Shown here: positions 1-64,000 of the stretch, piece after piece
Numbering within the stretch: position 1 is the stretch's first letter
How the letters are laid out: every line of letters begins with the position of its first letter
Virus record (IMG/VR): IMGVR_UViG_3300020112_001619
Source of the DNA: a virus
Reading direction: 5' to 3' (one strand)
Length of the DNA: 64,000 nt
Translations under genes and position numbers: made by a program
Notes under the pieces: generated by a model
Databases searched by the model: none
The model's input: the letters and a program-made list of their open reading frames with translations, nothing else
Told to the model about the DNA's origin: nothing

Positions 1-183
1 TTCACGCCCAAAAGGCACAATACTTGAAACATCTTTAGGATTAGGTATTGTATGTGATACAGGTGATTTTGCAAAAACCAATTCAAAACAAATAGATATT
101 GCCACAAATTGGTAATTCACGATAAGATATTGAACGGAGAGCTGGTTTTATCTAGCTCTCTTTTCATTAAGATAGGAGAAAAT

Positions 184-561
184 ATGGCAAAATCAGAATT
201 AAGACCTGAAGACGATAAGCCAATATTGTCTTTAAATAGTATACGAAAAGTATGTTTTGACATTATGCGTGATCAAAAGCCAAATCCAAATGATCCAGAA
301 CATTATTTTAGCCAAGGTATTGAAACATTAATGATGGCTATTGAAGAAGATTTTAGAAATCAATATAGAATGTTCACAATATTTGATAGAGCAAAAGTCA
401 AAATTGCAACAGGTTATGACGAAAATGATAAACCGAATATGACATTCGTCATATCTACAAATGCTGATGAACCAATCACAGCTGAAGAAGAAATATTTAT
501 GAGATCAATGTGGAAAACAAATACAAAGTTGAACTTTGTAGTAAATCCAAATTATGAATAA
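184..561 (+). CDS. hypothetical protein (ORF track starts at 109; internal ATG at 184 with an AGGAG ribosome-binding site preferred)
   Basis: Long ORF in the coding strand. AGGAGAAAAT precedes the ATG at 184. No recognisable motifs. Confidence 0.45.
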   Translation: MAKSELRPEDDKPILSLNSIRKVCFDIMRDQKPNPNDPEHYFSQGIETLMMAIEEDFRNQYRMFTIFDRAKVKIATGYDENDKPNMTFVISTNADEPITAEEEIFMRSMWKTNTKLNFVVNPNYE

Positions 562-572
562 GAGGTGAAATC

Positions 573-1157
573 TTGAATAATCCTATAATTATATTTTGCG
601 GAAAATCAGCATCAGGTAAGGATGCACTTTTAAAAGAACTTGTTAAAAATTACGGATTTAAGCCTATTGTCAGTGCAACATCTCGTCCAATACGAGACGG
701 TGAAATTGATCATGTAGATTATCACTTCAAATCAACAGATGAATTCCAGGATATGATTCGTAACGATGAATTAGTTGAATATCGTGCATATGACACACTT
801 ATAAATGGAAGTCCTAAAACTTGTTATTATGGTGTTCCAAAATCAAGTATTGAACAAAATAATGACAAATATGTTGCAGTACTGGAATTAAAAGGTCTTG
901 CGAAATTCAAAGAATTATTCAAAGACCGAGTTATCACATTTTTGATTGAAGCTGATAATAAAATACGTAAAGATCGAGCTGAAAAAAGAGGCTCTTTTAA
1001 TGAAAAAGAATGGAACAGACGTCTTGAAACAGATGACTATGATTTTAATATGAGTGCTGAATTTTATCAGGATTTTATTAATCATACCATTACAAACAAT
1101 GGTGACCTTACTATTGAAGAACTTGCTAACTTAATTGTTGATATGATAAAGGAGTAA
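573..1157 (+). CDS. guanylate kinase-like nucleoside monophosphate kinase
   Basis: P-loop GKSASGKDALL followed by SATSRPIRDGEIDHVDYHF and YGVP, which match the guanylate kinase TTRxPRxGExDGxDYxF signature. TTG start preceded by AGAGGTG. Confidence 0.7.
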   Translation: MNNPIIIFCGKSASGKDALLKELVKNYGFKPIVSATSRPIRDGEIDHVDYHFKSTDEFQDMIRNDELVEYRAYDTLINGSPKTCYYGVPKSSIEQNNDKYVAVLELKGLAKFKELFKDRVITFLIEADNKIRKDRAEKRGSFNEKEWNRRLETDDYDFNMSAEFYQDFINHTITNNGDLTIEELANLIVDMIKE

Positions 1158-1159
1158 TT

Positions 1160-1984
1160 ATGCGAGCATTACTTAAAAATAGTTACAGAGGTTTTAAAAA
1201 AGAATTAGCTGGTACATGGGTAGATATTGATACTACATCATTATTTACAAACCAGTATAATACAACTGAAGAATATGGCAATATGCGAATCTTTGATGGT
1301 GATATTGAAAGAATTGAAGATGATGCACGAATTGGAAAAGGCCGTTGTAAATACTGTGGTGCTATCGTCAATTTTGGCGAAGAAGATAAACATTTTGAAC
1401 AGAAAGCAGAAAGAAACTGTGAAAAATGCTTCTATTATGGTAGAGTTTATGATGAAACAAAGACTACTGAAGAAGATGACGGTGCCACTATCGTTAAAAC
1501 AACCGTTATGAAATATCATAAAGAATGTAATTACAACAAAGACAAAAGACATGGTGAAAGCAGTTGTAATAATGATGAATGCAAAGCATATGACATTGAC
1601 TGGTTCACACCAGATAATACATTTTTCTTAAGATATCCTAATGGATATATTACAACTAAATTCTCATTTGCTGGTCCAAATGCACTTACTGATTGGGTTC
1701 CAAATCCAGGAATGACATTCATTAAGTATAATGATAAATTAGGATCTTACACCTTAGAAGCAAAAATATTTAACTTTGATGGTATTACCGGTTGTGTTGA
1801 ATATTTTACACTTCATAATGGAAATACAACCATTAGATTCAGATACGATAGTACAAAAGATGAATTCATCGTATTTGATGGTATTAATTCAAGTCCTAAT
1901 ATCAAAGAACATATACTTGATATGCGTTATGCAATTAGTTCAAAAGTAGAATCAAAAGTGAAAAAGCTTATGACACAATTCTAG
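1160..1984 (+). CDS. hypothetical Cys-rich protein
   Basis: ORF with GGAG ribosome-binding site. Cys pairs CKYCG and CEKCF suggest a zinc ribbon. Confidence 0.5.
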   Translation: MRALLKNSYRGFKKELAGTWVDIDTTSLFTNQYNTTEEYGNMRIFDGDIERIEDDARIGKGRCKYCGAIVNFGEEDKHFEQKAERNCEKCFYYGRVYDETKTTEEDDGATIVKTTVMKYHKECNYNKDKRHGESSCNNDECKAYDIDWFTPDNTFFLRYPNGYITTKFSFAGPNALTDWVPNPGMTFIKYNDKLGSYTLEAKIFNFDGITGCVEYFTLHNGNTTIRFRYDSTKDEFIVFDGINSSPNIKEHILDMRYAISSKVESKVKKLMTQF

Positions 1985-1995
1985 GAGGAATAATA

Positions 1996-3927
1996 ATGGC
2001 TAGAAAGAAAGCTGAAGAAACCAGAGTACCTGAAGTTAATCAGGATCCATACGCTGAACAGAAAAAAACATTAGAAGATTGCGAACGCATTCTTCATGAA
2101 TTTTATAAATGTGCTATCATACGTCCTACAGGATTCGGTAAGACATTTTTATTAACATCTTTAATCAATCGTTATTCAAAAGTCTTGTACCTATACCCTG
2201 CACAAGTTATTCGTAACACGGTTGTCGATACGTATTACAATTCTATGTATTCTGATGAATTGGAAGACTATATCGACGAAAATGGTGATGTGATTGATCC
2301 AGAAACTATCGATGCTTTGAAAGAAATTTCTAAAATCGAAAATTGTGATCTGATGACATATTCTAAGCTGATTCGTTTAGCAAACGAAGATATTGAAGCT
2401 ATGGATTATGATCTTATCATTATGGATGAATGTCATCGTATTGGTGGACGTAGAACAAAATATGCTGTTGAAGTATTAATGCGTTCTCATACAGATACAC
2501 GATTTGTAGGTGCGACAGCAACCCCTACAAGAATGGATAATTTTGATGTAGTGTCTTATTTCTTTGATGATCGATGCACATACACCTATACATTATTTAA
2601 CGCAATAGAAGATGGTCTTTTACAAAAACCTAATTATTGTTTTTGTACTGAAAATCCTAGAAAGGATTTGGAAGACGCAGCTAAAGAAGCCTGTGAAGAT
2701 GTAAAAGATCCTGAAATTGTAAAGATTTTGGATAGACATGCATTTGAGATTTCAAAGTTGAATGGTATGCCACACATCATTGAAACTGTATGCAAAGACT
2801 ACGTCGAAAACACATCATATATGAAGTTTATCGTATTCTTTACATCAATTAAGCACATGAAAGATCGATTTGATGATGTAAAAGAATGGTTCCACGAAGC
2901 ATACCCAAAGCACAAAATTGTTGAACATCGTATCAGCAGTGCTAACAAGACAGAAGCTTCTAATGTTGATTTACTTGATGATATCCTACCACAGTCAAAA
3001 ACAATTGATTTAATTGCATGTATTGATATGCTTAATGTAGGTTATCATGTAAATAACTTGACCGGAATTATTATGTATCGTAAAACACAGAGCTCTACAA
3101 TCTTTATTCAGCAGTTAGGTAGAGCATTATCTGCAGGAGCAAATAATTCAGCTATCGTATTTGATGTTGTTGACAATCTGCATGTAAAAGCAGCATATAA
3201 CATCAAGCAGATTCCAAAAAGAACATCTCCAAATAAAACAACAACATTAATATCAGCAAATAGCAATCTTGATAAAACAATTGTTGATGAAATCGATGGT
3301 AAAACACTTGTTGAAAATCCAATTGCTTTGAGAATTGATAGAAATGGCGTTGTTTGGAATACAGATGATGAAAATGAAGCACCAATTAAAACTGATTTAC
3401 ATCTTGATAAGAAAACTGGTCGTATCGTTGATGCACACGGTAATGTAACAAACAAAATGATTGTTCCAGGAACAGACCAGGTTGTAGATATGTGTGATGT
3501 ATCGAAAAATAACTGTAATCAGTTTGATGACAAATGTATTAATATGGTTGGTTATATGGCAACATATAGAGAAATCATTGCAAAAGCTGTAGCTGAACCT
3601 TTAACACAGCGTTGTAAGTACGCATTAGAACTTCATTTTAGAAGCTGGTGTTATGCTAATAACATTCCATATCCAATTAGTGATTCAGAACTCACTGCTA
3701 TGTATAACAAAACAAAAAATGAGTTCTATAAAGATTTCTTGAGAATTATCAGAATCAACAAGATTCCATATAATCTTCAGGATGCTCAGGCTCTTTTACA
3801 AATTGGTAATGGTGATGGTCAGGTTCCACTTAGTATTTGTGCTTCAGCAAGAAATGTATCAATTGAACAGATCTTGAGAGAGTTCAACATACCAAACGAA
3901 CTTACAGATAATAGAAAAGCTGTATAA
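1996..3927 (+). CDS. SF2 DEAD/DEAH-box-like helicase; N-terminal domain is paralogous to that of the 46827 helicase-sigma fusion
   Basis: Motif I RPTGFGKT, motif II IIMDECH, motif III GATATPTR. AGGAGG ribosome-binding site. Confidence 0.7.
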   Translation: MARKKAEETRVPEVNQDPYAEQKKTLEDCERILHEFYKCAIIRPTGFGKTFLLTSLINRYSKVLYLYPAQVIRNTVVDTYYNSMYSDELEDYIDENGDVIDPETIDALKEISKIENCDLMTYSKLIRLANEDIEAMDYDLIIMDECHRIGGRRTKYAVEVLMRSHTDTRFVGATATPTRMDNFDVVSYFFDDRCTYTYTLFNAIEDGLLQKPNYCFCTENPRKDLEDAAKEACEDVKDPEIVKILDRHAFEISKLNGMPHIIETVCKDYVENTSYMKFIVFFTSIKHMKDRFDDVKEWFHEAYPKHKIVEHRISSANKTEASNVDLLDDILPQSKTIDLIACIDMLNVGYHVNNLTGIIMYRKTQSSTIFIQQLGRALSAGANNSAIVFDVVDNLHVKAAYNIKQIPKRTSPNKTTTLISANSNLDKTIVDEIDGKTLVENPIALRIDRNGVVWNTDDENEAPIKTDLHLDKKTGRIVDAHGNVTNKMIVPGTDQVVDMCDVSKNNCNQFDDKCINMVGYMATYREIIAKAVAEPLTQRCKYALELHFRSWCYANNIPYPISDSELTAMYNKTKNEFYKDFLRIIRINKIPYNLQDAQALLQIGNGDGQVPLSICASARNVSIEQILREFNIPNELTDNRKAV

Positions 3928-3932
3928 TAATT

Positions 3933-3960
3933 AGGGCTGGATTTTTGCCAGCCCTATATT
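3933..3960 (+). terminator. rho-independent terminator
   Basis: Hairpin AGGGCTGG-ATTTTTG-CCAGCCCT followed by an AT-rich tail. Confidence 0.6.
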
Positions 3961-3978
3961 AAAATAGGAGATGTATAT

Positions 3979-4752
3979 ATGGTGCGTGACCACTTAAATA
4001 ATGAATTTGCATCAATCAAAGAAATGTGCAAATTTTATAATATAGGTTTAACAACTTATAAGAGAAGGCGTGCCAAAGGCATGACTATCGAAGAAATACT
4101 GACTGCAGAAAATCGATTACATTCTGCATGTGAAGATCATTTAGGTAATCATTTTGAATCAAAACAAGATATGTGTGATTATTACAATATATCAAAAGAT
4201 ACACTCAATATTCGATTGAAAAAAGGAATACATTTAAAAGATATTCTTACAAAAAGTCGTAAACGAGCTGTAAAAGATCATTTAGGAAACCCTTATAACA
4301 CCATTTTAGAGATGTGTGAAGCTTATAATATTAGTTATTCTATATATCAAAGCAGACGAAAAGCAAACATGTCGTTAGAAGAAATTTTAACAACACCTGT
4401 TACTAAGCGTGGACAAGTTGATCCTTACGGTAACAAATTTGCAACTGTTGAAGATATGTGTAAAGTATATAATAGAACAATTGATGGTTATGCTCATTGT
4501 AAACAACGAGGTTATTCACAATACGAAGGTTTAGGAATCATTCCTATACTTAGTAGTTTTATCAAAGATTGTGAAATACTCGATATTACAATATTGAACG
4601 TAATAGATAAACGTCCTGACAGACCAAGTGATTTCTATATGTGCTTACATAATGATCACGAAGTAATAATGTCACATAAACAAATCATTGATTATGTAGA
4701 ACAGCATAAATACGAATTGATGCCTGAATATTTAAAACAAAAGGCGGTATGA
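3979..4752 (+). CDS. tandem helix-turn-helix-like (NUMOD1-like) repeat protein, paralog 1 (4 repeats plus conserved C-terminal domain)
   Basis: Repeats of consensus DHLGNxFxSIxxMCxxYNISxxTYxxRxxKGxSLEEILT. C-terminal GIIPIL...FYMCLHNDHEV module is shared with the 5439 and 55424 paralogs. Confidence 0.6.
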   Translation: MVRDHLNNEFASIKEMCKFYNIGLTTYKRRRAKGMTIEEILTAENRLHSACEDHLGNHFESKQDMCDYYNISKDTLNIRLKKGIHLKDILTKSRKRAVKDHLGNPYNTILEMCEAYNISYSIYQSRRKANMSLEEILTTPVTKRGQVDPYGNKFATVEDMCKVYNRTIDGYAHCKQRGYSQYEGLGIIPILSSFIKDCEILDITILNVIDKRPDRPSDFYMCLHNDHEVIMSHKQIIDYVEQHKYELMPEYLKQKAV

Positions 4753-4780
4753 TTATCGCCTCTTAGGAGATGAACAATTT

Positions 4781-5056
4781 ATGACCTTAAACAAACTTAT
4801 CCATAAATGCTTCAAAGATACTGATCGAGAAGCATTAACAAATGATAAAAACATATTAAGTGCTATTTATATGGATTATATGTCAGGGCATAAAGACATA
4901 AATATGCAGAACGCCAAAACTGCAATCTTAAATATCAATAAAATATGTATAGAACAAAGATTTAAACCTTTGTTTTCAGGAAATATGAACTCTAAAGCCG
5001 ATGTCTTAAAGTTCGCAAAAAAAGTCATGGTCGATGACATTAGAGACAATAATTAA
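4781..5056 (+). CDS. hypothetical protein
   Basis: ORF with AGGAG ribosome-binding site. Confidence 0.4.
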   Translation: MTLNKLIHKCFKDTDREALTNDKNILSAIYMDYMSGHKDINMQNAKTAILNINKICIEQRFKPLFSGNMNSKADVLKFAKKVMVDDIRDNN

Positions 5057-5067
5057 GGAGTGCAATT

Positions 5068-5427
5068 ATGAGTCCAGAAGAAGAATTAGAAAAAATTAAA
5101 ATTTCAAGAGATTTATTTATACAGGTAGTAAAAGAAACTTTTAATAAAGAACAATATGAAAAATTATTAGACTTTATTGAAGAATGTCGCAATAAAGATG
5201 GCTGGATTTTACAGTATCATAATGAAACTGTATTAATTTATGATACAGCTACTGACAGATATATTTCATGGTATAAAATCGTACATCTTGGTAGATCTCT
5301 TAACACAAATATCAATACTGTATATGATTTACGATCATTCTTAAAACAGATTATGTACGATGTATTTGATGTCCCCGAACCAGAAGATGAATCAGAAAAT
5401 GAATCAGAAGATAATATGGAAAATTAG
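5068..5427 (+). CDS. hypothetical protein (acidic C-terminus)
   Basis: ORF with AAGGAG ribosome-binding site. Confidence 0.45.
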   Translation: MSPEEELEKIKISRDLFIQVVKETFNKEQYEKLLDFIEECRNKDGWILQYHNETVLIYDTATDRYISWYKIVHLGRSLNTNINTVYDLRSFLKQIMYDVFDVPEPEDESENESEDNMEN

Positions 5428-5438
5428 AGGATTAAAAT

Positions 5439-6383
5439 ATGGCTCATTGTATAGACCACAATGGCATCAAGCATCAATCTGCTCGAGCTATGTGTGAATA
5501 TTATGGTGTTGATTATGACCAATATAGAAATCGTAAAAAATGTTATAATTTAACTATTGAAGAAGCCTTAACCGGCAATTATAAAGAAAAAAGAGATACT
5601 ACGATATTCGATCATAAAGGAAATAAATATAATTCTATTGTTGATATGTGTGAAGCTTATAATATAAACACTAGCACATTCAATTATCATAGAAGACAAG
5701 GAAAATCATTAGAAGAATGTCTTACATTCAGAAATGATACATCTATAACAGATCATGAAGGCAATGTATGGCCTACAAAAAAAGCTATGTGTGAAGCTTA
5801 TGGAATAACTGTTAAAACATATGACAGCCGCATTCGTGACGGTTGGTCGTTAGATAAATGTTTAACAACATCAAGAATATATTCGAATAAAAAAGTAATT
5901 GCACCGAACGGTATAGAATATGAATCAATCACAAAAATGTGTGAAGCATATAATGTAAATACATCAGCTTATTGTAAACGTCGTTCAGAAGGCAAATCTA
6001 TGGAAGAAGCATTAATTCCTATTCGTATAAAAACTGCTACAGATCCATTTGGTCAAATATTTGAATCAACAAAAAGTATGTTAGCATATTATAATATTGA
6101 TAATTCAACATTTTATGGTAGATTTTATAAACATAGATATTCTTTAGCTGAATCATTAGGTATTATACCTATGTTAAACGTTTATACTAGAAATACTGAT
6201 ATGGTGAAAATCACAGACAATCTAATAATTGTAAATTCTATCGATGGATCACCTAAGAAGAAACCAAAATATTTCTTATGTGTATTGAATGATTATGAAG
6301 TTGTATTAGATAGAAATACAATTATTGAATTAGGTTTAGATTATTATCGTAAAAATGTATTACCTTTCAAAAAATCAGCATAA
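5439..6383 (+). CDS. tandem helix-turn-helix-like (NUMOD1-like) repeat protein, paralog 2 (5 repeats plus C-terminal domain)
   Basis: Same DHxGNxYxSIxxMCEAYNIxTSTxxxRRxxGxSLEEALT repeat, then C-terminal GIIPML...KYFLCVLNDYEV. Confidence 0.6.
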   Translation: MAHCIDHNGIKHQSARAMCEYYGVDYDQYRNRKKCYNLTIEEALTGNYKEKRDTTIFDHKGNKYNSIVDMCEAYNINTSTFNYHRRQGKSLEECLTFRNDTSITDHEGNVWPTKKAMCEAYGITVKTYDSRIRDGWSLDKCLTTSRIYSNKKVIAPNGIEYESITKMCEAYNVNTSAYCKRRSEGKSMEEALIPIRIKTATDPFGQIFESTKSMLAYYNIDNSTFYGRFYKHRYSLAESLGIIPMLNVYTRNTDMVKITDNLIIVNSIDGSPKKKPKYFLCVLNDYEVVLDRNTIIELGLDYYRKNVLPFKKSA

Positions 6384-6456
6384 ATACTGGATTTTGTAGC
6401 AATTATGCATTAAAATAATAGGTACACTAAATTAGAAAGGAGTGTCCAAAACAACC

Positions 6457-8769
6457 ATGAACATTTTGAAACGTGACGGTAAAGAAATTGAATACGATGG
6501 TATTAAAATTCAAAACGCCGTCAGTAAAGCAAATAATGAAGTAACTGTTGATAAACAGTTATTGGAATCACAAATTAAAGTAATTGAAGAAAAAGTTAGA
6601 ATCAAACTTAATAATTTAGGACATACAGCTACTGTCGAAGAAATTCAGGATATGGTTATTCATGAAATTATGAGACAGCAGGCATTCGAAGTTGCCCAGG
6701 GTTATACTGAGTTCAGATTCAAACAGATGCTCAAGCGTAAAAAGAATACAACTGATGATAATATTTTATCATTAGTTGATTATGAAAACGAAGAGATCAA
6801 ACAGGAAAATTCAAACAAAAATCCTATGATTGCATCTACTCAGCGTGACTATATTGCAGGTGAAGTTAGTAAGGATATTACTTGGAGAATTTTATTACCT
6901 GAAAAGGTTAAAAAGGCACATGATGACGGTAGAATTCATTTTCACGATGCCGATTATTTCCTTCAGTATATTTACAACTGTTGCTTAATCAACCTTTTAG
7001 ATATGTTGCTTAATGGAACTGTTATTACAGAAACAGCAATCACAACACCAAAAGGAATTTTAACAACAGCCACTGTCGCTACACAAATTATTGCACAGGT
7101 AGCTTCTAATCAGTATGGTGGACAGACTTTCTCACTTGCTCATCTTGCTCCGTGGGTTGACATCTCACGTCAGAGACTTCGTGCAGAAGTTAGAGAAGAA
7201 AGAATTGAAAATGGTGATGATCTTAGTGAAGAAAAGATTAATCGTACTGCTGAACGTAGACTTAAGAAGGAAATCAGAGCTGCAATTAAGACAATTCAGT
7301 ATCAGTTAGTAACTCTTATGACTACAAATGGACAGACACCATTTGTCAGCATGTATATGCATATTGATGAGCCAACTGATCCTCAGACAAAGCATGATTT
7401 AGCTATGCTTATTGAAGAAGTATTTACTCAGAGAATCAAAGGTCTTCCAAATGAAGAAGGCGTATGGATTACACCTGCCTTTCCTAAATTGTTATATGTA
7501 CTTGATGAATCAAATACATATGAAGGTTCTGAATACTTCTATCTTACAAAGTTAGCTGCTGAATGTACAAATAAGCGTATGGTTCCTGATTATATCAGTG
7601 CAAAGAAAATGCGTGAATATACTGGTGGTGATGTATATGGCTGTATGGGTTGCAGAAGTTTCTTAACAGTAGATAGATTTGCTGATAAAGTAGGAAACAT
7701 TTCTAACTCCGGTACATTTGATATGACAAAACATCACTACTATGGTCGTTTCAACCAGGGCGTTGTTACTATTAACCTTGTAGACGCCGCTTGTGCTTCA
7801 AATGGCGATATGGATAAATTCTGGGAAATCTTAGACGATACTCTTGAAATTTGTCATATTGCACTTCAGCATAGACATAATCGTCTTAAAGGTACAACAT
7901 CAGATATTGCACCTATTCTTTGGCAGCATGGTGCTATTGCTAGACTTAAGAAAGGTGAAAAGATTGATAAACTGTTATACGACGGTTATTCAACAATTTC
8001 ATTAGGCTACGCTGGTCTTTATGAAATGTGTATGCGTATGACTGGAAAATCACACACAGATCCAGCAGCAAGACCTTTTGCACTTGCAGTAATGCAGCAT
8101 CTGAACGATAAATGTAATGAGTGGAAGAAAGCTGAAAATATCGATTATTCACTTTATGGAACTCCACTTGAAAGCACAACTTATAAGTTCGCTAAGAGTC
8201 TTCAGAAGAAATATGGTATTATCAAAGATGTAACAGATCATGGATATATTACAAACTCTTATCATGTAAATGTCCGTGAGCATATTGATGCATTTGAGAA
8301 ACTTAAATTTGAAGCTGAGTTCCAAGAACTTTCTCCAGGTGGTGCTATCAGTTATGTTGAAATTCCAAACATGAATAACAATATGGATGCACTCATCAAA
8401 ATGATTCAGTTTGTATATGAGAATATCAAATACGCTGAATTCAATTCAAAATCAGATTATTGTCACGTATGTGGATTCGATGGCGAAATTGAAATTGTTG
8501 AAGATGATGCTAAAAAGTTAATCTGGAAATGTCCTTGTTGTGGAAATACTGATCAGAATAAAATGAACGTAGCCCGCAGAACATGTGGCTATATCGGCAC
8601 ACAGTTTTGGAATCAAGGTCGAACTCAAGAAATTCGAGACAGAGTATTACATACAGACATTATGATGGTTGAACAGACAGATTTATCATCGAATGATTCA
8701 GATGAACCTGGACCAATCAATACATTTGCAATTCCTGATAATATCATTGAATCAGAAAAAACAGAATAA
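6457..8769 (+). CDS. nrdD: anaerobic ribonucleoside-triphosphate reductase (class III) NrdD
   Basis: N-terminal ATP-cone (ILKRDGKEIEYDGIKIQNAV). C-terminal zinc site CHVCG...CPCCG. Glycyl-radical motif RTCGYIG. Size of about 770 aa. Confidence 0.9.
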   Translation: MNILKRDGKEIEYDGIKIQNAVSKANNEVTVDKQLLESQIKVIEEKVRIKLNNLGHTATVEEIQDMVIHEIMRQQAFEVAQGYTEFRFKQMLKRKKNTTDDNILSLVDYENEEIKQENSNKNPMIASTQRDYIAGEVSKDITWRILLPEKVKKAHDDGRIHFHDADYFLQYIYNCCLINLLDMLLNGTVITETAITTPKGILTTATVATQIIAQVASNQYGGQTFSLAHLAPWVDISRQRLRAEVREERIENGDDLSEEKINRTAERRLKKEIRAAIKTIQYQLVTLMTTNGQTPFVSMYMHIDEPTDPQTKHDLAMLIEEVFTQRIKGLPNEEGVWITPAFPKLLYVLDESNTYEGSEYFYLTKLAAECTNKRMVPDYISAKKMREYTGGDVYGCMGCRSFLTVDRFADKVGNISNSGTFDMTKHHYYGRFNQGVVTINLVDAACASNGDMDKFWEILDDTLEICHIALQHRHNRLKGTTSDIAPILWQHGAIARLKKGEKIDKLLYDGYSTISLGYAGLYEMCMRMTGKSHTDPAARPFALAVMQHLNDKCNEWKKAENIDYSLYGTPLESTTYKFAKSLQKKYGIIKDVTDHGYITNSYHVNVREHIDAFEKLKFEAEFQELSPGGAISYVEIPNMNNNMDALIKMIQFVYENIKYAEFNSKSDYCHVCGFDGEIEIVEDDAKKLIWKCPCCGNTDQNKMNVARRTCGYIGTQFWNQGRTQEIRDRVLHTDIMMVEQTDLSSNDSDEPGPINTFAIPDNIIESEKTE

Positions 8770-8777
8770 TTATTATT

Positions 8778-8815
8778 GCAAGAGTGGGTGTAAAAACTCA
8801 CTCTTGTATTAATTA
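8778..8815 (+). terminator. rho-independent terminator after nrdD
   Basis: GCAAGAGTG...CACTCTTG hairpin followed by a T-rich tract. Confidence 0.6.
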
Positions 8816-8854
8816 TAAGAAAAATTAACAATTACAATAATAAGGAGGCTACCA

Positions 8855-9622
8855 ATGTCCGAATTAGATACAAAGATTGAAAAACTAAAAAGCATGATTG
8901 CTGAAGCTAATCATATAGCCTTCTTTGGAGGTGCAGGTGTTTCAACTGAAAGTGGAATACCTGACTTCAGAAGTAAAGATGGTTTGTATAATCAGCACGA
9001 TGTAAATTTTGAACAGTATAAACCAGAATATTTATTAAGTAATGAATGTTTGGTAAGACATCCAAAAGTATTCTACGAATTTTACAGACAAAAATTAGAT
9101 TGTAGAACCATTGAACCAAATATCACACATAAGAAGTTAGCAGAACTGGAACAATCAGGTAAAAGAGTGTCAATTATCACACAAAATATTGATGGATTAC
9201 ACGAAAAAGCTGGTTCAAAAGAAATATACAATATTCATGGTACAACTATGAAAAACTATTGTATGTATTGTCATCACGAATTTGATGGCAATTTCATTTT
9301 TGAATCCGATGAAGAAATACCAACATGTCCATATTGTGATCCATCAGAAACATCTGGTTTGAAAAACTATGTAAGACCTGATGTAACACTCTATGGTGAA
9401 GCATTACCTAACTCATTTGATGATGCTGTTTCTATTGTAAAACAAGCTGATCTTATGATTGTAGCAGGTACATCACTTACAGTATATCCAGCTGCTAACA
9501 TCATATCATATTTGAATGAAAATGCTTATCTTGTCATGATCAATCGTGATCCAACTGATAAAGATGGTTATGCTGATTTAGTCCTTCATTGTGGACTAGG
9601 AGAAGTATTTTCAAAATTGTAA
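8855..9622 (+). CDS. Sir2-family NAD-dependent protein deacetylase (sirtuin, CobB-like)
   Basis: GAGVSTESGIPDFRS, QNIDGLHEKAG, catalytic NIHG and the Zn tetrad CMYC...CPYC are all present. Confidence 0.85.
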   Translation: MSELDTKIEKLKSMIAEANHIAFFGGAGVSTESGIPDFRSKDGLYNQHDVNFEQYKPEYLLSNECLVRHPKVFYEFYRQKLDCRTIEPNITHKKLAELEQSGKRVSIITQNIDGLHEKAGSKEIYNIHGTTMKNYCMYCHHEFDGNFIFESDEEIPTCPYCDPSETSGLKNYVRPDVTLYGEALPNSFDDAVSIVKQADLMIVAGTSLTVYPAANIISYLNENAYLVMINRDPTDKDGYADLVLHCGLGEVFSKL

Positions 9623-9638
9623 AAATGAGGTAACTTAA

Positions 9639-9917
9639 ATGGCAAAAGTAAACATTGATACACTAAATGATGTTATTGTCAATTTGGATCTCACAGAAAC
9701 TGAAGATGATGACGCTCTTTTTGATACATCTGAATTATTAACTTGTTTAGAAACAAATGGTTGTATCGACTTAAAATCATATGTTGATTCAGAAGTTAAT
9801 ACAGCTCTTAAATTATTCAAAAAGAATGTCATTAAATATATTGAAATGACACAATTTGATAATGAAAACATCAAAAATGCGTTAATCAACAAGATAGCAA
9901 CAATGCCATCTGAATAA
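9639..9917 (+). CDS. hypothetical acidic protein
   Basis: ORF with GAGGT ribosome-binding site. The antisense ORF 9635..9964 is rejected. Confidence 0.4.
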   Translation: MAKVNIDTLNDVIVNLDLTETEDDDALFDTSELLTCLETNGCIDLKSYVDSEVNTALKLFKKNVIKYIEMTQFDNENIKNALINKIATMPSE

Positions 9918-9934
9918 GATAATCGAGATGATAT

Positions 9935-10141
9935 ATGAGAGTACAAATTGATAATGTAATTCATTTCGTAACATCTGTTACCGATATGGGTGATAAACTA
10001 CTTTTAAAGACACATGATTCAGGAGATGTAGAAATTCCAATCATCAAACGTGAAGATTTAGAAGCTCTAGTCATGCAGCTTTTAGTAAATGGCCACGCTC
10101 GTATCATAAATTCGGATAAAACATCCGAAGCACAAATTTAA
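9935..10141 (+). CDS. hypothetical protein
   Basis: ORF with a weak ribosome-binding site. Confidence 0.35.
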   Translation: MRVQIDNVIHFVTSVTDMGDKLLLKTHDSGDVEIPIIKREDLEALVMQLLVNGHARIINSDKTSEAQI

Positions 10142-10154
10142 AAATGGTGAATAT

Positions 10155-10313
10155 TATGAAGAAAATTAAATATAATATAGCATTTGTAACTATGGTTATT
10201 AAAAATTTGATGCTTGATATGATATACCCATTTTTACCAACTTCATTAAAATACGATAATTTAGCTAAGAAAGTATTAATTATGATAAATTTCCTTGAAA
10301 ATTATACGGATTA
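10155..10313 (+). CDS. small hydrophobic protein (52 aa; not in ORF track)
   Basis: Start at ATGAAGAAAATT after GGTGA. Hydrophobic core. Fills a 187-bp gap. Confidence 0.3.
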
Positions 10314-10328
10314 ATATGGAGGAAAATT

Positions 10329-11609
10329 ATGGATCAAAATCATGAACCATTAGCATCCAGAATGCGACCTACAAGTCTTGATAATTTTATTGGTCAAAAA
10401 CATATCGTAGGTGAAAACACATTACTTAGACGAATGGTAAAAGCTGATCAATTAAAAAGTATGATACTTTATGGTCCACCTGGTACTGGTAAGACAAGTA
10501 TGGCTAATGTAATAGCTAACACAACAAATGCAGAATTCTGTCAAATTAATGCCACCATATCAAACAAAAAAGAAATGGAAGAAGTTGTAAAATTTGCTAA
10601 AGAACGATTAGAATCAGAAGATAAACAGACCATTTTGTTTATTGATGAAATCCATAGATTCAACAAGGCACAACAGGATTTTCTGTTACCTTATGTTGAA
10701 AATGGCACTCTAATCTTAATAGGAGCAACAACAGAAAATCCATTTTTTGAAGTCAATAAAGCACTTCTATCAAGATCTACAATCTTTGAACTCAAGCCTT
10801 TAACTGTCGAAGATTTAGGTGAGCTTTTAAGATTAGCAATCTCTGATAAAGAACGTGGATATGGTAATTTAGACATTGATATCTCAGATGCTGCAATCAA
10901 TTTTATAGCTGATATGAGTTCAGGTGACATCAGACATGCTTATAACAGTTTGGAATTAGCTGTTATAACAACAACACCTGATGAATCAGGAAAAATCACA
11001 ATTGATTTAGATGTCGCACAAAACTGTATTCAGAAAAAATTATTGAATTATGACAGAGATGGTGATATGCATTACGATACAATCTCTGCATTCATAAAAT
11101 CAATGAGAGGTTCAGATCCTGATGCAGTTATGTACTATCTTGCAAGATTAATTGAATCTGGAGAAGACATTAAATTTATTGCAAGAAGAATTATGATACA
11201 TGCTGCTGAAGATGTAGGCTTAGCCGATCCAATGGCACTTGTGGTTGCAACCAATGCATCACTTGCTGTTGAAAGAATCGGTATGCCTGAAGGACGAATC
11301 ATCTTAGCAGAAGCAGCACTCTATGTTGCCAGAGCACCAAAATCAAATTCAAGCTGTGTAAGTATAGATAATGCGATGAAATTGGTATCATTCGCAGGTG
11401 ACTATGATATACCAGCATATTTGAAAGATGCTCATTATAAGAGTGCTTCAAAATTAGGTCATGGAATTGGCTATAAATATCCACATGATTATCCGAATGG
11501 ATGGGTTGATCAGCAATACCTTCCTGATAAACTTGTAGGATTTAAAGGCAACATTTACGAAAAGAAACCAACAGATGATGCATATTTTAAAAAAGTTAGA
11601 GGCGAGTAA
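10329..11609 (+). CDS. rarA: replication-associated recombination protein A (RarA/MgsA) AAA+ ATPase, copy 1
   Basis: MRPTSLDNFIGQKHIVGENTLLRRMV...LYGPPGTGKTS and Walker B ILFIDEIHRFNKAQQD. C-terminal MgsA_C-like helical domain (YDxxxDxHYDxISAFIKSMRGSDPDA). Confidence 0.85.
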   Translation: MDQNHEPLASRMRPTSLDNFIGQKHIVGENTLLRRMVKADQLKSMILYGPPGTGKTSMANVIANTTNAEFCQINATISNKKEMEEVVKFAKERLESEDKQTILFIDEIHRFNKAQQDFLLPYVENGTLILIGATTENPFFEVNKALLSRSTIFELKPLTVEDLGELLRLAISDKERGYGNLDIDISDAAINFIADMSSGDIRHAYNSLELAVITTTPDESGKITIDLDVAQNCIQKKLLNYDRDGDMHYDTISAFIKSMRGSDPDAVMYYLARLIESGEDIKFIARRIMIHAAEDVGLADPMALVVATNASLAVERIGMPEGRIILAEAALYVARAPKSNSSCVSIDNAMKLVSFAGDYDIPAYLKDAHYKSASKLGHGIGYKYPHDYPNGWVDQQYLPDKLVGFKGNIYEKKPTDDAYFKKVRGE

Positions 11610-11639
11610 AATCGCCTTTAACTATTTATAGGTGAATTA

Positions 11640-11963
11640 ATGAGTATTAGTCAAAATAAAATAAATGTCCGCAATATGTCAATTAGCGAAAAAAGACAAA
11701 AACTTTATAATAATCTACCAAAAACACTAGGTAGGATCACAAAGCTTACAATTCATAAAAAAGGTTTTAAAAAACTAGGTTATTATACAATTATTAATTC
11801 GCCTAGAAAACAACTCTTTTATCTTTATGAAACAGATAAAAAAGAAAGACCTATTAATGAAATTGGGCTATTTGAAAATCTATATGATGTAGTAGATAAT
11901 ATATTATTGCATTCAGGTGCAATAACAAAAGAAGAATATGACACTTTCATAAAATCAATATAA
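11640..11963 (+). CDS. hypothetical basic protein
   Basis: ORF with AGGTGA ribosome-binding site. Confidence 0.4.
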   Translation: MSISQNKINVRNMSISEKRQKLYNNLPKTLGRITKLTIHKKGFKKLGYYTIINSPRKQLFYLYETDKKERPINEIGLFENLYDVVDNILLHSGAITKEEYDTFIKSI

Positions 11964-11975
11964 TAGGAGAATAAT

Positions 11976-12383
11976 ATGAAATATTTGATTTTTGGAAAAC
12001 CAGGAAAGAATTATCCAACAGATAGACTTTATAATGTAGCAACAAATGAAACTGAAATGCAATCAATAATAGATTCACTAAACGATGTAGGGATTACTAC
12101 AAAAATTGTTACAGAAAAAGAATATTTTAAAAACTGCAACGATTTTGAAGAACAATTATATAGAACATTAGACGCTTTAGGTGGCTTTAGTGAAATTCTT
12201 GATCATGGTGCAGTACTTGTATCTATTTCGATACGAGGCGATTGGAAACACGAACACTTACATTGCGATCATATTTTATCAAAATTATTTGATATGCGTC
12301 ATATTAATGACATTACAACTGAATCTGATGGCAGTGATTATTACACTAGTACACATTATTACATACGTGAAAAAGCTAGTTAA
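11976..12383 (+). CDS. hypothetical protein
   Basis: ORF with AGGAGA ribosome-binding site. Confidence 0.45.
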   Translation: MKYLIFGKPGKNYPTDRLYNVATNETEMQSIIDSLNDVGITTKIVTEKEYFKNCNDFEEQLYRTLDALGGFSEILDHGAVLVSISIRGDWKHEHLHCDHILSKLFDMRHINDITTESDGSDYYTSTHYYIREKAS

Positions 12384-12397
12384 GAGGATAATAAATT

Positions 12398-12952
12398 ATG
12401 AAATATATAGTGGAATATGAAACAGAAAATGGTGGATCTGGATATGTAGATGTTTCAAAAATTGATGCAATGGGCTCATACTCATATTGTGAAAATGATG
12501 GCACACATTACATTACATGGATTGGCTCATATATTATCGTAAATGGCGTAAAGATACTATCTAAAACACCAATCGATAAATTATGGCATAATTATCGAAG
12601 CATGCTTGCAACAAAAAATAACCATAAACACCAAAAGAAAAAAGCAAAAGAAGAAGCTGAATCAAAACAAAAAGAATTAAAAAAGATGTCTAAAATCAAA
12701 GAAGAAAGCATTGATCCATCAATTGCAAAATCTTTTAGTGAATGGTTGAATTCTAGCATATCTCTTGATTTGCCAGAAGTATATACTGTAAAAACAATAA
12801 CAAAAAATGCTCTTAGTAGAAACAACATTTATGTTTGGGGACAGTTATATTTAAAATCAGCTAAAGAAATTAGTCAGATGCGATATATAAGCTACCATTC
12901 AGCTGAACTTTTAGTTGACATTATAAATCGAATGAAAGATTATTATAAGTAA
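12398..12952 (+). CDS. hypothetical protein
   Basis: ORF with AGAGGA ribosome-binding site. Confidence 0.45.
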   Translation: MKYIVEYETENGGSGYVDVSKIDAMGSYSYCENDGTHYITWIGSYIIVNGVKILSKTPIDKLWHNYRSMLATKNNHKHQKKKAKEEAESKQKELKKMSKIKEESIDPSIAKSFSEWLNSSISLDLPEVYTVKTITKNALSRNNIYVWGQLYLKSAKEISQMRYISYHSAELLVDIINRMKDYYK

Positions 12953-12977
12953 AAAACTTAAAAAAAGAGGTGTAATT

Positions 12978-13379
12978 ATGGGCCAATGTTATGATGTAAA
13001 AATTAAATTACGATTTGATGATTGTGAAAAAGTAGTGCTTGCTATGCAAAAATATATGGATTCCATTGATGGTAAAACAGCTAATCTTGGTATTGATTAT
13101 TGGAAAGACAAAGGCTTAGATTTCGACAAACTTGATGACATGATGAAAGTATGGATTACTGATAGAAATTTCAGTGTATCTCATGGCCGATTAAATCACG
13201 TATATCGTGCAAGCTTTGACGCATCTTATGGTTGGGGCGTTACAATGCTAAACATATTTGATGCGATTGCTCCAACACTCAATGATAATTCTGAAATCAC
13301 AATTATCGATGATAGTGAAATTATAAACAAAACAATTAAAGGAGGCACGATAGAATGCAAAACAAGAAATCTATGGTAG
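12978..13379 (+). CDS. hypothetical protein
   Basis: ORF with AGAGGTG ribosome-binding site. Confidence 0.45.
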   Translation: MGQCYDVKIKLRFDDCEKVVLAMQKYMDSIDGKTANLGIDYWKDKGLDFDKLDDMMKVWITDRNFSVSHGRLNHVYRASFDASYGWGVTMLNIFDAIAPTLNDNSEITIIDDSEIINKTIKGGTIECKTRNLW

Positions 13380-13528
13380 TAGCATTATTATCACTTACGA
13401 TAATATCTACGATTATAACAACTATTGCGTCAATCATATCTTATAGATTAGGTTATTGCAACGCTGCAGATGAATATATCGGTGCATCCGAATGTAAACC
13501 AATGAGAGCTATCAAATTATTCTTTTAA
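13355..13528 (+). CDS. small single-pass membrane protein (57 aa; not in ORF track)
   Basis: GGAGG at 13341, nine nucleotides upstream of the ATG at 13355. Sequence MQNKKSMVVALLSLTIISTIITTIASIISY has a hydrophobic helix. Overlaps the end of the upstream gene. Confidence 0.35.
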   Translation: MQNKKSMVVALLSLTIISTIITTIASIISYRLGYCNAADEYIGASECKPMRAIKLFF

Positions 13529-13546
13529 TAATGTGAGGTATTTCTT

Positions 13547-13957
13547 ATGGGTTTAGACATGTATTTATTTCGATTTAAAAAATCACATATACCAAGTAAA
13601 GAACTTGCAAATAGAATGTTAGAAGATTTAATGGATGAACATCCAGAATTAACATTCTTTACTAATATTCGTATAAATGACCCCATGTATGAAAGCGTTA
13701 AAAAGTATCTAACAAAAGTGAAAATACAAGAAACTGTATTAAATGTTGATGCTGTATTTAAAGACAATAATCTTAAATTTGACGAAGCCCATATTTCTGG
13801 ATACGGTCATACAAATAAAGGAATTGAATTATTTGTAACACATAATACAGATAATTCAAAATCAAAAACAATACTTATAGATTATACAAATACAAAATAT
13901 CAAAAAATCATATCAAGAACAGTATATTATTGTGAAAAAACAGAAGTATTTTATTAG
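13547..13957 (+). CDS. hypothetical protein
   Basis: ORF with GAGGT ribosome-binding site. Confidence 0.45.
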   Translation: MGLDMYLFRFKKSHIPSKELANRMLEDLMDEHPELTFFTNIRINDPMYESVKKYLTKVKIQETVLNVDAVFKDNNLKFDEAHISGYGHTNKGIELFVTHNTDNSKSKTILIDYTNTKYQKIISRTVYYCEKTEVFY

Positions 13958-13990
13958 AGAAAAGCTGATGATATTTCAGATATCATTCAT

Positions 13991-14176
13991 ATGAAATATC
14001 CAAAACCTATAGAAAATTGTGGATATTATAAGTTAGAACCAGAATTACTTACAGAAATTATAAATGAAACTATTAAAAGATATGGTAATGATAATGGTAT
14101 TTCTGATATATGGGATAATAATTATGAAGCGTTAACAAAAAATCCTTCAGATGTTGTATATCATGAATGGTATTAA
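13991..14176 (+). CDS. hypothetical protein
   Basis: ORF with a weak ribosome-binding site. Confidence 0.35.
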   Translation: MKYPKPIENCGYYKLEPELLTEIINETIKRYGNDNGISDIWDNNYEALTKNPSDVVYHEWY

Positions 14177-14185
14177 GGAGTAATA

Positions 14186-14710
14186 ATGAATTACGGACAA
14201 CTAATATTCAATGATACAGCTAATGGACCTGGATTTAGAGTTTCATTATTTGTATCAGGTTGCACAAATAAATGTCCTGGATGTTTTAATGTAGATACTT
14301 GGAACTTCAATTATGGTAATGTTTATGACAATGATGTTGAAGTTAAAATTATCGAAGAATTGAAAAAACCACAATATGCAGGACTAACAATTCTTGGTGG
14401 TGAACCATTTGAACCTGAAAATCAGGGTGTTGTAAACAGTTTAATTCAGAAAGTAAAAAAACTGTTACCAGATAAAACAATTTGGGTTTACACAGGATCC
14501 TTATATGAAGAATTAATTGATCCTTCTTATAAGAAATTTACTAATGTAACATATAAAATACTACGAGATATTGATGTTCTTGTTGATGGACCATTTATAT
14601 TAGCTGAGAAAAATGTAGCTCTTAGATTTAAAGGCTCAAATAATCAGCGAATTATTGATGTACAGAAAACAATAAAAAACAACAATGATGTTGTATTATA
14701 TGTTGATTAA
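14186..14710 (+). CDS. nrdG: anaerobic ribonucleotide reductase activating protein NrdG (radical SAM)
   Basis: CTNKCPGCFN (CxxxCxxC) radical-SAM cluster motif, GGEPF, about 170 aa. AAGGAG ribosome-binding site. Confidence 0.8.
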   Translation: MNYGQLIFNDTANGPGFRVSLFVSGCTNKCPGCFNVDTWNFNYGNVYDNDVEVKIIEELKKPQYAGLTILGGEPFEPENQGVVNSLIQKVKKLLPDKTIWVYTGSLYEELIDPSYKKFTNVTYKILRDIDVLVDGPFILAEKNVALRFKGSNNQRIIDVQKTIKNNNDVVLYVD

Positions 14711-14767
14711 AACAATAACATATTGTAAAATAAAACCAATATTTCTATAAGAAAGGTTTTAATTATT

Positions 14768-15136
14768 ATGTCTCTATGGATTCAATCGTTATATATAAAC
14801 GACAGACGTTGTGAACCAAGATATCAATTGCCACATCCGTTTCAAATATCGATTATTACTGATGATAACCAGGATATTAGCGCAAATGTGGAAAATATAA
14901 GTATCGATGGAATGTGTATAAAACCACATAAAGCATTATCATCAAAAATTAAAAAAATTTTAGTTTTTGATAATCTTATATCACATAACGCATTACGTTT
15001 AGATGTAGTGCAAAAATATGAAAATGTATCCAATGATCTAATAGGCATTGAAATTCAAAAACAACGTAATAAACCAGATTTTGATAAATTTGTAGGAGTT
15101 ATGGTTGTAATGAATAATGCTCTTCGTTTATACTAA
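14768..15136 (+). CDS. PilZ domain (c-di-GMP receptor-like) protein
   Basis: RRCEPR (RxxxR) at residues 13-18 and NISIDG (D/NxSxxG) at 42-47. Spacing of 24 aa is typical of PilZ. Confidence 0.5.
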   Translation: MSLWIQSLYINDRRCEPRYQLPHPFQISIITDDNQDISANVENISIDGMCIKPHKALSSKIKKILVFDNLISHNALRLDVVQKYENVSNDLIGIEIQKQRNKPDFDKFVGVMVVMNNALRLY

Positions 15137-15143
15137 TTTTTAA

Positions 15144-15174
15144 CTCTTGGTGTAAAAGCCAAGAGCATTTTTAT
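15144..15174 (+). terminator. rho-independent terminator
   Basis: CTCTTGG-TGTAAAAG-CCAAGAG followed by CATTTTTAT. Confidence 0.65.
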
Positions 15175-15197
15175 ATGAAAGGATAAGTATTTTTTTT

Positions 15198-15671
15198 ATG
15201 CAATTACATGAAACTATGGGCTATTGTCCAATGTGTGGCGAAGCAAGCCACGCTGTTTTAACAGATGACGAATGGAATAATTATATGCAATATTATATGT
15301 ATAAAAACAAACCTATTCAGGAATTGTTACCAACAGCACCACTTGATTTACGTGAATTTTTAAGATCTGATGAAGACAATCGATATTGCGGTCATTGTCA
15401 GGAATTATTATTTGGTCGTAAAGCATCTGGTAGAATTAAAGAAACAGAAGGTGGCCTATTAGAACTTCTTGATGGATATGAATTTGAAAATCTTGAAGAA
15501 TATGATAAGCTATTTGAAGAAGCGATGGCTCTTATGAAAACACGAGATGATTTCAGTTACGTAATTCCAACATATGAATGGAACGAACATACATTGGAAA
15601 AACACTATGACAAATTAACTGAAAGTGAACATTTCATACTTGCTAATCGTAAAGAAGCAAAAGCTATTTAA
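15198..15671 (+). CDS. hypothetical zinc-ribbon protein
   Basis: CPMCG...CGHC four-Cys arrangement. Confidence 0.45.
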   Translation: MQLHETMGYCPMCGEASHAVLTDDEWNNYMQYYMYKNKPIQELLPTAPLDLREFLRSDEDNRYCGHCQELLFGRKASGRIKETEGGLLELLDGYEFENLEEYDKLFEEAMALMKTRDDFSYVIPTYEWNEHTLEKHYDKLTESEHFILANRKEAKAI

Positions 15672-15701
15672 ATCAATTAATTTTTTGGGAGGATCAAAAT
15701 A

Positions 15702-16298
15702 ATGAGAAATTTTGAATTTGCAAGAAACATGGAAGAATTAAAGAACGGCAATACCGTAAAAGCATTTGAAAAAGCTGAAATTCCAGAATATCAGACCACA
15801 AGAGCAGCCGGTGCCGATTTCTTTGCAGCTGTTGATACAGATATCCCTAGTGTTTGGGCAGGTATTTGGAAAATTTTAAAAGGTCATACTCTTGAACTTT
15901 TGCACTTCAAAACAGATTCAAATGTTGTATCTGATATCGAAGAAGTAAATAATATCTCTAAGCTTTTTAATCCAACACTTATCCATACAGGAATTAAAGC
16001 TTGTATGAATATGGACGAAGTGTTATATTTATATAACAGATCATCAAACCCTAAAAAGCTTGGATTAATTCTAGCTAATTCGGTAGGCGTTATTGATGCT
16101 GATTATTATGACAATCCTGACAACGATGGTGAAATCATGTTTGCATATCTCAACATCAAACCTTGGACTGTGCATATTAAAGCTGGCGACAGAATTGGAC
16201 AGGGTGTATTCCAGACAATTTTAAGACCTACAGGTGATGGTCTTAGAATTAAAAATGTCGAAAGAAGTGGAGGCTTCGGTTCAACAAATACTAAATAA
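15702..16298 (+). CDS. dut: dUTP diphosphatase (dUTPase)
   Basis: dUTPase motifs AAGADFFA, GVIDADYYDN...GEIMFAYLN, GDRIGQG and C-terminal RSGGFGSTN. Confidence 0.8.
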   Translation: MRNFEFARNMEELKNGNTVKAFEKAEIPEYQTTRAAGADFFAAVDTDIPSVWAGIWKILKGHTLELLHFKTDSNVVSDIEEVNNISKLFNPTLIHTGIKACMNMDEVLYLYNRSSNPKKLGLILANSVGVIDADYYDNPDNDGEIMFAYLNIKPWTVHIKAGDRIGQGVFQTILRPTGDGLRIKNVERSGGFGSTNTK

Positions 16299-16330
16299 TT
16301 CATAAATGAGTAAATTCATAGCCTATTTAA

Positions 16331-16366
16331 AATGTGGGAATTAGTAACTGATTTCCACATTTTTTA
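16331..16366 (+). terminator. rho-independent terminator
   Basis: AATGTGG...CCACATT hairpin followed by TTTTT. Confidence 0.6.
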
Positions 16367-16402
16367 GGCTAATTGAACAATTTTACATAGGAGATACTAA
16401 AA

Positions 16403-16846
16403 ATGTACAAAATGATATATGCAAATAATAAAAAAGTGTATTTCGACTATTTTATTGAAGACAAGTTTGAAGCTGGTATTGCTCTTGTTGGTACAGAAGT
16501 AAAAGGCTTAAAAACAAAAGGCTGCAGTATTAAAGAATCATATATTGATATCGTAAATGGCGAAGCATATATCATTCATATGCATATTGCTCATTATGAA
16601 CAAGGTAATATCTTTAACACTGATCCATTTAGAACTCGTAAATTATTGCTTCATAAACAGGAAATCAATAAACTTTTAGCTAAAACAACTGAAAAAGGCT
16701 ATACAATTGTTCCAACATCTGTTTACGAAATAAATGGTAAAATTAAAATCGAAATAGCGTTAGCTAAAGGTAAACACAATTATGACAAGCGAGCTTCTCT
16801 AAAAGAAAAAACAATTAAAAGAGAAATCGAAAAAGAGAGGTATTAA
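16403..16846 (+). CDS. smpB: SsrA-binding protein SmpB
   Basis: Near-canonical SmpB: AGIALVGTEVKGLK, IAHYEQGNIFNTDPFRTRKLLLHKQEINKL, YTIVPTSVY, KIEIALAKGKHNYDKR. Length 147 aa. Confidence 0.9.
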   Translation: MYKMIYANNKKVYFDYFIEDKFEAGIALVGTEVKGLKTKGCSIKESYIDIVNGEAYIIHMHIAHYEQGNIFNTDPFRTRKLLLHKQEINKLLAKTTEKGYTIVPTSVYEINGKIKIEIALAKGKHNYDKRASLKEKTIKREIEKERY

Positions 16847-16849
16847 CAA

Positions 16850-17515
16850 ATGGCAATAATTAAATATTACAAAAATGAAGAAGGTGAACTTAAAAGATTC
16901 ACAATAGATGTTGATGATAATCCACCTGATCCTAGATTAGAATTTGAAAATCTTGCACATATGTATATTTGGTGGAATCGATATTCTATGGGCGACAATG
17001 AAGGTGAAAGCAATCCTGATATTGTAATTAGGGATATTTTAAATACAATTGATCCATCATTTGATCCTGCTGACAAACCATTAAATGAACTTATTGTAAC
17101 ATTACAGACTCAATATACAGAGCAAATCAAAATCTTACCTTGTTTTGTATTAGAACATTCAGGTGTAATGGTTTCTTGTGCACCTTTTAGTGATAGCTGG
17201 GATTCAGGATTCGCTGGATTTATTTACATCTTAAGAGAAGAAGCTGATGACGCTGGTATTCTTTGGTCAGATGCTAGAACAAATATCTTAGCCGAGATTG
17301 ATACATATAATATGTATCTTTGTGGTCAGGTATATATGTTTGATCTTGACGATGACAATGGATACATTAGCGGTTATTATTCTGATAAATCAGAAAACGA
17401 ACTTATAAAAGAAATTCAAATAGAAGCTGGTTTAGGTGATGCCAGATTATATGACGAAGACGAAGTTATCGTTGAAATCATCGAAAAAATATCTTTAAAA
17501 CCAGGAGTTGATTAA
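16850..17515 (+). CDS. hypothetical acidic protein
   Basis: ORF with AGAGAGG ribosome-binding site. Confidence 0.5.
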   Translation: MAIIKYYKNEEGELKRFTIDVDDNPPDPRLEFENLAHMYIWWNRYSMGDNEGESNPDIVIRDILNTIDPSFDPADKPLNELIVTLQTQYTEQIKILPCFVLEHSGVMVSCAPFSDSWDSGFAGFIYILREEADDAGILWSDARTNILAEIDTYNMYLCGQVYMFDLDDDNGYISGYYSDKSENELIKEIQIEAGLGDARLYDEDEVIVEIIEKISLKPGVD

Positions 17516-17541
17516 AATCAAAACAACAAGGAGTATTAAAA

Positions 17542-19365
17542 ATGCCAAAAATTGCATGTACCGACCATTTAGGTAATGAATTTAAAAGTATTCAGAGTAT
17601 GTGCGATTATTGGCATATATCTCTAACAACTTATTCAAAACGAAAAAAACTTGGTTATTCTTTAGAAGATTGTTTAAATCACAAAAAATTATCAAAAGCA
17701 AAACCTGCTTTTGATCATCTAGGTAATAAATTTATATCAATAGATGCTATGTGTGATCATTATCACATTTCACGTTCAACATTTGAAAACCGCTTAGCTA
17801 GACATTGGCCATTATGTGAAGCTCTTACTAAAGAAAGATACAATAATTATTCTAAAGATAAAATATTGGATCATAAAGGTCAAGTTTTTGCTACTAAAGA
17901 TCAGTTAGCAAGTGCTTACGGTATATCAAGAATGACATTAGATGCCAGATTACGTAAAGGTATGAGTTTAGAAGAAGCTTTAACAACGCCTTTAAGAACC
18001 CACGGCTATACTGATCATTTAGGGAATTATTTTAAAAATCAGCATGAAATGGCTGAATTTTGGCATATTAATGAATCAACACTTGCTTTAAGACTTCGTA
18101 AAGGATTGTCTATAGAAAAAGCTCTTGAGGTTGTATCAATCGAAGTTACTGATCATAAGGGTATAACTTATCATTCTATGACTGCTATGTGTGATGCTTA
18201 CGAAATTTCACGATCAACAGTTGAACGAAGATTAGCTAACAGATGGTCACTTGAAGAAGCACTAACTTATCCATCCACAACACATAAAAAATTCAAAGAT
18301 CATTTAGGTAAAGAGTATAAGACTTTTGGATTAATGTGTAAAGCATGGAACATGCCAGATTCAACAGTTCAAAACAGATTATATAAGTTAGGATATTCAC
18401 TAGAAGATGCTTTAACAAAACCAACAAATACTCAAAATACAGTAGGTAAAACTTGTAAAGATCATTTAGGGAACGAATATCAATCAGTAGCAACTATGTG
18501 TTGTAATTATGGCTTACCTAGAAACGTATTTCATAGGAGAATAAAAGATAGTTGGGATTTAGAAAAAGCATTAACAACACCACCATCACGAGCAAACGGT
18601 CAAGGTAAAGTTATTTACGATCACAAAAAGAATGCTTATTCATCTGTTGGTGAAATGTGCAAAGCTTATGGAATTGATTTTGCAATGTATGGCTCCCGCA
18701 TTCGTCAAGGATGGTCATTAGAAAAAACACTCACAACGCCGCCTGAAGAAATACAAATAGGTAAAAAAGAATGTGTAGATCACAAAGGAAATCATTTTAA
18801 GTCACAAGCAGAAATGATGCGTTTTTGGGGTGTAACAAAAGATCAACTAAGATCAAGAATTGAGCTTGGCTGGACTTTAGCTGAAATCTTAGAGTCTCCT
18901 GCTCATCAAAGTCATAAAAGACCATGTGTTGACCATCTCGGTAAAAAATGGGCATCAAAAGAAGAAATGCTTGCACATTATGGTGTAAGTGGTCCAATTT
19001 TCAATCGAAGATTAAATGTTATGGGCTTATCATTAGAAGAAGCTTTAACAGGACATTCTCTTCATGCAAATCAGATGACTGATCCTTTAGGAAATTTCTT
19101 TGAATCAGTTTCTGATATGTGCGACGCTTGGGACACACCAACAGCCACATTTTACCATTGGTATAACAAATTATATCCAAACAACTTAAGAATGGCTCTC
19201 GTAAGACCAAAAACAAATTGGTCATATAAAGATGTAAAAATCATTAAAACTATTAATAAAAAGTTCTATGAGGTAATGATAAACAATCACACAGCAATAT
19301 GGACTCAAGAACAAATATGTGATTATTACATTAATAACTTTAAACCACATATCGAACCTAAATAG
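17542..19365 (+). CDS. tandem helix-turn-helix-like (NUMOD1-like) repeat protein, paralog 3 (about 11 repeats; 607 aa)
   Basis: Eleven consecutive units DH(L/K)GNxFxSxxxMCxxYxISRSTxxxRLxxGWSLEEALTxP. Distinct C-terminal domain (IWTQEQICDYY) shared with the 22763 paralog. Stop lies 10 nt upstream of the sigma factor start. Confidence 0.65.
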   Translation: MPKIACTDHLGNEFKSIQSMCDYWHISLTTYSKRKKLGYSLEDCLNHKKLSKAKPAFDHLGNKFISIDAMCDHYHISRSTFENRLARHWPLCEALTKERYNNYSKDKILDHKGQVFATKDQLASAYGISRMTLDARLRKGMSLEEALTTPLRTHGYTDHLGNYFKNQHEMAEFWHINESTLALRLRKGLSIEKALEVVSIEVTDHKGITYHSMTAMCDAYEISRSTVERRLANRWSLEEALTYPSTTHKKFKDHLGKEYKTFGLMCKAWNMPDSTVQNRLYKLGYSLEDALTKPTNTQNTVGKTCKDHLGNEYQSVATMCCNYGLPRNVFHRRIKDSWDLEKALTTPPSRANGQGKVIYDHKKNAYSSVGEMCKAYGIDFAMYGSRIRQGWSLEKTLTTPPEEIQIGKKECVDHKGNHFKSQAEMMRFWGVTKDQLRSRIELGWTLAEILESPAHQSHKRPCVDHLGKKWASKEEMLAHYGVSGPIFNRRLNVMGLSLEEALTGHSLHANQMTDPLGNFFESVSDMCDAWDTPTATFYHWYNKLYPNNLRMALVRPKTNWSYKDVKIIKTINKKFYEVMINNHTAIWTQEQICDYYINNFKPHIEPK

Positions 19366-19375
19366 GAGAAATCTT

Positions 19376-20530
19376 ATGAATACAACAACGAAAAATAAGA
19401 CAAAACAAACTAAAAATACATCATTGATTGATGATCCATTAGATTCTTCTATTTCATCATCTGATACATTAGATGAAGAACCTGAAGATGCAGACGTTGA
19501 ACCAGATATGGCTGATCTTGAAAGTATTGACGATTCACCTGATGCAGAGGCAGATGTTGCAAATTTAATAGCTTTATATGAAGCAAGCGACAAAGCATTA
19601 GATCCAGTAACACAATACTTAAGAGAAATTGGTACAATACCTCTTCTTTCAAAAGAAGATGAACAAATTTTAGGTAAACAAATAAGTGATCTAAAAGATG
19701 CAATTGCCGAACGTGATGAAATTTTAGAAAAACCTAAATTAACAAAAAAAGATGAAAAGAGATTAGAAAAGTTAAAAGTAACAATTTCAGAATGCACAAT
19801 TGCTAAAAACAAATTATGCGAATCAAATCTGAAATTAGTTGTTAGTATCGCAAAACGATATAATTTCAGATCGTTATCTGAATTTCTAGACATCATACAA
19901 GAAGGTAATTTAGGTCTTATCAAAGCAAGTGAAAAATTTGACTATACAAGAGGATTCAAATTTAGTACATATGCAACCTGGTGGATAAGACAAAGCATCA
20001 CAAGATCTATGGCTGAAACAGGAAGACTTATCAGATTACCTGTTCATATATCTGAAGATATCAATAGAATCAAAAGAGCGAAACGCAATATATTAGCCAA
20101 GACTAATAAAGAAGCTACAATTGAAGATATTGCAGCAGAAGTCAATTTACCTATTGATAAAGTAAAAGACCTTATTAGACTTGAACAGGAACCTATGTCA
20201 CTAAATATGACCGTAGGTGAAGACAATGATTCTACAGTAGGCGATTTTATACCTGATGATACATTGCAAACACCTGAAGAAAAAATGGCAGAACAAAATA
20301 TTCATGATGTGTTATTTGATGTATTCAAACAAGCAAAATTATCAGATAAAGAAATTGACATTATTTGTAGAAGAAACGGTATCGACCGACCTGATAAACA
20401 AACACTTGAAGAAATTGGCAAAGATTATAATATCACCAGAGAACGAGTGCGACAAATAGAAGCCAAAGTCGTTAAAAAATTGAGACATCCAAAATATGCA
20501 AAAATATTAAAAGAATTACTTGAACCGTAA
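19376..20530 (+). CDS. RNA polymerase sigma-70 family factor (primary-like, regions 1.2-4)
   Basis: Region 1.2 YLREIGTIPLLSKEDE. Region 2 DIIQEGNLGLIKASEKFDYTRGFKFSTYATWWIRQSI. Region 4.2 TLEEIGKDYNITRERVRQIEAKVVKKLRHP. ATG at 19376 with AGGAGA ribosome-binding site (ORF track start 19319 rejected). Confidence 0.85.
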   Translation: MNTTTKNKTKQTKNTSLIDDPLDSSISSSDTLDEEPEDADVEPDMADLESIDDSPDAEADVANLIALYEASDKALDPVTQYLREIGTIPLLSKEDEQILGKQISDLKDAIAERDEILEKPKLTKKDEKRLEKLKVTISECTIAKNKLCESNLKLVVSIAKRYNFRSLSEFLDIIQEGNLGLIKASEKFDYTRGFKFSTYATWWIRQSITRSMAETGRLIRLPVHISEDINRIKRAKRNILAKTNKEATIEDIAAEVNLPIDKVKDLIRLEQEPMSLNMTVGEDNDSTVGDFIPDDTLQTPEEKMAEQNIHDVLFDVFKQAKLSDKEIDIICRRNGIDRPDKQTLEEIGKDYNITRERVRQIEAKVVKKLRHPKYAKILKELLEP

Positions 20531-20596
20531 TTCATCAGATTGGAGGTTGGTATAAATATCAATCTCCAATACTTATTTAAAAAGGACAATAAAAAA

Positions 20597-20839
20597 ATGT
20601 TATCTGAAGAAATCATATTAAATAATTTCACAAAAGATGAAATAGATCAAATGTTAAAAATACTGCCTAAAGATGAACAAATTGTTATGCGAATGTATTT
20701 TGGAATAACATGTGATAAGCTTACTTTAGAGGAAATTTCAAATATGATAAAAATACCGGTCTGGCGATTAGAACAAGCAAAACTAAACAGCTTGATCGTA
20801 TTGGATGAAACATATGACATAGCAAACAGAATCGCATAA
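20597..20839 (+). CDS. small stand-alone sigma-70 region-4-like helix-turn-helix protein (80 aa)
   Basis: LPKDEQIVMRMYFGI...LTLEEISNMIKIPVWRLEQAKLNSL resembles ECF/sigma region 4. ATG at 20597. Follows a hairpin terminator at about 20531-20575. Confidence 0.45.
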   Translation: MLSEEIILNNFTKDEIDQMLKILPKDEQIVMRMYFGITCDKLTLEEISNMIKIPVWRLEQAKLNSLIVLDETYDIANRIA

Positions 20840-20853
20840 ACGGAGGAATAAAC

Positions 20854-21042
20854 ATGCCTGATAATACAAATCAGATTGATGAGATTATTAATGACATCAA
20901 TGAATTATTAAATAAACTACCTAAAGATCTACCACTTGAAATTGTAGATGAAGAAGGTAATAAAGCATGGCTACATTTAAAAAGTTTAGAATATGATGCT
21001 AACGACAATATCGTAAAAGTATGGTCAGAAGCAACAAATTAA
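20854..21042 (+). CDS. hypothetical protein
   Basis: ORF with GGAGG ribosome-binding site. Confidence 0.4.
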   Translation: MPDNTNQIDEIINDINELLNKLPKDLPLEIVDEEGNKAWLHLKSLEYDANDNIVKVWSEATN

Positions 21043-21057
21043 TTGAGGTGAAACATT

Positions 21058-21582
21058 ATGAAATATGTAAAAATTAATGCGTTATTACCAGTTCAAGAAG
21101 ACTATATTCCAGGCACATGGAATGATAATAAATCTACAAAAGATCAGATAGAATCACAGATATCAAATTCTGTAAGTGATAGCTTCTACGATGACGATTG
21201 TATATTAGACATTTCTTTTGTAGATGATGATACTGAAATGCTTATTGGTGAAACATTATATAATTCTGAAGCAAATGATAATGCCACATTCGTTTATGGA
21301 ATGTGTGACATGAGTGTTGCTGCTGAATTACCTGAAAATGAAGCAATTGAAATGCTTTCTCAAAACATTCTTATGGCTCCAGATAGTGTTACTTACTATT
21401 TATCAAATGCTCGTGAAAACATAGGTATGATTGAACGTAAAATCAAAGAAGATCTTCTTAAGATGCTTGATCATGAATGTGAAGTATTTGATCCAATATG
21501 TGATGGACCTGTAGAACTTGGCGAAGGTATTGGTATGGCCAGAGAATTTATCGAAAATTATTTTAAGGAACGAGGTATTTAA
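21058..21582 (+). CDS. hypothetical acidic protein
   Basis: ORF with GAGGTGA ribosome-binding site. Confidence 0.5.
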   Translation: MKYVKINALLPVQEDYIPGTWNDNKSTKDQIESQISNSVSDSFYDDDCILDISFVDDDTEMLIGETLYNSEANDNATFVYGMCDMSVAAELPENEAIEMLSQNILMAPDSVTYYLSNARENIGMIERKIKEDLLKMLDHECEVFDPICDGPVELGEGIGMAREFIENYFKERGI

Positions 21583-21584
21583 TT

Positions 21585-22400
21585 ATGAAAAAGAGTATGT
21601 CAATTTTATTACTTTTTGTAATGGTGATTAGTCTTGTAGCCTGTGGTAATAACACATCAACAGAAAACAAAAGTGTTGATACAAATAATTTAACACCTGC
21701 TGTTAGTGAAGCAACTGAAACAATTGCTGATACCGTAGCTGAAACAGACACCACAGATACTGTATCTGATGCAACTACTGTAGAAGAAACTACTGAACCT
21801 ATTCAGGTTGTAAATACTACAGATATGATGCAGACAATTTACGATAACCTTCATGCAAAAAATTATCCTGACAGCTTGATTGCTGCTTTAACTGCTTTCA
21901 TCATGCAAAATTCAAATCTTAATCCGGCAGCTGCTGAATTTGCATATGCTGTCCCTGATGCATATCAGGAATTTATAGTTACAACATATGAAAATATAGA
22001 CAGAGAAGAAATTCTGAAATATTATTTTGCTTACGGTGAATATCTTGTAGGTGAAGGTATCTTAACAAATGCATCATTATACAAAGAAGATGCTTATGGT
22101 TACACTGCTGTTGGAATTGGATTACTTGGTTGGATTGGTAACAGAGCTCATGAACTGATCAATTTCACAACAGACCATGAAAAACCTTGGTATGATATTG
22201 ATTCTCAATTAGATTTCATTGATTTTGAAATAAACACCTATTACAATGGAATCGTAATTCCATCATTTGAAGGACTATCTTATGAAGAAGCTCTTGAAAT
22301 TGTAAACGAGAATTATATCAACGCTTCACCTGAAAGCTATGCTGATACTCTCACATATCTTGAAACAGTTGAAGAATTAATGGAACAAATTAATAAATAA
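21585..22400 (+). CDS. lipoprotein (Thr/Asp-rich linker), function unknown
   Basis: Signal peptide MKKSMSILLLFVMVISLVAC with lipobox LVAC. Confidence 0.55.
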   Translation: MKKSMSILLLFVMVISLVACGNNTSTENKSVDTNNLTPAVSEATETIADTVAETDTTDTVSDATTVEETTEPIQVVNTTDMMQTIYDNLHAKNYPDSLIAALTAFIMQNSNLNPAAAEFAYAVPDAYQEFIVTTYENIDREEILKYYFAYGEYLVGEGILTNASLYKEDAYGYTAVGIGLLGWIGNRAHELINFTTDHEKPWYDIDSQLDFIDFEINTYYNGIVIPSFEGLSYEEALEIVNENYINASPESYADTLTYLETVEELMEQINK

Positions 22401-22406
22401 TAATAT

Positions 22407-22432
22407 AAGGCGATATTTATTATCGCCTTTAT
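22407..22432 (+). terminator. rho-independent terminator
   Basis: AAGGCGATA-TTTAT-TATCGCCTT hairpin. Confidence 0.6.
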
Positions 22433-22444
22433 AGGAGAAAAAAC

Positions 22445-22744
22445 ATGATTATTATTGCTATAGAATCATTTAGTTCTGTAGGTACAACTGATGGTATTGA
22501 TATCACAACATTTGATGATGATGTCAAAGCTATTGAATACATCAACGAATTTTTGCCAGACGATGCAATAGACAAATCAAAAACAACTTTAACTGAATAT
22601 GTCGAAGAATTAAAAAATTTTGATAGATATGAATATGAAGAAAAACATGAATCTGATAACAATTTTGATCCATCAGATATTGATTTAGTATTAACTATAA
22701 ACATTGATAATGATCAATTATTCTGTAGTACAGGATATTGGTAA
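22445..22744 (+). CDS. hypothetical acidic protein
   Basis: ORF with AGGAGA ribosome-binding site. Confidence 0.4.
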   Translation: MIIIAIESFSSVGTTDGIDITTFDDDVKAIEYINEFLPDDAIDKSKTTLTEYVEELKNFDRYEYEEKHESDNNFDPSDIDLVLTINIDNDQLFCSTGYW

Positions 22745-22762
22745 AAAAAGGGATGATGTAGT

Positions 22763-23905
22763 ATGACACCACATACAGCAAAACAACATGAAGACCATTT
22801 AGGTAATGTATATCCATCTTTTGCAGACATGTGTAAAGCATATAATAAACCTAGCAATACTGTAAGAAACAGACTTGATAGAAATTGGACATTAGAGCAA
22901 GCATTAACAATTGATAATAAAAATACAGCTGTTAAAGTTAAACCTATCAAAATATGGACTGATCATTTAGGTAATGAATTTCCAAGTGTTCGAGCTATGG
23001 CTGAACATTATGGGATTACTGAAAAAATATTTTGGTCAAGAAAAAGAATACTAAATTGGCCACTAGAAAAAATCTTGACAACACCAATTCAAGATATGGA
23101 CGCTCCGGCAAATGCCATACCAATTGTTTGTAATGGTATTGAATTTAAATCAGTAAATGCATTATGTAAATACTATTGTATACCAAGAACAACTTTTAAA
23201 TTAAGGTTACAACAAGGATATACACCAGATGAAGCCGTAAATATTAAACCGAAAAAAACAAAAGGTTTGGTAAAAACAAAAATAACAGATCCCTGGGGAA
23301 AAGAATTTCCATCTTTGGCTGCATTATGTAAAGAATATCATGTCACTAAAGATTTAGTGAGATCACGATTAGATTTAGGCTGGACTATGGAAAAAATTTT
23401 AACAAATCCTCAAGTCATAGATCCACACAAACCATGTATCGGACCTGACGGAAAACAATACGATGGTTTTAAAATTATGGCAGAATCTTTTGGATTATCT
23501 GAATCAACACTCAGAGGTCGATTAGCTCAAGGATATTCATTAGAAGATGCTATTTATAATTGGGAAAATAACATATTTCATCCTCAAACAGATCATCTTG
23601 GGAATAAATTTAATGCTACAGCTGATATGATGCTTTACTGGAATATTTCAAATAGTTCATATTGGGCTTATATGAAAAGACGAAATATTGTAAATCCAAC
23701 AGATAAAGATAAAGCAAAAGTATTAGACGTTATCAAGCCAAAAAAGAAATTTGCAGATATTACAATTGTAAAAAAAGTTGCAAAAAATTATTATGAGATA
23801 TGTAAAGATAATAAAAATTATATTTGGTCACATGACCAAATATGGAATTATTATCGAAGCACTATCAATATAGTATTTGAGAAAGGAGACTTATGCAATA
23901 CGTAA
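22763..23905 (+). CDS. tandem helix-turn-helix-like (NUMOD1-like) repeat protein, paralog 4 (about 7 repeats)
   Basis: Repeats DHLGNxxPSxxxMCKxYxxxxxTxxxRLxxxWTLEQALT. C-terminal NYIWSHDQIWNYY is related to the 17542 paralog. Confidence 0.6.
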   Translation: MTPHTAKQHEDHLGNVYPSFADMCKAYNKPSNTVRNRLDRNWTLEQALTIDNKNTAVKVKPIKIWTDHLGNEFPSVRAMAEHYGITEKIFWSRKRILNWPLEKILTTPIQDMDAPANAIPIVCNGIEFKSVNALCKYYCIPRTTFKLRLQQGYTPDEAVNIKPKKTKGLVKTKITDPWGKEFPSLAALCKEYHVTKDLVRSRLDLGWTMEKILTNPQVIDPHKPCIGPDGKQYDGFKIMAESFGLSESTLRGRLAQGYSLEDAIYNWENNIFHPQTDHLGNKFNATADMMLYWNISNSSYWAYMKRRNIVNPTDKDKAKVLDVIKPKKKFADITIVKKVAKNYYEICKDNKNYIWSHDQIWNYYRSTINIVFEKGDLCNT

Positions 23906-24216
23906 TCGATAGTAGAAAAGCAGACATGCCACCATATGCAATTGATTGTATCATTCACCATAAAAATTCTGATGGTAGTGACTATTGGACTGCAAATATT
24001 ATGGCAGAATATACAGATACAAACAATGTTAAACACGATAACTTAATCACACATCCGACTGCTTATACAAATGAGTATTCTGAATCAATTGATTGGAATA
24101 AATTGAAAATCATTTTAGAAGAGTTAGGACTTGGCAAAATTACAAAGAAGATGCTAAAATGTGATTTTTATACTAAACGAAATGGTGTATCCACCTATTA
24201 TAAAATAGTAACTTAA
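23893..24216 (+). CDS. hypothetical protein
   Basis: ORF with AAGGAGA ribosome-binding site. Confidence 0.4.
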   Translation: MQYVIDSRKADMPPYAIDCIIHHKNSDGSDYWTANIMAEYTDTNNVKHDNLITHPTAYTNEYSESIDWNKLKIILEELGLGKITKKMLKCDFYTKRNGVSTYYKIVT

Positions 24217-24241
24217 TCGATTCTAAGTAAAGGTATAAAAT

Positions 24242-24859
24242 ATGATCGAAAACTTTGTAACAATTGATGAAACTGAAATATTGGAACGCTTAGGTGAATT
24301 TTGTGGAGACGCTGATGAAGCAAATCTTGCTGAATTTTTACCACAACTTTATACACCTGCAATCATAGGCGTAACAGATACAAAACAAATTGTATATAGT
24401 GCTTCAAGAATGTATACCGTGCTTACAAATAACGGAAAATCACCATCTGAAGCAGATAATGAAATGATTATGATTACAAGTCAGAACAGTAGTGATACCA
24501 GCGAATATAAACCGTTCATTGTGTACGATTTACCTGGATATAACGCATCTGATACAAGAAATAGGACAGATAGTGAATATCTAAAAGACTGTATCAGAAA
24601 TCATTTCAAAAATATACCAGATGTATTAAATAAAATTGGTGTTCTCGATGATTACGCTACATCGATAATCGGTATTGGTGAAGAGTATATATTCTACGAT
24701 CAAGACGAGATGATTCAATATCTTCTTGATGTTGAAAACATGACAGAAGAAGAAGCATGGGATTATTTCTCATATAATACAGAAAGAGCCATGCCTTATA
24801 TTAATGTTCAAGTAGAAAAAGCACCAATAATAGTGTATAATTTTATAGACAATTATTAA
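24242..24859 (+). CDS. hypothetical protein
   Basis: ORF in the coding strand. Confidence 0.45.
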   Translation: MIENFVTIDETEILERLGEFCGDADEANLAEFLPQLYTPAIIGVTDTKQIVYSASRMYTVLTNNGKSPSEADNEMIMITSQNSSDTSEYKPFIVYDLPGYNASDTRNRTDSEYLKDCIRNHFKNIPDVLNKIGVLDDYATSIIGIGEEYIFYDQDEMIQYLLDVENMTEEEAWDYFSYNTERAMPYINVQVEKAPIIVYNFIDNY

Positions 24860-24876
24860 ATTGAGAGGTGTTTATT

Positions 24877-25974
24877 ATGAAAAAATCAAAAATCATGACA
24901 AGCTTTTTGATTGCAACGCTTAGCATGACAATGTTGCTTGTCGGATGTACAAAAGAAACAGTAGAAGAACCAAAATCAAATGTTGAGATTGTCAATGAAG
25001 TATCAGATATGTCTGAATCATTAACTGATCTCATTGATAAGTATGATGATGGCAATGGCGTTCATACTGATTTAACAGAAGAAATGGATCTTCCATCACT
25101 TAATTCGATTCCTGAATATTCTGGAACCGCTTATGTTGAATTGAATAACAACATCCCATATATTCAGATTAGTGAACCAGAAGATGGTAAAGAATATGGC
25201 GAATTTGAACTATATTCAGCACTTGATGATTTAGGAAGATGTACTTCAACATTTGTATGTATCAAAGCAGACCATATGCCAACAGAAGAACGTGGTCCAA
25301 TCGGTAGCGTAAAACCTACAGGCTGGCATACAATTAAATACAATGATTTAATTGACGGTAATTATCTTTACAATCGTTGCCACCTGATTGGTTATCAATT
25401 AACAGGACAAAATGCAAATCCTTGCAACCTTATTACAGGTACAAGATATTTGAATGTAATCGGTATGCTACCTTTTGAAAATCAAATTGCTGATTTTATG
25501 AAGGCAAATCCTGACACGCATGTTCTCTATCGTGTAGAACCACTATTTAAAGATGATGAACTTGTAGCAAGAGGCATTTTGATGCAGGCAAAATCTCTTG
25601 AAGATAATGGTGAAGGATTAAGCTTCTGTGTATTCTGTTATAATGTTCAGCCAGGAATTGAAATTGATTATGCGACTGGTGATTCAAAAGAAAATCCTGA
25701 CATTGTTGCTAATGATTATGATTATAATTCGTCAGAAGTAATTGATGAAGATAATGTATCTGAATTAGAAGCTGACACATCCGTCACAGAAGTAGCTGAA
25801 GACGTTGAAAATATTTATATTGTAAATGCAACAAACGGAACAGTTCATAAATATGACTGTCCAAATCTTCCAGCAACACAAAACAGACATGAATTTGCAT
25901 CATATGATGAAGCAATCGCTGAATCAATCAACATTCATGGAGAAGAAAAATTATGTGGTAATTGTATGAAATAA
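24877..25974 (+). CDS. secreted lipoprotein, DNA/RNA non-specific endonuclease-like (EndA/NucA-type)
   Basis: Signal peptide with lipobox LLVGC. Nuclease-like motif NRCHLIGYQLTG...NLITGTRYLN (RGH-type). ATG at 24877 (ORF track GTG at 24868 lies within the ribosome-binding site). Confidence 0.55.
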   Translation: MKKSKIMTSFLIATLSMTMLLVGCTKETVEEPKSNVEIVNEVSDMSESLTDLIDKYDDGNGVHTDLTEEMDLPSLNSIPEYSGTAYVELNNNIPYIQISEPEDGKEYGEFELYSALDDLGRCTSTFVCIKADHMPTEERGPIGSVKPTGWHTIKYNDLIDGNYLYNRCHLIGYQLTGQNANPCNLITGTRYLNVIGMLPFENQIADFMKANPDTHVLYRVEPLFKDDELVARGILMQAKSLEDNGEGLSFCVFCYNVQPGIEIDYATGDSKENPDIVANDYDYNSSEVIDEDNVSELEADTSVTEVAEDVENIYIVNATNGTVHKYDCPNLPATQNRHEFASYDEAIAESINIHGEEKLCGNCMK

Positions 25975-26078
25975 TACAAACTAACAAATAAATAAAAATA
26001 TAAATAACAGCTGTTATGATACTTATGATACATAAATATCTTAGCAGCTGTTGTTATGTTTATGAGGTTTTATCAACT

Positions 26079-26450
26079 ATGATCGATATAATCAAACCAA
26101 GACATAAAGTAAGTGAAACAACTTATGAAATCTGTTTTTATAAAGACGAAGAAATCTGCTGGGGCTTCCCTGCAGACGAAAATGGCAACTTAATTAAAGA
26201 TGCCAATTATGAAAATTGGAAGCCTAATTATGATAAAGCTATGGCCGATCCAACCTATACTCATAGATTAGAAAAACAAATAAACACATGGACAGAAAAT
26301 GCTCAAGCAAAATGTCATTGTGGTGAAACAATCGAATTATATAATGAGTATATGGGTGCATGTGAATGTCCATCATGTGGTCAATGGTACAATGTTTTTG
26401 GTCAGGAACTTAAGAACCCAAGTGAATGGGAAATGGCTGAAGATTATTAA
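26079..26450 (+). CDS. hypothetical zinc-finger protein
   Basis: CHCGE...CECPSCGQ. Start at MIDIIKP with GAGG ribosome-binding site. Upstream part of the track ORF overlaps the perfect palindrome ATAACAGCTGTTAT. Confidence 0.4.
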   Translation: MIDIIKPRHKVSETTYEICFYKDEEICWGFPADENGNLIKDANYENWKPNYDKAMADPTYTHRLEKQINTWTENAQAKCHCGETIELYNEYMGACECPSCGQWYNVFGQELKNPSEWEMAEDY

Positions 26451-26476
26451 AAATTTCATAACGGAGGAATAATATA

Positions 26477-27073
26477 GTGAAAACTATTAAAGATTTCGCA
26501 AAAAAAGATTTAGCAGCAATAATGTACGTACATTATTTAAAAAATGTTTGTGAAGATAATTTCTCTTTCGACAAAGGTAAAACACGAAAAGAAATTGAAA
26601 AACACTATAAGTCATTATCATTAACGAATGATGAACTAAATGGAATAATTAGTAAAATCACATCTTCTATGGAAGAAGGTACAGATTATGACGCAATGTA
26701 TTTCAGAATAAAAGGTTTAGATGATGACTTCTTCTTACAAATAACTTCTCTCATTGATTATCATGGAAAACGTGCCGGAAATTATAAAGGAAACTGTAAA
26801 TGGGCTGATGTTGGAATGTTCTGGAATGATGGTACCGATTGCGATTTTGAAGATCTACCATCAAGACATTTCTTCGATATTCATGTCACATATAATAGTT
26901 CAAAAGATGGTGATGGATACTCTATTTTTCTTGAAACATTAACAAATGATGAAGATGAAGCTGTTAATTATGCTGTATCAAATCACTTATTTACTGAAGA
27001 AGGCGATGAAGCATATGTCGATTATGTCGACGAAATTGATGAAGAAGATTATCATGACGCAACAGGTAAATAA
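26477..27073 (+). CDS. hypothetical protein (GTG start)
   Basis: ORF with GGAGG ribosome-binding site and acidic C-terminus. Confidence 0.4.
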   Translation: MKTIKDFAKKDLAAIMYVHYLKNVCEDNFSFDKGKTRKEIEKHYKSLSLTNDELNGIISKITSSMEEGTDYDAMYFRIKGLDDDFFLQITSLIDYHGKRAGNYKGNCKWADVGMFWNDGTDCDFEDLPSRHFFDIHVTYNSSKDGDGYSIFLETLTNDEDEAVNYAVSNHLFTEEGDEAYVDYVDEIDEEDYHDATGK

Positions 27074-27180
27074 TTTAATTTATATGTTGAAAACACTTGA
27101 TTCTTATATAATTTTATAGTAAAATATATAAGTCGAAACAATAAACAACAATTTTTTAGATCAGAAAGAGGTGTATACGA

Positions 27181-27420
27181 ATGAAGAAATTCACAATCCG
27201 AATTAACACTATTGAAAGAGTTAAAGATTTTTGCCAGGAGACTTCAAAGCTTATGTGTGATGTTGATGTTATGCATGGTCACTACGTAATTGATGGTAAG
27301 TCTATTATGGGAATCTTCTCACTTGACTTATCAAAAGACCTTGAAATGGTAATTTATTCAGAGGATCCTGCTGTACTTGCACAGGTTGAAGAGAACTTCG
27401 CAAGATTTATTATTAAATAA
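27181..27420 (+). CDS. HPr/Crh-like phosphocarrier-fold protein lacking His15 but retaining the Ser46 (KSIMG) motif
   Basis: Aligns along its length with HPr/Crh: FTIRINT ~ VEVRLKT; DGKSIMGIFSLD ~ NAKSIMGLMSLA; EDPAVLAQVEENF ~ EDEQEALEKLAAYV. The His15 position is not His. Confidence 0.6.
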   Translation: MKKFTIRINTIERVKDFCQETSKLMCDVDVMHGHYVIDGKSIMGIFSLDLSKDLEMVIYSEDPAVLAQVEENFARFIIK

Positions 27421-27447
27421 TAAAAAAAAATCAAAGGAAAAAATCAT

Positions 27448-27762
27448 ATGGATAGTTTAGATCGCATCAAGACTCGTGTAAAACGAGCACTCATATGGAA
27501 TGAAGATAATTGTCGAGACGACGACAAAATACTATATTATATGGTCTGCAGAGATATTTGTTCTGAAGGTGACGTTGAAATAGACTCACTTACATTTAAA
27601 GATGTTATGTATTCAGAAACAATCAGATTTCCATCTATGGAATCTGTTAGACGTTGCAGACAAAAATTGCAAGAAGAAGAACCATCTCTAAGAGGTGCAA
27701 AATATCGTGTACGTAAAAAAGAATTAGAGACGGTTTATAGAGAAACTTTTAAGAAAGATTAA
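27448..27762 (+). CDS. hypothetical protein
   Basis: ORF with ribosome-binding site. Confidence 0.4.
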   Translation: MDSLDRIKTRVKRALIWNEDNCRDDDKILYYMVCRDICSEGDVEIDSLTFKDVMYSETIRFPSMESVRRCRQKLQEEEPSLRGAKYRVRKKELETVYRETFKKD

Positions 27763-27770
27763 TGTATGTA

Positions 27771-27804
27771 AGGCCTATTCAAATATTTTGAATAGGCTTT
27801 TTTG
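27771..27804 (+). terminator. rho-independent terminator
   Basis: AGGCCTATTC...GAATAGGC followed by TTTTTT. Confidence 0.7.
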
Positions 27805-27834
27805 TCTCACAATTAAATATAGGAGAATAAAAAA

Positions 27835-28014
27835 ATGTCAAATGACAATAATCAAATTATTGAAAAGTTGAAACAGATAAGACATGATGCTTCAAAAATT
27901 CGAGAATTAAAATTAGGACCTTGGGACGAACAATATGTAAAAGATTACGTAAATAAAATTTTTGGATCTATTACAAAAATTGAAAATATTGTCACGAATA
28001 TGCCACAAGCATAA
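27835..28014 (+). CDS. small hypothetical protein (59 aa; not in ORF track)
   Basis: AGGAGAATAAAAAA then ATG at 27835. Stop at 28012-28014. Confidence 0.35.
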   Translation: MSNDNNQIIEKLKQIRHDASKIRELKLGPWDEQYVKDYVNKIFGSITKIENIVTNMPQA

Positions 28015-28037
28015 ATTAAAAAATAGGAGGTAATAGT

Positions 28038-29417
28038 ATGATTGAACCATTAGCTTCTATGATGCGACCACAAACTTTAGACGAAGTATTTGGTCAAGAA
28101 CACATTTTATCTTCTGGCAGATTGCTTAGAAGAATGATTGAGGCCGACATATTGTCATCAATTATTTTGTATGGTCCACCAGGTACCGGTAAAACTACAA
28201 TTGCTACAATAATTGCTAACACAACTAATTGTGAATTTGAAGCAATTAATGCAACAACAGCTGGCAAAGCTGATATGGTAAAAATAACGGACAAAGCAAT
28301 CAAAAATCTAAAAGAGAACAATAAACGAACAATTATGTTCATCGATGAAATACATAGATTCAACAAAGCACAGCAGGATTATCTATTACCATTTGTCGAA
28401 AAAGGTATCGTTATTCTCATTGGTGCTACAACCGAAAATCCATATTTTGAAATTAATGGTGCATTGTTATCAAGATCTAAGATTTTTGAATTACATCCAT
28501 TGGACAAATCAGCTATGAGCCAAATTATAGACAGAGCAATTTTGAAACTAAACATAGAAGCAAAAAATATAAATATTGCTTATGATATTGTATTAACACC
28601 AGATGCCAAAGATTTCTTTATCAATATTGCAGATGGTGATGCAAGACAGATTTTAAATGCTCTCGATCTAGCATACCAAACAACTGAATATGATGACGCC
28701 GGTATTATGACGATCAACTTAGAAGTTGCTGAAGAATGTATTCAGAAAAAAATCAAACAATATGATAAAAATGGTGACAACCATTATGATTCTATATCAG
28801 CATATATTGAATCTATCAAACATTCTGAAGTAGACGCAGCACTTTACTATTTGGCAAGAATGCTCGATAGAGGTGAAGATCCGAAATATATAGCACGACA
28901 ATTAATTAAGATTGCATCAAGAGATATTGGAACTGCTGATCCATATGCTTTAACATTATGCGTGAGCACATTTTTAGCAGTAGAACGAGTAGGTATGCCT
29001 GACTGTAAATTCGGTCTTGCTGAAGCCACTGTTTATACATCACTCGTTCCAAAATCTAACACAGTAACATCTGCGTTAGAACTTGCAATGGAAGATGCTT
29101 CAAATCTATCTAACATTGAGATACCAACAACTCTTAAAGATGAATCTTACAAATCAGCATGGAAATTAGGTCACGGTGGCGTATCTGATGTATTTGCATC
29201 ACCTATTAATTACGATGGCTTTGAATGTATGCCTGAAGATTTAGTAGGTAAACGATACTATTATCCAAGTGATTTAGGTAAAGAAATCGACATGAAAAAG
29301 TACAATGATTGGAGATTAAAAGTAAAAGATGCTGTTAATCAATATATCAGCGAACATCCTGAAGATTTAATCCCACAATCACCGAACAGACCGATTAATC
29401 CAAATACACAAAAATAA
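28038..29417 (+). CDS. rarA: RarA/MgsA AAA+ ATPase, copy 2 (diverged paralog of 10329..11609)
   Basis: MRPQTLDEVFGQEHILSSGRLLRRMI...LYGPPGTGKTT, IMFIDEIHRFNKAQQD, and C-terminal YDKNGDNHYDSISAYIESIKHSEVDAALYYLARM. Confidence 0.85.
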   Translation: MIEPLASMMRPQTLDEVFGQEHILSSGRLLRRMIEADILSSIILYGPPGTGKTTIATIIANTTNCEFEAINATTAGKADMVKITDKAIKNLKENNKRTIMFIDEIHRFNKAQQDYLLPFVEKGIVILIGATTENPYFEINGALLSRSKIFELHPLDKSAMSQIIDRAILKLNIEAKNINIAYDIVLTPDAKDFFINIADGDARQILNALDLAYQTTEYDDAGIMTINLEVAEECIQKKIKQYDKNGDNHYDSISAYIESIKHSEVDAALYYLARMLDRGEDPKYIARQLIKIASRDIGTADPYALTLCVSTFLAVERVGMPDCKFGLAEATVYTSLVPKSNTVTSALELAMEDASNLSNIEIPTTLKDESYKSAWKLGHGGVSDVFASPINYDGFECMPEDLVGKRYYYPSDLGKEIDMKKYNDWRLKVKDAVNQYISEHPEDLIPQSPNRPINPNTQK

Positions 29418-29422
29418 TAAAT

Positions 29423-29468
29423 ATATCTCGCTTATTCTTTCAAAAGGATAGCGAGATATTATTTTTAT
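29423..29468 (+). terminator. rho-independent terminator
   Basis: ATATCTCGC...GCGAGATAT followed by TATTTTTAT. Confidence 0.7.
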
Positions 29469-29625
29469 GCAAGTAAATGTAGGCCGCCACATTCGCTACA
29501 AAATTTGTGTGAAATCTTATTTGTTCCTAAAAAGATGTATTACTACATATATTTTAAACATGTAATTATTAGATCTTTTTAATATTATGTGTGATGTAAT
29601 TAGATCATTAAAATCATCGTTAACG

Positions 29626-29658
29626 AACACTTGTTGCTAACGCAACAAGTGTTCTAAC
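29626..29658. promoter_or_regulatory. perfect 13-4-13 palindrome GAACACTTGTTGC-TAAC-GCAACAAGTGTTC (operator or origin-like site)
   Basis: Read directly. Sits in a 365-bp AT-rich intergenic region that also holds direct repeats ATGTAATTA(TT)AGATC at about 29561 and 29594. Half sites resemble GAAC-N4-GTTC. Confidence 0.5.
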
Positions 29659-29782
29659 AATGATTCTTGAACTATCGAACAATCTTATGTTTCTCGATCA
29701 TTTTCAATAAGGGTGTAATAAAAGGATCATATATTTATAGAAGCATATTATTGGCACAACTAATATTTTTAAAGGGGAGAGT

Positions 29783-30388
29783 ATGCACATGGCAACAAAC
29801 GTAGTAAAATTAACAAATTTTAAAAACGACAATTTATCAGAACAAATAGCAATACAAAGAGTTACAGGTTATGCAGGTAACAAATATGATAAAAGCTATC
29901 GACCTATGCGTCAGACAACAACAGTTGAAAGAATTGCAAAAAATGAACAGCCAAGAAGACCTAGAAGAAAGAAACTTACAAAAGCTCAAAAATTTTGGAG
30001 AGCATGGGGCGAAACAATCAAAGCTGTAGCTATTATTGCAATCATTGTTACATCTGTTGTGATTACCACAATTAAAATTTGTAATTTCAAAAACAATAAC
30101 CGTATGCGTGATTATGGTAGAGATAAAGTATTCACAACATATACGGTGAAACACGGAGACACAGTTTGGAGCATCTCTAGAGATATGTGTATCTTAAATC
30201 CTGAATATCCAAATACAGGCAAATATGCAGCTGAAATTATGAATTCAAACCATTTAAATTATAATGGTGATATCAAATCAGGAGATATGCTCATTCTTCC
30301 ATATTTCGTAAATTTTGACGAAAACACAGGTGATATCTACGAAAAATATGGAATTGATCCAAACAGACATCTTGATAAAGATAACTAA
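29783..30388 (+). CDS. membrane-anchored LysM domain protein
   Basis: One TM helix (AVAIIAIIVTSVVITTI). C-terminal LysM (YTVKHGDTVWSISRDM...GDIKSGDMLILP). Alternative ATG at 29789 has better ribosome-binding-site spacing. Confidence 0.6.
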   Translation: MHMATNVVKLTNFKNDNLSEQIAIQRVTGYAGNKYDKSYRPMRQTTTVERIAKNEQPRRPRRKKLTKAQKFWRAWGETIKAVAIIAIIVTSVVITTIKICNFKNNNRMRDYGRDKVFTTYTVKHGDTVWSISRDMCILNPEYPNTGKYAAEIMNSNHLNYNGDIKSGDMLILPYFVNFDENTGDIYEKYGIDPNRHLDKDN

Positions 30389-30409
30389 AAATAGGAGGCC
30401 ATTTAGTCT

Positions 30410-31792
30410 ATGATTAACTATAATTTCCCAAAAAGTTATGACACATTAAATGATGATCAAAAACTTATATTCAATATGTTGGTCAATGGATTAAATTCTA
30501 ACCAGCATTTCTTTTTAACAGGTAATGCCGGAGTAGGAAAAAGTTATCTAATCAATACATTTTCTGAATTTTGTGCATTAAATAATATAAACATTGTGAA
30601 GACTGCTCCAACAGGAGTAGCTGCAACAAATGTTTACGGCGTAACATTGCATAAACAGTTCAAACTGCCATTATCAGTACTTGATGAGACACTTACCGGA
30701 TCACAATTTGCAAATATCCGACGAATAATTCAATACATCGATATTTTACTAATTGAAGAAATATCAATGTGTAGAATTGACATTTTTGATAATGTTATAA
30801 AAAACATACAAGAAGCAAATAAAGTACGATTAAAATCAGGCAAACAACCAATTATGATTATTGTTGCTGGCGATTTTGGACAATTACAACCAGTCGTAAC
30901 AGATCAGGATAGAATCAATTACGCAAAGCTAACTGGTAAAGACATTGGAAATGGCTGTTGCTACAATTCGCATTATTGGACAGATCTTAATTTCATACCT
31001 TTAATGCTCACACAGGCAATGAGACAATCTGATGTAAAATTCTGCTCAGCTTTAGACAATATCAAAATTGGACTAAAACAAGACATTAATTACTTAAATG
31101 CAAATTCAGCAAATGCTGCAATACCAGATGGTATTTGGTTATGCGGTTATAACAACACAGCCGATGAGAAAAACGCATTAGGTATCTATAACTTACCAGG
31201 TGACTTACACACATCAACAGCTATTGTATCAGGAAAAGCAAACATTAAACATTCAAGTTTCGCTGAAAGCATTCCTTACAAATTAAATGCTCGAGTTATG
31301 ATGTGCATGAACGATCGAAACACACCACAAAGATATCATAACGGTGCTTTAGGAACAATCGTGGCTATCGCTAGTCCAAACATGGTAATAGTGGAGCTTG
31401 ACTCTGGTGCAACGATCAATGTTGAAAAATTTAGATTACCATTTTACGAATACAATGTCGTAAATGGAAAAATAGTACAAAATGAAGTTGGAAGCATAAC
31501 ACAATTCCCATTCAAAATCGGTTATGCTATTACAATTCATAAATCTCAGGGACAAACATATGACAAAATGAATCTTGTTCCTGAAATCTTTATAGCAGGA
31601 CAATTATATGTAGCACTTTCTAGATGTAAAGATTTATCAAAAATCTACATTCAGCCTGATAAATTTGGTCAAAAAATCACAGAAAAGAAAATCATGCCAA
31701 ATATGGAAATCGTAAAATTCATAATCAATATTGATAAAGAATACAACGACTATAAAAAGTATTTCTTATCAACAGTTGGATTCACTAATTAA
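30410..31792 (+). CDS. PIF1/RecD-like SF1 helicase
   Basis: Walker A LTGNAGVGKSYLI, DEISM Walker B (LLIEEISMC), and C-terminal ITIHKSQGQTYD...LYVALSRCK motifs typical of the Pif1/RecD2 family. Confidence 0.75.
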   Translation: MINYNFPKSYDTLNDDQKLIFNMLVNGLNSNQHFFLTGNAGVGKSYLINTFSEFCALNNINIVKTAPTGVAATNVYGVTLHKQFKLPLSVLDETLTGSQFANIRRIIQYIDILLIEEISMCRIDIFDNVIKNIQEANKVRLKSGKQPIMIIVAGDFGQLQPVVTDQDRINYAKLTGKDIGNGCCYNSHYWTDLNFIPLMLTQAMRQSDVKFCSALDNIKIGLKQDINYLNANSANAAIPDGIWLCGYNNTADEKNALGIYNLPGDLHTSTAIVSGKANIKHSSFAESIPYKLNARVMMCMNDRNTPQRYHNGALGTIVAIASPNMVIVELDSGATINVEKFRLPFYEYNVVNGKIVQNEVGSITQFPFKIGYAITIHKSQGQTYDKMNLVPEIFIAGQLYVALSRCKDLSKIYIQPDKFGQKITEKKIMPNMEIVKFIINIDKEYNDYKKYFLSTVGFTN

Positions 31793-31808
31793 TATTGGAG
31801 GTAAACAC

Positions 31809-32108
31809 ATGCGAAAAAACTCAAGAATGCATATTAGTGCTGAAGTAATAGCAACAATAGTGGTAATCGCTATAATAGCAATACCTGTATTAGCAACAAT
31901 GCTATATAAAAGTGTTGCAGGTAACAGAGTTTTTATTGACACAACTTACAAATATGAATCGGCAATCGTAAGGTTGCCAGACGATACCATTATTGAAGGC
32001 CCAGTTACAAAATGGTCAGATTATGAAGATGGTGATCAAATACAAGTTGAAATTGAAGGTGTTACATATTTAGTACATGCTTCAAACATAGTATTAAAAA
32101 CAAAATAA
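31809..32108 (+). CDS. NfeD-like short membrane protein (TM plus OB-fold beta domain)
   Basis: N-terminal TM helix, then GPVTKWSDYEDGDQIQVEIEGVTYLVHASNIVL resembling the NfeD C-terminal beta-barrel. First gene of the SPFH operon. Confidence 0.4.
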   Translation: MRKNSRMHISAEVIATIVVIAIIAIPVLATMLYKSVAGNRVFIDTTYKYESAIVRLPDDTIIEGPVTKWSDYEDGDQIQVEIEGVTYLVHASNIVLKTK

Positions 32109-32125
32109 ATAAAGGAGTATAGCCT

Positions 32126-32557
32126 ATGGATTTAATATTGGTGTATCTAATAACCTATATTGTGGGATTTGCAATCATATTTGCAACATCTATGGCTATT
32201 GTAAAACGCACATACAATGCATCAGCACTATTATTAGGAATATTAGCAGCTTTTATAGTACCGTTAATTTTTGAAATAATATTATTCAAAGCGTTTGAAA
32301 CACATAGTGATGAAGGCACAATCATAGGTTCTTACAACTTAGTAAAAAGTGAATATATAATCCCACAATCATCAGGTTCACATATTCAGATCATCTATGA
32401 TTGTGATGGAGTATATAAAAGTAGTGATCTTCAAAATAAAAAAGTATTACATGATGATGGTGAATCCAGAATCGTTCTAATCGAAAAACGATGGGGATTT
32501 TTAACAAATACTATTGAAGAATACTACATAAATGATGTTAATAACGGAGGAGAATAA
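32126..32557 (+). CDS. NfeD-like membrane protein
   Basis: Two or three N-terminal TM helices plus a soluble beta-rich C-terminal domain. Immediately upstream of the SPFH pair. Confidence 0.4.
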   Translation: MDLILVYLITYIVGFAIIFATSMAIVKRTYNASALLLGILAAFIVPLIFEIILFKAFETHSDEGTIIGSYNLVKSEYIIPQSSGSHIQIIYDCDGVYKSSDLQNKKVLHDDGESRIVLIEKRWGFLTNTIEEYYINDVNNGGE

Positions 32558-32559
32558 AA

Positions 32560-33543
32560 ATGTACTCAGAAGACGTTAAATTTGCCAGAACAATTATCAA
32601 TATTGTTTGTGGCGTAATTCTTGGACTTTTTGTTATTATCTGCATTGCCAGATGTTTATTTCAGGTAAGGGAAACCGAATCAGTAGTTGTTACAAATTTT
32701 GGTGTACCTAGACTTGTTGAAGAAAAAGGTTTGCAGACAAAGAAACCTTGGGAGAAAAAGACCAGAGTTGATACAACTGTTAAAAGTTTATCTGTTGGAT
32801 ATTATCAGGATCAGGAATCGGGTGAATATCACGAAATTCCTTCTGAATCAATCATGATTACATCTGATTTTAACCTGTTAGATATTGATTTCGATATTCA
32901 GTATCGTGTCAGTGATCCTATTCAGTATTTATATGCATCAGATGATCCTGATACAATTCTTAAAAATATTGCGATGTCAAGCATTAGAAGTGTAGTGTCA
33001 GCATACTCTGTAGATAGCGCTATTACTACAGGTAAATCAGGTATTCAGGCTGCTGTTAAACAGTCAATTATTGATGAACTCAACGAAAGTAACATTGGAA
33101 TTACTCTTGTAGATGCTGTAATCCAGGACGTAGAACCACCTACAGTAGAAGTAAACAATGCATTTAAAGAAGTAGAAACAGCTAAGCAGGGTAAAGAATC
33201 TGCACTCAATGAAGCACGAGCATATCAGAATCAGGAAATTCCTAAGGCTGAAGCTGATGCAGATAAGATTGTTCAGGAAGCTGAGGCTACAAAAGCAGCA
33301 CGTATCAATGAAGCAAATGCTGAAGTTGCTGCACTTAATGCGAAATTTGAAGAATACAAGAGATATCCTCTAATCACTAAGCAGAGAATGTTCTATGAAA
33401 CAATGCAGAAAGTACTTCCATCTGTACGAATCCTTATTGATACAGAAGGAGACGGTGTTTATAAGCATTATAGCTTAAGTGATTTAGAAAAAAATACTCA
33501 GAAAGTAACACCTATTATTGAAACTGACGGAGGCGAACAGTAA
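32560..33543 (+). CDS. SPFH/band-7 protein, HflK-like
   Basis: N-terminal TM, SPFH domain, and Ala/Glu-rich coiled coil (KAEADADKIVQEAEATKAARINEANAEVAALNAKF) typical of HflK. Confidence 0.7.
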   Translation: MYSEDVKFARTIINIVCGVILGLFVIICIARCLFQVRETESVVVTNFGVPRLVEEKGLQTKKPWEKKTRVDTTVKSLSVGYYQDQESGEYHEIPSESIMITSDFNLLDIDFDIQYRVSDPIQYLYASDDPDTILKNIAMSSIRSVVSAYSVDSAITTGKSGIQAAVKQSIIDELNESNIGITLVDAVIQDVEPPTVEVNNAFKEVETAKQGKESALNEARAYQNQEIPKAEADADKIVQEAEATKAARINEANAEVAALNAKFEEYKRYPLITKQRMFYETMQKVLPSVRILIDTEGDGVYKHYSLSDLEKNTQKVTPIIETDGGEQ

Positions 33544-34538
33544 TGTCAAACGAAACAAAAGTTAAATTCAGACTGCCACTTCTGGTATGGATTATTATTA
33601 TCGGTATTATTGGTGCAATCATCTTTTCAATGTGCACATATACAACAAAAGCTGATGAATATGCTGTTAAATATCAATTCGGTAAAATTGTCGATATTGA
33701 AACTGAACCAGGCTTAAAGACAAAGACACCTTTCATTCAGTCAATCAAAAAGATCAAAAAGCCATCTCGTCTTTATGACTTAAGTGCTTCAGAAGTCATT
33801 ACTTCAGATAAGAAGAACATGATTATTGATGCTTTTGTTGTTTGGCAGATTAATGATCCTAAGATTTTCACATCATCACTTAATGCATCTGATACAACAG
33901 CACAGTCTCGACTTGACACAATTGTATTCAATGCAATTAAAACAACAGTCTCTAGTATGACTCAGGACGAAGTAATTGCATCAAGAAATGGTACAAAAGA
34001 TATTGAAGTTGTAGAAACAACACTTGATGATGTAACACTTCAGGAAGCAGCTACTACCGATGAAACAAAAGACGTAAAAATTATTTCTATTTCAGATAAA
34101 TTAATGGCTGCTATTGGTAATCAGTGTGATCAGTATGGTATTAAGGTCACAAATATTGAAATTAAGATTTTGGACCTTCCTGATGAAAATAAAAATGCTG
34201 TATATAATCGAATGATTACTGAAAGAAAGAATATTGCAACAGCATATACAGCTCAGGGTCAGTCTGAAGCTCAGAAGATCAAGAATGATACTGATAAGCA
34301 GACATCAATCATGCGATCAGAAGCTGATGCCACAAAGGCTAAAACAATTGCTGAAGGTGAAGCTGAATACATGAGGATTCTTGCAAGTACATACAATAAT
34401 CCAGAAAAGGCAGATTTCTATCTGTACACAATGGAGCTTGATACATTGAGAGAATCACTATTAAAAAATCCATATGACAATGTTCTTATTATTGATAAGA
34501 ATAGTCCATTTGCTTCATTGTTTAATGGTATTGAATAA
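33543..34538 (+). CDS. SPFH/band-7 protein, HflC-like
   Basis: N-terminal TM, SPFH domain and coiled coil. Translationally coupled to the upstream HflK-like gene (ATG overlaps its TAA). Confidence 0.7.
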   Translation: MSNETKVKFRLPLLVWIIIIGIIGAIIFSMCTYTTKADEYAVKYQFGKIVDIETEPGLKTKTPFIQSIKKIKKPSRLYDLSASEVITSDKKNMIIDAFVVWQINDPKIFTSSLNASDTTAQSRLDTIVFNAIKTTVSSMTQDEVIASRNGTKDIEVVETTLDDVTLQEAATTDETKDVKIISISDKLMAAIGNQCDQYGIKVTNIEIKILDLPDENKNAVYNRMITERKNIATAYTAQGQSEAQKIKNDTDKQTSIMRSEADATKAKTIAEGEAEYMRILASTYNNPEKADFYLYTMELDTLRESLLKNPYDNVLIIDKNSPFASLFNGIE

Positions 34539-34613
34539 CAATATATTTCAGGACTATGAGATGATCTTATAGTCCTGAATGATTATAATACTTAAACAGA
34601 AAGGAATTCATGT

Positions 34614-34856
34614 ATGACAACACCTTTTAGTATTGATTTAAACACAAATGAAAACAAAAAGCTTATAAAGGCTTTGCTTGATGCAATCGCACTTGATAAA
34701 GCACCATATCAGCTTGGCTCCAATACATTAGAAGATGCTGCAACTCTTAGATCAAAACTAGAATATGAAAGTTTCTGTATAAATCATGAAGTCCTTTATG
34801 AAGATATGACAGAAGACGATTTTGAACAAGCATATTATGAGAATTATACAGCATAA
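34614..34856 (+). CDS. hypothetical protein
   Basis: ORF with AAAGGA ribosome-binding site. Confidence 0.4.
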   Translation: MTTPFSIDLNTNENKKLIKALLDAIALDKAPYQLGSNTLEDAATLRSKLEYESFCINHEVLYEDMTEDDFEQAYYENYTA

Positions 34857-34868
34857 GGAGTGATAGAT

Positions 34869-35180
34869 ATGGATATTGGTCACAAAAGATTCATACGTAA
34901 GAAATACGAAGATGAATCGCATAATACCGCAATTATCGCTATTGACGATGATACAAATGAAGAAACAATCATCAGTACCAATTTATCTCATTGCGGGATA
35001 TATCTTTCAGAAGATTCCTTCGTTGTCGATCAAACAATTCTCGACAATAACGAAGATTTTATAAGAGCATTTGCTCTTGCATTTTGCGATATGTCTAAAA
35101 TCAAAGCAATTCGTGTCGGAAGCTACGATACGATCATCTTAACGTTGAATGATATCAACGAAATTGAAATGATTGCCTAA
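34869..35180 (+). CDS. hypothetical protein
   Basis: ATG at 34869, eight nucleotides after AAGGAG (ORF track GTG at 34860 lies in the ribosome-binding site). Confidence 0.4.
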   Translation: MDIGHKRFIRKKYEDESHNTAIIAIDDDTNEETIISTNLSHCGIYLSEDSFVVDQTILDNNEDFIRAFALAFCDMSKIKAIRVGSYDTIILTLNDINEIEMIA

Positions 35181-35229
35181 TCATATTGCAAAATTACAAA
35201 ATTAGTTTAGAATAGGAGAAAATCTAATC

Positions 35230-35850
35230 ATGGAAACACCAATTTACGGATCTGCTATGCCACATAGCGCAAATCTTGTACCAACTGTAATCGAACAGAC
35301 AAATAAGGGAGAAAGAGCATTTGATATCTTTTCCAGACTCAATAAAGAAAGAATCATCTTTTTAACTGGTGAAGTAAACGATGCTATGGCTAGTATCATT
35401 CAGGCACAGCTCTTGTTCCTTGAATCTGAAGATCCTGATAGTGATATTTACATTTATATCAACAGTCCTGGTGGATCAGTAACAGCCGGTATGGCTATTT
35501 ACGATACTATGAATTTCATCAAGCCTGATGTCGGTACAATTTGTACAGGACTTGCAGCATCTATGGGTGCATTCTTACTCTGTGCAGGAGCCGATGGAAA
35601 GAGAATCTGCTTACCAAATGCTGAAGTAATGATTCATCAGCCTTTAGGTGGATCTCAGGGACAGTGTACAGATATGCTTATTTCAGCAAGACATATTGAA
35701 AGAACAAGACATAAGCTTGAATCTATTATCGCTGCTAAGTCTGGAAAGACAATTGAAAAAGTTCATGAAGCATGTGAAAGAGATAATTGGCTTACTGCAG
35801 AAGAAGCAAAGGAATTCGGACTTATTGATGAAATCAAGGTTCATAGATAA
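35230..35850 (+). CDS. clpP: ATP-dependent Clp protease proteolytic subunit ClpP
   Basis: Catalytic triad context GLAASMGAF (Ser), MIHQP (His) and the Asp region. Typical length 206 aa. Confidence 0.9.
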
Positions 35851-35973
35851 TCCATAAATCCAAAAATAAATAATCATTTATAATGGGCATAAACAATGAG
35901 TTTATGTCCATCAATAAGTGATTATTCACTTATATTCAAATATCAAAACCTAAACAAAAAGGAGAAACAGCTT

Positions 35974-37206
35974 ATGTGTATTATTTGTGGTAACAACACA
36001 AAAAATGACTTAAACATTAAAACATATCAGGGAGAAGTATTTAGTATTTGTCCTAGTTGCTTTGAAGGTATTTTAAGACAGCTTACAAAATCAAATATGA
36101 TCGGAATCCCTGTTTATGCTTCTGGTGATGAGGACGATGATTACGAAGATTTCTACTATGAAACAGACGAAGATTTTAAGAATGCACTTAAAAAGCTTAC
36201 TCCAAAGCAGATTAAGGCAATTTTAGATCAGTATGTTATTGGACAGGAAGATGCAAAAACTGTCGTATCTGTAGCAATCTATAATCACTACAAAAGAATC
36301 ATTCATGATAGAACAGATATTCAGAAGTCAAATATCTTAATGGTAGGACCAACTGGCGTAGGTAAGACTGAAATTGCCAGAACTATCGCAAAGATTTTAG
36401 ATGTACCATTCGTAATTGCAGATGCTACTACATTGACAGAAGCAGGTTACGTCGGTGATGATGTTGAAAACATCCTATTAAAGCTTCTTCAGGCCGCCGA
36501 TTTCGATACAGAAGCTGCTGAGCATGGTATCATCTACATAGACGAAATTGATAAAATCGCTCGTAAAGGTGAAAACGTATCAATCACTAGAGATGTATCT
36601 GGTGAAGGTGTACAGCAGGCACTACTTAAACTTATTGAAGGTGCAAAAGTAAACGTGCCAACTCATGCTGGTAGAAAGCATCCTAGAGAAGAATGTGTCG
36701 AGATCGATACATCAAATATCTTATTTATTTGTGGTGGTGCATTTGAATCACTTACAATGGATAAAACAAAACATAATTCTTTAGGTTTTGTGACACCTGA
36801 ATCTGAAGACAAAAAGAAAAAGATCGATGCTAAAGATCTTATGAAACAGGGGCTTATTCCTGAACTTATCGGAAGATTACCTATTGTCGTAAAACTTGAT
36901 GAGTTATCAGAAAATGACTTAAAGCGTATCTTAGTTGAGCCAAAAAATAGCATCTTAAAGCAGTACACTCAGCTCATTGAACTTGATGATGTAAAGCTTA
37001 CAGTTGATGATTCAGCAATTGATTTTATTGCTAATAAGGCATACACAAATGAAACTGGTGCCAGAGGTTTAAAAGCTATCATGGAAGACTTCATGACTGA
37101 AATCATGTTTGAGATTCCAGATGACATGACCGTTGGTGAAATCATTTTAACAGCCAATGAAGATAACACAGAACTTACTTATAAGAGAATTGAAAGAGTA
37201 GCTTAA
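35974..37206 (+). CDS. clpX: ATP-dependent Clp protease ATP-binding subunit ClpX
   Basis: N-terminal C4 zinc finger (CIICGN...CPSCF), Walker [25 protein letters not shown] motif. ATG at 35974 with GGAG ribosome-binding site (track start 35896 rejected). Confidence 0.9.
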
Positions 37207-37268
37207 GAAACTATCTTTTAAATTATTCACATCAATCCTAATAATTTAGCTATATATAGCAAAACACT

Positions 37269-37297
37269 TGATGTATCGTCAAAAAAATGCTATAATA
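37269..37297 (+). promoter_or_regulatory. sigma-70-type promoter (TTGATG-17-TATAAT)
   Basis: TTGATG, 17-nt spacer, TATAAT, read upstream of the 37332 gene. Confidence 0.5.
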
Positions 37298-37331
37298 TAA
37301 TTAGAAAGAAATGGAAAGGAGATGCGTACTT

Positions 37332-37619
37332 ATGAGTGGTTTTTGGGAATCGCAGGCTGGTGTTGATACCGGCATAGCTATCCAAGAACTCGCCAAAGCA
37401 ACTAACAGAAGCAAAGCCACCAAATATGAGACAGAAATGCACATTAAGACTTTCGTCTTCAAATATGACTTCTCTCTTGACACAGGTAGCATCACTAATG
37501 CTGATAAGACGCTTGACGAATTCATCAAGGATAAACTTGTAATTGATCTAAAAGTCAACAGACTTGATGAGGAACATATTGCATACGTAGTTATGTACAA
37601 ATATGCACCTAAAAAATAA
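37332..37619 (+). CDS. hypothetical protein
   Basis: ATG at 37332, ten nucleotides after GGAG. Confidence 0.4.
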   Translation: MSGFWESQAGVDTGIAIQELAKATNRSKATKYETEMHIKTFVFKYDFSLDTGSITNADKTLDEFIKDKLVIDLKVNRLDEEHIAYVVMYKYAPKK

Positions 37620-37703
37620 ACAGATCAAAATATAAAGACTCACAATCTTAATCGTAACAAATTAGGCTGTGAGTCTTTACTATTAATAGGAGACTTAACT
37701 AAA

Positions 37704-38198
37704 ATGGATGACACATTTAAACTACTAGTAGTTGGATCAAGATCAATTAGAGATTATGATCTAATAAAAAAAGAATTAGATAAAATAATCGATAATCGTG
37801 TACCATTTGATCAAATTGAAATTGTAAGTGGTGGTGCAAATGGTGTTGATTCTTTAGTCCGTAAATATGCCCTAGATAACGGGTGCCAATATAGAGAATG
37901 TCTTGCTCAATGGCGTAGATATGGACGATCAGCTGGATATAGACGTAATTTCGACATGCATAAATACATTGCTGAGAGTAAATATAGAGCATGCGTTGCA
38001 TTTTGGGATGGTGTCAGTTCTGGTACAAAACATAATTTTGAACTGGCTGATCAATTCAAAAATCCATTAAAAATAATTCGTATAAATATCGGCCAGGCAT
38101 CTATAGAAGAATACATAATACCTGATGTAGCTGAAATAACTGAAAACGAATATGCTATTGAACAAGGTAATGCTAAAATTAACATATTAGCAAAATAA
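37704..38198 (+). CDS. SLOG/DprA-like Rossmann-fold protein (DUF2493-like)
   Basis: VVGSRSIRDY...EIVSGGANGVDSLVRKYAL...YRRNFDM...AFWDGVSSGT matches the DprA/Smf-type GxR...SGGAxGxD...RN...FWDG pattern. Confidence 0.5.
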   Translation: MDDTFKLLVVGSRSIRDYDLIKKELDKIIDNRVPFDQIEIVSGGANGVDSLVRKYALDNGCQYRECLAQWRRYGRSAGYRRNFDMHKYIAESKYRACVAFWDGVSSGTKHNFELADQFKNPLKIIRINIGQASIEEYIIPDVAEITENEYAIEQGNAKINILAK

Positions 38199-38221
38199 CA
38201 TTAAATTATGCGTATAAGAAC

Positions 38222-38265
38222 AATCAGCTTTGTTTATCAACGCTGATTAAATGTTTCTTTTTATT
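38222..38265 (+). terminator. rho-independent terminator
   Basis: AATCAGC-(13 nt)-GCTGATT followed by AAATGTTTCTTTTTATT. Confidence 0.65.
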
Positions 38266-38596
38266 AGTGTGGATGGCAGACCGCTATATCTTGTATGGCC
38301 ATCATCGGAGTTTTTCGTATGCTAACTACATTGGTGTTTTTCTCCGACTCATATCGTACAAGACACTTTAATGTAACATCTCCTGCGACAGTGGCAGCAT
38401 ATTAGGAGTGAGAGATTACAGATATGCTTCCTTTCTAAAAAAATTCATAAAACATAAATACATTTTATTAAAAATCATGTGCAATTAGTCCAAAATAATA
38501 AAAACATATTGTTGTATAGCCTAACATGTGTTATTGTATGAATATACACAACGTATATATTATATATAACAAAATTAAGAAGGAAGGTTTATACAA

Positions 38597-39208
38597 ATGT
38601 TAAGTGGACTTAAAAGCTATGACAAACTACAAGCTATGGTTGGTAAAAAAGAGACAAAAGCTAAATCAGTATCAATCATAGAATCAAAAACAAACGCCTT
38701 AATCAGAGCAATGGAACAAGATAACTTCCAATACTTTGATGGCGATCCAGAAAACGCAAGAATTGCCTTAAATACTTGTTATGACACAATTCGTGAGCAT
38801 GCTCAATCATTATCAAAAAGAAATGATAGAAGTAATGTCAATGAATCATTCAAAGAAGTATATCAAAGAACAGGAAACTCTGAAGGATTAGGAAATATCC
38901 AAACAGAAGAATCATCAGTAGAATCAAACATTGCAGAATCAAGAGTATATGCAAAAAACGCATTACAAAATTTAAACGCAATGTGTCGCCACTACAATAT
39001 TCCTGAATTTATGACGCAGGCTAATATGCAAAAAGGTGAAAATATTGATCAATTTGCAATTGCCTTCAATCAGAGGTATACTGATATTGAGAAGAGTGAC
39101 GAATTGTTCAAAGCATTTATGCAAGGTGGTAATACTAGAACACCTGAACTGTCAACCTCTGAATATCAGAATAATTATGATCAATCACCGAGAGGACCCG
39201 AAATATAA
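38597..39208 (+). CDS. hypothetical protein
   Basis: ORF with GAAGGAAGG ribosome-binding site. Confidence 0.45.
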   Translation: MLSGLKSYDKLQAMVGKKETKAKSVSIIESKTNALIRAMEQDNFQYFDGDPENARIALNTCYDTIREHAQSLSKRNDRSNVNESFKEVYQRTGNSEGLGNIQTEESSVESNIAESRVYAKNALQNLNAMCRHYNIPEFMTQANMQKGENIDQFAIAFNQRYTDIEKSDELFKAFMQGGNTRTPELSTSEYQNNYDQSPRGPEI

Positions 39209-39553
39209 ATGAATCCTGCGATCAGAAAAACAAACAATGCCGATAAAAGCTTATCGATAATAATTGAAAATGATTATTATAAAATAAGTGTTGTATATAC
39301 AGGTAATTATGATGATGATTTAAAAAACAATATGATTAATCAAGACAATATTGGTGTGTATATTATCCCATTTGATAAAAACTATCCTAAAATAAGATGT
39401 GTATATACAAATGTTGATAAACCAATTGATAAAATCATTACAGAAGGGTGTGTAGGCCCTGATACCGTAAATGCAATACATGCAGCTCAGGAAATGTTAA
39501 CATGTACAAAAACAATTATGAAACAATATTTTCCTGATATCTGGACAAATTAA
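39209..39553 (+). CDS. hypothetical protein
   Basis: ATG immediately follows the upstream stop. Confidence 0.4.
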   Translation: MNPAIRKTNNADKSLSIIIENDYYKISVVYTGNYDDDLKNNMINQDNIGVYIIPFDKNYPKIRCVYTNVDKPIDKIITEGCVGPDTVNAIHAAQEMLTCTKTIMKQYFPDIWTN

Positions 39554-39750
39554 AAAAAATCATAAGAGAGGTAACACATTATGGAAAAAATTTGGGGATA
39601 ACTATTATTAACTTAAATTAAAAAAATCATAAGAAAGGTATTACATTATGGAAAAAATTTGGGGATAACTATTATTAACTTAAATTAAAAAAATCATAAG
39701 AAAGGTATTACATTATGGAAGAAATTTGGGGCTAATTATTATTAACTTAA
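39549..39750 (+). repeat. three tandem direct repeats of 67-68 bp abutting the 5' end of the tmRNA gene
   Basis: Copies at 39549-39616, 39617-39683 and 39684-39750. Copy 2 is ATTAAAAAAATCATAAGAAAGGTATTACATTATGGAAAAAATTTGGGGATAACTATTATTAACTTAA. Each holds a Shine-Dalgarno-like GAAAGG plus the mini-ORF ATG GAA (A/G)AA ATT TGG GG(A/C) TAA. Confidence 0.9.
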
Positions 39751-40124
39751 GGGCTTGCAAAGGTTTCGACTGGGTATTATAAGTATCTCAAGCATGTAGA
39801 GGATGATGGACACCTCTTAAATCCGACATCAAAGAATAATCGCTAACGATTATGAAGAGCTCTGCGCAGCCTAGTAGCGCCAGCTAGTGTAAACTAGCCG
39901 TCAACTCATATGAGTATCACCGCTGTATCTCATATGGGCAATAGTAGCGGTTAAGCGATGAGTGAACTGAGATGGAACTCACCGACGAAAACTCCGGCGT
40001 CTTAGTGTGTGTATAGAAGCGTGTTGGTTTGCTAATTACAGGCACTATAAAGGGATAACCAAATAAACATGTAGAAAAAGATATGGAGATATTTAGGACA
40101 GGGGTTCGACTCCCCTCAGGTCCA
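39751..40124 (+). ncRNA. ssrA: tmRNA (SsrA), standard one-piece form; predicted tag peptide ANDYEELCAA
   Basis: 5' GGGCUUG-CAAAG-GUUUCGACUGGG matches the tmRNA 5' consensus. The 3' T-arm AGGGGTTCGACTCCCCT plus CAGGTCC pairs 7/7 with the 5' GGGCTTG (two G-U pairs). Tag reading frame is GCT AAC GAT TAT GAA GAG CTC TGC GCA GCC TAG TAG at 39842-39877, preceded by AATAATC as in the E. coli AAUAGUC resume context. Confidence 0.8.
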
Positions 40125-40216
40125 CTAGCCAAAGTAATTTGGTGAACAATTTTATAAAGTCCATAAGGTCTTTATAGATACTTATGGCATATCCCCCCCC
40201 AATAGAGACAAATATT

Positions 40217-40252
40217 GAAACTATCGTGCGTTAAAACATGATAGTTTTTTTA
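40217..40252 (+). terminator. rho-independent terminator downstream of tmRNA
   Basis: GAAACTATC-(loop)-GATAGTTT followed by TTTTTTATTT. Preceded by hairpin CCATAAG...CTTATGG and a C8 tract at 40193-40200. Confidence 0.7.
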
Positions 40253-40297
40253 TTTGCCTTCTATTAACAATTGTTTTCAAAGAAAAGGAAATGAAAA

Positions 40298-40477
40298 ATG
40301 GAAAGAAATGTTTACATCGCCAGAATTATTGGATGTCTTATTGCAATCATATTTATTGTCAGTGCAAGATTTAGAGTAGATTGTGATTTAACATCTATAA
40401 CAATCACTATTACAAATATATCATTGCTATTGATATTGCATTCAATTGGCGGATTAATGAAATACCATTCTCTTTAA
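40298..40477 (+). CDS. small membrane protein (59 aa; not in ORF track)
   Basis: AAGGA ribosome-binding site then ATG at 40298. Hydrophobic IARIIGCLIAIIFIVSA and ITITNISLLLILHSIGGL. Confidence 0.3.
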   Translation: MERNVYIARIIGCLIAIIFIVSARFRVDCDLTSITITITNISLLLILHSIGGLMKYHSL

Positions 40478-40495
40478 TTTTTTTATGTTAAAATA

Positions 40496-40524
40496 TTGAA
40501 TAATCTACAATTATGTAGTACAAT
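40496..40524 (+). promoter_or_regulatory. near-consensus sigma-70 promoter (TTGAAT-17-TACAAT) driving the tRNA-like RNA block
   Basis: TTGAAT at 40496-40501, exactly 17-nt spacer, TACAAT at 40519-40524. Next terminator is at 40898-40933. Confidence 0.6.
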
Positions 40525-40624
40525 GATTAAGCGATAAACTATTCATGTTGAGGCGGCCGGTACACTTATGTGCCAATAACAAATTGTAATAATAAAAATT
40601 ACGCCGGACGCTGACTACATTTTA

Positions 40625-40693
40625 CTCTTAAATGCTTAAAAGGTAAGCACATATTACATGATATGTAAGTCGGTTCGACTCCTACTTAAGAGT
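40625..40693 (+). tRNA. tRNA-like element (candidate anticodon CAT) with non-canonical anticodon loop
   Basis: Acceptor CTCTTAA/TTAAGAG pairs 7/7. D-arm GCTT-AAAAGGT-AAGC. T-arm GTCGG-TTCGACT-CCTAC. Anticodon helix ACATAT/ATATGT has only a 6-nt loop TACATG and a 2-3-nt variable region, so function as a tRNA is uncertain. Confidence 0.35.
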
Positions 40694-40810
40694 TTCGAGT
40701 TTGATAAATTAAAAATTGCAAATTGCTCCCCCTTTTACTTTTTATGATTTATTAAATTCGACACACGATTATACCCAGGTCGTGGATTAAATTTTTCAGT
40801 TACTAAAAAG

Positions 40811-40871
40811 GCCGGGTGGTGCTTGTGGGGTGCATACCCACATGAGAGGGGTTCGACTCCCCTAACCCGAA
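40811..40871 (+). ncRNA. D-armless tRNA-like or tmRNA-3'-like element carrying the identical T-arm of the tmRNA
   Basis: AGGGGTTCGACTCCCCT is identical to the tmRNA T-arm. Hairpin TGTGGG-GTGCATA-CCCACA has an anticodon-loop-like GCA. There is only a 5-bp acceptor-like helix CGGGT/ACCCG and no D-arm. Confidence 0.3.
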
Positions 40872-40897
40872 AGGGTGGATATTTTTGATTGAAAAAA

Positions 40898-40933
40898 GGT
40901 GATATGTAGTTACTACATATGTACCTTTTTTTT
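40898..40933 (+). terminator. strong rho-independent terminator
   Basis: GGTGATATGTAG-TTA-CTACATATGTACC followed by TTTTTTTT. Confidence 0.75.
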
Positions 40934-40972
40934 AGCATATAAAGCATTTTTCAAGAAAGGATAATGTCATAA

Positions 40973-43024
40973 ATGGATCCAAATACTAATCATGACGATG
41001 AACTATTAGCATCGTTAACAAAAAGAATTTATCATTTAGAACAGGAAGTTATCAAACTAGGTGGATCACCATATGTTGAAACTGTTGAAAAACCAAAACC
41101 AGAAATAAACAATACTGTTCAAATGCAAAATACACCATATGTTCCAAAACCTGAACCTGTATTAGAAAATATGGTATATGCACAACCAAAACCACAAAAT
41201 ATAACAACACCTAAAACTTCTGTTAAAAAGAATCAGAATATTGAAAATAAAATTGGTAAAAATCTGATGGCAATTATGGCATCAGTTCTTATATTCATAA
41301 GCTTAATACTATTTGGTAGCATCGCATTTATGTATCTATCAAACTTTGCAAAAGCAGGAATTATGTATTTAATCAGTATAGCAATCGCTATATTTGGTAT
41401 TAAAAAGTCACCAAAACGAAATGCTTTACCTGATAAGCAATATAAATACAAAACATTCTATACGTCATTGGCTGCATGCGGTATTGGTGCAACTTATATA
41501 TCAAGTTTAATATCATATTTCATATTTAATATATTTAACTTACCATTATTTATTATTGCAATTATAGCCTGGCTTGTTGCAACAATGATACTTGCTTATA
41601 ATTATTCAAATATTTTTGTATATATTTGCAATATCGGTTTGATCATAGCCACATTATTAATAACTTTCCAATTTGGAAACAGCTTATTCGGATTCATTAT
41701 TTATACAATATGTTTAGTTGCATTGTATATTATAAGACATAGCGATAATTTCAACAAAGATTGTTTTTATTTCATGCAATATCCAATCATGTTCATAATT
41801 TTAACAGCAATCTCTAATGGCTTTATATCATATATCATAATTGCATTTATCACTATTGGTGTATTTATTGCAGCCAATATAATCTATGATATGCAGCCTA
41901 AACACATAACAACAAATATATTAACATTAATACTGAACACTTTTGCAATTATATATTTTGTATCATCTAAAAACACAAAAGTATTTGATACAAAAGAACT
42001 ATTCATATACATTAGTATTATTATGGCAATCACCATAAGTATTGTGTACTATATGAGATATAAAAATAAAATCAAAGCATTACAGTATACAGCTTACGTA
42101 ATTATGTTAGTAATCTCATTAGCCACATTCGCTTCAACAACTGTTTATGATTATGTTGGATTCTTTCCATTTGCAATCCTTATGTTCTTAGGATTCATAA
42201 CAAAAGATGTATATTTAAGAATTGGTGGATATGCTTCATTATTCTTAACATTAAATGCCAGCATATTAAACGAAAACGAATATGCCTTCTATATGGTATG
42301 TATTATGTTTTTAATAGCAGCATATGTACTATCAGTTATCACTAATTACACTTGTGCAGATAAATATGCAATAACAGGGATATTCTTAATTGCAACACTA
42401 TCATTCTTAAATGAAATTGATTGTTCATATATTATAACATTTAGTATATTTGCAATAATTTCAATGATTATGAATACCAAATGGTATCATATGAATTACG
42501 AAACACATAAAGAAGAAATAGCATCAAAAATTATTGGATATGTGTTAAATAGTATATTAATGTTAACAGGTCTTATTGGCATAATTGCTGAAGGATTAAC
42601 ACCATCAATTATCGAACTTTCTATTGTAACGTTGATAACTGTTGTATTATACTGTATTAATACAAAAAGATTATTCAATCTTACATTACCTGAAATGCTC
42701 ATAGGTATATACATATGTTTAAAATTTACGATCCTAATATTAGCAATCTTAATAAGATTTGAAGCAGCATCATTTGTAATTTCAATTGTAGGAATATTAA
42801 TAGCGATTGTATGTATCATATTAGGTTTCAAAGTGAAACATAAATCATTTCGATTATACGGCCTCATTGTATCATTAATATCAGTGGCAAAACTGATGTT
42901 ATTTGATATTCAATATAGTTCAACATTACTTAGACCTGTTGGATTTTTCATTGCTGGAATTCTATGTTTCGCTATCAGTTTTACATATTCAAAACTAGAA
43001 AAGCAATCGAATAAAGGAGACTAA
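40973..43024 (+). CDS. large polytopic membrane protein (about 20 TM helices; DUF2339-like architecture)
   Basis: About 110-aa soluble N-terminus with coiled-coil-like segment, then continuous hydrophobic helices along 570 aa. Confidence 0.5.
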   Translation: MDPNTNHDDELLASLTKRIYHLEQEVIKLGGSPYVETVEKPKPEINNTVQMQNTPYVPKPEPVLENMVYAQPKPQNITTPKTSVKKNQNIENKIGKNLMAIMASVLIFISLILFGSIAFMYLSNFAKAGIMYLISIAIAIFGIKKSPKRNALPDKQYKYKTFYTSLAACGIGATYISSLISYFIFNIFNLPLFIIAIIAWLVATMILAYNYSNIFVYICNIGLIIATLLITFQFGNSLFGFIIYTICLVALYIIRHSDNFNKDCFYFMQYPIMFIILTAISNGFISYIIIAFITIGVFIAANIIYDMQPKHITTNILTLILNTFAIIYFVSSKNTKVFDTKELFIYISIIMAITISIVYYMRYKNKIKALQYTAYVIMLVISLATFASTTVYDYVGFFPFAILMFLGFITKDVYLRIGGYASLFLTLNASILNENEYAFYMVCIMFLIAAYVLSVITNYTCADKYAITGIFLIATLSFLNEIDCSYIITFSIFAIISMIMNTKWYHMNYETHKEEIASKIIGYVLNSILMLTGLIGIIAEGLTPSIIELSIVTLITVVLYCINTKRLFNLTLPEMLIGIYICLKFTILILAILIRFEAASFVISIVGILIAIVCIILGFKVKHKSFRLYGLIVSLISVAKLMLFDIQYSSTLLRPVGFFIAGILCFAISFTYSKLEKQSNKGD

Positions 43025-43033
43025 TAATCAACT

Positions 43034-43597
43034 ATGGGACAAAAACAACATCATAAATATAAGATAAAAATTCCACATATAAATACAAAAATCAAAGTGA
43101 AAAAATCATCAATGATGATATTTTCATATGTATCACACACAATTGTTAACTTTTTTGCAAATTATGGATATTTGATATTAAGTGTTGCAATAGCATACAT
43201 CATTTTTAAATATTCAAATCAACCAGCAACTGAATCAGCAAATGCGAGTCATAAAGCATACGCAATATTATCTCAGTTACCTTTAGCGAAAGCAATATTT
43301 AATGTGATACCGATAAGAAAATGTGCTCATATGTTTTTGTATTGTATATTAAGTCTAACAGTATTTATGCATTTTAGATTCAAATCTGAAATACCTCATA
43401 TATGGGCTTTACTATCTTGCTTTATATATGCTTGCACTGATGAATTTCATCAATTATTTGTACCTGGTCGAGGAGCAGTAATATCCGACATAGGCTTTGA
43501 CTGTATAGAAGCCTTCATCGGAATCATAACAACATCAATCACATTGCGTTTAATCTATAAATATTTAGAACGTCATGATGATTATATAAATTATTAG
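43034..43597 (+). CDS. VanZ-like membrane protein
   Basis: Four TM helices with ACTDEFHQLFVPGRGAVISDIGFDCIEAFIG resembling the VanZ-family ExxQxFxPGR...D...N/D..G motif. Confidence 0.45.
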   Translation: MGQKQHHKYKIKIPHINTKIKVKKSSMMIFSYVSHTIVNFFANYGYLILSVAIAYIIFKYSNQPATESANASHKAYAILSQLPLAKAIFNVIPIRKCAHMFLYCILSLTVFMHFRFKSEIPHIWALLSCFIYACTDEFHQLFVPGRGAVISDIGFDCIEAFIGIITTSITLRLIYKYLERHDDYINY

Positions 43598-43620
43598 ATA
43601 TAAAAGGAGATTTATTTTAA

Positions 43621-43878
43621 ATGGTAATATTAGACGATAAGCAAAACGCAGGTAACGTTACACTTATATGTAAATGTTCATTCTGTGGAGAAACAGGTGT
43701 ATACTACATGAATGAAGATGAATCAAAAACATTAATGAAATACAGAGTGGAACAACCTGTAACACCTCTGTCAGAACTATTCCCTAAAGTACCAGCTTGG
43801 ATCAGAGCTGGCGCAATTGATACATTGACAAAAGGAAAATGTCAATGTCCAAAATGTATTAATAAGGCAGGATTATAG
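43621..43878 (+). CDS. hypothetical Cys-cluster protein
   Basis: CKCSFCGE...CQCPKC. Confidence 0.4.
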   Translation: MVILDDKQNAGNVTLICKCSFCGETGVYYMNEDESKTLMKYRVEQPVTPLSELFPKVPAWIRAGAIDTLTKGKCQCPKCINKAGL

Positions 43879-43882
43879 AATT

Positions 43883-44227
43883 ATGGAATTTAAAATAACA
43901 AAAAACACAATAGACAATGTAAATACATTTTATAAAGTCTTAGAATTTACAAATGATCATTATATTATAAGGTTCGCAAATTTTGGGCCACCTGAAGATG
44001 AATTACATGATTTATCAAAATATTCATTAGAATGTACTGAGGTCATGCCGTTCACATACCCTAAAATTGTTGGAAGATATCCTAATATATTCATAAGTTT
44101 TGAAGATATTAAACCTTTACAGATATCTAGAGTTGATAGTATAATTAATGGTATAAAGATTGCTAAAAAATCAGTCATCGAATTAAAAAAAGCAATTAAG
44201 ATGTGGGAGGAACAAAATAATGCTTGA
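43883..44227 (+). CDS. hypothetical protein
   Basis: ORF in the coding strand. Confidence 0.4.
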   Translation: MEFKITKNTIDNVNTFYKVLEFTNDHYIIRFANFGPPEDELHDLSKYSLECTEVMPFTYPKIVGRYPNIFISFEDIKPLQISRVDSIINGIKIAKKSVIELKKAIKMWEEQNNA

Positions 44228-44801
44228 TATGTTAAAAAACAGTGAAAAAAAAGAACAACATTGCGATATTATTAAAAAAGAAATGGAAATAATCGCAAGA
44301 ATCCAGGAAGGTAATTTTGATCTATTTGACGGTGATAAAGAGGAAGTAATTAAAACTATCGGATCTCAAATGAATTATTTTCCAAAATATGTAAATGCTG
44401 TTATCGACCAGCAAATTCAAACACCTATTATATATGCTACTAAAGAAGGACAAGATCTCAGAGATGCTATTCAAGACTTAGATTCATACAGAAGATCTGT
44501 GCATGAAGCTGCTATTGGTGCATGTAATATTCTCAATCGTATATGTGACAGGTTAGGATTAGAACCATTCACAACAATTGATACAACTGACAGATATGCT
44601 GTTGCTGATTTTGCAGGTAAATTCACAAGCCAAGTATTTGCAGATGGTACTGCTACAACAATGGATGAAGCAGCATACAATGAACCAGCTCCATATCAAG
44701 GGAATGCTTACGATCACTTAAAGCAATTGGAAGAACGTATGAATAAAAAAGAAGCAGAAACAGCAACACCAGAAACAAATGCACCTGACGTAGCAGATTA
44801 A
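44220..44801 (+). CDS. hypothetical protein
   Basis: GGGAGG ribosome-binding site. Overlaps the upstream stop. Confidence 0.45.
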   Translation: MLDMLKNSEKKEQHCDIIKKEMEIIARIQEGNFDLFDGDKEEVIKTIGSQMNYFPKYVNAVIDQQIQTPIIYATKEGQDLRDAIQDLDSYRRSVHEAAIGACNILNRICDRLGLEPFTTIDTTDRYAVADFAGKFTSQVFADGTATTMDEAAYNEPAPYQGNAYDHLKQLEERMNKKEAETATPETNAPDVAD

Positions 44802-44888
44802 AAAATATTGAATCATTTTACAAAGAGCTTATTTTGATAACAAAATAGGCTCTTTATCTATGTGAAAAAATATAGGAGGTATATACAA

Positions 44889-45533
44889 ATGGCCGATTAT
44901 TATGCCGTTGCAATTGGACGAACACCAGGTATTTACAATACTTGGGCTGATTGTGAAGCCCAAACTAAAGGGTTCAAAAATGCAAAATTTAAAAAATTCA
45001 AAAGTTATGATGAAGCTGCCACATTCGTAGGAATACTTGAAAATGAACCTATTGAAAATAAAACAACGGAAACTGTGCATCAAGTAAATAGTGCAACTGA
45101 TGTAAATCTACAGTATCCATACGCTTTTGTTGATGGATCATTTAACTCAACAACAAATACTTTCGGTTATGGCGGTTTCTTAGTTGTAGATGAAACATCT
45201 GAACCAATTATTATTCAGGGTAACGGTGAAGATCCTGAACTTGCATCCATGAGAAATGTAGCTGGCGAAATTTATGGTTCACAAGCTGCTATTAAGAAAG
45301 CTCTTGAATTAGGATTAACTTCATTGCATATTTACTACGATTATATGGGAATTGAGCATTGGGCTGCTGGTACATGGAAACGAAACAAAAGTGGCACAAT
45401 TGCTTACTATGATTATATTCAGAGTATTAAATACAAAATCAAATTATATTTTGTTAAAGTTGCTGCTCATACAGGAATCCCTGGCAATGAAGAAGCTGAC
45501 AGACTCGCTAAACAATCTGTTGGTATTGAATAA
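44889..45533 (+). CDS. rnhA: ribonuclease H1 with N-terminal hybrid-binding domain
   Basis: N-terminal hybrid-binding domain (YYAVAIGRTPGIYNTWADCEAQTKGFKNAKFKKFKSYDEA). Catalytic FVDGSF, E..AA..AL and C-terminal AAHTGIPGNEEADRLAK. ATG at 44889 after AGGAGG. Confidence 0.8.
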   Translation: MADYYAVAIGRTPGIYNTWADCEAQTKGFKNAKFKKFKSYDEAATFVGILENEPIENKTTETVHQVNSATDVNLQYPYAFVDGSFNSTTNTFGYGGFLVVDETSEPIIIQGNGEDPELASMRNVAGEIYGSQAAIKKALELGLTSLHIYYDYMGIEHWAAGTWKRNKSGTIAYYDYIQSIKYKIKLYFVKVAAHTGIPGNEEADRLAKQSVGIE

Positions 45534-45619
45534 AAATAAAATATTAAGAAGAACTAATATGCTGGCAAATTAAAATAAAAAATTTGTCAGCATAATTTAT
45601 ATTATAGGAGGTCAAGTAA

Positions 45620-45997
45620 ATGAAAATTGAAAATGGTATTAAGAAACTTGAACGTGGTGATAAGATTAAAGTACAGAGTATATTAGCAGAAATCGCAACA
45701 TGTCATTATCAGGATTATGATCCAAATAATGATACATTTATTGCAGAATTTTATGACACTAATGGTAATATTAGAAACTGGCATCAAACTTCGGACGGTG
45801 GTGTTGTAATCCCTCGTCCTGAATCAAAAGAAATTTGGGTAGGATTTGAAAAACAGCATGCTGACGATGATGACAGTATTTACAATTTTGATGCTATGAA
45901 AACATTCGATACTGAAAGAGAAGCTATGGACTGGCGAGATAAAAATATTGAGTATCGTGTTTATAAATATTGCGGCTCCGTAAATTTAACAAACTAA
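45620..45997 (+). CDS. hypothetical protein
   Basis: ORF with GGAGGT ribosome-binding site. Confidence 0.4.
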   Translation: MKIENGIKKLERGDKIKVQSILAEIATCHYQDYDPNNDTFIAEFYDTNGNIRNWHQTSDGGVVIPRPESKEIWVGFEKQHADDDDSIYNFDAMKTFDTEREAMDWRDKNIEYRVYKYCGSVNLTN

Positions 45998-46335
45998 TGA
46001 TTGAAAGCACATTAGAAGCATACCTGATTAAAAAATGTAAAGATAATAACATCTTCATATGTAAAAATACAGGTATGAACGGAATGCCTGATCGATTAAT
46101 TCTCAAAAATGGTAAACATTTCTTCATTGAATTGAAAAAACCAGGTGATAAACCAAGAGAATTACAAACAGAAATTATAAAACGCATGGAGAATAAAGGA
46201 GCAATTGTCCATGTGATCGATTCAAAAGAAGGAATTGATGATATCATTGAAGAAATTAATAGAAAGGATAAACGTAAAAAATATGGATATCGTTCAAAAT
46301 TTGATATCAGGGCCAAAGAAGACAATATTCTTTGA
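45997..46335 (+). CDS. VRR-NUC domain nuclease (PD-(D/E)xK)
   Basis: GMPDRLIL...FFIELKKPGDKPRELQTEII...GAIVHVI matches the VRR-NUC GxPD...E.K...Q pattern. ATG overlaps the upstream TAA (TAATG). Confidence 0.55.
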   Translation: MIESTLEAYLIKKCKDNNIFICKNTGMNGMPDRLILKNGKHFFIELKKPGDKPRELQTEIIKRMENKGAIVHVIDSKEGIDDIIEEINRKDKRKKYGYRSKFDIRAKEDNIL

Positions 46336-46804
46336 TCAAGACGGAGTAGTCGCAATTTATGAAAGATGGGCGTATTTACCAGATAAAGCAGGTGTAATGC
46401 CTTTCTTAAAAGAAAGAAATCATTATTTCAGACACTGTGGCATTGACGATTATGCATGTGCATTAGTTAGAGCATGTATTGCTGCAGGTCATGATGTATA
46501 TATTCTTACAAAAATACCACCAGAAACACCATTTTTAGCTGTTGATAAAGTAGATTGGCTTAGAGATAATCTTCCAGAAATTAATGAAGATCATATCATC
46601 ATTGCCACATCTGATAAAGCTGAACTTATAAAAGTTATCACAGAAGTATCATGTCTAAATGAAAATATGATTCTTATTGATGATTATAATCCAAATCTCG
46701 AAGATTGGATTGCTGCAGGTGGTAAAGCAATCAAATACATCAATGGATTAAATAATCCAGACACATTTGATGGTGATAAAATATATCGCCAAATAAAAAA
46801 GTAA
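46283..46804 (+). CDS. HAD-family 5'(3')-deoxyribonucleotidase-like hydrolase
   Basis: HAD motif I FFDQDGVV, later LIDDYNPNLEDW. Start chosen at the ATG before motif I. Overlaps the VRR-NUC gene by about 50 nt. Confidence 0.5.
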   Translation: MDIVQNLISGPKKTIFFDQDGVVAIYERWAYLPDKAGVMPFLKERNHYFRHCGIDDYACALVRACIAAGHDVYILTKIPPETPFLAVDKVDWLRDNLPEINEDHIIIATSDKAELIKVITEVSCLNENMILIDDYNPNLEDWIAAGGKAIKYINGLNNPDTFDGDKIYRQIKK

Positions 46805-46826
46805 TTGAAAGAGAGTAACACACGAT

Positions 46827-49607
46827 ATGAGGATAAAAAAATTAGAACATAATGAAAAAACATATGATGATCTAAGACCATATATTCTAAGAAAAGAAAA
46901 TTGTTGCGTTGTAAATCCTTGTGGTTCAGGAAAAAGCACAATTATAGCTTCCATCATTGAAGAATTTTATGAATTAGGTATTATTGTCATCACAAAACAA
47001 GCAAATGCAAAAGCTTATTATTACGAAAAATGCCCAATATTCGAACAACAGAATATACCAGTTATAACATACAATAGATTACATGATCTATATAAAAAAG
47101 ATAAATTAAAGAGCTTGAAAAACATCAAAATCTGTATTTTTGATGAAGCTCATTATATAGGAGCAAATAGTTGGTATGATTCTGTTACTGAATTATTAAA
47201 AATAACAGAAGCTACAGCAATCGGTGTTACAGCAACACCACAACGATACGAAGATCAAGGATCAGATCGATCAATTATTGATTTCTTTTCAGGTAATTCT
47301 GTAGGAAATTATACAGCAAAAGACCTTCAGAGAAAAGGTGTATTTATTGAGCCTGAGTACATTATTACATTGGCATCACTTGATACTGAAATCAATAAAC
47401 GAATTGATAAACTGAATGAAATAGATGATCTTACGGATAAAGAACGTGAAACTTATATAAGTCGATTAAATGAATTACAGGATAACTGGGCTGAAAAAGA
47501 ATGTCCTAAAGTAGTTATGTCAAAAGTATTAGATGATTACATGTATAGACCAAATGGAAATAAAATACTTGTATTTTCTAAAAATATTGAAGCAATTGCT
47601 AAAGACATGAAATATGTTAAAGATATTCTTGAATCAATATATCCTGACAAAAAGATTGGACTATATGAATACACTCATTTTAGCAGCGAATCTGTCTTAC
47701 AAGAATTTTTAACAAATGATACTAACTATATCAACGTTATATTTTCTGTTAATAAAATCTGTGAAACAATTCATATTCCAGATCTAAACGTACTAATATT
47801 TTTAAGAAGTTCTTATTCAAACAGGATCATTACACAACAGGCTGGCCGAGTTAATGATATTAATAATCCATACAAAAGTTTAATTCTCGATATGGTAGAC
47901 AATTTATCAAAATTTGGCAAAAAGAATAATCTTGATTCATTAGAAAATATTCAGAAAACTGTTAAAAAAGAACAGCAAGAAAATAAAACAACTGTACGAT
48001 TAAATCTATCTTATATGTATGGTTCTATTGGGTTGTTTAATAAAATTGACAGTTTAACAAAAAAATATCAGCTATATGATTATATGGGTGCAACAGGTAC
48101 AATCACTCAGTTATGTACTATTTTCAGAAAAGACAAAGATGAAGTTATGAAACTGATCAAAGATAATCAGTTATCAGTGTATGATGCATTAGACACTGTA
48201 CCTAGTCAAAGAAAATGGTCAAATGATATGTTAAATGATGATTCATATGATTTACTTACAAATATGGATTATACATTAACACCTGAAGATAACGAATTAG
48301 TCGAAAAATTTTACCCATACATTCAAGATATTGCAAAAACAAAAAATTGTACAGATGAAGATATTATTGGAAATGCTGCATTATATCTATGTAATATTGC
48401 ACATAAATACAATACTGAAAACATAACAACAAGTCAAAACATGTATTTCAGAAACAGTATTGCTAATTTCATAGTGAGATCTATGCGAAAAATGTATGAT
48501 CATAATGATATGATAGAAGATTCACTATCAGATGTCGTATCATCTGGCGAGTATGTATCAAAATATGCTGAACTTTCGGAATTAAAAGATATCATATTTG
48601 AATTATTAAATACTTTAACTGAAAAAGAACATCGTGTTATTGCTATGAGATTTAATATCTATGGTAATGGACCACAATCATTATTCAGTGCAGGACGTAT
48701 ACTTGGTGATGTATCTAGAGAACGAATAAGACAAATAGAAGCAAAAGCTATACGAAAATTACGACATCCTAGTAGATCAAGAAAATTAAAAGGTTTCTTA
48801 AATGGCGAAGAATTATCAGAAATTGAACCATATACTTATCTAACATATATAGGATCAGAAAATTTACCTGAAGCAAATGCTGAAGTATTCAGATGGATTA
48901 ATGAACATATCAATATGGCTATTTTGAAATACGGTCCTAATTATAAAGAAGAGTTTACCATCGTTCAAAAATCTGATACAAAATGTGAACCTGTTACAGA
49001 AAAAGAGTCAGTAGAATCTTTAAACAAACGCTTAAATAAAGTAGTTCTTAAAACTGCTGAAAAAAGAGTTGGTATTCGTATTAATAGACCAGTTAAATAC
49101 GACAAAATCACAATAAAAAAGTATCGAGGTGATCAATATCAAATTGGAAAGACACAAGCAATTGACAACATACAGTCTGTTACAACATATGAATACATTG
49201 ACGCTATTGACGCCACAGTTGCTTCAACATTATCAAATCTGCTGAATAACAATGAGAATCCTTTCTGGATTCATGACGCATTATTCAAACCTTTTGAAGA
49301 TGTAAAATATAAACATATCTTACATCCTGCTGTAAAAGAGATTTTAAAACAAAATCAAATAATTTCACCTGCATTCTTAATAACAAAGACAAGAGATGAA
49401 ATTCACGAATTATTAACAGTAGGTGCAAGACTTAAAGCGGCTCAATGCTACAAAGTAGATGCTTTATTATCAGATGATGATATTTGGTTTATGAAAAACT
49501 TCGGTGAAATCATAAAAATATTAGAAGGAAGCGTTGAAACATTAGAAGCAATCAAAAGAGAAGCATTATCACTTTTATATGATCAAAACATCGAAATTGT
49601 TTGTTAG
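46827..49607 (+). CDS. fusion protein: SF2 helicase-like N-terminal domain plus sigma-70 region 2/region 4 domains plus about 290-aa unknown C-terminal extension
   Basis: Helicase motifs [26 protein letters not shown] are paralogous to the 1996 protein. Sigma region 2-like [18 protein letters not shown]...[17 protein letters not shown]. Region 4.2 [53 protein letters not shown] nearly matches the RpoD consensus. Confidence 0.7.
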
Positions 49608-49616
49608 GAGAACTAT

Positions 49617-50024
49617 ATGCAGGAACGACAAATTAAACGATATAAAAAGATAACCCCTCAGTCTATGAGGGAGTTATCTGAACGAATTATCAATTACTTT
49701 GATAAAAAAGGTTATTGGTCAGATTGTGCAATTTATGTAGATGGCGAACGCTGGTCATCTGATAATTATGGAAACAGCAACAAAATTGCACAAAAAACTA
49801 AAAAAGATGTTGTATATTATGTAGAGTATGACATTGATGTCAATGATTACTTAAAGTATAATAACCCTAAAGCAATAAGCATCATATTCGATGGTTCACC
49901 TCTTTATATGGAGATATTCAATAATTTTGATATTGTTTGGAACCTATCTGAACGATTTTTAGCACCATACAAATTGTATTTTGAATTAGGTGACCAATGG
50001 AATATGACAGCGTATTCAATTTAA
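49617..50024 (+). CDS. hypothetical protein
   Basis: ORF with AGGAGA ribosome-binding site. Confidence 0.4.
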   Translation: MQERQIKRYKKITPQSMRELSERIINYFDKKGYWSDCAIYVDGERWSSDNYGNSNKIAQKTKKDVVYYVEYDIDVNDYLKYNNPKAISIIFDGSPLYMEIFNNFDIVWNLSERFLAPYKLYFELGDQWNMTAYSI

Positions 50025-50048
50025 TAATTAGTAAAGGAGTGATTATTT

Positions 50049-50261
50049 ATGTCTAGCAATTATATTATTACAGTAAACAACGATCAGACTTTTGGTGGTT
50101 GGGGCCGTTTTGGCGAAATCTTGATCAACGATAAAGACAGATCAAACCTTGCATACAGAATGACCAAAACTCTTGCTACAAGAACTGTACCAAAGATTGA
50201 AGCATTCTTAAAAGAAAAAGGTATATCCAACAGAAGTCTTGAAATCAAAAAGATCGCTTAA
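50049..50261 (+). CDS. hypothetical protein
   Basis: ORF with AAGGAG ribosome-binding site. Confidence 0.4.
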   Translation: MSSNYIITVNNDQTFGGWGRFGEILINDKDRSNLAYRMTKTLATRTVPKIEAFLKEKGISNRSLEIKKIA

Positions 50262-50265
50262 TAAA

Positions 50266-50302
50266 AAGCAAGTATCTACAGAAATGTAGGCTTGCTTTTT
50301 TA
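50266..50302 (+). terminator. rho-independent terminator
   Basis: GCAAG...CTTGC hairpin followed by TTTTTT. Confidence 0.6.
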
Positions 50303-50355
50303 AGTCTACATCTATTAAACTATAGAATAATGATTAGAACGGAGGAACCCACATT

Positions 50356-50775
50356 ATGTTGATATTTGTAACATTTTTACTACTCGTTTTCGCATCAACA
50401 CTCATCTACGCATCTATGAATGTAATGAAAACAACTTCATATCTCAAAAAAGTATGTACCAGTACAATATCTGGCACAATTACAAAAAATGAAATAGACA
50501 GTAATTACCATGATGGAATGAATTACGACATATTTTATCCAGTTGTTAAGTACGCTGTAAATAACAACATATATGAAGCCGCTACTCATTTTGGAACTAT
50601 AAAACAAATATATAAAGAAAATGATACAGTTGATGTACATATTAATCCTAGCAATCCAAAAGATTTTTGGATCAAACATTATTTAAATTTCAACGATATA
50701 TGGCTTATGCTTCCATCAGCAGCTGTAGCCATAGAATTAGCTATATACTGTGCTGTATTAACATTTATATCATAG
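50356..50775 (+). CDS. two-TM membrane protein (DUF3592-like topology)
   Basis: N- and C-terminal TM helices flank a beta-rich soluble domain. Confidence 0.4.
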   Translation: MLIFVTFLLLVFASTLIYASMNVMKTTSYLKKVCTSTISGTITKNEIDSNYHDGMNYDIFYPVVKYAVNNNIYEAATHFGTIKQIYKENDTVDVHINPSNPKDFWIKHYLNFNDIWLMLPSAAVAIELAIYCAVLTFIS

Positions 50776-50776
50776 T

Positions 50777-51049
50777 ATGAAAGAATCAAGCTACAACAGA
50801 CAATTAGAGAGATATATTTATAACAAATTATATGAAACATTTGGATACCCAAAAATTGAAAATATGTATAATGGGAAAACAAGAACACATATCCCAACTG
50901 AATCAATTAAAGGATATGAACATGTTTTATATGTCGCAAAAATGATATACTCTATAAAACATGATGAGATACTAAAAACGAATGTATTAATGTCTGAAGA
51001 TCAATACAATAAAATAATTGATATTGTGGACAATATATTCAACATCTAA
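50777..51049 (+). CDS. hypothetical protein
   Basis: ORF with no clear ribosome-binding site. Confidence 0.3.
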   Translation: MKESSYNRQLERYIYNKLYETFGYPKIENMYNGKTRTHIPTESIKGYEHVLYVAKMIYSIKHDEILKTNVLMSEDQYNKIIDIVDNIFNI

Positions 51050-51066
51050 AGTAACGAGGTATTAGA

Positions 51067-51951
51067 ATGGCAACAAAAGGTGATGAATACACACAACACA
51101 CTCTAAGGGAAATTATGAATTATGGATTTTTAGATGTAAATCCTAGACCTAAATACCCTGATGGAACGCCTGCACATACATTAAGTGTAAATCACAAAAT
51201 GTTTCAATATAATCTGCAGGAACACGAAAGTCCAATGTTAACATTAAGACCAATAGCGTGGAAATCAGCAATTAAAGAAATACTTTGGATTTATCAAATG
51301 CAGAGTAATTCACTTGATGATCTCCACAAACTAGATATTAAATATTGGGATCAGTGGGATATTGGAAACGGCACTATCGGATGTCGATATGGTGCAACTG
51401 TAAAAAAACACAACTTAATAAATAAATTGTTAGATGGTTTAAAAAATGATCCATTTGGACGACGTCACATTATGTGTATGTGGCAAGAAGATGATTTTCA
51501 TGATGCTACTGGAGGAACTGATAAAGGGTTAAACCCATGTTGTTATGAAACAATATGGAACGTAAGAAAAGTCCCACACAACCATGTGGAAGGACAAGAT
51601 ACAATCTATTTAGATATGCTTATGAATCAGAGAAGTTCAGACTATGCTGTATCAAATTCAATTAATGAAATTCAATACATTGCATTACTTTTAATGGTTG
51701 CAAAACATTGTGGTTTTGAACCAGGCGTGTTTACTCATATATCTGAAAATGTTCAAATTTATAACAGACACACAGAGCAAGCTGAAATTCTTTGTAAGAG
51801 AACACCGTTGGGATCAAATCCATATCTTGTATTAGACACAGATAAAACTAATTTCTTTGATTTTGATATCACAGATTTTAAAATGATGGATTTTAACTTA
51901 GGTGAAGTAAAAGCACATAACCCTCAGTTAACTTTTGATTTAGGCGTTTAA
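51067..51951 (+). CDS. thymidylate synthase (ThyA) family enzyme, diverged; dUMP-type Asn retained
   Basis: RRHIMCMWQ (R-R...W), NPCC (nucleophile Cys region), QRSSDYAVSNSINEIQY aligning to QRSCDVFLGLPFNIASY with the Asn conserved. The GLPF and DTHLY regions are diverged. Confidence 0.7.
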   Translation: MATKGDEYTQHTLREIMNYGFLDVNPRPKYPDGTPAHTLSVNHKMFQYNLQEHESPMLTLRPIAWKSAIKEILWIYQMQSNSLDDLHKLDIKYWDQWDIGNGTIGCRYGATVKKHNLINKLLDGLKNDPFGRRHIMCMWQEDDFHDATGGTDKGLNPCCYETIWNVRKVPHNHVEGQDTIYLDMLMNQRSSDYAVSNSINEIQYIALLLMVAKHCGFEPGVFTHISENVQIYNRHTEQAEILCKRTPLGSNPYLVLDTDKTNFFDFDITDFKMMDFNLGEVKAHNPQLTFDLGV

Positions 51952-51955
51952 TATT

Positions 51956-51992
51956 AAACAGGATTATCAACTCACGGTAATCCTGTTTCTAA
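51956..51992 (+). terminator. rho-independent terminator
   Basis: AACAGGATTAT...TAATCCTGTT followed by TCT. Confidence 0.55.
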
Positions 51993-52096
51993 TTAAGAAT
52001 CTAAATTGATAGTCTATTAAATTTTATAAAAATAAAAATCAGATATACCACATTCGTTACATAATGTGATGCACAATTTTATACAATCATTGTCCA

Positions 52097-52135
52097 AAAA
52101 CACCTGACACTATCGTGCCAGGTGTTTTTACTACA
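52097..52135. terminator. bidirectional-looking hairpin terminator flanked by ACAAT-N-ATTGT palindromes
   Basis: AAAACACCTG-(12 nt)-CAGGTGTTTT. Palindromes ACAATCATTGT at about 52083 and GACAATAATTGTC at about 52143. Confidence 0.5.
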
Positions 52136-52326
52136 ATTTTTGACAATAATTGTCGTAAGCATATCTAGACCATTAATACACTGTAGTGTAACTCGCTAAA
52201 ACATACAAACAATTCATTATTTGTTTATTAGCACAATAAAAAATACAAAAAACAATGGTTTAAAGCTTATCAAATCAAAAAACTTAATGAAACCTGACAA
52301 CATTAAATTGAATGGAGGAGTTAACG

Positions 52327-52977
52327 ATGATTAATAATGATTTGTATGAACGAACTATTGCATTTGTAGACACTATATGTGGTAAAGATACAAGTGGTCA
52401 TGACACAGAGCATGCTATTAATGTATGCTCATTAGCTGTAAAAATAGCAAATTTAGAAAACAATATCGATATGGACAAAGTACAGTTAGCAGCATTGCTG
52501 CATGATGTCGATGATCATAAATTATCACCAAACACATATGAAACAAAACAAAATGCACGTGATTTTTTAAAATCTGAAAAATTTAATGATGAATATATAA
52601 ATGAAATATGTAATATTATTAATGGCGTATCATGGTCGCATAATCGTGGTAAAAAACCAGCAAATATAGAAACAGCTTGTGTACAAGATGCTGACCGTAT
52701 TACAGCTATTGGTGCTGTAGGTATTGCTAGAGCATGTGCTTATGGCGGTAGCGTAGGAAACCCGTTAAGTGAAACCATTAAGCATTTTTATGACAAATTA
52801 TTGCATGTACGTGGTGAATTAAATACTGAAAGTGCAAAAATAATCAGTAGACCACATCAAGAAATCATGCTTAATTTTCTAGAACAATATCATACAAATA
52901 TGAATCAACAATGTCCACAAATGTTGTATGATAAAATAAATGAATTAAAACAAGAAAATATGTTGATAAAATTATAA
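52327..52977 (+). CDS. HD-domain phosphohydrolase
   Basis: H...HD (HDTEHAINV) and LHDVDD motifs. ATG at 52327 after GGAGG (track start 52312 is the ribosome-binding site). Confidence 0.65.
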   Translation: MINNDLYERTIAFVDTICGKDTSGHDTEHAINVCSLAVKIANLENNIDMDKVQLAALLHDVDDHKLSPNTYETKQNARDFLKSEKFNDEYINEICNIINGVSWSHNRGKKPANIETACVQDADRITAIGAVGIARACAYGGSVGNPLSETIKHFYDKLLHVRGELNTESAKIISRPHQEIMLNFLEQYHTNMNQQCPQMLYDKINELKQENMLIKL

Positions 52978-52994
52978 AAAGAAAGGACATTCTC

Positions 52995-53195
52995 ATGGGA
53001 AAAATATTTACATTTTATGAAGTAAAGCACAGGGTATCTTGGGATCGTTTTGAATCACAAGGCAAATTTGCAACACTAGCCGCTGCCAGAAACTATATCA
53101 AAAATGCAAATCAAATGGATTTATCCATAACAGAACATATTTTTACAATAAATCCTGACAATACAATTACTGATTCTCAGACAATAAATGTTTAG
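52995..53195 (+). CDS. hypothetical protein
   Basis: ORF with AAAGGA ribosome-binding site. Confidence 0.4.
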   Translation: MGKIFTFYEVKHRVSWDRFESQGKFATLAAARNYIKNANQMDLSITEHIFTINPDNTITDSQTINV

Positions 53196-53208
53196 AAAGG
53201 TTGTTCAT

Positions 53209-53436
53209 ATGGGAAAATATTTTAAATACAATACTGATTTTAAACCTCGATATCCTGAGGATTTTAATAAAATCAAACGTTATTTAGAAGCTGTTGGTAC
53301 TTTAAACTGTACTGATGAAAAACTTGAAGAATTATATGCTGAATTTAGTGAAGACAAATATGCAGCTGGTTGGTTAATAATTGATCATACTATATTAGAA
53401 GAATTTGCAAATTATCTGAACAACATGGAGAACTAA
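53209..53436 (+). CDS. hypothetical protein
   Basis: ATG at 53209 after AGAAAGG. Confidence 0.4.
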   Translation: MGKYFKYNTDFKPRYPEDFNKIKRYLEAVGTLNCTDEKLEELYAEFSEDKYAAGWLIIDHTILEEFANYLNNMEN

Positions 53437-53438
53437 TT

Positions 53439-53975
53439 ATGGCAAATTACAAAATTGAAAATGTAGATATCTACAATAACCACAACGATGTATATATCAT
53501 ACCTGATTATATCTATGATGTTTTAAAAAATATCAATGATAGACAATCATCAGAAAACAACACTAAATATATTTTTAAAAATAGAATTATAAGTGAAACA
53601 GACGAAAAATATGACTCAATATATCCAAGTACAACACCTAGCTATATTTGTTTTGAATCAAATCCAAATAGCCAATGTGATATCACTTTATGGACATATG
53701 ACGATGGACATATTCATATAAACGACGGCTGTTATCCTATGGTTATTCGTTATGTGTTCGAATTATTAGGTATTCAAGAAGCATGTATGGAAGGTCATTT
53801 TGACATGACTAGAGGACCTATTACATTAAATGATATTTTAGAAATTACAAAATATTATGATTCAAGTTCCATCACAGGTCCAAAATCATATAGTGATTTA
53901 TTAGATGATTATTGCACTAATCTTAAATTACTTAGTGATGGAATTATTGAAGAAGGTGAACGATACATACATTAG
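53439..53975 (+). CDS. hypothetical protein
   Basis: ORF with GGAG ribosome-binding site. Confidence 0.45.
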   Translation: MANYKIENVDIYNNHNDVYIIPDYIYDVLKNINDRQSSENNTKYIFKNRIISETDEKYDSIYPSTTPSYICFESNPNSQCDITLWTYDDGHIHINDGCYPMVIRYVFELLGIQEACMEGHFDMTRGPITLNDILEITKYYDSSSITGPKSYSDLLDDYCTNLKLLSDGIIEEGERYIH

Positions 53976-54122
53976 ATTAATAATGGAACAACTGATAAAA
54001 CTGAATTGCAGACATTATTAAATCAGATCACACCTTTATTATCTGATATTGAATGTAAAATCAATCAACTTAAATCAATTTCAAATAAAATTTACACACT
54101 TGAATAAAAGGAAAATCAAATA

Positions 54123-55061
54123 ATGCAGATTAAAACTTGGAGAGATCCATATGATGCTGGTTTTTCACCAACAACACCTACAGAAATAACCATCAATCCG
54201 GGTTTAACTGTATTAGTTGGTTGTAACGGTGCTGGTAAAACCACTTTATTACATAATATAAAAGATGTTTGTCGTGATTCAAACACACCTTGTCATCTAT
54301 TTGATAATTTATCTGACGGAGGTAATAACGCCTGGGGATTTTTACTAGGTGGTGGCACTGAATTTGAAGGTGACGATTATGGACTTGGTGGATTATTATT
54401 TTCATCATCTGAAGGTGAAAGTATTAAAGTCAACATTGGCCGCCAAAGCACAAAATATAAAGAGTTTTTAAGAACTGGCTATTTCAAAAATAAAAGCCAT
54501 AATTTTGCAAAAATATTTCATGATGATATGCCTGATATTGTAAACAGTAATGTCAGAATTTTATTATTTGATGCTACTGATTCTGGTATGAGTATTGACG
54601 CTATCTGTGAAATTAAAGCTCTTTTCAAATTAGTTTTAGAAGATGCTGCAAAATTAAATTTAGAAACTTACATCATAATTTCTGCAAATGAATACGAATT
54701 ATGTAGAAATGAAAACTGTTTTGACGTAAATACCGGTAAATACGTAACCTTTAAAGACTACGAAGATTATCGCAAATTTATAATTGGTAGTCGTAAGAAA
54801 AAAGAAAAACGTATTGAAAAACAGCAAATTTGGCGTGACAAAAAGAAACAGCAAGAAATCAAAACATACGAAAAGTTAAAAGCTGAAACTATTGAAAAAC
54901 TAAATAAATTAAAAGCAAAATACATTAATAATCATGAATCTTATAGCATAAAATGGCAAATGGACGATGTTGTTCGCAAATTTGACGATTTTATTAGACA
55001 CGCTAGATTTAACGATTTTGAAAGTATTGATATCAATCAATTTATGGAGGATAAAGAATGA
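54123..55061 (+). CDS. compact ABC-type ATPase (AAA_21-like) with Lys/Glu-rich coiled-coil tail
   Basis: Walker A GCNGAGKTT. Signature-like LFSSSEGES. Walker B and D-loop ILLFDATDSGMS. C-terminal KKKEKRIEKQQIWRDKKKQQEIK. Confidence 0.55.
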   Translation: MQIKTWRDPYDAGFSPTTPTEITINPGLTVLVGCNGAGKTTLLHNIKDVCRDSNTPCHLFDNLSDGGNNAWGFLLGGGTEFEGDDYGLGGLLFSSSEGESIKVNIGRQSTKYKEFLRTGYFKNKSHNFAKIFHDDMPDIVNSNVRILLFDATDSGMSIDAICEIKALFKLVLEDAAKLNLETYIIISANEYELCRNENCFDVNTGKYVTFKDYEDYRKFIIGSRKKKEKRIEKQQIWRDKKKQQEIKTYEKLKAETIEKLNKLKAKYINNHESYSIKWQMDDVVRKFDDFIRHARFNDFESIDINQFMEDKE

Positions 55062-55351
55062 TATTAGCAGCTGCAATTAAATATCATATCGACGCTACAG
55101 ACTCTGACGTAGTTTTATGCGGAGCCAGACACGGTGACGTGTTTGTACAATTAAAGCAATTAGGTTTTGAAGCCAGAAAAGGCTACACAGAAATTGAACA
55201 AGGTTTTATCGATCATAAAAACAACTTCTTGACCAGAGAAGAAGCATATGAGCATGCAAAAATGTGTGGTCAGATATGTGAAAAAATTCAATACGAAAGA
55301 GAAGAAAAAGGATTATTTGGAAAACAAATGATCTCAGAAGATTTATGGTGA
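55058..55351 (+). CDS. hypothetical protein (translationally coupled to ATPase)
   Basis: ATGA overlap with the upstream gene. Confidence 0.4.
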   Translation: MILAAAIKYHIDATDSDVVLCGARHGDVFVQLKQLGFEARKGYTEIEQGFIDHKNNFLTREEAYEHAKMCGQICEKIQYEREEKGLFGKQMISEDLW

Positions 55352-55423
55352 TTTAGATTAAAAAAATTACAAAATAATTTTCAAATATTTAAACTGCTTA
55401 AAATTACATAGAAGGGTGTTAAT

Positions 55424-56173
55424 ATGATAAAAGATCACGAAGGACATGAATTCGAATCTATAACCGATAAATGTAAAGTGTATAATATATCACGAACGAC
55501 ATATAGAAATCGTATCAAAAAAGGTATGTCAGAAAAAGAAGCATTAACAACACCTGTTAAACGAAAACAACAATCTATAAATTATAACGGTGTTCATTAC
55601 AATAAATTATCAACATTTTTAAAAGCGTACAATTTATCAATGAGTGATTATTATAATGCTAAAAATCTTGGTTGGTCATTAGACGAACTTGTCCATAAAT
55701 CAAAATCATTTGATTGTGTTGACCCATATGGTAACACTTTTAATAATATGCAATCGTTATTAAAGCATTATAATATAAGTAAAAAACAATACTATTATTG
55801 GTTAGATAAAGGTAAAACATTAAAAGAAATAATAGATTTACAGTATTCAAAGCATCATATATGTGATCCATTTAACAATGAATTTGATTCTGTAGACCTT
55901 ATGTACAAATGTTACAATTTACCAAAACACATATATCAATCAAGAAAAGACAGAAATCTACCAATATCTCAAGTATTAGGTATTGTACCAATGCCTTCAA
56001 AATTACATCAAATCAATAATTCTGATTATTACATACTCAAAACCGATGATTACGGTGAAATCATAATACCTTTTGAAACATTAGAGAAATACTATATTTC
56101 AAAATTTGATCAATCAAAACTTGATAAGTCTTATATGATAAATAATAACGAAGAACTTAATAAGATTCAGTAA
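55424..56173 (+). CDS. tandem helix-turn-helix-like (NUMOD1-like) repeat protein, paralog 5 (4 repeats plus C-terminal domain)
   Basis: DHEGHEFESITDKCKVYNISRTTYRNRIKKGMSEKEALT and three further degenerate units. C-terminal GIVPMP...DYYILKTDDYGEI. Confidence 0.55.
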   Translation: MIKDHEGHEFESITDKCKVYNISRTTYRNRIKKGMSEKEALTTPVKRKQQSINYNGVHYNKLSTFLKAYNLSMSDYYNAKNLGWSLDELVHKSKSFDCVDPYGNTFNNMQSLLKHYNISKKQYYYWLDKGKTLKEIIDLQYSKHHICDPFNNEFDSVDLMYKCYNLPKHIYQSRKDRNLPISQVLGIVPMPSKLHQINNSDYYILKTDDYGEIIIPFETLEKYYISKFDQSKLDKSYMINNNEELNKIQ

Positions 56174-56264
56174 AAACTAATTTATAATATCATATATGCC
56201 CTCAAACTCTTTAACATAACAACACACCATTTGTAACACAATTACAAAACGAGAAATATTAAAT

Positions 56265-56789
56265 ATGTACATAACAGACATAAAAGAATTAGAAAACTTT
56301 ATAATTGATGAATACAAGATATTTCACCCACAGAGAAACCCAAAAGCAGACATCATAGCATATATATCAAGCAACGGAATTGATAGCGTTTATGATGTAT
56401 TTTATGACGAAAATACAGGTCAATATATAGATGGTTATGGTATGCCTTGTGAATATGCAATTACAGAATGCATGCTTACAACACCATCAAAACAAAAAAT
56501 CGAAGAAATGGAAAAACGTGATAATACACTATTATGCGCCGAATTCTATTACAAAGCAGTAATACATCTTCCTATAAAAGAATATCTGTCCGGCGATTTA
56601 AGAATATACATTGAAAGTATCAGTCATAAACGAATGAAAGGTTTCGTGACAACAACAGATTATGTGGCTGCAGATGATGAAATTGCTTTAAATTGTCAAC
56701 TTTGGCAAACAAGCAAATTAAACAGAAAATGTGTTAATATTGATGAAATTCCCGATTATCTAGATGCAAAAATTGTTTTCAAATCATAA
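56265..56789 (+). CDS. hypothetical protein
   Basis: ORF in the coding strand. Confidence 0.4.
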   Translation: MYITDIKELENFIIDEYKIFHPQRNPKADIIAYISSNGIDSVYDVFYDENTGQYIDGYGMPCEYAITECMLTTPSKQKIEEMEKRDNTLLCAEFYYKAVIHLPIKEYLSGDLRIYIESISHKRMKGFVTTTDYVAADDEIALNCQLWQTSKLNRKCVNIDEIPDYLDAKIVFKS

Positions 56790-56845
56790 TTTACATTGCA
56801 ATAAATAAAACCTAATCGATTAAAAATAACTAAAAAAAAGCACCT

Positions 56846-56882
56846 ATCGTAGAACAAAATCTTCAATAGGTGTTTTTAAATT
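56846..56882 (+). terminator. rho-independent terminator
   Basis: GCACCTAT...ATAGGTG followed by TTTTTAAA. Confidence 0.55.
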
Positions 56883-56899
56883 AATAGGAGAACATGCCC

Positions 56900-57211
56900 A
56901 TGATTAATCTTAAAAAGTTAATTAAAAACAATCCTAGATATAAGGATTTCACGCTGCTTGAATGCCCCGTTCGTTTCAAAGATATGCAAGCAGATAATGA
57001 TATCCAGCTTGTACAATTACATAGCATTTCAGAATGCGGACCTAATGATATCGTAGGTTTTTGTGGAGTATGCTCCTGGACAAACAATGAATTAAAATCA
57101 CTTGATGGTGATAGTTATTCTGATGAAATGCTTGTATATGGATATTCATGGTTCACAAACGAAGATGAAAATATCACAAAAGCAATTGATATATTAGTGT
57201 TAGATTGGTAA
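56900..57211 (+). CDS. hypothetical protein
   Basis: ATG at 56900 has better ribosome-binding-site spacing than 56894. Confidence 0.4.
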   Translation: MINLKKLIKNNPRYKDFTLLECPVRFKDMQADNDIQLVQLHSISECGPNDIVGFCGVCSWTNNELKSLDGDSYSDEMLVYGYSWFTNEDENITKAIDILVLDW

Positions 57212-57234
57212 ATACATAAAAAGGAAATATTGAC

Positions 57235-57720
57235 ATGAAATATTATGAAATAATAGCACCATCAGATACAACCAAATTACGTGACGGTTTTATTGGGACA
57301 AGTGATACTAGTGATGCACCTGTAAATCTTATAGCCGCAGAAAATGACACAGAAATGTTACAAATATTTCAAAACATATTAGACATGTATCAAAATGGTT
57401 TCACGTTTCCATATCATAACGATAAAGTATACGATATTCACGAATACACAATTAATGAAATTACAACCAATACATCTATTGATATAGGTGATTGTGAGTA
57501 TTATGGAAAACAATTTGAAACACCAAACGCACAACTTAATATGTACATAGTTTTAGCTGAATATAAACCAAATGGAATATATCACATAATAATAACTGAT
57601 GATGAGAATAATGAAGAATTAAAAAGTTATCAAGAATGTTATAAAGTTATTAAAATCACTAAATCATGTGCTATAGCATTAGATGATTATCACTATGAAA
57701 TATTTGAAATGAATAAATAA
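57235..57720 (+). CDS. hypothetical protein
   Basis: ORF with AAGGAAA ribosome-binding site. Confidence 0.4.
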   Translation: MKYYEIIAPSDTTKLRDGFIGTSDTSDAPVNLIAAENDTEMLQIFQNILDMYQNGFTFPYHNDKVYDIHEYTINEITTNTSIDIGDCEYYGKQFETPNAQLNMYIVLAEYKPNGIYHIIITDDENNEELKSYQECYKVIKITKSCAIALDDYHYEIFEMNK

Positions 57721-57734
57721 GAAAGGTACAAATC

Positions 57735-58229
57735 ATGTTATCAAAAATGAATATCAATAAAATTTGCAGAACAGGCCTATACAAACATGAACCTGTAGCT
57801 TCATGGCGTGGATCTATGTATGCAAGTGATTTATATTGGTGTTTTAATTGGACATTCAAACCAATATATGATAAATCAAATAAATGCTGGTATATGGTTG
57901 ATACTTATTACAACGATAAATATATCGAATTAACTGATGAAAATTTTGAAGAATTTGAATTCATTTTTGATTTCAACAAAGTTCATTCAGTAGCAAAAAG
58001 CTTCAATTTCGAAGATTATGATGAATCAGACTATTGGTACAATGTCGCTATCGACAGTGGTGGTCATCAATACGGTAAAGCATTTATCAAAAATGATGCT
58101 AAACGTATTAAATCAAAAGTAATTGAACGCTATGAATATGAGATTGCCGGATTAGAAAGACAACTTAAATATAAAAAAGAACAGCTAAAAAAAATCAAAA
58201 ATGACGAAATTGATCTAACTTATGTATGA
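57735..58229 (+). CDS. hypothetical protein
   Basis: ORF with GAAAGG ribosome-binding site. Confidence 0.4.
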   Translation: MLSKMNINKICRTGLYKHEPVASWRGSMYASDLYWCFNWTFKPIYDKSNKCWYMVDTYYNDKYIELTDENFEEFEFIFDFNKVHSVAKSFNFEDYDESDYWYNVAIDSGGHQYGKAFIKNDAKRIKSKVIERYEYEIAGLERQLKYKKEQLKKIKNDEIDLTYV

Positions 58230-58249
58230 CAATTAGGAGAAAATAATTT

Positions 58250-58645
58250 ATGACTGATATTGAAAAATATATTTACACAACGAGAAAATCAGAATTTTTC
58301 AACATGATATATCGTTCAAAACCAATTGCTACACTATATCGTAGACAATATGATCCAGTAACCATCGTTATTTATAAAAACGCTTACCATATTAAAACTA
58401 AATACAATGATATAAAAGAATTATATCCGATAGCACTTGAAAACATGGATTACATGGCTCATTTATATGCATCATATCAGCTTCATAAATTACGTGAATT
58501 TATCGAAGATAATATTAAAGAGCATCCATATTTACCTGAACAAATCAAAGTAGAATTAATCAACACTGATCGCAGATTTTATTACAGCGATAAAACACAT
58601 GAACATTTTCAGCACTGTGAACTAAACGGTACTGCAATATGCTAA
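58250..58645 (+). CDS. hypothetical protein
   Basis: ORF with AGGAGA ribosome-binding site. Confidence 0.4.
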   Translation: MTDIEKYIYTTRKSEFFNMIYRSKPIATLYRRQYDPVTIVIYKNAYHIKTKYNDIKELYPIALENMDYMAHLYASYQLHKLREFIEDNIKEHPYLPEQIKVELINTDRRFYYSDKTHEHFQHCELNGTAIC

Positions 58646-58661
58646 TCAGAAAGGAATATTT

Positions 58662-58979
58662 ATGGGTTATATCTTAAATGATAAACATAAAAAAGATCAC
58701 TATTTGTTAAAATATGGTTTTGAATGGGATAATTCACCAGTAGCTGGAAACAAACCTGCTTTTGAACGTGGTTATAGTCATCATGATACACTTGAATTTG
58801 CATATGTATCTGTAAATTTAGAAGACAAACTCATTAACATCTACAATGAATATGATTGTGGTGGTTTGTTATGGGAACAGGAAGATACTATACCTGACAA
58901 TATTGATATAGATGACGAACAGGAATTCATAACATGGCTTGATAACTATGTTACTGAAACTCTTGATAATCATTTTTAA
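58662..58979 (+). CDS. hypothetical protein
   Basis: ORF with GAAAGGA ribosome-binding site. Confidence 0.4.
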   Translation: MGYILNDKHKKDHYLLKYGFEWDNSPVAGNKPAFERGYSHHDTLEFAYVSVNLEDKLINIYNEYDCGGLLWEQEDTIPDNIDIDDEQEFITWLDNYVTETLDNHF

Positions 58980-59016
58980 TTATTCAAAAAAAAATAACAA
59001 AGAGGTTTATTTTATT

Positions 59017-59493
59017 ATGGAATACAACAACACAATTACTATAGCAACTATTGATTTAAATAATATTGATTTTGAAAATCTATTTAGAAAAACAAATTTT
59101 GATATTTCTGATATTATCTGGGATGTGCTGCGTGATAATCCAAAACGTAGATTTACTATTGATAATGTTAATTTTGCAATTGATCCACCTATGTTTATGA
59201 GTATAAATGATTGCAATGGTGATTTTTCATTATTTGTATCAACAGATGATAAAGAAATGATAATGCGTGCTGAATCAGATACAATTTTACAACAGCTCAT
59301 TCACGACAGGATATCAAATATTGTATCTGACGTAAAAGAGCGTCTCAATAAAATCAAAATTCCTACAACGCAGCTCAAATTCATTACGTATTTCAATACA
59401 AAATTCTATGTTGAAATAGGACATGATCAGCCAGACACATTAACACTTGATTGTGATTTTAATCAGACGATTGAAGACTTATACTGGACATAA
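59017..59493 (+). CDS. hypothetical protein
   Basis: ATG at 59017 after AGAGG (track start 58939 overlaps the upstream gene). Confidence 0.4.
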   Translation: MEYNNTITIATIDLNNIDFENLFRKTNFDISDIIWDVLRDNPKRRFTIDNVNFAIDPPMFMSINDCNGDFSLFVSTDDKEMIMRAESDTILQQLIHDRISNIVSDVKERLNKIKIPTTQLKFITYFNTKFYVEIGHDQPDTLTLDCDFNQTIEDLYWT

Positions 59494-59536
59494 CATAAAA
59501 CAATAAAACCATATAATCACTAGAGGAGAATATTAT

Positions 59537-59899
59537 ATGAAACAGTATTACCTTAGTTTATCTGATATCGATAAGCTTTTAAAAAATGCATATTTGGAAA
59601 TAAGCAATAAAGATCTACATATTACTGAAAACACATCAAAATCAGATGTTCAAACACTTGCTTGCAGCAAATTTAGAGAATTTACATCGAAAAACGCTCG
59701 TAGACTTGTTATCTCAAACGAGCTAAACGCCCATATTAAAGATTTTGAATTAGAAGGCTGCGAGATATCAGAAGAAGATATTGATAACGTTTTAAATCGA
59801 ATGGATGCTAATGGTGATAGTCTTGAAGATGCTTGTAAAAACGTCTTATCAAATATTAAAGCTGTTCTCGAATATGAAACCGTAGATCTTGATGAATAG
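59537..59899 (+). CDS. hypothetical protein
   Basis: ORF with GAGGAGA ribosome-binding site. Confidence 0.4.
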   Translation: MKQYYLSLSDIDKLLKNAYLEISNKDLHITENTSKSDVQTLACSKFREFTSKNARRLVISNELNAHIKDFELEGCEISEEDIDNVLNRMDANGDSLEDACKNVLSNIKAVLEYETVDLDE

Positions 59900-60021
59900 G
59901 CTGAAGATAATTGGTGTACAGAATGTAGAGCACATTATTCAGAAGGGCATATTGATATTCCTTGCAAAGGTGATAAAGCAAATTGTCCTAACATTTAAAT
60001 ATCGTATAGGAGATCAATACA

Positions 60022-60315
60022 ATGATACAATTTGAAAAATTATTAACACTATCAACTGCACATATATGTAAAGAAACAGCAGATAAATTAGATGCTGATC
60101 CTGAAACAAACTGTTTAGGTCTTTGTGTTTACAATAAGGCACAATATGGTTGGTTCATAGCTGATATTCAGCATGCCCCAAACGTAAAAGGTTTTGATGA
60201 ATTACCTGAAGACTTACATAATCTCATTTTGTTTGCAAAAGATCTAGGTGTAGATATTCTATGTTTAGATTGTGACGGTGATGAATTACCATATTTAGAA
60301 ACATATACTTGGTAA
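60022..60315 (+). CDS. hypothetical protein
   Basis: ORF with AGGAGA ribosome-binding site. Confidence 0.4.
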   Translation: MIQFEKLLTLSTAHICKETADKLDADPETNCLGLCVYNKAQYGWFIADIQHAPNVKGFDELPEDLHNLILFAKDLGVDILCLDCDGDELPYLETYTW

Positions 60316-60335
60316 AACACATAGGAGATTTTATA

Positions 60336-60734
60336 ATGACAAAAACAAAAATAAATAATTTTCCAGAAGAGTTCATGAAGAAAATTGCTGATCTAATGGA
60401 CGAATGTGCAAAGCACGATACAAATAATTGTACTGTGAAGTTTAAATATGGCAAACATATTTTAGGTGTAGAAATGACATTCCTAATTGCTGATGAAGTA
60501 ACAACGCCTAACCCGCAAGTTATCATCAATAACAATAACTTTATGTATAGATTTTACGTAGAAAACTCCACAGACGGATTATACTGCATCGAAACAACTG
60601 GTGCATCTGAAGGCGACGCTCAAAAGAAAGCATCTGATCTAGGTTTATTCAAAAATATCGAAGATAAGTATCATATTACAAGGATTGAAGAGTTTCAAAT
60701 TGTAAAAACTAACGACACTGCTAATCATTCTTGA
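60336..60734 (+). CDS. hypothetical protein
   Basis: ATG at 60336 after AGGAGA. Confidence 0.4.
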   Translation: MTKTKINNFPEEFMKKIADLMDECAKHDTNNCTVKFKYGKHILGVEMTFLIADEVTTPNPQVIINNNNFMYRFYVENSTDGLYCIETTGASEGDAQKKASDLGLFKNIEDKYHITRIEEFQIVKTNDTANHS

Positions 60735-60755
60735 TAAACCATTATGAGGTGACAA

Positions 60756-61013
60756 ATGATATATTACAGGATACTAAGATCAAATAGCGATAAAAAAGAT
60801 ATACTAAAAGTACCAAATAATGATGTAACACTTGCTAAAACAACATTGTTTGATTATTTGAAATATTATTATCCAATAGATGAAGCAAATGCAATTGCTA
60901 CTTCATTATCCACATATTGTATAACCGAAAACAATACAAAAAATTATAAAACTATTTTCAATGCGAATAATGCTATACCTATTGGTATCATTATTCAATG
61001 CAAACACGATTAG
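60756..61013 (+). CDS. hypothetical protein
   Basis: ORF with GAGGTGA ribosome-binding site. Confidence 0.4.
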   Translation: MIYYRILRSNSDKKDILKVPNNDVTLAKTTLFDYLKYYYPIDEANAIATSLSTYCITENNTKNYKTIFNANNAIPIGIIIQCKHD

Positions 61014-61021
61014 GAGGAATT

Positions 61022-61441
61022 ATGTCAGAAGCATTACATTTTTCTATTAGCGGTGAATATATTACAGAACTTGCTAGAGAACGTTTTTTTCACGATAAAA
61101 ACTTAACAGGTGCTATTGATATTATCAAATCAGCTACAATGAATGACAAGCTATCCGAAAGCGAACATATTATGCTTTGTCTTGAAATCATTGCTGGTAA
61201 AAAAAGTATTGTTGGCACATATCCAGGAGACGATTATGGCATTGAAGAAAATGATGATTTGAACATCAATATTATGGATTTCTTTAAGATCATTGATGAT
61301 AACGCCATAGCCAGAGAAAATGAAAAAGAAGAAGCTAACAAAATTCTGCAGAAATATAGTTTCGTATTATCACAACTTGATGAGTATCTACAGCTATTGC
61401 ATGCAGTCTATACATGCAATATGTTGGAACTAATGTTATAG
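61022..61441 (+). CDS. hypothetical protein
   Basis: ATG at 61022 after AGGAGG. Confidence 0.4.
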   Translation: MSEALHFSISGEYITELARERFFHDKNLTGAIDIIKSATMNDKLSESEHIMLCLEIIAGKKSIVGTYPGDDYGIEENDDLNINIMDFFKIIDDNAIARENEKEEANKILQKYSFVLSQLDEYLQLLHAVYTCNMLELML

Positions 61442-62217
61442 AACTTGGATTAACTACAATTTCTGCTCCTAATGATTTGGAAGAACTATCATCAGAATAC
61501 TGTTCAGACTTTGAAGTTTTTAAAGTTAAATTAAAAAATTTTATGGGTTTTGGTTTAAACTCTAGGCCTATCCGTATTAAAAATGAAAATGGTGAATGTA
61601 GCAGTATTATGCCAAAAACACAATATTCGTTTTGTTATGTAAAAGATAATGAATGCGATATTGAAAAAGATATTTTTGAAGGCGATGATTTACCATTTAA
61701 GACATATGACTCATACGAAGAACTTTATGAAATCTATAAAAAGCACATTTTAGAACTTGATATTGCTTGTCATAGACGCAAACACGATATTACAATCATT
61801 GGAATAACACCATACGACATGAGTATAAACGCAGAATTGTATAGTGAATCATTAGAATCTGTTCTTAAATGTCTGTTAGATGATGCCACAGAAGATATAG
61901 CTGATGCAATAAATGCTGTAAAAAAAGAAAATCTTAAAAATAAGCAAACCAATTCTGGATCAAGAGATATTATAAGTTTATGTATCAGATTATTATCACT
62001 TACTGCATTATTAGGTGCTTGGATTACTATCAAGCCATATCTGCTTAATACTGTAAAAATAATCGACATGTCTGCAAGTGAATCAACACAAAACATGTTA
62101 AATGATATGTCAATAAAATTACTTGATTGGATGGGCTTTATATTAACAATCATATTTGCTACAGCAATAATATTAACAATGAATATGATAATGAAAAAAT
62201 TATTACATAACCGATAA
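61414..62217 (+). CDS. hypothetical protein with C-terminal TM helices (start uncertain)
   Basis: Long ORF with hydrophobic C-terminus (ALLGAWITIKPYLL...GFILTIIFATAIILTM). Overlaps the upstream ORF by 28 nt. Confidence 0.35.
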   Translation: MQYVGTNVIELGLTTISAPNDLEELSSEYCSDFEVFKVKLKNFMGFGLNSRPIRIKNENGECSSIMPKTQYSFCYVKDNECDIEKDIFEGDDLPFKTYDSYEELYEIYKKHILELDIACHRRKHDITIIGITPYDMSINAELYSESLESVLKCLLDDATEDIADAINAVKKENLKNKQTNSGSRDIISLCIRLLSLTALLGAWITIKPYLLNTVKIIDMSASESTQNMLNDMSIKLLDWMGFILTIIFATAIILTMNMIMKKLLHNR

Positions 62218-62247
62218 ACTATAAAACAACAGAAATGAGGGATATAT

Positions 62248-62688
62248 TTGATAGATTTTTTATCATTGCAAAAATCAAATCCATCTAGTTATAATTCAAC
62301 AAGTGGTAATAATAATTCAAATAATAACAATCAAAATCAAGGATCATATAATTCAAATGGATCATCTGGAAATAATAATTCTAATAATCCATCTAAAAAC
62401 AATGGTTCGAAAAATGCATCTAATGCAATCAATAAACTAAATAATATGATGAATAATTTATTCAATAGTATGAATAATAATTCAAACAATCATAACGCAA
62501 ACAATTCAACAAACACAAATCAAAATAACAATCAAGGACAACAGAATAACAACAATGGTAGTGCTGGAAATCAAAATCAAAATAGCACAAATTGTAACCC
62601 AAATAACAATAGTCCATGTTGTCCTAATTGTATGAATTACAATTGCCCAAAATTCAATAATCGTAATACAGGGTATATTGGACCGTAA
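62248..62688 (+). CDS. Asn-rich low-complexity protein with C-terminal Cys cluster (TTG start)
   Basis: About 55 percent Asn/Ser/Gln, ending CCPNCMNYNCPKF. GAGGG ribosome-binding site. Confidence 0.4.
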   Translation: MIDFLSLQKSNPSSYNSTSGNNNSNNNNQNQGSYNSNGSSGNNNSNNPSKNNGSKNASNAINKLNNMMNNLFNSMNNNSNNHNANNSTNTNQNNNQGQQNNNNGSAGNQNQNSTNCNPNNNSPCCPNCMNYNCPKFNNRNTGYIGP

Positions 62689-62715
62689 TTAAAAAAAGGG
62701 AAGGAATCAAACATT

Positions 62716-63057
62716 ATGCAAAATAACCAACCAACAGTAAATCCTTATGAAGAAAAATTAAAAAGATTGTTAGGACAGTCAACAGGTAGCTATGAACCAT
62801 TTACCCCGATAATATATATTGCTAGAAATTGGTATGATGGCGATTGGAACCTATTAGGTGTTTATGCGTCAAAGAAAGAAGCTACAGCTGCTTTAAAAGA
62901 TCCTAACAACTTTGATGAAGATGAAACAGCACCACTTATAGATGATGATCATATTTATTCACTTAAAACAAAAGCAGCAAATGAACATGAATTAGATATT
63001 ATCATCAATGCATTAAAAAATGCTCCTGATGTATATTGGGACGATTGGACACATTAA
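62716..63057 (+). CDS. hypothetical protein
   Basis: ORF with AAGGGAAGGA ribosome-binding site. Confidence 0.45.
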   Translation: MQNNQPTVNPYEEKLKRLLGQSTGSYEPFTPIIYIARNWYDGDWNLLGVYASKKEATAALKDPNNFDEDETAPLIDDDHIYSLKTKAANEHELDIIINALKNAPDVYWDDWTH

Positions 63058-63075
63058 TATCAGGAGGTGATATTT

Positions 63076-63324
63076 TTGGCTAGACCGTTAAAAATTGTAT
63101 CAAAATGTGCAACAAACGAAGATCATAAATACATAATGTGTAAACACGCACAAGAGCCTTCTGACGGAAAAGTCATAACAACTAAATTTGATATGGATTT
63201 ATGTGACGATCTTGATGAATTTCTAAATGTGTTACATATTAACAACGAGATATCTGAAACAGAAAAAGATGAAATTATGACCGTCTATTATTATACAGAT
63301 GAACGATACAAAAATCATCATTAA
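63076..63324 (+). CDS. hypothetical protein (TTG start after AGGAGGTGA; track GTG at 63067 is inside the ribosome-binding site)
   Basis: ORF in the coding strand. Confidence 0.35.
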   Translation: MARPLKIVSKCATNEDHKYIMCKHAQEPSDGKVITTKFDMDLCDDLDEFLNVLHINNEISETEKDEIMTVYYYTDERYKNHH

Positions 63325-63340
63325 TGAAAGAAGGTCTACT

Positions 63341-63892
63341 ATGAAAAAGGTGAAATATATGTTATCAGCTACAACAATCATCATATGTATAAACATATTG
63401 ATATTTTTAATGATGAAAATCAAAATTATAAATCCTAAAATGTTAGGATCAAGTTATGAAACGGTAATTGTTAAGCGCCAATTTTTTAGAATCATAACTG
63501 CAGCATTCACACAATATGAATTTTATCATATCTTTTGTAACATGTATTCCTTAGTATCACTTGGATCCATATTAGAATCAAAACTTGGGGCAACAAAATT
63601 TGTAATAATTTATATGTCATTTGTTGTATTATGTGGTACAACTTCCGTATTCATACACAAATCCATAGGTGATGTTAATACATTAAGTATTGGTGCCTCT
63701 GGTGTTATCTGTGCTTTATTCGCAATGTTGTTAGTGTATGGGATAAGAATAAATGGACCAGGAATATTGAGAAATTACATAATTACAATTGCGATGCTTA
63801 TATTTATGACATTTGATCGAAGAATTGACTCAATCGCTCATTTTACAGGTGTGGGTTACGGGATATTATTTTCATTCTTATTTCTAAAATAA
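63341..63892 (+). CDS. rhomboid-family intramembrane serine protease
   Basis: Six TM helices. Catalytic GASG (IGASGVICALFAML) and His in AHFTGVGYGILF. HIFCNMYSLVSLGSILE matches the HxxxNxxxL rhomboid motif. ATG at 63341. Confidence 0.65.
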   Translation: MKKVKYMLSATTIIICINILIFLMMKIKIINPKMLGSSYETVIVKRQFFRIITAAFTQYEFYHIFCNMYSLVSLGSILESKLGATKFVIIYMSFVVLCGTTSVFIHKSIGDVNTLSIGASGVICALFAMLLVYGIRINGPGILRNYIITIAMLIFMTFDRRIDSIAHFTGVGYGILFSFLFLK

Positions 63893-64000
63893 TTATTTAA
63901 ACAATACAAAAAGGCGATTTTGCTGATACTATCGTATCAGCAAAATCTACCTTAATACACGCTTATTCAAAAATATAACAATTTTTGAACTAACCAGACA

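Follow-up and report, generated by a model that had tools for sequence, protein, structure and literature searches.

The window analysed here, a stretch of 64,000 nucleotides taken from a 70-kb contig, carries a one-piece tmRNA gene together with genes for SmpB, ClpP and ClpX, all within 24 kb. The initial annotation had proposed a tmRNA (ssrA) at 39751-40124 and had named ARAGORN and the Rfam model RF00023 as checks; both were run and both confirm it. The parts of the gene are given below, where the sister is a related genome (L092) with the same gene order, a tmRNA at the same place and a ClpX of 79% amino acid identity.

39751..40127, plus strand: one-piece tmRNA (ssrA) gene, called by ARAGORN, full length against RF00023, 91% identical to the sister copy
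39751-39757 (GGGCUUG) with 40117-40123 (CAGGUCC), plus strand: acceptor stem of 7 bp, 7/7 pairs in window and sister
40100-40116, plus strand: T-arm AGGGG-TTCGACT-CCCCT, 5/5 pairs, the same in both genomes, aligned to the T-arm of RF00023
39842..39877, plus strand: tag frame, with GCU resume codon, ANDYEELCAA and UAG UAG (ARAGORN coding part 92-127)
39798..39831, plus strand: pseudoknot PK1, stem 1 AGAGG/CCUCU, 39798-39802 with 39813-39817
39804-39808 with 39827-39831, plus strand: PK1 stem 2, UGAUG/CAUCA
39905..39951, plus strand: PK2, stem 1 of 10 bp (39905-39914 with 39929-39938) and stem 2 of 6 bp (39919-39924 with 39946-39951)
39955..40006, plus strand: PK3, the Rfam hairpin and a second stem, ACUGAGAUG (tmRNA 216-224) with CGUCUUAGU (248-256)

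ARAGORN makes a single tmRNA call in the window, at 39751-40125 on the plus strand, with the tag ANDYEELCAA followed by two stops. Against RF00023, 39751-40127 matches the whole model (1-374 of 374) and reaches 146.7 bits where the gathering threshold is 47 (E 1.3e-57); for the copy in the sister the score is 157.3 bits. No RNA gene other than the tmRNA reaches the Rfam gathering thresholds in the window. The canonical 5' end described in the initial annotation is present (GGGCTTGCAAAGGTTTCGACTGGG, starting GGGCUUG), and the acceptor stem and T-arm that it proposed pair at every position. The tRNA-like domain combines this 7-bp acceptor stem, which holds the alanine identity pair G3.U70 (39753/40121), with a T-arm in the GGUUCGA loop context and a discriminator A. 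At acceptor pair 5-369 the window has U.G where the sister has C-G. The discriminator A is nucleotide 40124, the end coordinate originally given, and the DNA after it reads CTA, so that CCA is encoded only to its first C; the mature tmRNA is probably 39751-40124 plus an added CCA.

Folding had been proposed for four pseudoknots, and both stems form in PK1, PK2 and PK3. Each PK1 stem has 5/5 pairs in both genomes, pair 56-79 changing from A-U to G-C. The stems of PK2 have 10/10 and 6/6 pairs in window and sister alike, and the second stem of PK3 has 9/9 pairs in both genomes; the PK3 hairpin of the sister has lost two basal pairs. For PK4 the hairpin stands, supported by a U-A to C-G change at pair 262-288, while for its second stem there is a weak candidate that pairs at 6/7 positions in the sister.

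The mRNA-like domain consists of an alanine resume codon, a 10-codon reading frame with an Ala-Ala end, and tandem UAG stops, and the frame (GCT AAC GAT TAT GAA GAG CTC TGC GCA GCC TAG TAG) was found as first described. Its resume context is AAUAAUC-GCU, which lines up with host tmRNAs as well as with the RF00023 consensus, where GCA stands in the place of GCU. The window uses the standard genetic code: with table 11 it yields 94 plus-strand genes and 91% coding, and stop use in the window is TAA 73, TAG 14 and TGA 7. UAG is therefore a genuine stop and TAG TAG closes the tag; recoding of TAG (genetic code 15, known in some megaphages), which would lengthen the tag, is ruled out by the coding fraction under table 11 and by the genes that end in TAG. 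The initial annotation called a Cys at position -3 rare, and this holds, as none of about 60 tags compared (from related Clostridia and IMG/VR phages) carries Cys there; the residues found are Y, F, I, L, M or A. The contrast it drew between CAA and the common LAA was overstated, because the tags of the nearest cellular lineage, the Lachnospiraceae, end in YAA, FAA or IAA. A link of the tag UGC codon to a nearby special tRNA-Cys was considered and dropped: the candidate, a 94-nt ARAGORN 'tRNA-Cys(GCA)' with a long variable arm in the sister, is deleted in the window and is not recognised by Rfam, and relaxed ARAGORN runs for a tRNA-Cys gave noise only.

The tmRNAs of the window and the sister align without gaps, with 34 differences in 377 nt. 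Seven base pairs are altered on both sides and still paired, and two more carry one-sided changes that are compatible with pairing. Not one difference lies in a stretch of 106 nt that takes in the resume site, the tag with its stops, P5 and PK2; with the differences placed at random, P for such a run is about 3e-4. These compensatory pair changes, together with the unchanged run, show that the tmRNA is under purifying selection. Identity between the two genomes is 91% for the tmRNA versus 88% for ClpP, 76% for ClpX, 69% for YspA and 52% for the adjacent ORF, and the similarity ends exactly at the tmRNA 3' end. The tag codons do not differ by a single nucleotide between the window and the sister, the one relative available, and in this pair conservation of the peptide and conservation of the RNA are inseparable. 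As far as sequence can establish it, 39751-40127 is confirmed as a real, intact tmRNA gene. It is flanked by the following features:

39547..39750, plus strand: three tandem 67-bp units abutting the tmRNA 5' end (TRF 3.0 copies, 94% match)
39581-39601, 39648-39668 and 39715-39735, plus strand: mini-ORFs MEKIWG, MEKIWG and MEEIWG, each closed by a stop codon
40217..40255, plus strand: intrinsic-terminator-like hairpin and T-run, a 12-bp stem then TTTATTT, 90 nt past the tmRNA 3' end
40799..40866, plus strand: degenerate tRNA-like element whose T-arm is a 95% copy of the tmRNA T-arm, with an anticodon-like loop GUGCAUA

The element at 40799..40866 scores 23.1 bits with Rfam tRNA-Sec (E 0.19), which is below threshold, and receives no ARAGORN call; it probably represents what is left of a tRNA. 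Another tRNA-like element, a weaker one, lies at about 40627-40697. Numerous temperate phages use ssrA as their integration site and take along its 3' end, as GenBank phage records with an edge smpB reflect, and a second T-arm copy lies 747 nt downstream in the window. This would fit a captured or decaying piece of a host ssrA, either left by integration or a pseudogene, that does nothing itself. Such an origin is hardly credible here, however, for a gene that is full length, scores 100 bits over the threshold, is far in sequence from any host tmRNA and has compensatory changes in the sister; no integrase was found in the window. The T-arm copy (20 nt, 40844-40863) is part of the separate tRNA-like remnant and does not run into the acceptor 3' strand, and it was rejected as an integration scar duplicating the ssrA 3' end.

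Upstream, each 67-bp unit holds an SD-like AAGAGAGG or AAGAAAGG, 9 nt and then a mini-ORF. The sister has two repeat units, in which the SD context is GGAGGA instead and ATGGAARAAATTTGG is unchanged. The repeats occupy the expected promoter position; no plus-strand sigma-70-type promoter was found before the tmRNA, whereas host ssrA genes have textbook promoters. The mini-ORF motif was not found elsewhere in the window, its single match in IMG/VR (L268) is a chance match within a coding region, and none of 16 IMG/VR tmRNAs checked has the upstream repeat. RNA structure in the leader region is not significant (z = 0.49). The ORF adjacent to the tmRNA (38597-39208) has no homolog but itself among 5.8 billion proteins. 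It is a quite improbable idea that the SD and mini-ORF array is a translated leader tying tmRNA production or maturation to the translation state, as part of a self-regulating phage circuit with SmpB, the Cys tag and ClpXP; ribosome occupancy beside the RNase P site, for example, might gate processing. If true, leader, SmpB, the lineage-specific Cys tag and ClpXP would make up a self-contained tagging-and-degradation circuit carried in by the phage.

The protein partners are encoded upstream of the tmRNA:

16403..16846, plus strand: smpB, 147 aa, PF01668 E 1.6e-55, with a complete basic C-terminal tail
35230..35850, plus strand: clpP, 206 aa, NF001368 314.7 bits against a cutoff of 249
35974..37206, plus strand: clpX, 410 aa from Met27 of an ORF opening at 35896, NF003745 512 bits against a cutoff of 359

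An SmpB gene had been noted 23 kb upstream of the tmRNA, and it lies there, at a distance of 22.9 kb. The protein scores 186.6 bits with NF003843 (cutoff 130) and 175.2 bits with TIGR00086 (cutoff 119.1), and its residues 6-145 align with Aquifex SmpB 1p6v up to 1p6v residue 149, the tail GKHNYDKRASLKEKTIKREIEKE included. An exact-protein look-up of the window SmpB returned no contig on record. ClpP and ClpX are encoded 2.5-4.5 kb upstream of the tmRNA. ClpP matches solved ClpP with E 2.7e-81 and keeps the contexts of the catalytic Ser, His and Asp (AASMG, MIHQP and RDNWL); with TIGR00493 it scores 304.6 bits, just under the cutoff of 308.6. The database gene model of ClpX (P0122) also has 410 aa. 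ClpX contains the N-terminal CxxC...CxxC (CIIC...CPSC), pore-1 GYVG, pore-2 ITRDV, the RKH loop and the LGF ClpP-docking loop. Its zinc domain is divergent, as no match to Pfam zf-C4_ClpX was reported. Alignment to solved ClpX shows that all six residues contacting Ala-Ala-COO- are canonical in the co-encoded ClpX. The initial annotation had suggested that the phage might retarget tagged proteins to its own ClpXP. This part of its proposal finds no support, and the canonical GYVG, ITRDV and RKH lend none to retargeting through an altered ClpX pore; its core reading, a tmRNA with its tag and SmpB on a phage-like genome, stands.

Judging from gene content and organisation, the DNA most likely comes from a large or huge phage of Lachnospiraceae-type (gut) Clostridia. 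All 94 genes lie on one strand at about 31% GC, and most are without known relatives. Modules for nucleotide metabolism (NrdD, NrdG, ThyA, dUTPase, Gmk and a dNMP nucleotidase) and for replication and recombination (helicases, PIF1, RNase H and a resolvase) are accompanied by sigma factors, a tail-lysozyme domain and several PHROG-only families. The sister contigs show mosaic identity (31-95% aa). One-strand block, mostly relative-less genes, the two modules and mosaic relatives together make a phage-type organisation. The closest ClpX relatives are on one-strand contigs of 119-258 kb, whose genes are likewise mostly without known relatives. A Lachnospiraceae-type host is suggested because the nearest cellular SmpB, at 60-66% identity, is found there and because the acceptor arm and 5' leader of the tmRNA are shared with two genomes of that family (L012 and L013). 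The phage assignment of the initial annotation is thus upheld in organisation and gene content and is not proven, as searches of the 94 ORFs with Pfam, PHROGs and NCBIfam found no capsid, portal, terminase or tail gene in the window.

This missing structural module is also the main point in favour of a megaplasmid, another extrachromosomal element or a reduced bacterial genome with its own ssrA, smpB and clpPX, as are the absence of the contig from the IMG/VR search and the remark by Al-Shayeb et al. (PMC7162821) that comparable sets of translation genes occur on certain large putative plasmids. Such a source has a low probability, however. The 64 kb hold no plasmid replication, partition, conjugation or cellular housekeeping genes, a search of 72,556 plasmid records with the tmRNA gave no match, and smpB and ssrA are adjacent in cells but 23 kb apart here; the one-strand genes, the PHROG-only families, the tail-lysozyme domain and the similar contigs on which the closest ClpX relatives lie point the same way.

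Close relatives are otherwise scarce in the databases searched. The window and two sister contigs have no counterpart in IMG/VR or among GenBank phages, and megablast of 30-50 kb against GenBank phages gave no match. The exact tag region and a degenerate pattern at the peptide level each returned 0 matches in IMG/VR. A flank pattern with a free tag gave 17 matches in IMG/VR and at least 120 in metagenomes, none of them a tmRNA, the pattern being too loose; a pattern of T-arm and acceptor retrieved unrelated phage tmRNAs only. A combination of GGGCYTGCAAAGGTTTCGAC and the T-arm would be a more specific pattern for tmRNAs of this lineage.

Taken together, we regard it as likely that the window contains a functional one-piece tmRNA gene on a large mobile genome, most likely that of a large or huge phage of Lachnospiraceae-type Clostridia. 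During infection, host RNase P would trim the 5' end of the transcript, CCA would be added at the 3' end, where it is not encoded, and host AlaRS would charge the molecule with alanine by way of G3.U70. Phage SmpB would then bind the tmRNA and escort it into the vacant A site where host ribosomes have stalled on broken or non-stop mRNAs. Translation would restart at GCU (39842), add ANDYEELCAA and stop at UAG UAG. The ribosome would be recycled, and the tagged fragment, because it ends in Ala-Ala-COO-, would be unfolded and degraded by ClpXP of either the phage or the host. The likely gain for the phage would be that translation capacity and amino-acid recycling are kept high while it degrades host nucleic acids and overloads translation.

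The tag itself might have another purpose. The tmRNA and SmpB may rescue ribosomes with a tag that is not primarily a ClpXP degron, the Cys at -3 and the acidic DYEE weakening or changing recognition, so that rescued fragments would be spared, sent to another protease or told apart from host-tagged proteins; the neighbouring ClpXP would then serve other phage ends, such as the removal of host regulators. The Cys unmatched among the compared tags is in keeping with this, as are the non-canonical tags that phage tmRNAs often have (ARYQYQMAA, long tags, and AKLNITNNELQVA of phage G). Phage ClpXP, moreover, can be independent of a phage tmRNA, as many huge phage-like contigs have ClpX-ClpP but lack any tmRNA closer than 10 kb. 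We nevertheless judge a non-degron tag unlikely, if with a small but appreciable chance of being right, since ANDYEELCAA keeps the terminal Ala-Ala whose carboxylate form, Ala-Ala-COO-, is the main ClpX determinant (PMC7652416), the six ClpX contact residues are canonical, and position -3 is already variable (Y, F, I) in the host lineage. A Cys-containing tag would be easy to trace by mass spectrometry or thiol chemistry.

It is very improbable that the phage tmRNA and SmpB mainly compete with or replace the host system, bypassing host tagging or a host or prophage sensor that reads tmRNA activity, with extra rescue capacity a secondary matter. The tRNA-like and mRNA-like domains are both intact and conserved, which argues for full trans-translation rather than plain titration, and no sensor or target was identified. 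The points that speak for competition are the identity of just 64-74% between this tmRNA and those of the nearest cellular lineage, the different tag and the phage's own SmpB. Some of the literature cited in PMC7162821 also reports that phages sense the host state via tmRNA activity, and mycobacteriophage DS6A has a TLD-only tmRNA that could titrate SmpB (PMC4131195).

Among cellular genomes, the smpB-ssrA loci of Lachnospiraceae (such as those of the 'Eubacterium' MAGs L012 and L013) resemble the window most, with SmpB identities of 65-66%, the same acceptor arm (GGGCUUG...CAGGUCCAC), the same 5' leader and a common tag family AN-EEL-x-AA (ANEELAIAA versus ANDYEELCAA). The tmRNAs themselves differ at the level of identity given above. 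In Lachnospiraceae, ssrA follows smpB by about 80-100 nt and has a canonical promoter, whereas in the window the two genes are far apart and no consensus promoter was seen. The Lachnospiraceae tags are 9 residues long and carry I, Y or F at -3, while the window tag is 10 long and carries Cys.

Actinophages, namely cluster C mycobacteriophages such as Bxz1 and Streptomyces phages such as Gilson and Forrest, are cultivated phages with annotated tmRNA genes. The Streptomyces phage tmRNAs have a 31-nt T-arm and acceptor 3' end identical to the window. The actinophages infect other hosts, though, their tags end in ALAA (ANSNFALAA) and their tmRNAs have no sequence similarity to the window outside the T-arm. 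We know of no report of SmpB or ClpXP next to an actinophage tmRNA.

Bacillus megaphage G (cultivated, 499 kb) has one tmRNA with ClpP-ClpX adjacent (PMC12484599; PMC4131195). It shares with the window the character of a large Firmicute phage, a one-piece tmRNA, a non-host tag and a clpP-clpX pair. Its tag lacks the AA end and SmpB is not mentioned in PMC12484599; the window tag, in contrast, retains Ala-Ala, an SmpB gene is present as well, and no more than 4.5 kb separate ClpPX from the tmRNA. By blastn the two tmRNAs are unrelated. Huge phages with genomes larger than 200 kb carry SmpB with or without a tmRNA (Al-Shayeb et al. 2020, PMC7162821), and Lak megaphages carry SmpB and ClpX. IMG/VR huge phages of 157-440 kb also have SmpB, one of them (L001) with a tmRNA (tag ANYGYAAA) 5 kb from it. 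The tmRNA in those huge-phage genomes is mostly located within a tRNA array, whereas the window contains tRNA-like remnants but not a single tRNA gene, and its SmpB is 39-54% identical to theirs.

A phage tmRNA with SmpB in huge phages, and a tmRNA with ClpXP in phage G, are thus already published (PMC7162821, PMC12484599, PMC4131195). The window is a complete example of the pattern known from huge phages, and extends a known pattern rather than founding a new one. It brings all four components of trans-translation and tag proteolysis, tmRNA, SmpB, ClpP and ClpX, together on one phage-like genome, and so offers a handy candidate for testing what phage ribosome rescue is for, a question that earlier huge-phage surveys only posed.

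The only RNA gene that ARAGORN calls in the 64-kb window is a tmRNA at 39751-40125 on the plus strand whose tag ANDYEELCAA is closed by two stops, and the Rfam tmRNA model RF00023 matches it at full length (39751-40127; 146.7 bits, E 1.3e-57, gathering score 47). The initial annotation had placed a tmRNA with this tag here, citing its 5' end, T-arm, 7-bp acceptor stem and tag frame; all of these are visible in the raw sequence, and the core of its interpretation is supported. The 5' end reads GGGCUUGCAAAGGUUUCGACUGGG, the tag frame is preceded by AAUAAUC, and the DNA encodes only the first C of the CCA. The genetic code is the standard one (table 11 yields 94 genes on the plus strand and 91% coding; stop codons TAA 73, TAG 14, TGA 7), so both UAGs end the tag.

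Elements of the tmRNA (plus strand)
39751-57 paired with 40117-23: acceptor stem, 7 bp, containing G3.U70
40124: discriminator A, from the raw sequence
T-arm: AGGGG/UUCGACU/CCCCU, from the raw sequence
Tag frame: GCU AAC GAU UAU GAA GAG CUC UGC GCA GCC UAG UAG
PK1: stem 1 AGAGG/CCUCU, stem 2 UGAUG/CAUCA
PK2: stem 1 of 10 bp, stem 2 of 6 bp
PK3: stem 1 the Rfam hairpin, stem 2 of 9 bp, ACUGAGAUG/CGUCUUAGU
PK4: hairpin supported, stem 2 a weak candidate only

The nested Rfam structure has 86 pairs, 72 of them canonical in this sequence. Of the four pseudoknots initially proposed, both stems of the first three and the hairpin of the fourth were located.

Two sister contigs were reached through SmpB and ClpX homologs. 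L011 encodes an SmpB with 87% identity to that of the window, in the order NrdD-Sir2-MgsA-...-dUTPase-SmpB, and L092 a ClpX with 79% identity, in the order PIF1-MgsA-SPFH-SPFH-ClpP-ClpX-YspA-...-tmRNA. The L092 tmRNA has the same location and an identical tag, and scores 157.3 bits with Rfam. Its alignment with the window tmRNA is gapless, with differences at 34 of 377 positions: seven base pairs are altered on both sides with pairing retained (21-345, 38-329, 39-328, 44-320, 56-79, 213-227 and 262-288), two more carry a one-sided compatible change, and only two are lost. Positions 86-191 of the tmRNA (39836-39941), spanning the resume context, tag, stops, P5 and PK2, are free of differences (P ~3e-4 under random placement of the 34 changes). 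Identity between the two genomes is higher for the tmRNA (91%) than for ClpP (88%), ClpX (76%), YspA (69%) or the neighbouring ORF (52%), and the similarity stops exactly at the tmRNA 3' end. Judged by this comparison, the tmRNA is under selection. A decaying pseudogene or att-site remnant is ruled out by the same pattern of sister conservation, compensatory changes and similarity ending at the 3' end. Since the two tags agree in every nucleotide and not just as peptides, peptide-level and RNA-level constraint are inseparable.

SmpB, which had been reported in the same window, is indeed encoded there, as are ClpP and ClpX:

16403-16846, plus strand: SmpB, above the Pfam and NCBIfam cutoffs
35230-35850, plus strand: ClpP, above the NCBIfam cutoff
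35974-37206, plus strand (ORF opens at 35896): ClpX, above the NCBIfam cutoff

SmpB residues 6-145, including the basic C-terminal tail, align to solved SmpB structures. ClpP has the catalytic contexts, and ClpX has the N-terminal CxxC...CxxC, pore-1 GYVG, pore-2 SITRDV, RKH loop and LGF docking loop. What ClpXP mainly recognises is the terminal Ala-Ala-COO-, which ClpX reads through Y153 and V154, T199 and V202, and R228 and H230 (Fei et al. 2020, PMC7652416). Judged from its motifs, the window ClpX has all six residues, and the tag keeps its Ala-Ala end, so this end should serve as a ClpX degron. The suggestion that tagged proteins are retargeted to the phage's own ClpXP is unsupported: the ClpX motifs are canonical for Ala-Ala-COO-, with no sign of changed specificity among the pore and RKH motifs.

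The nearest cellular SmpB proteins (60-66% identity) belong to Lachnospiraceae and 'Eubacterium' MAGs, in which ssrA lies directly downstream of smpB. Most of their tags are AEDNLAYAA; the others are AEDNLAFAA, AEENLAFAA, ANEELAIAA, ANKELAIAA, ANENLAYAA and ADNRELAYAA. In the two 'Eubacterium'-type loci with the closest SmpB (L012, L013), the tmRNA shares its acceptor arm and 5' leader with the window, and the tags they encode, ANEELAIAA and ANKELAIAA, seem related to ANDYEELCAA. Over its whole length the RNA is only 64-74% identical to those of this lineage; therefore the tmRNA was not recently captured. Cys at position -3 was rightly called rare, being absent from the Lachnospiraceae-set tags and from 16 IMG/VR phage tmRNAs. 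The CAA end is real, but its contrast with LAA was overstated, because the residue at -3 (Y, F or I) is already variable among these cellular relatives.

No intergenic gap of the window is larger than the one that holds the tmRNA (39554-40972). A tandem repeat abuts the 5' end of the tmRNA; it is listed here together with the sigma-factor genes found elsewhere in the window:

39547-39750, plus strand: three tandem 67-bp units, each with a Shine-Dalgarno (SD)-like purine tract, a 9-nt spacer and a 6-codon mini-ORF
19319-20530, plus strand: full-length RpoD-like sigma factor (regions 1.2, 2, 3 and 4)
46827-49607, plus strand: SF2 helicase fused to sigma-70 region 4, 926 aa (phrog_16 and phrog_351)

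The mini-ORF is ATG GAA AAA ATT TGG GGA TAA (MEKIWG) in two units and ATG GAA GAA ATT TGG GGC TAA (MEEIWG) in the third. L092 has two such units (13760-13878) with a different SD context (GGAGGA) and the same ATGGAARAAATTTGG; the last 35 nt before the tmRNA are the same in both genomes. Elsewhere in the window the motif is absent, and none of 16 other phage tmRNAs has a similar upstream element. The SD region resembles real gene starts of the window, such as that at 46827, and the leader has no significant fold. Host ssrA genes have textbook -35/-10 promoters where the window has repeat units; on the plus strand of the window no such promoter was found. Sigma factors of its own probably let this phage-like genome redirect transcription, which may be why a consensus promoter is missing at the tmRNA. 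The repeat may be a translated leader, a phage-specific promoter array or a neutral duplication. This leader is the only element here that might hide something new.

Other features surround the gene. A 59-aa, strongly hydrophobic ORF with a plausible ribosome-binding site (40298-40477) directly follows the tmRNA terminator; beyond it lie large membrane proteins, DUF2339 (40973-43024) and VanZ-like (43034-43597). A candidate independent RNA unit of ~400 nt (40496-40937) starts with a promoter-like TTGAAT-17-TACAAT (40496-40524), holds two degenerate tRNA-like modules (~40627-40697 and 40799-40866, the latter with GCA in an anticodon-like loop and with the tmRNA's T-arm copied in it) and ends in a 19-bp hairpin and T-run (40892-40937); it has no Rfam family above threshold. 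In the second-largest intergenic gap, which separates YspA from the ORF at 38597, a non-coding block of ~170 nt (~38255-38425; L092 ~12445-12620) is conserved at ~70% identity between unalignable flanks, without an Rfam match. In L092, ARAGORN calls a 94-nt 'tRNA-Cys(GCA)' whose variable arm is long and class-II-like (12306-12399), a segment absent from the window and not recognised as a tRNA by Rfam at E<=1, and the contig end resembles the 5' part of another tRNA.

All window genes lie on one strand at ~31% GC, and the majority of the 94 ORFs match no family. The remainder include genes for nucleotide metabolism (NrdD/NrdG, ThyA, dUTPase, Gmk, dNMP nucleotidase) and for replication and recombination (SF2 helicases, PIF1, RNase H, a resolvase-like nuclease, two MgsA), as well as SPFH pairs, a tail-lysozyme domain protein and recurring multi-HTH proteins of phrog_1065. 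The sister contigs are mosaic (31-95% amino acid identity), and the nearest ClpX relatives lie, with ClpP, on similar one-strand contigs of 119-258 kb. The window is very probably that part of a large phage genome which serves metabolism and replication. The phage origin initially assigned to the tmRNA is probable from the single strand and gene content; no virion, plasmid, ribosomal or other housekeeping genes were found in the 64 kb. A megaplasmid-like element is a possible alternative, because the source contig is 70 kb and the lineage was not found in IMG/VR or GenBank phages.

Five paralogous repeated-HTH-module proteins (3979-4752, 5439-6383, 17542-19365, 22763-23905 and 55424-56173; phrog_1065/phrog_3377, PVL ORF-50-like) reach 607 aa with five repeats. 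The duplicated host-like MgsA/WRNIP-type AAA+ ATPases lie at 10329-11609 and 28038-29417, a tandem SPFH/Band-7 pair, likewise of a host-like type (32560-33543, 33543-34538), is directly upstream of ClpP-ClpX, and a Sir2-family protein (8855-9622) adjoins NrdD. ORF 62248-62688 encodes an extremely Asn/Ser-rich low-complexity protein with runs of N and a Cys-rich C-terminus, and overlaps several short tandem repeats (TRF). The closest non-sister ClpX relatives, on L263 (ENA ERZ27302292, 147 kb) and L264 (JGI 3300035520, 119 kb), belong to large contigs with all genes on one strand, most of them without known relatives; the recurring module in which they sit (DUF2828/DUF7788 (TROVE-like), ClpX, ClpP and CCA-adding enzyme) points to a phage cassette for quality control of RNA and protein.

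This type of feature is already described in phages. Catalogues of phage ssrA genes go back to 2014 or earlier and include Bacillus phage G, cluster C mycobacteriophages and DS6A (PMC4131195), and huge phages with tmRNAs and SmpB are known (Al-Shayeb et al. 2020, PMC7162821). Bacillus phage G carries a tmRNA (tag AKLNITNNELQVA) as well as adjacent ClpP-ClpX, and both have been detected in virions (PMC12484599). Annotated tmRNAs also occur in Streptomyces phages, the IMG/VR huge-phage contig L001 carries a tmRNA 5 kb from SmpB, and Lak megaphages, like the window, encode SmpB and ClpX. What sets the window apart is that all four components lie within 24 kb, that the tag contains Cys and that no tRNA array surrounds the tmRNA.

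Follow-up and report, generated by a model that had tools for sequence, protein, structure and literature searches.

A conserved tRNA-like element with a capping hairpin at the acceptor position, downstream of a phage-type tmRNA gene

The segment at 40.5-40.9 kb of the window (the whole 64-kb stretch of viral DNA analyzed here) contains Element 2, a tRNA-like structure whose reality and conservation are supported by sequence comparison with a related contig. Element 2 aligns to tRNA positions 10-65 and ends in a short capping hairpin, P3. The reading favored here, tentatively and at slightly less than an even chance, is that Element 2 is a non-chargeable tRNA-derived mimic within a remnant tRNA array, and that the nearby Element 1 is a decaying tRNA. 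Two copies of Element 2 are known, one in the window and one in contig SRR28408344_539 (L001). L001 is the sole syntenic relative found, among Logan/SRA assemblies and rumen or gut metagenomes, and was located using the downstream DUF2339 gene as an anchor.

Architecture and conservation of Element 2

The features of the segment and its surroundings are collected in Table 1. Element 2 had been described in the initial annotation as lacking a D arm. A reduced D arm is present, with equivalents of G18-G19 in its loop, and it is the acceptor stem that is missing. The GTGCATA loop noted earlier does sit on a stem, of 5-8 bp, at 40825-40841. This loop has U33 but carries G32 and U37, unlike a canonical anticodon loop, and the Levitt-pair positions are likewise non-canonical. 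The T stem is perfect, and the GGUUCGA T loop is found in both the window and L001. Both elements of the segment possess a tRNA-type T arm (5-bp stem, UUCRANN) and a D-loop GG. P3 starts one nucleotide past the T stem, at the position of the acceptor arm. Structure scans, which had reached about 0.69 Mb with the second one, found a GNRA hairpin placed immediately after a T arm in the window and L001 only.

Table 1. Positions of the features in and around the segment
Feature	Position	Strand	Basis or detail
SmpB	16403-16846
ClpP	35230-35850
ClpX-like protein	35896-37206
tmRNA gene	39751-40127	+	ARAGORN (its end: 40125); Rfam RF00023, 146.7 bits
T arm of tmRNA	40099-40115		holds first copy of GGTTCGACTCC
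Terminator hairpin of tmRNA unit	40217-40248	+	12-bp stem, then T run
Promoter-like match, TTGAAT-17-TACAAT	40496-40524	+	9/12 positions; weak
G+C-rich branched hairpin (GGCG.GCCGG ... CCGG.CGCU)	40545-40620	+	fold z = -1.8 only
Element 1, defective cloverleaf	40625-40694	+	minimum-energy fold, z = -3.3
Hairpin H1, long, A+U-rich, with C-rich apical motif CUCCCCCU	40695-40761	+	fold z = -4.0
Hairpin H2, loop with UAUACCCA	40764-40784	+	folding
Element 2, reduced D arm: stem GGC/GCU, 8-nt loop CGGGUGGU	40810-40823	+	R1 alignment
Element 2, anticodon-like arm: 5-bp GUGGG/CCCAC, 7-nt loop GUGCAUA	40825-40841	+	model alignment
Element 2, variable-loop equivalent: 5 nt, AUGAG	40842-40846	+	tRNA model alignment
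Element 2, canonical T arm: AGGGG UUCGACU CCCCU	40847-40863	+	model alignment
Element 2, capping hairpin P3: ACCC GAAA GGGU	40865-40876	+	fold
Intrinsic terminator	40892-40933	+	A tract, bulged hairpin of ~12 bp, T8
DUF2339 membrane protein, downstream gene	40973-43024	+	Pfam PF10101; homologues P0001-P0024

Covariance model R1 was built from 75 phage tRNAs, which themselves score 42-78 bits. Window Element 2 matches R1 at 40810-40866 with 18.5 bits (E about 0.003) and with both acceptor strands deleted, leaving no acceptor stem in the alignment. Because that stem is missing, Element 2 has no standard 3' end to aminoacylate. A candidate acceptor pairing in the window, CGGGU/ACCCG, is not preserved in L001. 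No 5' acceptor strand was found farther upstream, and L001 lacks an equivalent of the outer stem that an A run and a U run could form in the window. The idea of a circularly permuted tRNA gene was also rejected, as the order of the arms is wrong and the cap is not followed by a D arm.

Neither element is a standard tRNA, as had been proposed. Element 1 scores 17.9 bits on R1, and a genuine tRNA scores 68.7 bits. ARAGORN finds neither element with default or -ps settings; both are called only at -ps80, Element 1 as tRNA-??? with anticodon (ca) and Element 2, at 40795-40871, as tRNA-Cys(gca). Rfam scans at gathering cutoffs and at E <= 10 return only the tmRNA and noise, in a procedure where clan competition hides tRNA matches that score below overlapping tmRNA fragments (14 and 6.6 bits).

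The two copies of Element 2 share 72% identity (z = 9.4). The neighboring coding sequence is 70% identical, whereas the adjacent spacer is near random at 59% (z = 1.9). All 13 modelled pairs hold in both sequences (26/26 cells paired); four have undergone compensatory double changes and two one-sided compatible changes. When the registers are slid by 1-3 columns, only 38-58% of cells are paired. The observed covariation values are reached by 32 of 500 shuffles, a statistic that is weak with two sequences only.

The changes are spread over the arms of Element 2. The D-arm pairs are kept in the two copies, one of them changing from G.U to G-C. In the anticodon-like stem, one pair has gone from G-C to A-U by compensation and another from G-C to G.U. 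Three of the five T-stem pairs are changed on both sides in L001 (GAAGG/CCUUC) and are still paired. P3 in L001 is GCCCCC GAAA GGGGGU, two pairs longer by bases added on both strands, and the variable-loop equivalent is AGGAA. The anticodon-like loop differs in both sequence and length, being GUCAUG (6 nt) or GGUCAUGU (8 nt) in L001, and this variation argues against a mimic specific to one anticodon. Kissing between CAUG loops was considered as well, and the loops are not complementary in the window. The G.U pairs of Element 2 are possible on the + strand only, which argues for constraint at the RNA level. On R1, L001 159-212 scores 12.9 bits over model positions 9-65, a local match that stops short of the acceptor strands. 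Taken alone, window Element 2 is not more stable than its shuffles (z = -0.65), but the L001 copy is (z = -3.7).

Both elements could instead be neutral wreckage of tRNA pseudogenes, with the similarity between the window and L001 due to recent common ancestry. No canonical tRNA was found in the 64-kb window by ARAGORN or the phage-tRNA model, whereas L001 has canonical tRNAs at this locus. The scores of both elements are far lower than those of real tRNAs, Element 1 is defective at four separate points, and low-scoring tRNA-like remnants are frequent in phage tRNA arrays. Neutral decay does not fit the conservation of Element 2, which matches that of the adjacent protein-coding gene while the flanking spacer is almost random. 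Nor does it fit stem changes that are all compensatory or compatible, or a P3 difference made of paired insertions. Wreckage is thus unlikely as an account of both elements, though it carries some weight; for Element 1 taken alone, the chances are about evenly balanced.

Searches for further homologues were negative in the collections covered. Protein searches anchored on DUF2339 yielded no additional RNA homologue in GTDB genomes or IMG/VR, and an IMG/VR search with the helicase-sigma alignment yielded none either. DNA patterns of Element 2 gave only chance matches in high-G+C coding DNA of GTDB (species representatives), JGI metagenomes, and IMG/VR (searched with four patterns). BLAST against phage and plasmid collections returned nothing or generic T arms only. 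The other DUF2339 loci, L002-L008, have no RNA upstream, and the helicase relatives L021, L070, and L071 have no tRNA-like genes within 10 kb.

Genome setting, segment boundaries, and Element 1

The window looks like part of a huge-phage or megaplasmid genome that encodes its own SmpB, ClpP, ClpX, and tmRNA. Large plasmids and huge phages are known to carry tmRNA, SmpB, and tRNAs (PMC7162821). ARAGORN calls a single tmRNA, and the 203-aa protein encoded upstream of it has only itself as a homologue. Nearly every gene in the window is on the + strand. The window ORFs read normally under code 11, and no recoding is therefore needed.

The segment had been proposed as an independent RNA unit running from a near-consensus promoter to a terminator. 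No + strand ORF of at least 30 aa lies between 40478 and 40972, in agreement with that proposal, and the only ORF there encodes 70 aa on the minus strand (40735-40947). The very strong terminator is also borne out, as a long hairpin with T8 whose arms covary in L001 and L002, where it is likewise kept upstream of DUF2339. The promoter fares less well. Matches of 9/12 quality occur 15 times in 2 kb, compared with 11.2 +/- 3.5 times in shuffled sequence, and the sequence of L001 does not extend over this region. Since the match is not above chance, an independent transcription unit is unproven. Two other hairpins share loop motifs with L001. The CUCCCCCU loop motif of H1, present once in the window, also caps a hairpin in L001 at 41-90, and UAUACCCA is likewise within a hairpin loop there. 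Both motifs were considered as recurrent promoter motifs, and they do not recur as such in the window.

The position of the terminator raises the possibility of a cis-acting leader or attenuator of DUF2339, in which the tRNA-like fold would control read-through of the hairpin at 40892-40933. A gap of 40 nt, in which no convincing promoter is seen, lies between the end of the terminator and the start codon of DUF2339, and both terminator and leader are kept in L001 and L002. In L001, however, Element 2 and the terminator are set apart by a complete tRNA-Pro, so Element 2 is not tied to the terminator, and the L002 copy of the terminator comes after a protein-coding gene, where no tRNA-like element is present. 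Element 2 persists in the window although the tRNA-Pro is absent. Moreover, no Rfam model of a T-box or other riboswitch matches, no T-box motif is found, and no alternative antiterminator pairing is conserved. Attenuation by Element 2 is accordingly regarded as quite improbable.

Element 1 had been described as a cloverleaf with good D and T arms, a 6-nt anticodon loop, and a short variable region. The independent fold, the acceptor stem, the 6-nt loop (UACAUG, in place of the 7 nt of a tRNA), and the 3-nt variable region all stand; the T arm is less good than described, since its stem carries one C.U mismatch. The acceptor stem is 7-8 bp (CUCUUAA/UUAAGAG), as in a tRNA. The T loop is GGUUCGA and the D loop contains GG, while position 8 is A rather than U. 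The slot of Element 1 is occupied in L001 by the 3' half of a canonical-looking tRNA, which reaches 22.8 bits on half of the model. Given this shared slot, Element 1 is probably a pseudo-tRNA of the CAU type, that is, a decayed tRNA gene.

Phage tRNAs with altered anticodon loops are known, and one or both elements might still decode as unusual tRNAs, for instance of a frameshift, suppressor, or Ile2/Met CAU kind. The full acceptor stem, D-arm GG, and TTCGA T loop of Element 1 would suit this role, as would the CAU present in all three anticodon-like loops. Against it, Element 1 combines the 6-nt loop, the 3-nt variable region, the T-stem mismatch, and A8 with its low R1 score, and ARAGORN recognizes it only at the 80% threshold, with a 2-nt anticodon. 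Element 2 is entirely without an acceptor stem. A decoding role is very improbable for either element. The suggestion of a suppressor tRNA also fails for Element 2, whose anticodon-like loop is not conserved and contains no stop-codon anticodon.

The T-arm sequence shared with the tmRNA

The 64 kb contain exactly three copies of GGTTCGACTCC, at 40103, 40672, and 40850, where 0.12 are expected by chance. The T arm of Element 2 is identical to that of the tmRNA over 17 bases, AGGGGTTCGACTCCCCT, and over 19 of 20 with flanks. Both observations had been made in the initial annotation, which proposed that the tmRNA T arm had been reused. This proposal does not hold. The 17-mer is a common T-arm sequence of tRNAs and tmRNAs and is found in many phage tRNAs (BLAST, phage collections), so that its sharing indicates no special reuse of the tmRNA arm. 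The L001 copy, furthermore, has the different and compensated T stem given above.

Element 2 is also not a tmRNA fragment in any fuller sense. Identity between the two stops exactly at the T stem, and the acceptor 3' strand differs, being CAGGUCCA in the tmRNA and AACCCGAA in Element 2. The match of the tmRNA model RF00023 to Element 2 is confined to the T-arm fragment (14 bits, model positions 347-363). No open acceptor stem with G3.U70, tag reading frame, or pseudoknots were found in Element 2.

Genes for tmRNA are classic integration targets, and the repeats could be DNA-level scars or attachment sites, left as duplicated ssrA 3' ends by an integrase directed at the tmRNA gene. The three copies within 800 bp of the tmRNA gene, and the 19/20 repeat of its T arm, are what such an origin might leave. 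The identity, however, ends at the T stem without reaching the acceptor 3' strand, and no integrase is encoded among the neighboring genes. The compensated T stem of L001 and the G.U pairs point to constraint on RNA rather than DNA, and the 17-mer is generic. The att-scar explanation is largely refuted and is given next to no chance.

Proposed explanation and comparison with known systems

Under the favored reading, the segment would be the remnant of a small tRNA-gene array that follows the tmRNA gene. Element 2 would be transcribed on the + strand together with the neighboring tRNA-like genes. In the window the terminator would define its 3' end, and in L001 RNase P cleavage at the start of the tRNA-Pro would do so. 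P3 is predicted to stack on the T arm in place of an acceptor stem, and the D-loop GG to dock on the T loop, giving an RNA with a tRNA-like L shape that could not be aminoacylated. Such an RNA would not decode codons. As a stable mimic, it may occupy or recruit a factor that recognizes the tRNA elbow or body; candidates include an enzyme of modification or processing, a host nuclease that targets tRNAs, and a translation-associated factor.

A broader claim is that Element 2 founds an undescribed class of capped, acceptor-less tRNA mimics on huge phages or megaplasmids of Lachnospiraceae-like hosts, carried beside their own tmRNA-SmpB-ClpXP set. Members would act as non-chargeable decoys or adaptors for a tRNA-recognizing factor such as a host tRNA-targeting defense nuclease or a tRNA-processing or modification enzyme. 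This extension is distinctly doubtful.

The tRNAs of phage arrays resemble Element 2 in their position within tRNA/tmRNA clusters, and in L001 real tRNAs lie on both sides of it. Common features are the GGUUCGA T arm, a 5-bp anticodon stem, a 5-nt variable loop, and the D-loop GG. Element 2 differs in that the acceptor strands are absent and a GNRA-capped hairpin follows the T arm. It also departs from canonical tRNAs in its anticodon loop (G32 and U37 in the window; 6 or 8 nt in L001), and it scores about 50 bits lower than real tRNAs. A decaying tRNA pseudogene, by comparison, would not be expected to show the conservation with compensatory changes seen in Element 2.

The t-elements of plant mitochondria, and tRNA punctuation generally, keep an acceptor-like stem and are cut by RNase P or RNase Z. 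Element 2 is similar, in a comparison drawn from general knowledge, as a tRNA-shaped non-decoding structure beside genes and tRNAs. It differs in having an acceptor end that is closed and short (4-6 bp).

The tRNA-like domain of tmRNA shares the 17-nt T arm with window Element 2 and is encoded close to it, and each of the two imitates a tRNA inside a gene set for translation rescue. In the tmRNA domain the acceptor stem is open and accepts alanine, and an anticodon arm is lacking, the reverse of Element 2. The T-arm identity between them is not conserved in L001.

In the YrlA RNAs of bacteria and phages, which are recognized by tRNA enzymes, a tRNA-like module has its acceptor stem closed into a stem-loop adjoining the T arm (PMC4201824). 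YrlA (RF02553; Chen et al. 2014, PMC4201824) is thus, like Element 2, a non-chargeable and phage-borne mimic in which the T arm is followed by a closed acceptor stem-loop. Element 2 could accordingly be a diverged Y-RNA-like RNA (YrlA/Yrn1) with a partner Ro60/Rsr encoded elsewhere in the genome. Clear YrlA-like RNAs occur in phage contigs (L065, L067, L068, and L069), one of which, L068, reaches 47 bits on the YrlA model. Some of these RNAs sit inside tRNA arrays (e.g., L069), and the RNAs, L065 and L068 among them, carry the same CCCGAAAGGG cap as Element 2. In L001, the YrlA model matches weakly and locally at 192-258 (18.8 bits, E = 0.2, compared with a gathering score of 69 bits).

That L001 match, however, takes its D arm from a genuine tRNA-Pro (71 bits), a type of false positive of which the YrlA authors warn (PMC4201824). 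YrlA has no match in the window even at E <= 10. The order of elements in YrlA is V, T, closed acceptor stem-loop, and then a full D arm; no D arm follows the capped stem of Element 2 in the window, and its D-like arm comes first, on the 5' side. YrlA also possesses a long 5'/3' Ro-binding helix with GNCGAAN0-1G and an adjoining rsr gene. No conserved 5'/3' Ro-binding stem is seen here, and the motif is missing from 40128-40972. No TROVE/Rsr protein was found among the window ORFs of >300 aa or the smaller ORFs scanned, a scan that covers the window of a genome that continues beyond it. Membership of Element 2 among the Y RNAs is improbable.

Yrn1 of Deinococcus radiodurans keeps D-loop-like features, a 5-bp anticodon-like arm, and a T arm in their natural tRNA order (PMC4201824), as Element 2 does, a likeness that also favors the Y-RNA reading. 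Compared by description, the two differ at the acceptor position, where the two termini of Yrn1 pair into the Ro-binding helix and Element 2 has a local tetraloop hairpin.

RNAs of the Element 2 type are missed by standard tRNA finders and Rfam, and capped tRNA-shaped RNAs in phage tRNA arrays merit dedicated models. If Element 2 is a mere relic, the locus is an ordinary decaying tRNA cluster. If it is a working mimic, it would point to another way in which large phages manipulate or protect host tRNA handling, beside their own ribosome-rescue and proteolysis genes. It would then be a third architecture of non-decoding bacterial and phage tRNA mimics, after the tmRNA domain and YrlA/Yrn1.

A small tRNA array upstream of the DUF2339 gene

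The RNA segment upstream of the DUF2339 gene had been described as an independent promoter-to-terminator unit. The + strand of 40478-40972 is, as claimed, without any ORF of at least 30 aa, and the proposed terminator is present. The near-consensus promoter fared less well. TTGAAT-17-TACAAT exists at 40496-40524 but matches at 9/12 positions, a quality seen 15 times versus 11.2 +/- 3.5 expected from shuffled sequence. Because such matches are equally common there, an independent promoter is not established. A relaxed Rfam scan of 40100-41000 gave no family match to the segment, only tmRNA-model fragments, of 14 and 6.6 bits, at the two T arms.

The DUF2339 protein has a homologue (56% identity) on Logan contig L001, the only syntenic relative. 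Downstream, L001 follows the window's order of RNase H, then helicase-sigma fusion. Upstream of DUF2339, 390 nt of L001 are alignable to window 40668-40972 and contain, in this order, a partial tRNA, two hairpins, a homologue of Element 2 (the second tRNA-like element), tRNA-Pro(UGG), and a terminator (see table). This order identifies the locus as a small tRNA array, in which Element 1, a defective cloverleaf, stands in for the first L001 tRNA. The tRNA-Pro is absent from the window, where the junction GGAUAU/UUUUGAUUGAA represents both ends of the L001 gene; the breakpoints lie in both acceptor strands (GGAAUAU ... UUAUUCC). Such breakpoints point either to a gene cleanly deleted from the window lineage or to one inserted in the other.

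At the other DUF2339 loci (L002-L008), protein-coding genes take the upstream place and there is no RNA; the terminator hairpin is common to L002 and the window. A role of the segment as leader or attenuator of the DUF2339 gene is highly unlikely, given that a tRNA intervenes in L001 and that L002 also contradicts it. Between the tRNA-like elements, the C-rich hairpin loops CUCCCCCU and UAUACCCA are kept in the window and L001, and the spacer around them has diverged.

Element 1 folds alone into the cloverleaf of the initial annotation (z = -3.3). Its acceptor stem is A+U-rich and 7-8 bp long, the D arm bears GG, and the T loop reads UUCGACU. Element 1 is defective in four respects: the anticodon loop has 6 nt (UACAUG), the variable region has 3 nt, the T stem contains a C.U mismatch, and position 8 is A. 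Relaxed ARAGORN calls it at the 80% threshold only, as tRNA-??? with a two-base anticodon. On R1, a covariance model trained on 75 ARAGORN-called tRNAs from phage contigs, it scores 17.9 bits; the training tRNAs score 42-78 and the L001 tRNA-Pro 68.7. The simplest reading is a decaying CAU-type tRNA, and there are about even odds that it is a neutral pseudogene. The four defects and the R1 score also make a decoding or suppressor tRNA, including a functional non-canonical Element 1, very improbable; for Element 2, the same reading is countered by missing acceptor strands and an anticodon-like loop that is not conserved.

Positions of features in the window and on related contigs
Feature	Contig	Position	Remarks
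PHROG 1065-repeat proteins	window	5439-6383; 17542-19365; 22763-23905	three paralogues
SmpB	window	16403-16846	
SPFH/Band-7 genes	window	32560-34538	two genes
ClpP	window	35230-35850	
ClpX-like AAA+ ATPase	window	35896-37206	
67-nt tandem repeats	window	39547-39750	three copies, 94% matches
tmRNA	window	39751-40127	146.7 bits
Hydrophobic ORF	window	40298-40477	59 aa, good ribosome-binding site
Element 1	window	40625-40694	
Two hairpins	window	40695-40784	
Element 2	window	40810-40876	
tRNA-Pro junction	window	40877-40895	
Terminator	window	40892-40933	long hairpin, then T8
DUF2339 gene	window	40973-43024 (+)	
Helicase-sigma fusion	window	46827-49607	926 aa
Partial tRNA	L001		3' half, canonical-looking, rest beyond contig end; 22.8 bits over half of R1
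Two hairpins	L001	41-125	loop motif CUCCCCCU; UAUACCCA exposed
Element 2 homologue	L001	159-229	
tRNA-Pro(UGG) region	L001	230-320	perfect tRNA, 3 nt past Element 2 homologue; ARAGORN, 71 bits Rfam
Terminator, then DUF2339	L001		
Three consecutive tRNA-???	L046	7425-7918(-)	
YrlA-like RNA	L068	11592-11707(-)	
YrlA-like RNA	L065	~10911-11087(-)	
YrlA-like RNA	L067	~102-381(-)	
YrlA-like RNA	L069	5537-5594(-)	
RNA of YrlA-like or permuted tRNA topology	L058	2815-2838(-)	

Structure and conservation of Element 2

Element 2 had been taken to lack a D arm. R1 aligns window 40810-40866 at 18.5 bits and L001 159-212 at 12.9 bits (model positions 9-65), and this alignment reveals a reduced D arm with a GGC/GCY stem and the loop CRGGUGGU, in which the equivalents of G18-G19 lie. 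An anticodon-like stem of 5 bp, a 5-nt variable loop, and a canonical T arm (stem of 5 bp, loop UUCGANN) follow. Both acceptor strands are deleted in the window alignment, and the local L001 match ends before them. One nucleotide past the T stem is a GAAA-capped hairpin, P3 (ACCC-GAAA-GGGU in the window, GCCCCC-GAAA-GGGGGU in L001). Two scans found a T arm and GNRA hairpin in natural tRNA order only in the window and L001 copies of Element 2. The first required a perfect T arm with a GNRA hairpin at most 2 nt on; the second, looser, covered ~0.69 Mb of the window and fetched loci.

In both sequences, the D-like, anticodon-like, and T stems form standard pairs throughout (13 pairs, 26/26 cells). 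Both bases have changed in four pairs, three of them in the T stem and one in the anticodon-like stem; two further pairs carry a compatible one-sided change. When the 3' partners are slid by 1-3 columns, pairing falls to 38-58%. RNAalifold agrees with the pairing, the G.U pairs are sensible on the + strand only, and P3 is two pairs longer in L001, with both strands extended. Of the 13 positions in the 5' segment GGCCRGGUGGUGC, 12 are identical. Overall identity is 72% (z = 9.4), equal to that of the DUF2339 coding sequence (70%); the adjoining spacer is hardly alignable (59%, z = 1.9). The window copy on its own is not unusually stable (z = -0.65). Because of the paired changes and the contrast with the spacer, Element 2 is, on the basis of two sequences, considered a real RNA-level element under constraint. 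The same evidence weakens the reading of Element 2 as a neutral pseudogene, which is unlikely. Only two copies are known; searches of GTDB representatives, JGI metagenomes, and IMG/VR yielded no further ones.

Element 2 is a tRNA body without acceptor strands, with a tetraloop-capped hairpin set against the T arm, and it is retained in the window despite the missing tRNA-Pro. P3 would stack upon the T arm in place of the acceptor stem, and the D-loop GG would dock to the T loop. The product would mimic a tRNA in its L shape but offer no standard acceptor end for aminoacylation. It would share a + strand transcript with its tRNA-like neighbours, its 3' end being set by the terminator in the window and by an RNase P cut at tRNA-Pro in L001. 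The anticodon-like loop varies (GUGCAUA in the window, GUCAUG in L001), so the surface that matters is more likely the elbow or body than the anticodon. A functional, non-chargeable tRNA mimic is a plausible reading of Element 2, with a chance put slightly below even.

The shared T arm and the genomic setting

The window contains GGTTCGACTCC three times only, at 40103, 40672, and 40850 (0.12 expected), in line with the three copies first noticed. Reuse of the tmRNA T arm had also been proposed. The identity holds over 17 nt in the window, and Element 2 repeats 19/20 bases of the tmRNA T arm, but the sequence is generic and the L001 T stem differs (GAAGG/CCUUC). A 25-mer at the tmRNA 3' end that includes the T arm is found on 30 IMG/VR contigs, where it belongs to phage tmRNAs and tRNA-Ala genes. 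In BLAST of Element 2 against GenBank phages, the T arm alone matches (tRNA-Glu, tRNA-Asp, tRNA-Gly, and tmRNA genes). These three observations lessen the weight of the identity, which most likely reflects a widespread T-arm sequence and no designed reuse; local homogenisation in the window may contribute. That the repeat is an attachment-site scar is barely credible: identity ends at the T stem, L001 has a different T stem, constraint acts on RNA pairing, and no integrase lies near the RNA segment.

The tmRNA is the sole RNA gene of the 64 kb according to ARAGORN and Rfam. Its tag peptide, ANDYEELCAA, ends in LCAA, not LAA. Together with SmpB, ClpP, and the ClpX-like ATPase, it forms a complete trans-translation and degradation set on one element. 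Two SPFH/Band-7 genes are directly upstream of clpP. The 67-nt repeats abut the tmRNA gene on its upstream side, and each contains a Shine-Dalgarno-like AAGAAAGG, then a six-codon mini-ORF, ATGGAAAAAATTTGGGGATAA (MEKIWG-stop; MEEIWG in copy 3). The hydrophobic ORF, which separates the tmRNA terminator from the RNA unit, matches nothing in Pfam and is without a counterpart in L001.

The window has a G+C content of 31%, and almost all of its ORFs lie on the + strand. NrdD, an NrdG-like activase, thymidylate synthase, dUTPase, and guanylate kinase are accompanied by Sir2, two MgsA ATPases, PIF1 helicase, an RpoD-like sigma factor, a helicase-sigma fusion, a lysozyme of the phage tail, and further proteins that belong to phage families. 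This content matches the description of huge phages and large plasmids with tmRNA, SmpB, and tRNAs (PMC7162821). Homologues of its proteins are found in Lachnospiraceae MAGs and in unbinned assemblies of gut or rumen type. The fusion joins a DEAD/ResIII helicase to sigma-70 region 4 and has >100 homologues, on contigs up to 589 kb; IMG/VR yielded none. On L070, a related contig of 290 kb, are genes for a D5-like primase, RecJ, and another sigma-r4 protein. The carriers seem to belong to a lineage of large mobile genomes that is poorly catalogued. The three paralogues with repeats of PHROG 1065 / HNH-like helix-turn-helix modules include one (17542-19365) that overlaps the start of the RpoD-like sigma gene.

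Relation to known tRNA-like RNAs

Five IMG/VR phage RNAs missed by ARAGORN (see table) have a YrlA-like or circularly permuted tRNA topology. Some, e.g., those of L069 and L058, lie within tRNA arrays. The order is T arm, acceptor stem closed by a GAAA, UUCG, or CCA-containing loop, and canonical D arm, and a long outer helix encloses some of them. The L068 RNA scores 47 bits on Rfam YrlA (gathering score 69), and the L069 loop encodes ACCA ahead of the linker.

A Y-RNA-like identity for Element 2 would account for its T arm followed by a closed stem, a YrlA hallmark (PMC4201824), and the genuine YrlA-like RNAs of L065, L067, L068, and L069 share the CCCGAAAGGG hairpin cap. It is nonetheless quite unlikely. 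The window has no YrlA match in the relaxed Rfam scan, and an 18.8-bit L001 match takes its D arm from tRNA-Pro. The Ro-binding helix and motif are both absent, the arm order is unlike that of YrlA, and no TROVE gene was found among the scanned window ORFs.

The C-rich loops of the hairpins between the elements are reminiscent of C-rich seed loops in Firmicutes small RNAs or, alternatively, of features of tRNA-operon spacer RNA. The 6-nt anticodon loop of Element 1 recurs in the tRNA-??? genes of L046, a high-G+C phage contig, which ARAGORN calls by default with two-base anticodons, yet the phage is unrelated. Element 2 matches no described family; closest to it are degenerate phage tRNAs and the tRNA-like modules of the bacterial Y RNAs YrlA and Yrn1, and it would belong among tRNA-derived mimics.

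Follow-up and report, generated by a model that had tools for sequence, protein, structure and literature searches.

A phage-encoded polypeptide combining an SF2 helicase core with a sigma-70-like module

Transcription initiation by sigma-70 is the standard case of ATP-independent promoter opening. To our knowledge, the sole bacterial exception is the unrelated sigma-54, which uses separate AAA+ activators. Both sigma-54 with its bacterial enhancer-binding proteins (bEBPs) and the poxvirus early transcription factor VETF (D6 ATPase and A7) couple promoter recognition to an initiation ATPase. In these systems, the ATPases are separate polypeptides, and the bEBPs belong to the AAA+ class rather than to SF2. 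The textbook example of an SF2 motor joined to the machinery of transcription initiation is XPB of TFIIH. Bacterial RNA polymerase (RNAP) is also a substrate of the SF1/SF2 motors RapA (Swi2/Snf2), HelD and Mfd, which bind it via other surfaces; we know of no sigma domains in any of the three.

Here we describe a 926-aa protein encoded in a 64,000-nucleotide stretch of viral DNA (IMG/VR record IMGVR_UViG_3300020112_001619; hereafter the window). It carries an SF2 helicase, a sigma region 2-like domain and sigma region 4 in one polypeptide, as is confirmed below. The features discussed are collected in Table 1.

Table 1. Features of the fusion gene and of related genes in the window
Feature	Residues	Coordinates	Strand	Basis or remarks
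Whole ORF (ATG to TAG)	926 aa + stop	46827..49607	+	helicase - bridge HTH - sigma2-like - sigma4 - extension
SF2 helicase/translocase core	1-365	46827..47921	+	Pfam, AF2, Foldseek, PDB profile matches
Motif I / Walker A, NPCGSGKS	30-37	46914..46937	+	conserved Cys pair C26-C27 just before
Motif II (DEAH box), FDEAHY	105-110	47139..47156	+	D106, E107, H109 invariant, 60 sequences
Motif III, GVTATPQR	133-140	47223..47246	+	G133, T135, A136, T137, R140 invariant
Motif VI with arginine finger, contains QQAGRVN	335-343	47829..47855	+	Q337, Q338, G340, R341, N343 invariant
Bridge module	412-462	48060..48212	+	beta-hairpin 'YxYxG' and three helices, HTH-like (AF2 secondary structure)
Sigma region 2-like helical domain, ECF-like	484-560	48276..48506	+	
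Region 2.2-like motif		48348-48386	+	within sigma region 2-like domain
Sigma region 4 (4.1 and 4.2), RpoD/SigA type	586-659	48582..48803	+	Pfam, SigA/RpoD alignment
Region 4 recognition helix		48711-48767	+	conserved across family
C-terminal extension	660-926	48804..49604	+	confined to sub-clade of window protein, P0002 and P0003
Full sigma-70 family factor, regions 1.2, 2, 3, 4		19376..20530	+	Pfam all above cutoffs; phrog_351 1.1e-83
80-aa minimal sigma-4-like protein		20597..20839	+	divergent recognition helix; Pfam 21.4 vs 24.1 bits; hhalign
Stand-alone helicase, ResIII/phrog_16 type, without sigma module		1996..3927	+	distant homologue of fusion's helicase core

Domain architecture of the fusion protein

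A fusion of an SF2 helicase with a sigma region 2-like segment and a region 4 had been proposed from a sequence-only reading of the window, and it is borne out by Pfam, PHROGs and relatives. In PHROGs, residues 12-432 match phrog_16 'DNA helicase' (1.8e-28) and residues 495-693 match phrog_351 'sigma factor' (4.1e-17). The sigma part has an ECF-like two-domain layout of sigma-2 and sigma-4, with region 3 absent and sigma-2 divergent. Neither region 1.2 nor region 3 of primary sigmas was found with Pfam and RpoD models, the latter matching region 4 alone (residues 560-660; scores of 60-82 against cutoffs above 350). With the ECF model TIGR02937 (cutoff 42.9 bits), the protein scores 42.4 bits; the family members P0051 (45.3) and P0039 (44.4) exceed the cutoff and P0089 and P0023 fall below it.

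The helicase core consists of two RecA-like lobes and a helical insert (residues 185-238; 47379-47540). The Pfam families DEAD (1.2e-12, 48.3 bits) and ResIII (2.4e-12, 47.5 bits) match above their cutoffs, and Helicase_C matches the second lobe marginally (7.5e-5; 23.4 bits against a cutoff of 23.5). The AF2 model, with pLDDT mostly between 85 and 97, matches complete SF2 cores over approximately 400-470 residues. Foldseek matches in the PDB are LlaBIII, RIG-I, RadD, XPB, HsdR and Snf2, and profile matches to the PDB are SauUSI (8e-12) and XPB/Rad25 (1.4e-7). The NPCGSGKS, FDEAHY and GVTATPQR motifs are present at the places previously claimed, and motif VI is present beside them. Within motif I, G33, G35 and K36 are invariant in an alignment of 15 sequences (A4) and at least 90% conserved in one of 60 (A1). 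With motifs I, II, III and VI intact, the core is a putative ATPase-competent SF2 DNA translocase of the ResIII/XPB-like type.

Between the helicase and the sigma-2-like domain lies a beta-hairpin/HTH bridge that had been overlooked in the sequence-only reading. In a representative search, other proteins were found to carry its unit of approximately 50 aa in 2-12 tandem copies; these repeat proteins give weak generic HTH matches in Pfam.

The sigma region 2-like segment is less distinct. Its predicted fold is sigma-2-like, as had been suggested, but the support is indirect and its sequence is divergent: Pfam Sigma70_r2 gives no match at E<=1 in the 926-aa protein and matches only three of 27 family members at that threshold (best 0.01). 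The predicted sigma-2 fold, with a conserved region 2.2-like motif, is kept across the family. The 926-aa protein has Gly at position 515 in place of a Gln conserved in 42/60 members, and the -10-melting aromatics of primary sigmas are not conserved in the domain, as judged from a low-confidence alignment.

In region 4, Pfam Sigma70_r4 (PF04545) matches residues 593-647 at 1.5e-11 (44 bits against a cutoff of 24.1), and all 27 family members examined with this model are matched. The RpoD-like 4.2 string noted earlier is present and aligns with Bacillus subtilis SigA up to the final residues of SigA, HPSRSKRLKDFL; the best matches of the region are the SigA proteins of Bacillota. In the recognition helix, R633 is kept in 53 of 60 members, R635 in 46 and Q636 in 52. 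Outside it, F/Y609 is kept in 57/60 and L/I/M654 in 47/60; these positions presumably correspond to F563 and L607 of E. coli sigma-70, which we take to contact the beta flap rather than DNA. The recognition helix and C-terminal tail of sigma-4 are under strong constraint.

The C-terminal remainder, previously put at 290 aa, measures 267 aa. This extension has no Pfam or PHROG family, and its AF2 model combines low pLDDT (710-816) with a helical part (820-920). Direct comparisons show that it is homologous to that of P0002 (4e-24), weakly to that of P0003 (3e-5) and not to P0028. A wider homologue search with the extension gave no match; the parent protein was also missed in that search, which makes this a weak negative.

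Family distribution and genomic setting

The 926-aa protein belongs to a sizeable, uncharacterised and unannotated metagenomic family. A protein identical to it (P0001) lies on a 70,115-bp JGI contig, probably shorter than the full phage genome, and forms a cluster of one member, from one contig of a single metagenomic assembly. The helicase-to-sigma-4 layout is common to at least 120 protein clusters at 90% identity; at 50% identity, at least 44 representative clusters carry the fusion. Sixty members could be aligned across the helicase-sigma junction. The typical member is approximately 650 aa long, lacks the extension and ends where a sigma factor ends (median tail 10 aa). Some proteins of approximately 250 aa consist of the bridge-sigma2-sigma4 unit alone, which is therefore an autonomous, self-sufficient module. 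Three mid-length proteins that carry this module (P0124, P0125, P0139) were considered as new architectures and rejected as N-terminally truncated fusions.

The family has so far been seen only on phage-like metagenomic contigs. Among 185,579 representative prokaryotic genomes no full-length member was found (of 65 pattern matches, not one could be confirmed), and neither 50,697 phage GenBank records nor 72,556 plasmids gave a full-length match. In addition, positions 40-60 kb of the window have no DNA match in the phage records. Scanning IMG/VR recovered L001 as the only full-length relative, with helicase-only homologues of approximately 20-25% identity at the remaining 68 loci, and matches to the viral structures of BFVD involve helicase cores only. 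Our literature search found no description of a helicase-sigma fusion architecture; a comparative paper on jumbo phages describes complete and minimal phage sigmas, the helicase fusion being absent (PMC7824862). The combination, shared by many uncultured phages, did not turn up in the databases and literature covered here. The fusion family has numerous members in metagenomes and none in the genomes of cultured phages or in bacterial reference genomes; it marks a large-phage lineage.

The fusion gene sits among genes of replication, repair and nucleotide metabolism, not beside those of transcription. Its neighbours encode an RNase H1 with a hybrid-binding domain, a VRR-NUC nuclease, a 5'-deoxyribonucleotidase and thymidylate synthase, and in relatives it adjoins genes for SSB, an SNF2 helicase, NrdD and clamp-loader-like AAA+ proteins. 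The sole recurrent neighbour is an unannotated 135-aa ORF (49617-50024), present at four of seven loci in varying positions.

Elsewhere in the window, the conventional sigma-70 recognized earlier has all four Pfam regions above their cutoffs. The call of an 80-aa region-4 protein stands by hhalign (94% probability, E=1e-7) and falls short of the Pfam cutoff. The stand-alone helicase is akin to the fusion over the whole core, as proposed (23% identity over 420 columns, E=7e-14), and both match phrog_16; its C-terminal part has no similarity to the sigma module. Sigma-70-type promoters are not enriched between 40 and 56 kb (105 found against 116 +/- 11 expected). Among intergenic k-mers, enrichment is limited to the Shine-Dalgarno sequence ATAGGAG and T/A runs, and no promoter motif emerged.

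Possible roles of the fusion

We tentatively favour, at a confidence short of probable, the reading of the protein as a sigma-like factor of the phage that attaches to host RNAP and bears its own DNA translocase. The sigma-2-like domain would sit on the beta-prime clamp helices of the host core and the RpoD-type sigma-4 on the beta flap. Sigma-4 would read -35-like DNA, perhaps aided by the bridge HTH. The tethered ATPase could then translocate along the adjacent duplex, resulting in promoter opening or in clearing or remodelling of the template, a role that may be likened to that of XPB in TFIIH or of the ATPase subunit of the poxvirus factor. In this sense, the earlier ideas of promoter recognition coupled to ATP-driven remodelling, or of host RNAP hijacking, are plausible. 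For the 926-aa protein, RNAP binding, promoter specificity and the role of the ATPase are inferences.

Several observations favour a sigma factor. The fusion is one conserved polypeptide (the cluster count, the junction alignment and a syntenic relative agree), and conservation of motifs I, II, III and VI points to ATPase competence. Sigma-4 remains RpoD/SigA-like to its last residue, where typical members end, and keeps both its recognition helix and the presumed beta-flap positions. In addition, stand-alone bridge-sigma2-sigma4 proteins exist, and the helicases of known structure that come closest are DNA translocases, XPB/Rad25 among them. The same reading is weakened by the weak sequence signal of sigma-2, including the Gly515 replacement and the unconserved -10-melting aromatics. 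It is also weakened by the gene neighbours, which point to replication, repair and nucleotide metabolism rather than transcription, by the complete sigma that the phage already has, and by the promoter motif not being identified.

The gene neighbourhood is better suited to a site-targeted replication or recombination helicase, a role we consider rather unlikely. Here, the HTH and sigma-4 would be mere sequence-specific DNA binders that bring the helicase to an origin or other defined site, sigma-2 would be a helical spacer and RNAP contact would be absent, by analogy with the origin-binding SF2 helicase UL9 of herpesvirus or the alpha protein of phage P4. The replication and nucleotide-metabolism genes beside the fusion and its relatives, the bridge as a generic DNA-binding repeat and the degenerate sigma-2 of the 926-aa protein are in line with such targeting. 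A bare DNA binder does not sit well, however, with the preservation of sigma-4 through its C-terminal tail and at the presumed beta-flap positions, with the family-wide sigma-2 fold and region 2.2-like motif, or with a stand-alone sigma module that is sized and laid out like a sigma factor.

It is distinctly unlikely, in our judgement, that the protein is an RNAP remodeller or host-takeover factor, in which the sigma module would grip the host core in competition with sigma-A and would not specify promoters. The motor might strip or recycle RNAP, remove stalled elongation complexes or R-loops ahead of phage replication forks, or halt host transcription, in functional likeness to RapA, HelD, Mfd or T4 UvsW. 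Competition for the beta flap and -35 elements would suit a sigma-4 so close to host SigA, and a sigma-2 lacking the conserved -10-melting signature, the nearby RNase H1 and the separate phage sigma for promoter recognition are consistent with this role. Yet a bare grip on RNAP would not need the strongly conserved DNA-recognition helix, motor-less sigma modules exist, and the similarity to RapA, HelD and Mfd does not go beyond the generic SF2 fold.

That two separate genes were united by an assembly chimera or frameshift is vanishingly improbable: its sole support is the single metagenomic assembly of the source contig, and it is ruled out by conservation of the fusion, which is continuous in the 120 or more independent clusters (JGI, ENA, Logan and NCBI assemblies), keeps its linker and bridge across the junction in the 60-sequence alignment, recurs in a syntenic homologue of 53% identity and in 7/7 loci examined, and has no stop or frameshift between its helicase and sigma parts.

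An intact SF2 motor welded to sigma-2 and sigma-4 implies a direct mechanical link from the helicase to RNAP or promoter DNA. Depending on the reading, the outcome would be a new way of opening or clearing promoters, a new host-takeover remodeller of RNAP, or sigma domains re-used for targeting a replication helicase. The parts of the 926-aa protein are small and look soluble, and in vitro work could address the hypotheses directly.

Comparison with known systems

The fusion was rejected as a member of a known defence system: PADLOC returned only sigma-4-level matches to MzaA, the sigma-70 family protein of the anti-phage system MZA (NF041931 / PDLC02203), and weak helicase matches to PbeA and mREase_IV. 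A literature search on MzaA gave nothing of relevance. The MzaA match (77 bits, 3e-16) involves only the last ~95 residues and lies far below the cutoff of 800 bits; furthermore, the phage family is found on phage-like contigs rather than in defence islands.

Among sigma factors, region 4 shares 38-55% identity with RpoD/SigA, including the same RERIRQ recognition helix and HPSRS..L..FL tail, and typical family members stop at the position that corresponds to the C-terminus of sigma. Unlike RpoD/SigA, the phage protein lacks regions 1.2 and 3, has a highly divergent region 2 and, in the 926-aa form, carries 267 extra residues. ECF (group 4) sigmas are described by TIGR02937; the phage module instead is fused to a 365-aa helicase and an additional HTH that precede it, its sigma-4 is of the RpoD/SigA rather than the ECF (r4_2) type, and an anti-sigma partner is not evident.

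Among motors, XPB/Rad25, SauUSI, Hef and RadD, all ResIII-type SF2 DNA translocases, are the solved helicases closest in sequence and fold. Similarity to XPB/Rad25 does not extend past the generic RecA-like core (E ~1e-7, ~120 residues, profile positions 21-137), and the sequences give no evidence of kinship with XPB beyond SF2. Foldseek and profile comparisons with the PDB yielded no specific similarity to RapA, HelD or Mfd. Sigma-54 with bEBPs and VETF are functional analogies only, as no sequence relationship links them to the phage fusion. We regard it as decidedly improbable that the family as a whole is an ATP-dependent sigma-70-type initiation factor, in which the sigma module places host RNAP and the SF2 translocase powers opening or escape. 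If true, this would be the first motor-dependent initiation of the sigma-70 type, and the factor would be the bacterial-virus counterpart of TFIIH/XPB.

Integrity and distribution of the fusion gene

The helicase-sigma protein is encoded by one uninterrupted ORF of 926 codons, with an ATG start and a TAG stop. The sequence-only reading had described it as an SF2 helicase joined to sigma region 2-like and region 4 segments, and had named a stop or frameshift between the helicase and sigma parts as a finding that would undo this. There is no such interruption, and the evidence supports that reading of the domains, with corrections. Among 5.8 billion proteins searched, the fusion recurs in at least 120 clusters (E-values 0 to 1e-83); the helicase is present in all, and Sigma70_r4 follows in the same order in almost all. 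At 50% identity, at least 44 representative clusters are fusions. Sixty members align across the helicase-sigma junction, with D106, E107, H109, T135, A136, T137, R140, Q337, Q338, G340, R341, and N343 invariant and G33, G35, and K36 conserved in at least 90%. One relative (P0002; 53% identity over the full length) occupies a locus syntenic with the window, in the order RNase H, VRR-NUC, fusion, small ORF, and thymidylate synthase. The fusion is also a single ORF in all seven loci of diverged relatives. These clusters, the conserved junction, the syntenic relative, and the single ORFs together rule out an assembly chimera or frameshift.

No full-length member was found in 185,579 bacterial and archaeal species (one genome each), IMG/VR holds only one, and no record covering the fusion occurs among 50,697 phage GenBank records or 72,556 plasmids. 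Likewise, BFVD contains no viral protein of helicase-sigma architecture. Metagenome assemblies from JGI, ENA, Logan, and, in a few cases, NCBI supplied the family members, whose contigs range from 2 kb to 589 kb. For members with known context, the neighbors are co-oriented and mostly hypothetical, and include thymidylate synthase, NrdD, clamp-loader-like AAA+, SSB, SNF2, and RNase H genes; such neighborhoods are typical of large phages. Members are also present on contigs of 570 kb (L071) and 418 kb (L073), which may be megaphages or other replicons, among co-oriented hypothetical genes and genes for a GGDEF/EAL protein, a chemoreceptor, IS605 TnpB, and DNA methyltransferases.

Features of the fusion protein and of the surrounding window
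Feature	Window position	Residues	Strand	Basis or character
Fusion ORF	46827-49607		+	
Helicase core		1-365	+	Pfam, predicted fold
Cysteine cluster	46902-46922	26-32		C26, C27, C32
Bridge module	48060-48212	412-462	+	AlphaFold2 model: beta-hairpin 'YxYxG', then three helices
Sigma region 2-like domain		484-560	+	Profile comparisons, predicted fold
Sigma region 4		586-659	+	Pfam Sigma70_r4, alignment to SigA/RpoD
C-terminal extension		660-926	+	267 aa beyond sigma-4
Stand-alone helicase	1996-3927			
HTH-repeat ORFs	5439-6383; 17542-19365; 22763-23905			Multiple HTH repeats
AAA+ genes	10329-11609; 28038-29417; 35896-37206			
Full sigma-70	19376-20530			Regions 1.2, 2, 3, 4
Sigma-4-like ORF	20597-20839			80 aa
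67-nt repeats	39548-39748			Three tandem copies, 88-100% identical
tmRNA	39751-40127		+	ARAGORN, Rfam
Copy of tmRNA 3' T-arm sequence	40844-40863			
Membrane protein genes	40973-43597			DUF2339 (683 aa), VanZ-like
ORFs upstream of fusion	44862-45533; 45970-46335; 46235-46804			
ORF directly 3' of fusion	49617-50024			135 aa

The window has a G+C content of ~31% and carries nearly all of its genes on the + strand. Among its products are NrdD, two clamp-loader-like proteins, a Dda-like helicase, RNase H1, a VRR-NUC nuclease, and thymidylate synthase, which makes it the part of a large phage genome devoted to replication and nucleotide metabolism. The low G+C content, a strong Shine-Dalgarno sequence (ATAGGAG) in intergenic DNA, and best sigma-4 matches to Bacillota SigA tentatively suggest a Bacillota host.

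Other features of the window were recorded. The three AAA+ genes lie within one replication region; two are clamp-loader-like paralogues (phrog_5846, 4.7e-79 and 1.9e-71) and the third is related (phrog_4339). Upstream of the fusion, the RNase H1 has an N-terminal hybrid-binding domain (Cauli_VI/HBD). For the next ORF, which is 5'-deoxyribonucleotidase-like, mechanical calling gave a TTG start that overlaps the VRR-NUC ORF by ~100 nt, so its true start is probably further downstream. The 135-aa ORF has homologues in four of seven related loci, at variable positions relative to the fusion; it matches no Pfam family and, weakly, only PHROGs of unknown function. The phage tmRNA (tag peptide ANDYEELCAA; RF00023, 146.7 bits, full length) lies inside a 1.4-kb gene-free stretch, immediately downstream of the 67-nt repeats, each of which holds an RBS-like AGGT and an ATG mini-ORF. 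Across the membrane protein genes just after it, GC and AT skew fall to near zero, in contrast to the rest of the window.

Domain composition

The helicase strings quoted in the sequence-only reading are where it placed them (NPCGSGKS at residues 30-37, FDEAHY at 105-110, GVTATPQR at 133-140), and a further helicase motif occupies residues 335-343. Pfam detected DEAD (1.2e-12), ResIII (2.4e-12), and Helicase_C (7.5e-5; 23.4 bits against a cutoff of 23.5), while PHROGs returned phrog_16 ('DNA helicase', residues 12-432) and phrog_351 ('RNA polymerase sigma factor', residues 495-693). An AlphaFold2 model from the 60-sequence alignment is confident at residues 1-660 (block pLDDT mostly 85-97). 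Foldseek matched its core to generic SF2 translocases (LlaBIII, RIG-I-like, RadD, XPB, HsdR, Snf2). The only solved relatives in a single-sequence search were archaeal XPB/Rad25 (6e-6), and a family profile ranked SauUSI (8e-12), XPB/Rad25 (1.4e-7), Hef, XPBII, and RadD. On these matches, the core is a DNA translocase of the ResIII/XPB-like kind, without a specific subfamily assignment, and its catalytic motifs are intact. The near-invariant cysteine cluster directly precedes Walker A and is accompanied by a conserved H8-N9, which is unusual among SF2 helicases. As had been proposed, the stand-alone helicase is related to the fusion, as a distant homologue along the full length of the core (23% identity, E = 7e-14); its C-terminal part shows no likeness to sigma when compared with the sigma module.

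The ~50-aa bridge unit is a mobile repeat, as seen when a profile of residues 395-580 was searched against 1.84 billion representatives. Some metagenomic proteins are made up of nothing but this unit, in 2-12 tandem copies (eight in P0122, 12 in P0123, five in P0130); P0183 was grouped with these. Pfam contains no dedicated family for the bridge-repeat proteins and gave only weak generic HTH matches. The three HTH-repeat ORFs of the window match phrog_1065 and phrog_3377 ('HNH endonuclease'-associated repeats) and, weakly, PVL_ORF50, HTH_psq, and DUF4250. Given a weak bridge-HMM match at 22757-23902 (full E 2.4e-8), these ORFs may be distant relatives of the bridge repeat.

The identity of region 4 is unambiguous, as the earlier reading had it. 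Pfam Sigma70_r4 matches residues 593-647 (1.5e-11; 44 bits against a cutoff of 24.1), and the region aligns with SigA of B. subtilis, S. aureus, and C. difficile and with E. coli RpoD to their last residues, including a stretch of 30 residues compared with SigA. The recognition helix is strongly constrained among the 60 members (R633 in 53, R635 in 46, Q636 in 52, K640 in 47, R643 in 48). At the equivalents of sigma-70 R584 and E585, roughly half of the members vary; the window protein retains the full RpoD-type residue set. The equivalent of F563 is F/Y in 57/60 and that of L607 is L/I/M in 47/60, positions that we take to be beta-flap rather than DNA contacts. Typical members stop ~10 residues past region 4, a sigma-factor-like ending.

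Region 2 was the weakest of the earlier claims and was examined along several independent lines. Pfam Sigma70_r2 does not match the window protein at E<=1 and matches only 3/27 family members at that threshold, but the predicted model passes a fold-level test. The ECF profile TIGR02937 covers both region 2 and region 4 and aligns along its whole length (residues 489-647 with profile 4-163 of 165); its score of 42.4 bits falls just short of the 42.9-bit cutoff, which relatives P0051 and P0039 exceed. With sigma-4 removed, hhalign of the family segment places residues 487-531 on regions 2.1-2.2 of the window's full sigma (E = 0.017, single-sequence target), and the best of 177,635 PDB sequences is the SigE N-terminal domain (sigma-2; 8b3z_A, E = 0.12), with pro-sigma-K also among the matches. 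The family HMM aligns B. subtilis SigA residues 133-257 in the same register, weakly (9.2 bits). A signature 'I-x-DEDxxQxLY' (D510 53/60, E511 48/60, D512 56/60, Q515 42/60, Y518 41/60) is followed by a spaced hydrophobic pattern plus Arg, together presumably resembling ECF-type region 2.1-2.4. Position 515 is mostly Gln in the family and Gly in the window protein, and in a low-confidence alignment the -10-melting aromatic residues of primary sigmas are not conserved. Since regions 1.2 and 3 are absent from the sigma part, it is predicted to be a module of two domains in an ECF-like layout, a divergent sigma-2 followed by an RpoD-like sigma-4.

The C-terminal extension matches no Pfam or PHROGs family and is modeled with low confidence at 710-816 and as moderately confident helices at 820-920. 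It is clearly shared with P0002 (4e-24) and weakly, collinearly, with P0003 (3e-5); on direct comparison, the tail of P0028 is unrelated. Only 6/60 aligned members have a tail of at least 100 aa. Searched on its own against the database, the extension drew no matches, but the parent protein was missed as well, making this a weak negative.

Stand-alone modules and other sigma-like genes

Nine representatives of ~234-262 aa (P0131, P0142, P0150, P0154, P0156, P0158, P0166, P0175, P0177) lack the helicase and run from Met straight into the bridge, the sigma-2-like motif, and a terminal sigma-4. Their existence argues that bridge-sigma2-sigma4 is a self-sufficient unit, about as large as a small sigma factor and arranged like one. 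The start codon of P0142 (L075, 692-1444) overlaps the stop codon of a preceding DnaQ/RNase T-like exonuclease gene. P0154 (L076, 6001-6705) is near a Mob_Pre relaxase and a sortase on a plasmid-like contig, with no helicase remnant in the 2.2 kb upstream. Either the helicase was added to the sigma module or the stand-alone forms arose by fission. P0124, P0125, and P0139, considered as further architectures, begin inside the second helicase lobe and are truncated fusions.

The other two sigma-like genes of the sequence-only reading were also recovered. All four regions were detected in the conventional sigma-70, and the 80-aa ORF, below the Pfam threshold, is a divergent sigma-4-like protein by hhalign (94% probability).

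Candidate roles and comparison with known systems

Our tentative preference is for a phage sigma-like factor that would dock on core RNAP of the host and recognize -35-like DNA, with a built-in DNA translocase that would open the promoter or remodel the template. This is the explanation that draws on every feature seen here: an SF2 ATPase that is intact, a generic HTH, a predicted sigma-2-like fold in which a region 2.2-like motif is conserved, a sigma-4 constrained at the DNA-reading helix and at the two presumed flap-contact positions, an autonomous module, and occurrence on phage-like contigs only. Two alternatives stay alive because the gene lies in a replication/repair neighborhood and sigma-2 is degenerate in the window protein. 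A more mundane DNA-targeting role, in which the HTH and sigma-4 would send the helicase to specific DNA sites without RNAP, is rather unlikely. An RNAP-gripping remodeller or host-shutoff motor is less probable again. A promoter scan and intergenic k-mer enrichment identified no phage promoters, and no conserved partner gene emerged across seven related loci.

Group 2 jumbo phages are described as having sigmas of both complete and minimal types (PMC7824862); neither that article nor any other article found mentions a helicase-sigma fusion. A conserved polypeptide of this kind would surprise a transcription specialist, and the hypotheses are directly testable. In membership comparisons, the protein was positive for SF2 helicases and sigma region 4, borderline for the ECF superfamily, and negative for primary sigmas and MzaA. 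Its most apt description is a new domain architecture that builds on the sigma-70 family, to which TFIIH/XPB, poxvirus VETF, and sigma-54 with its AAA+ activators offer a functional analogy only.
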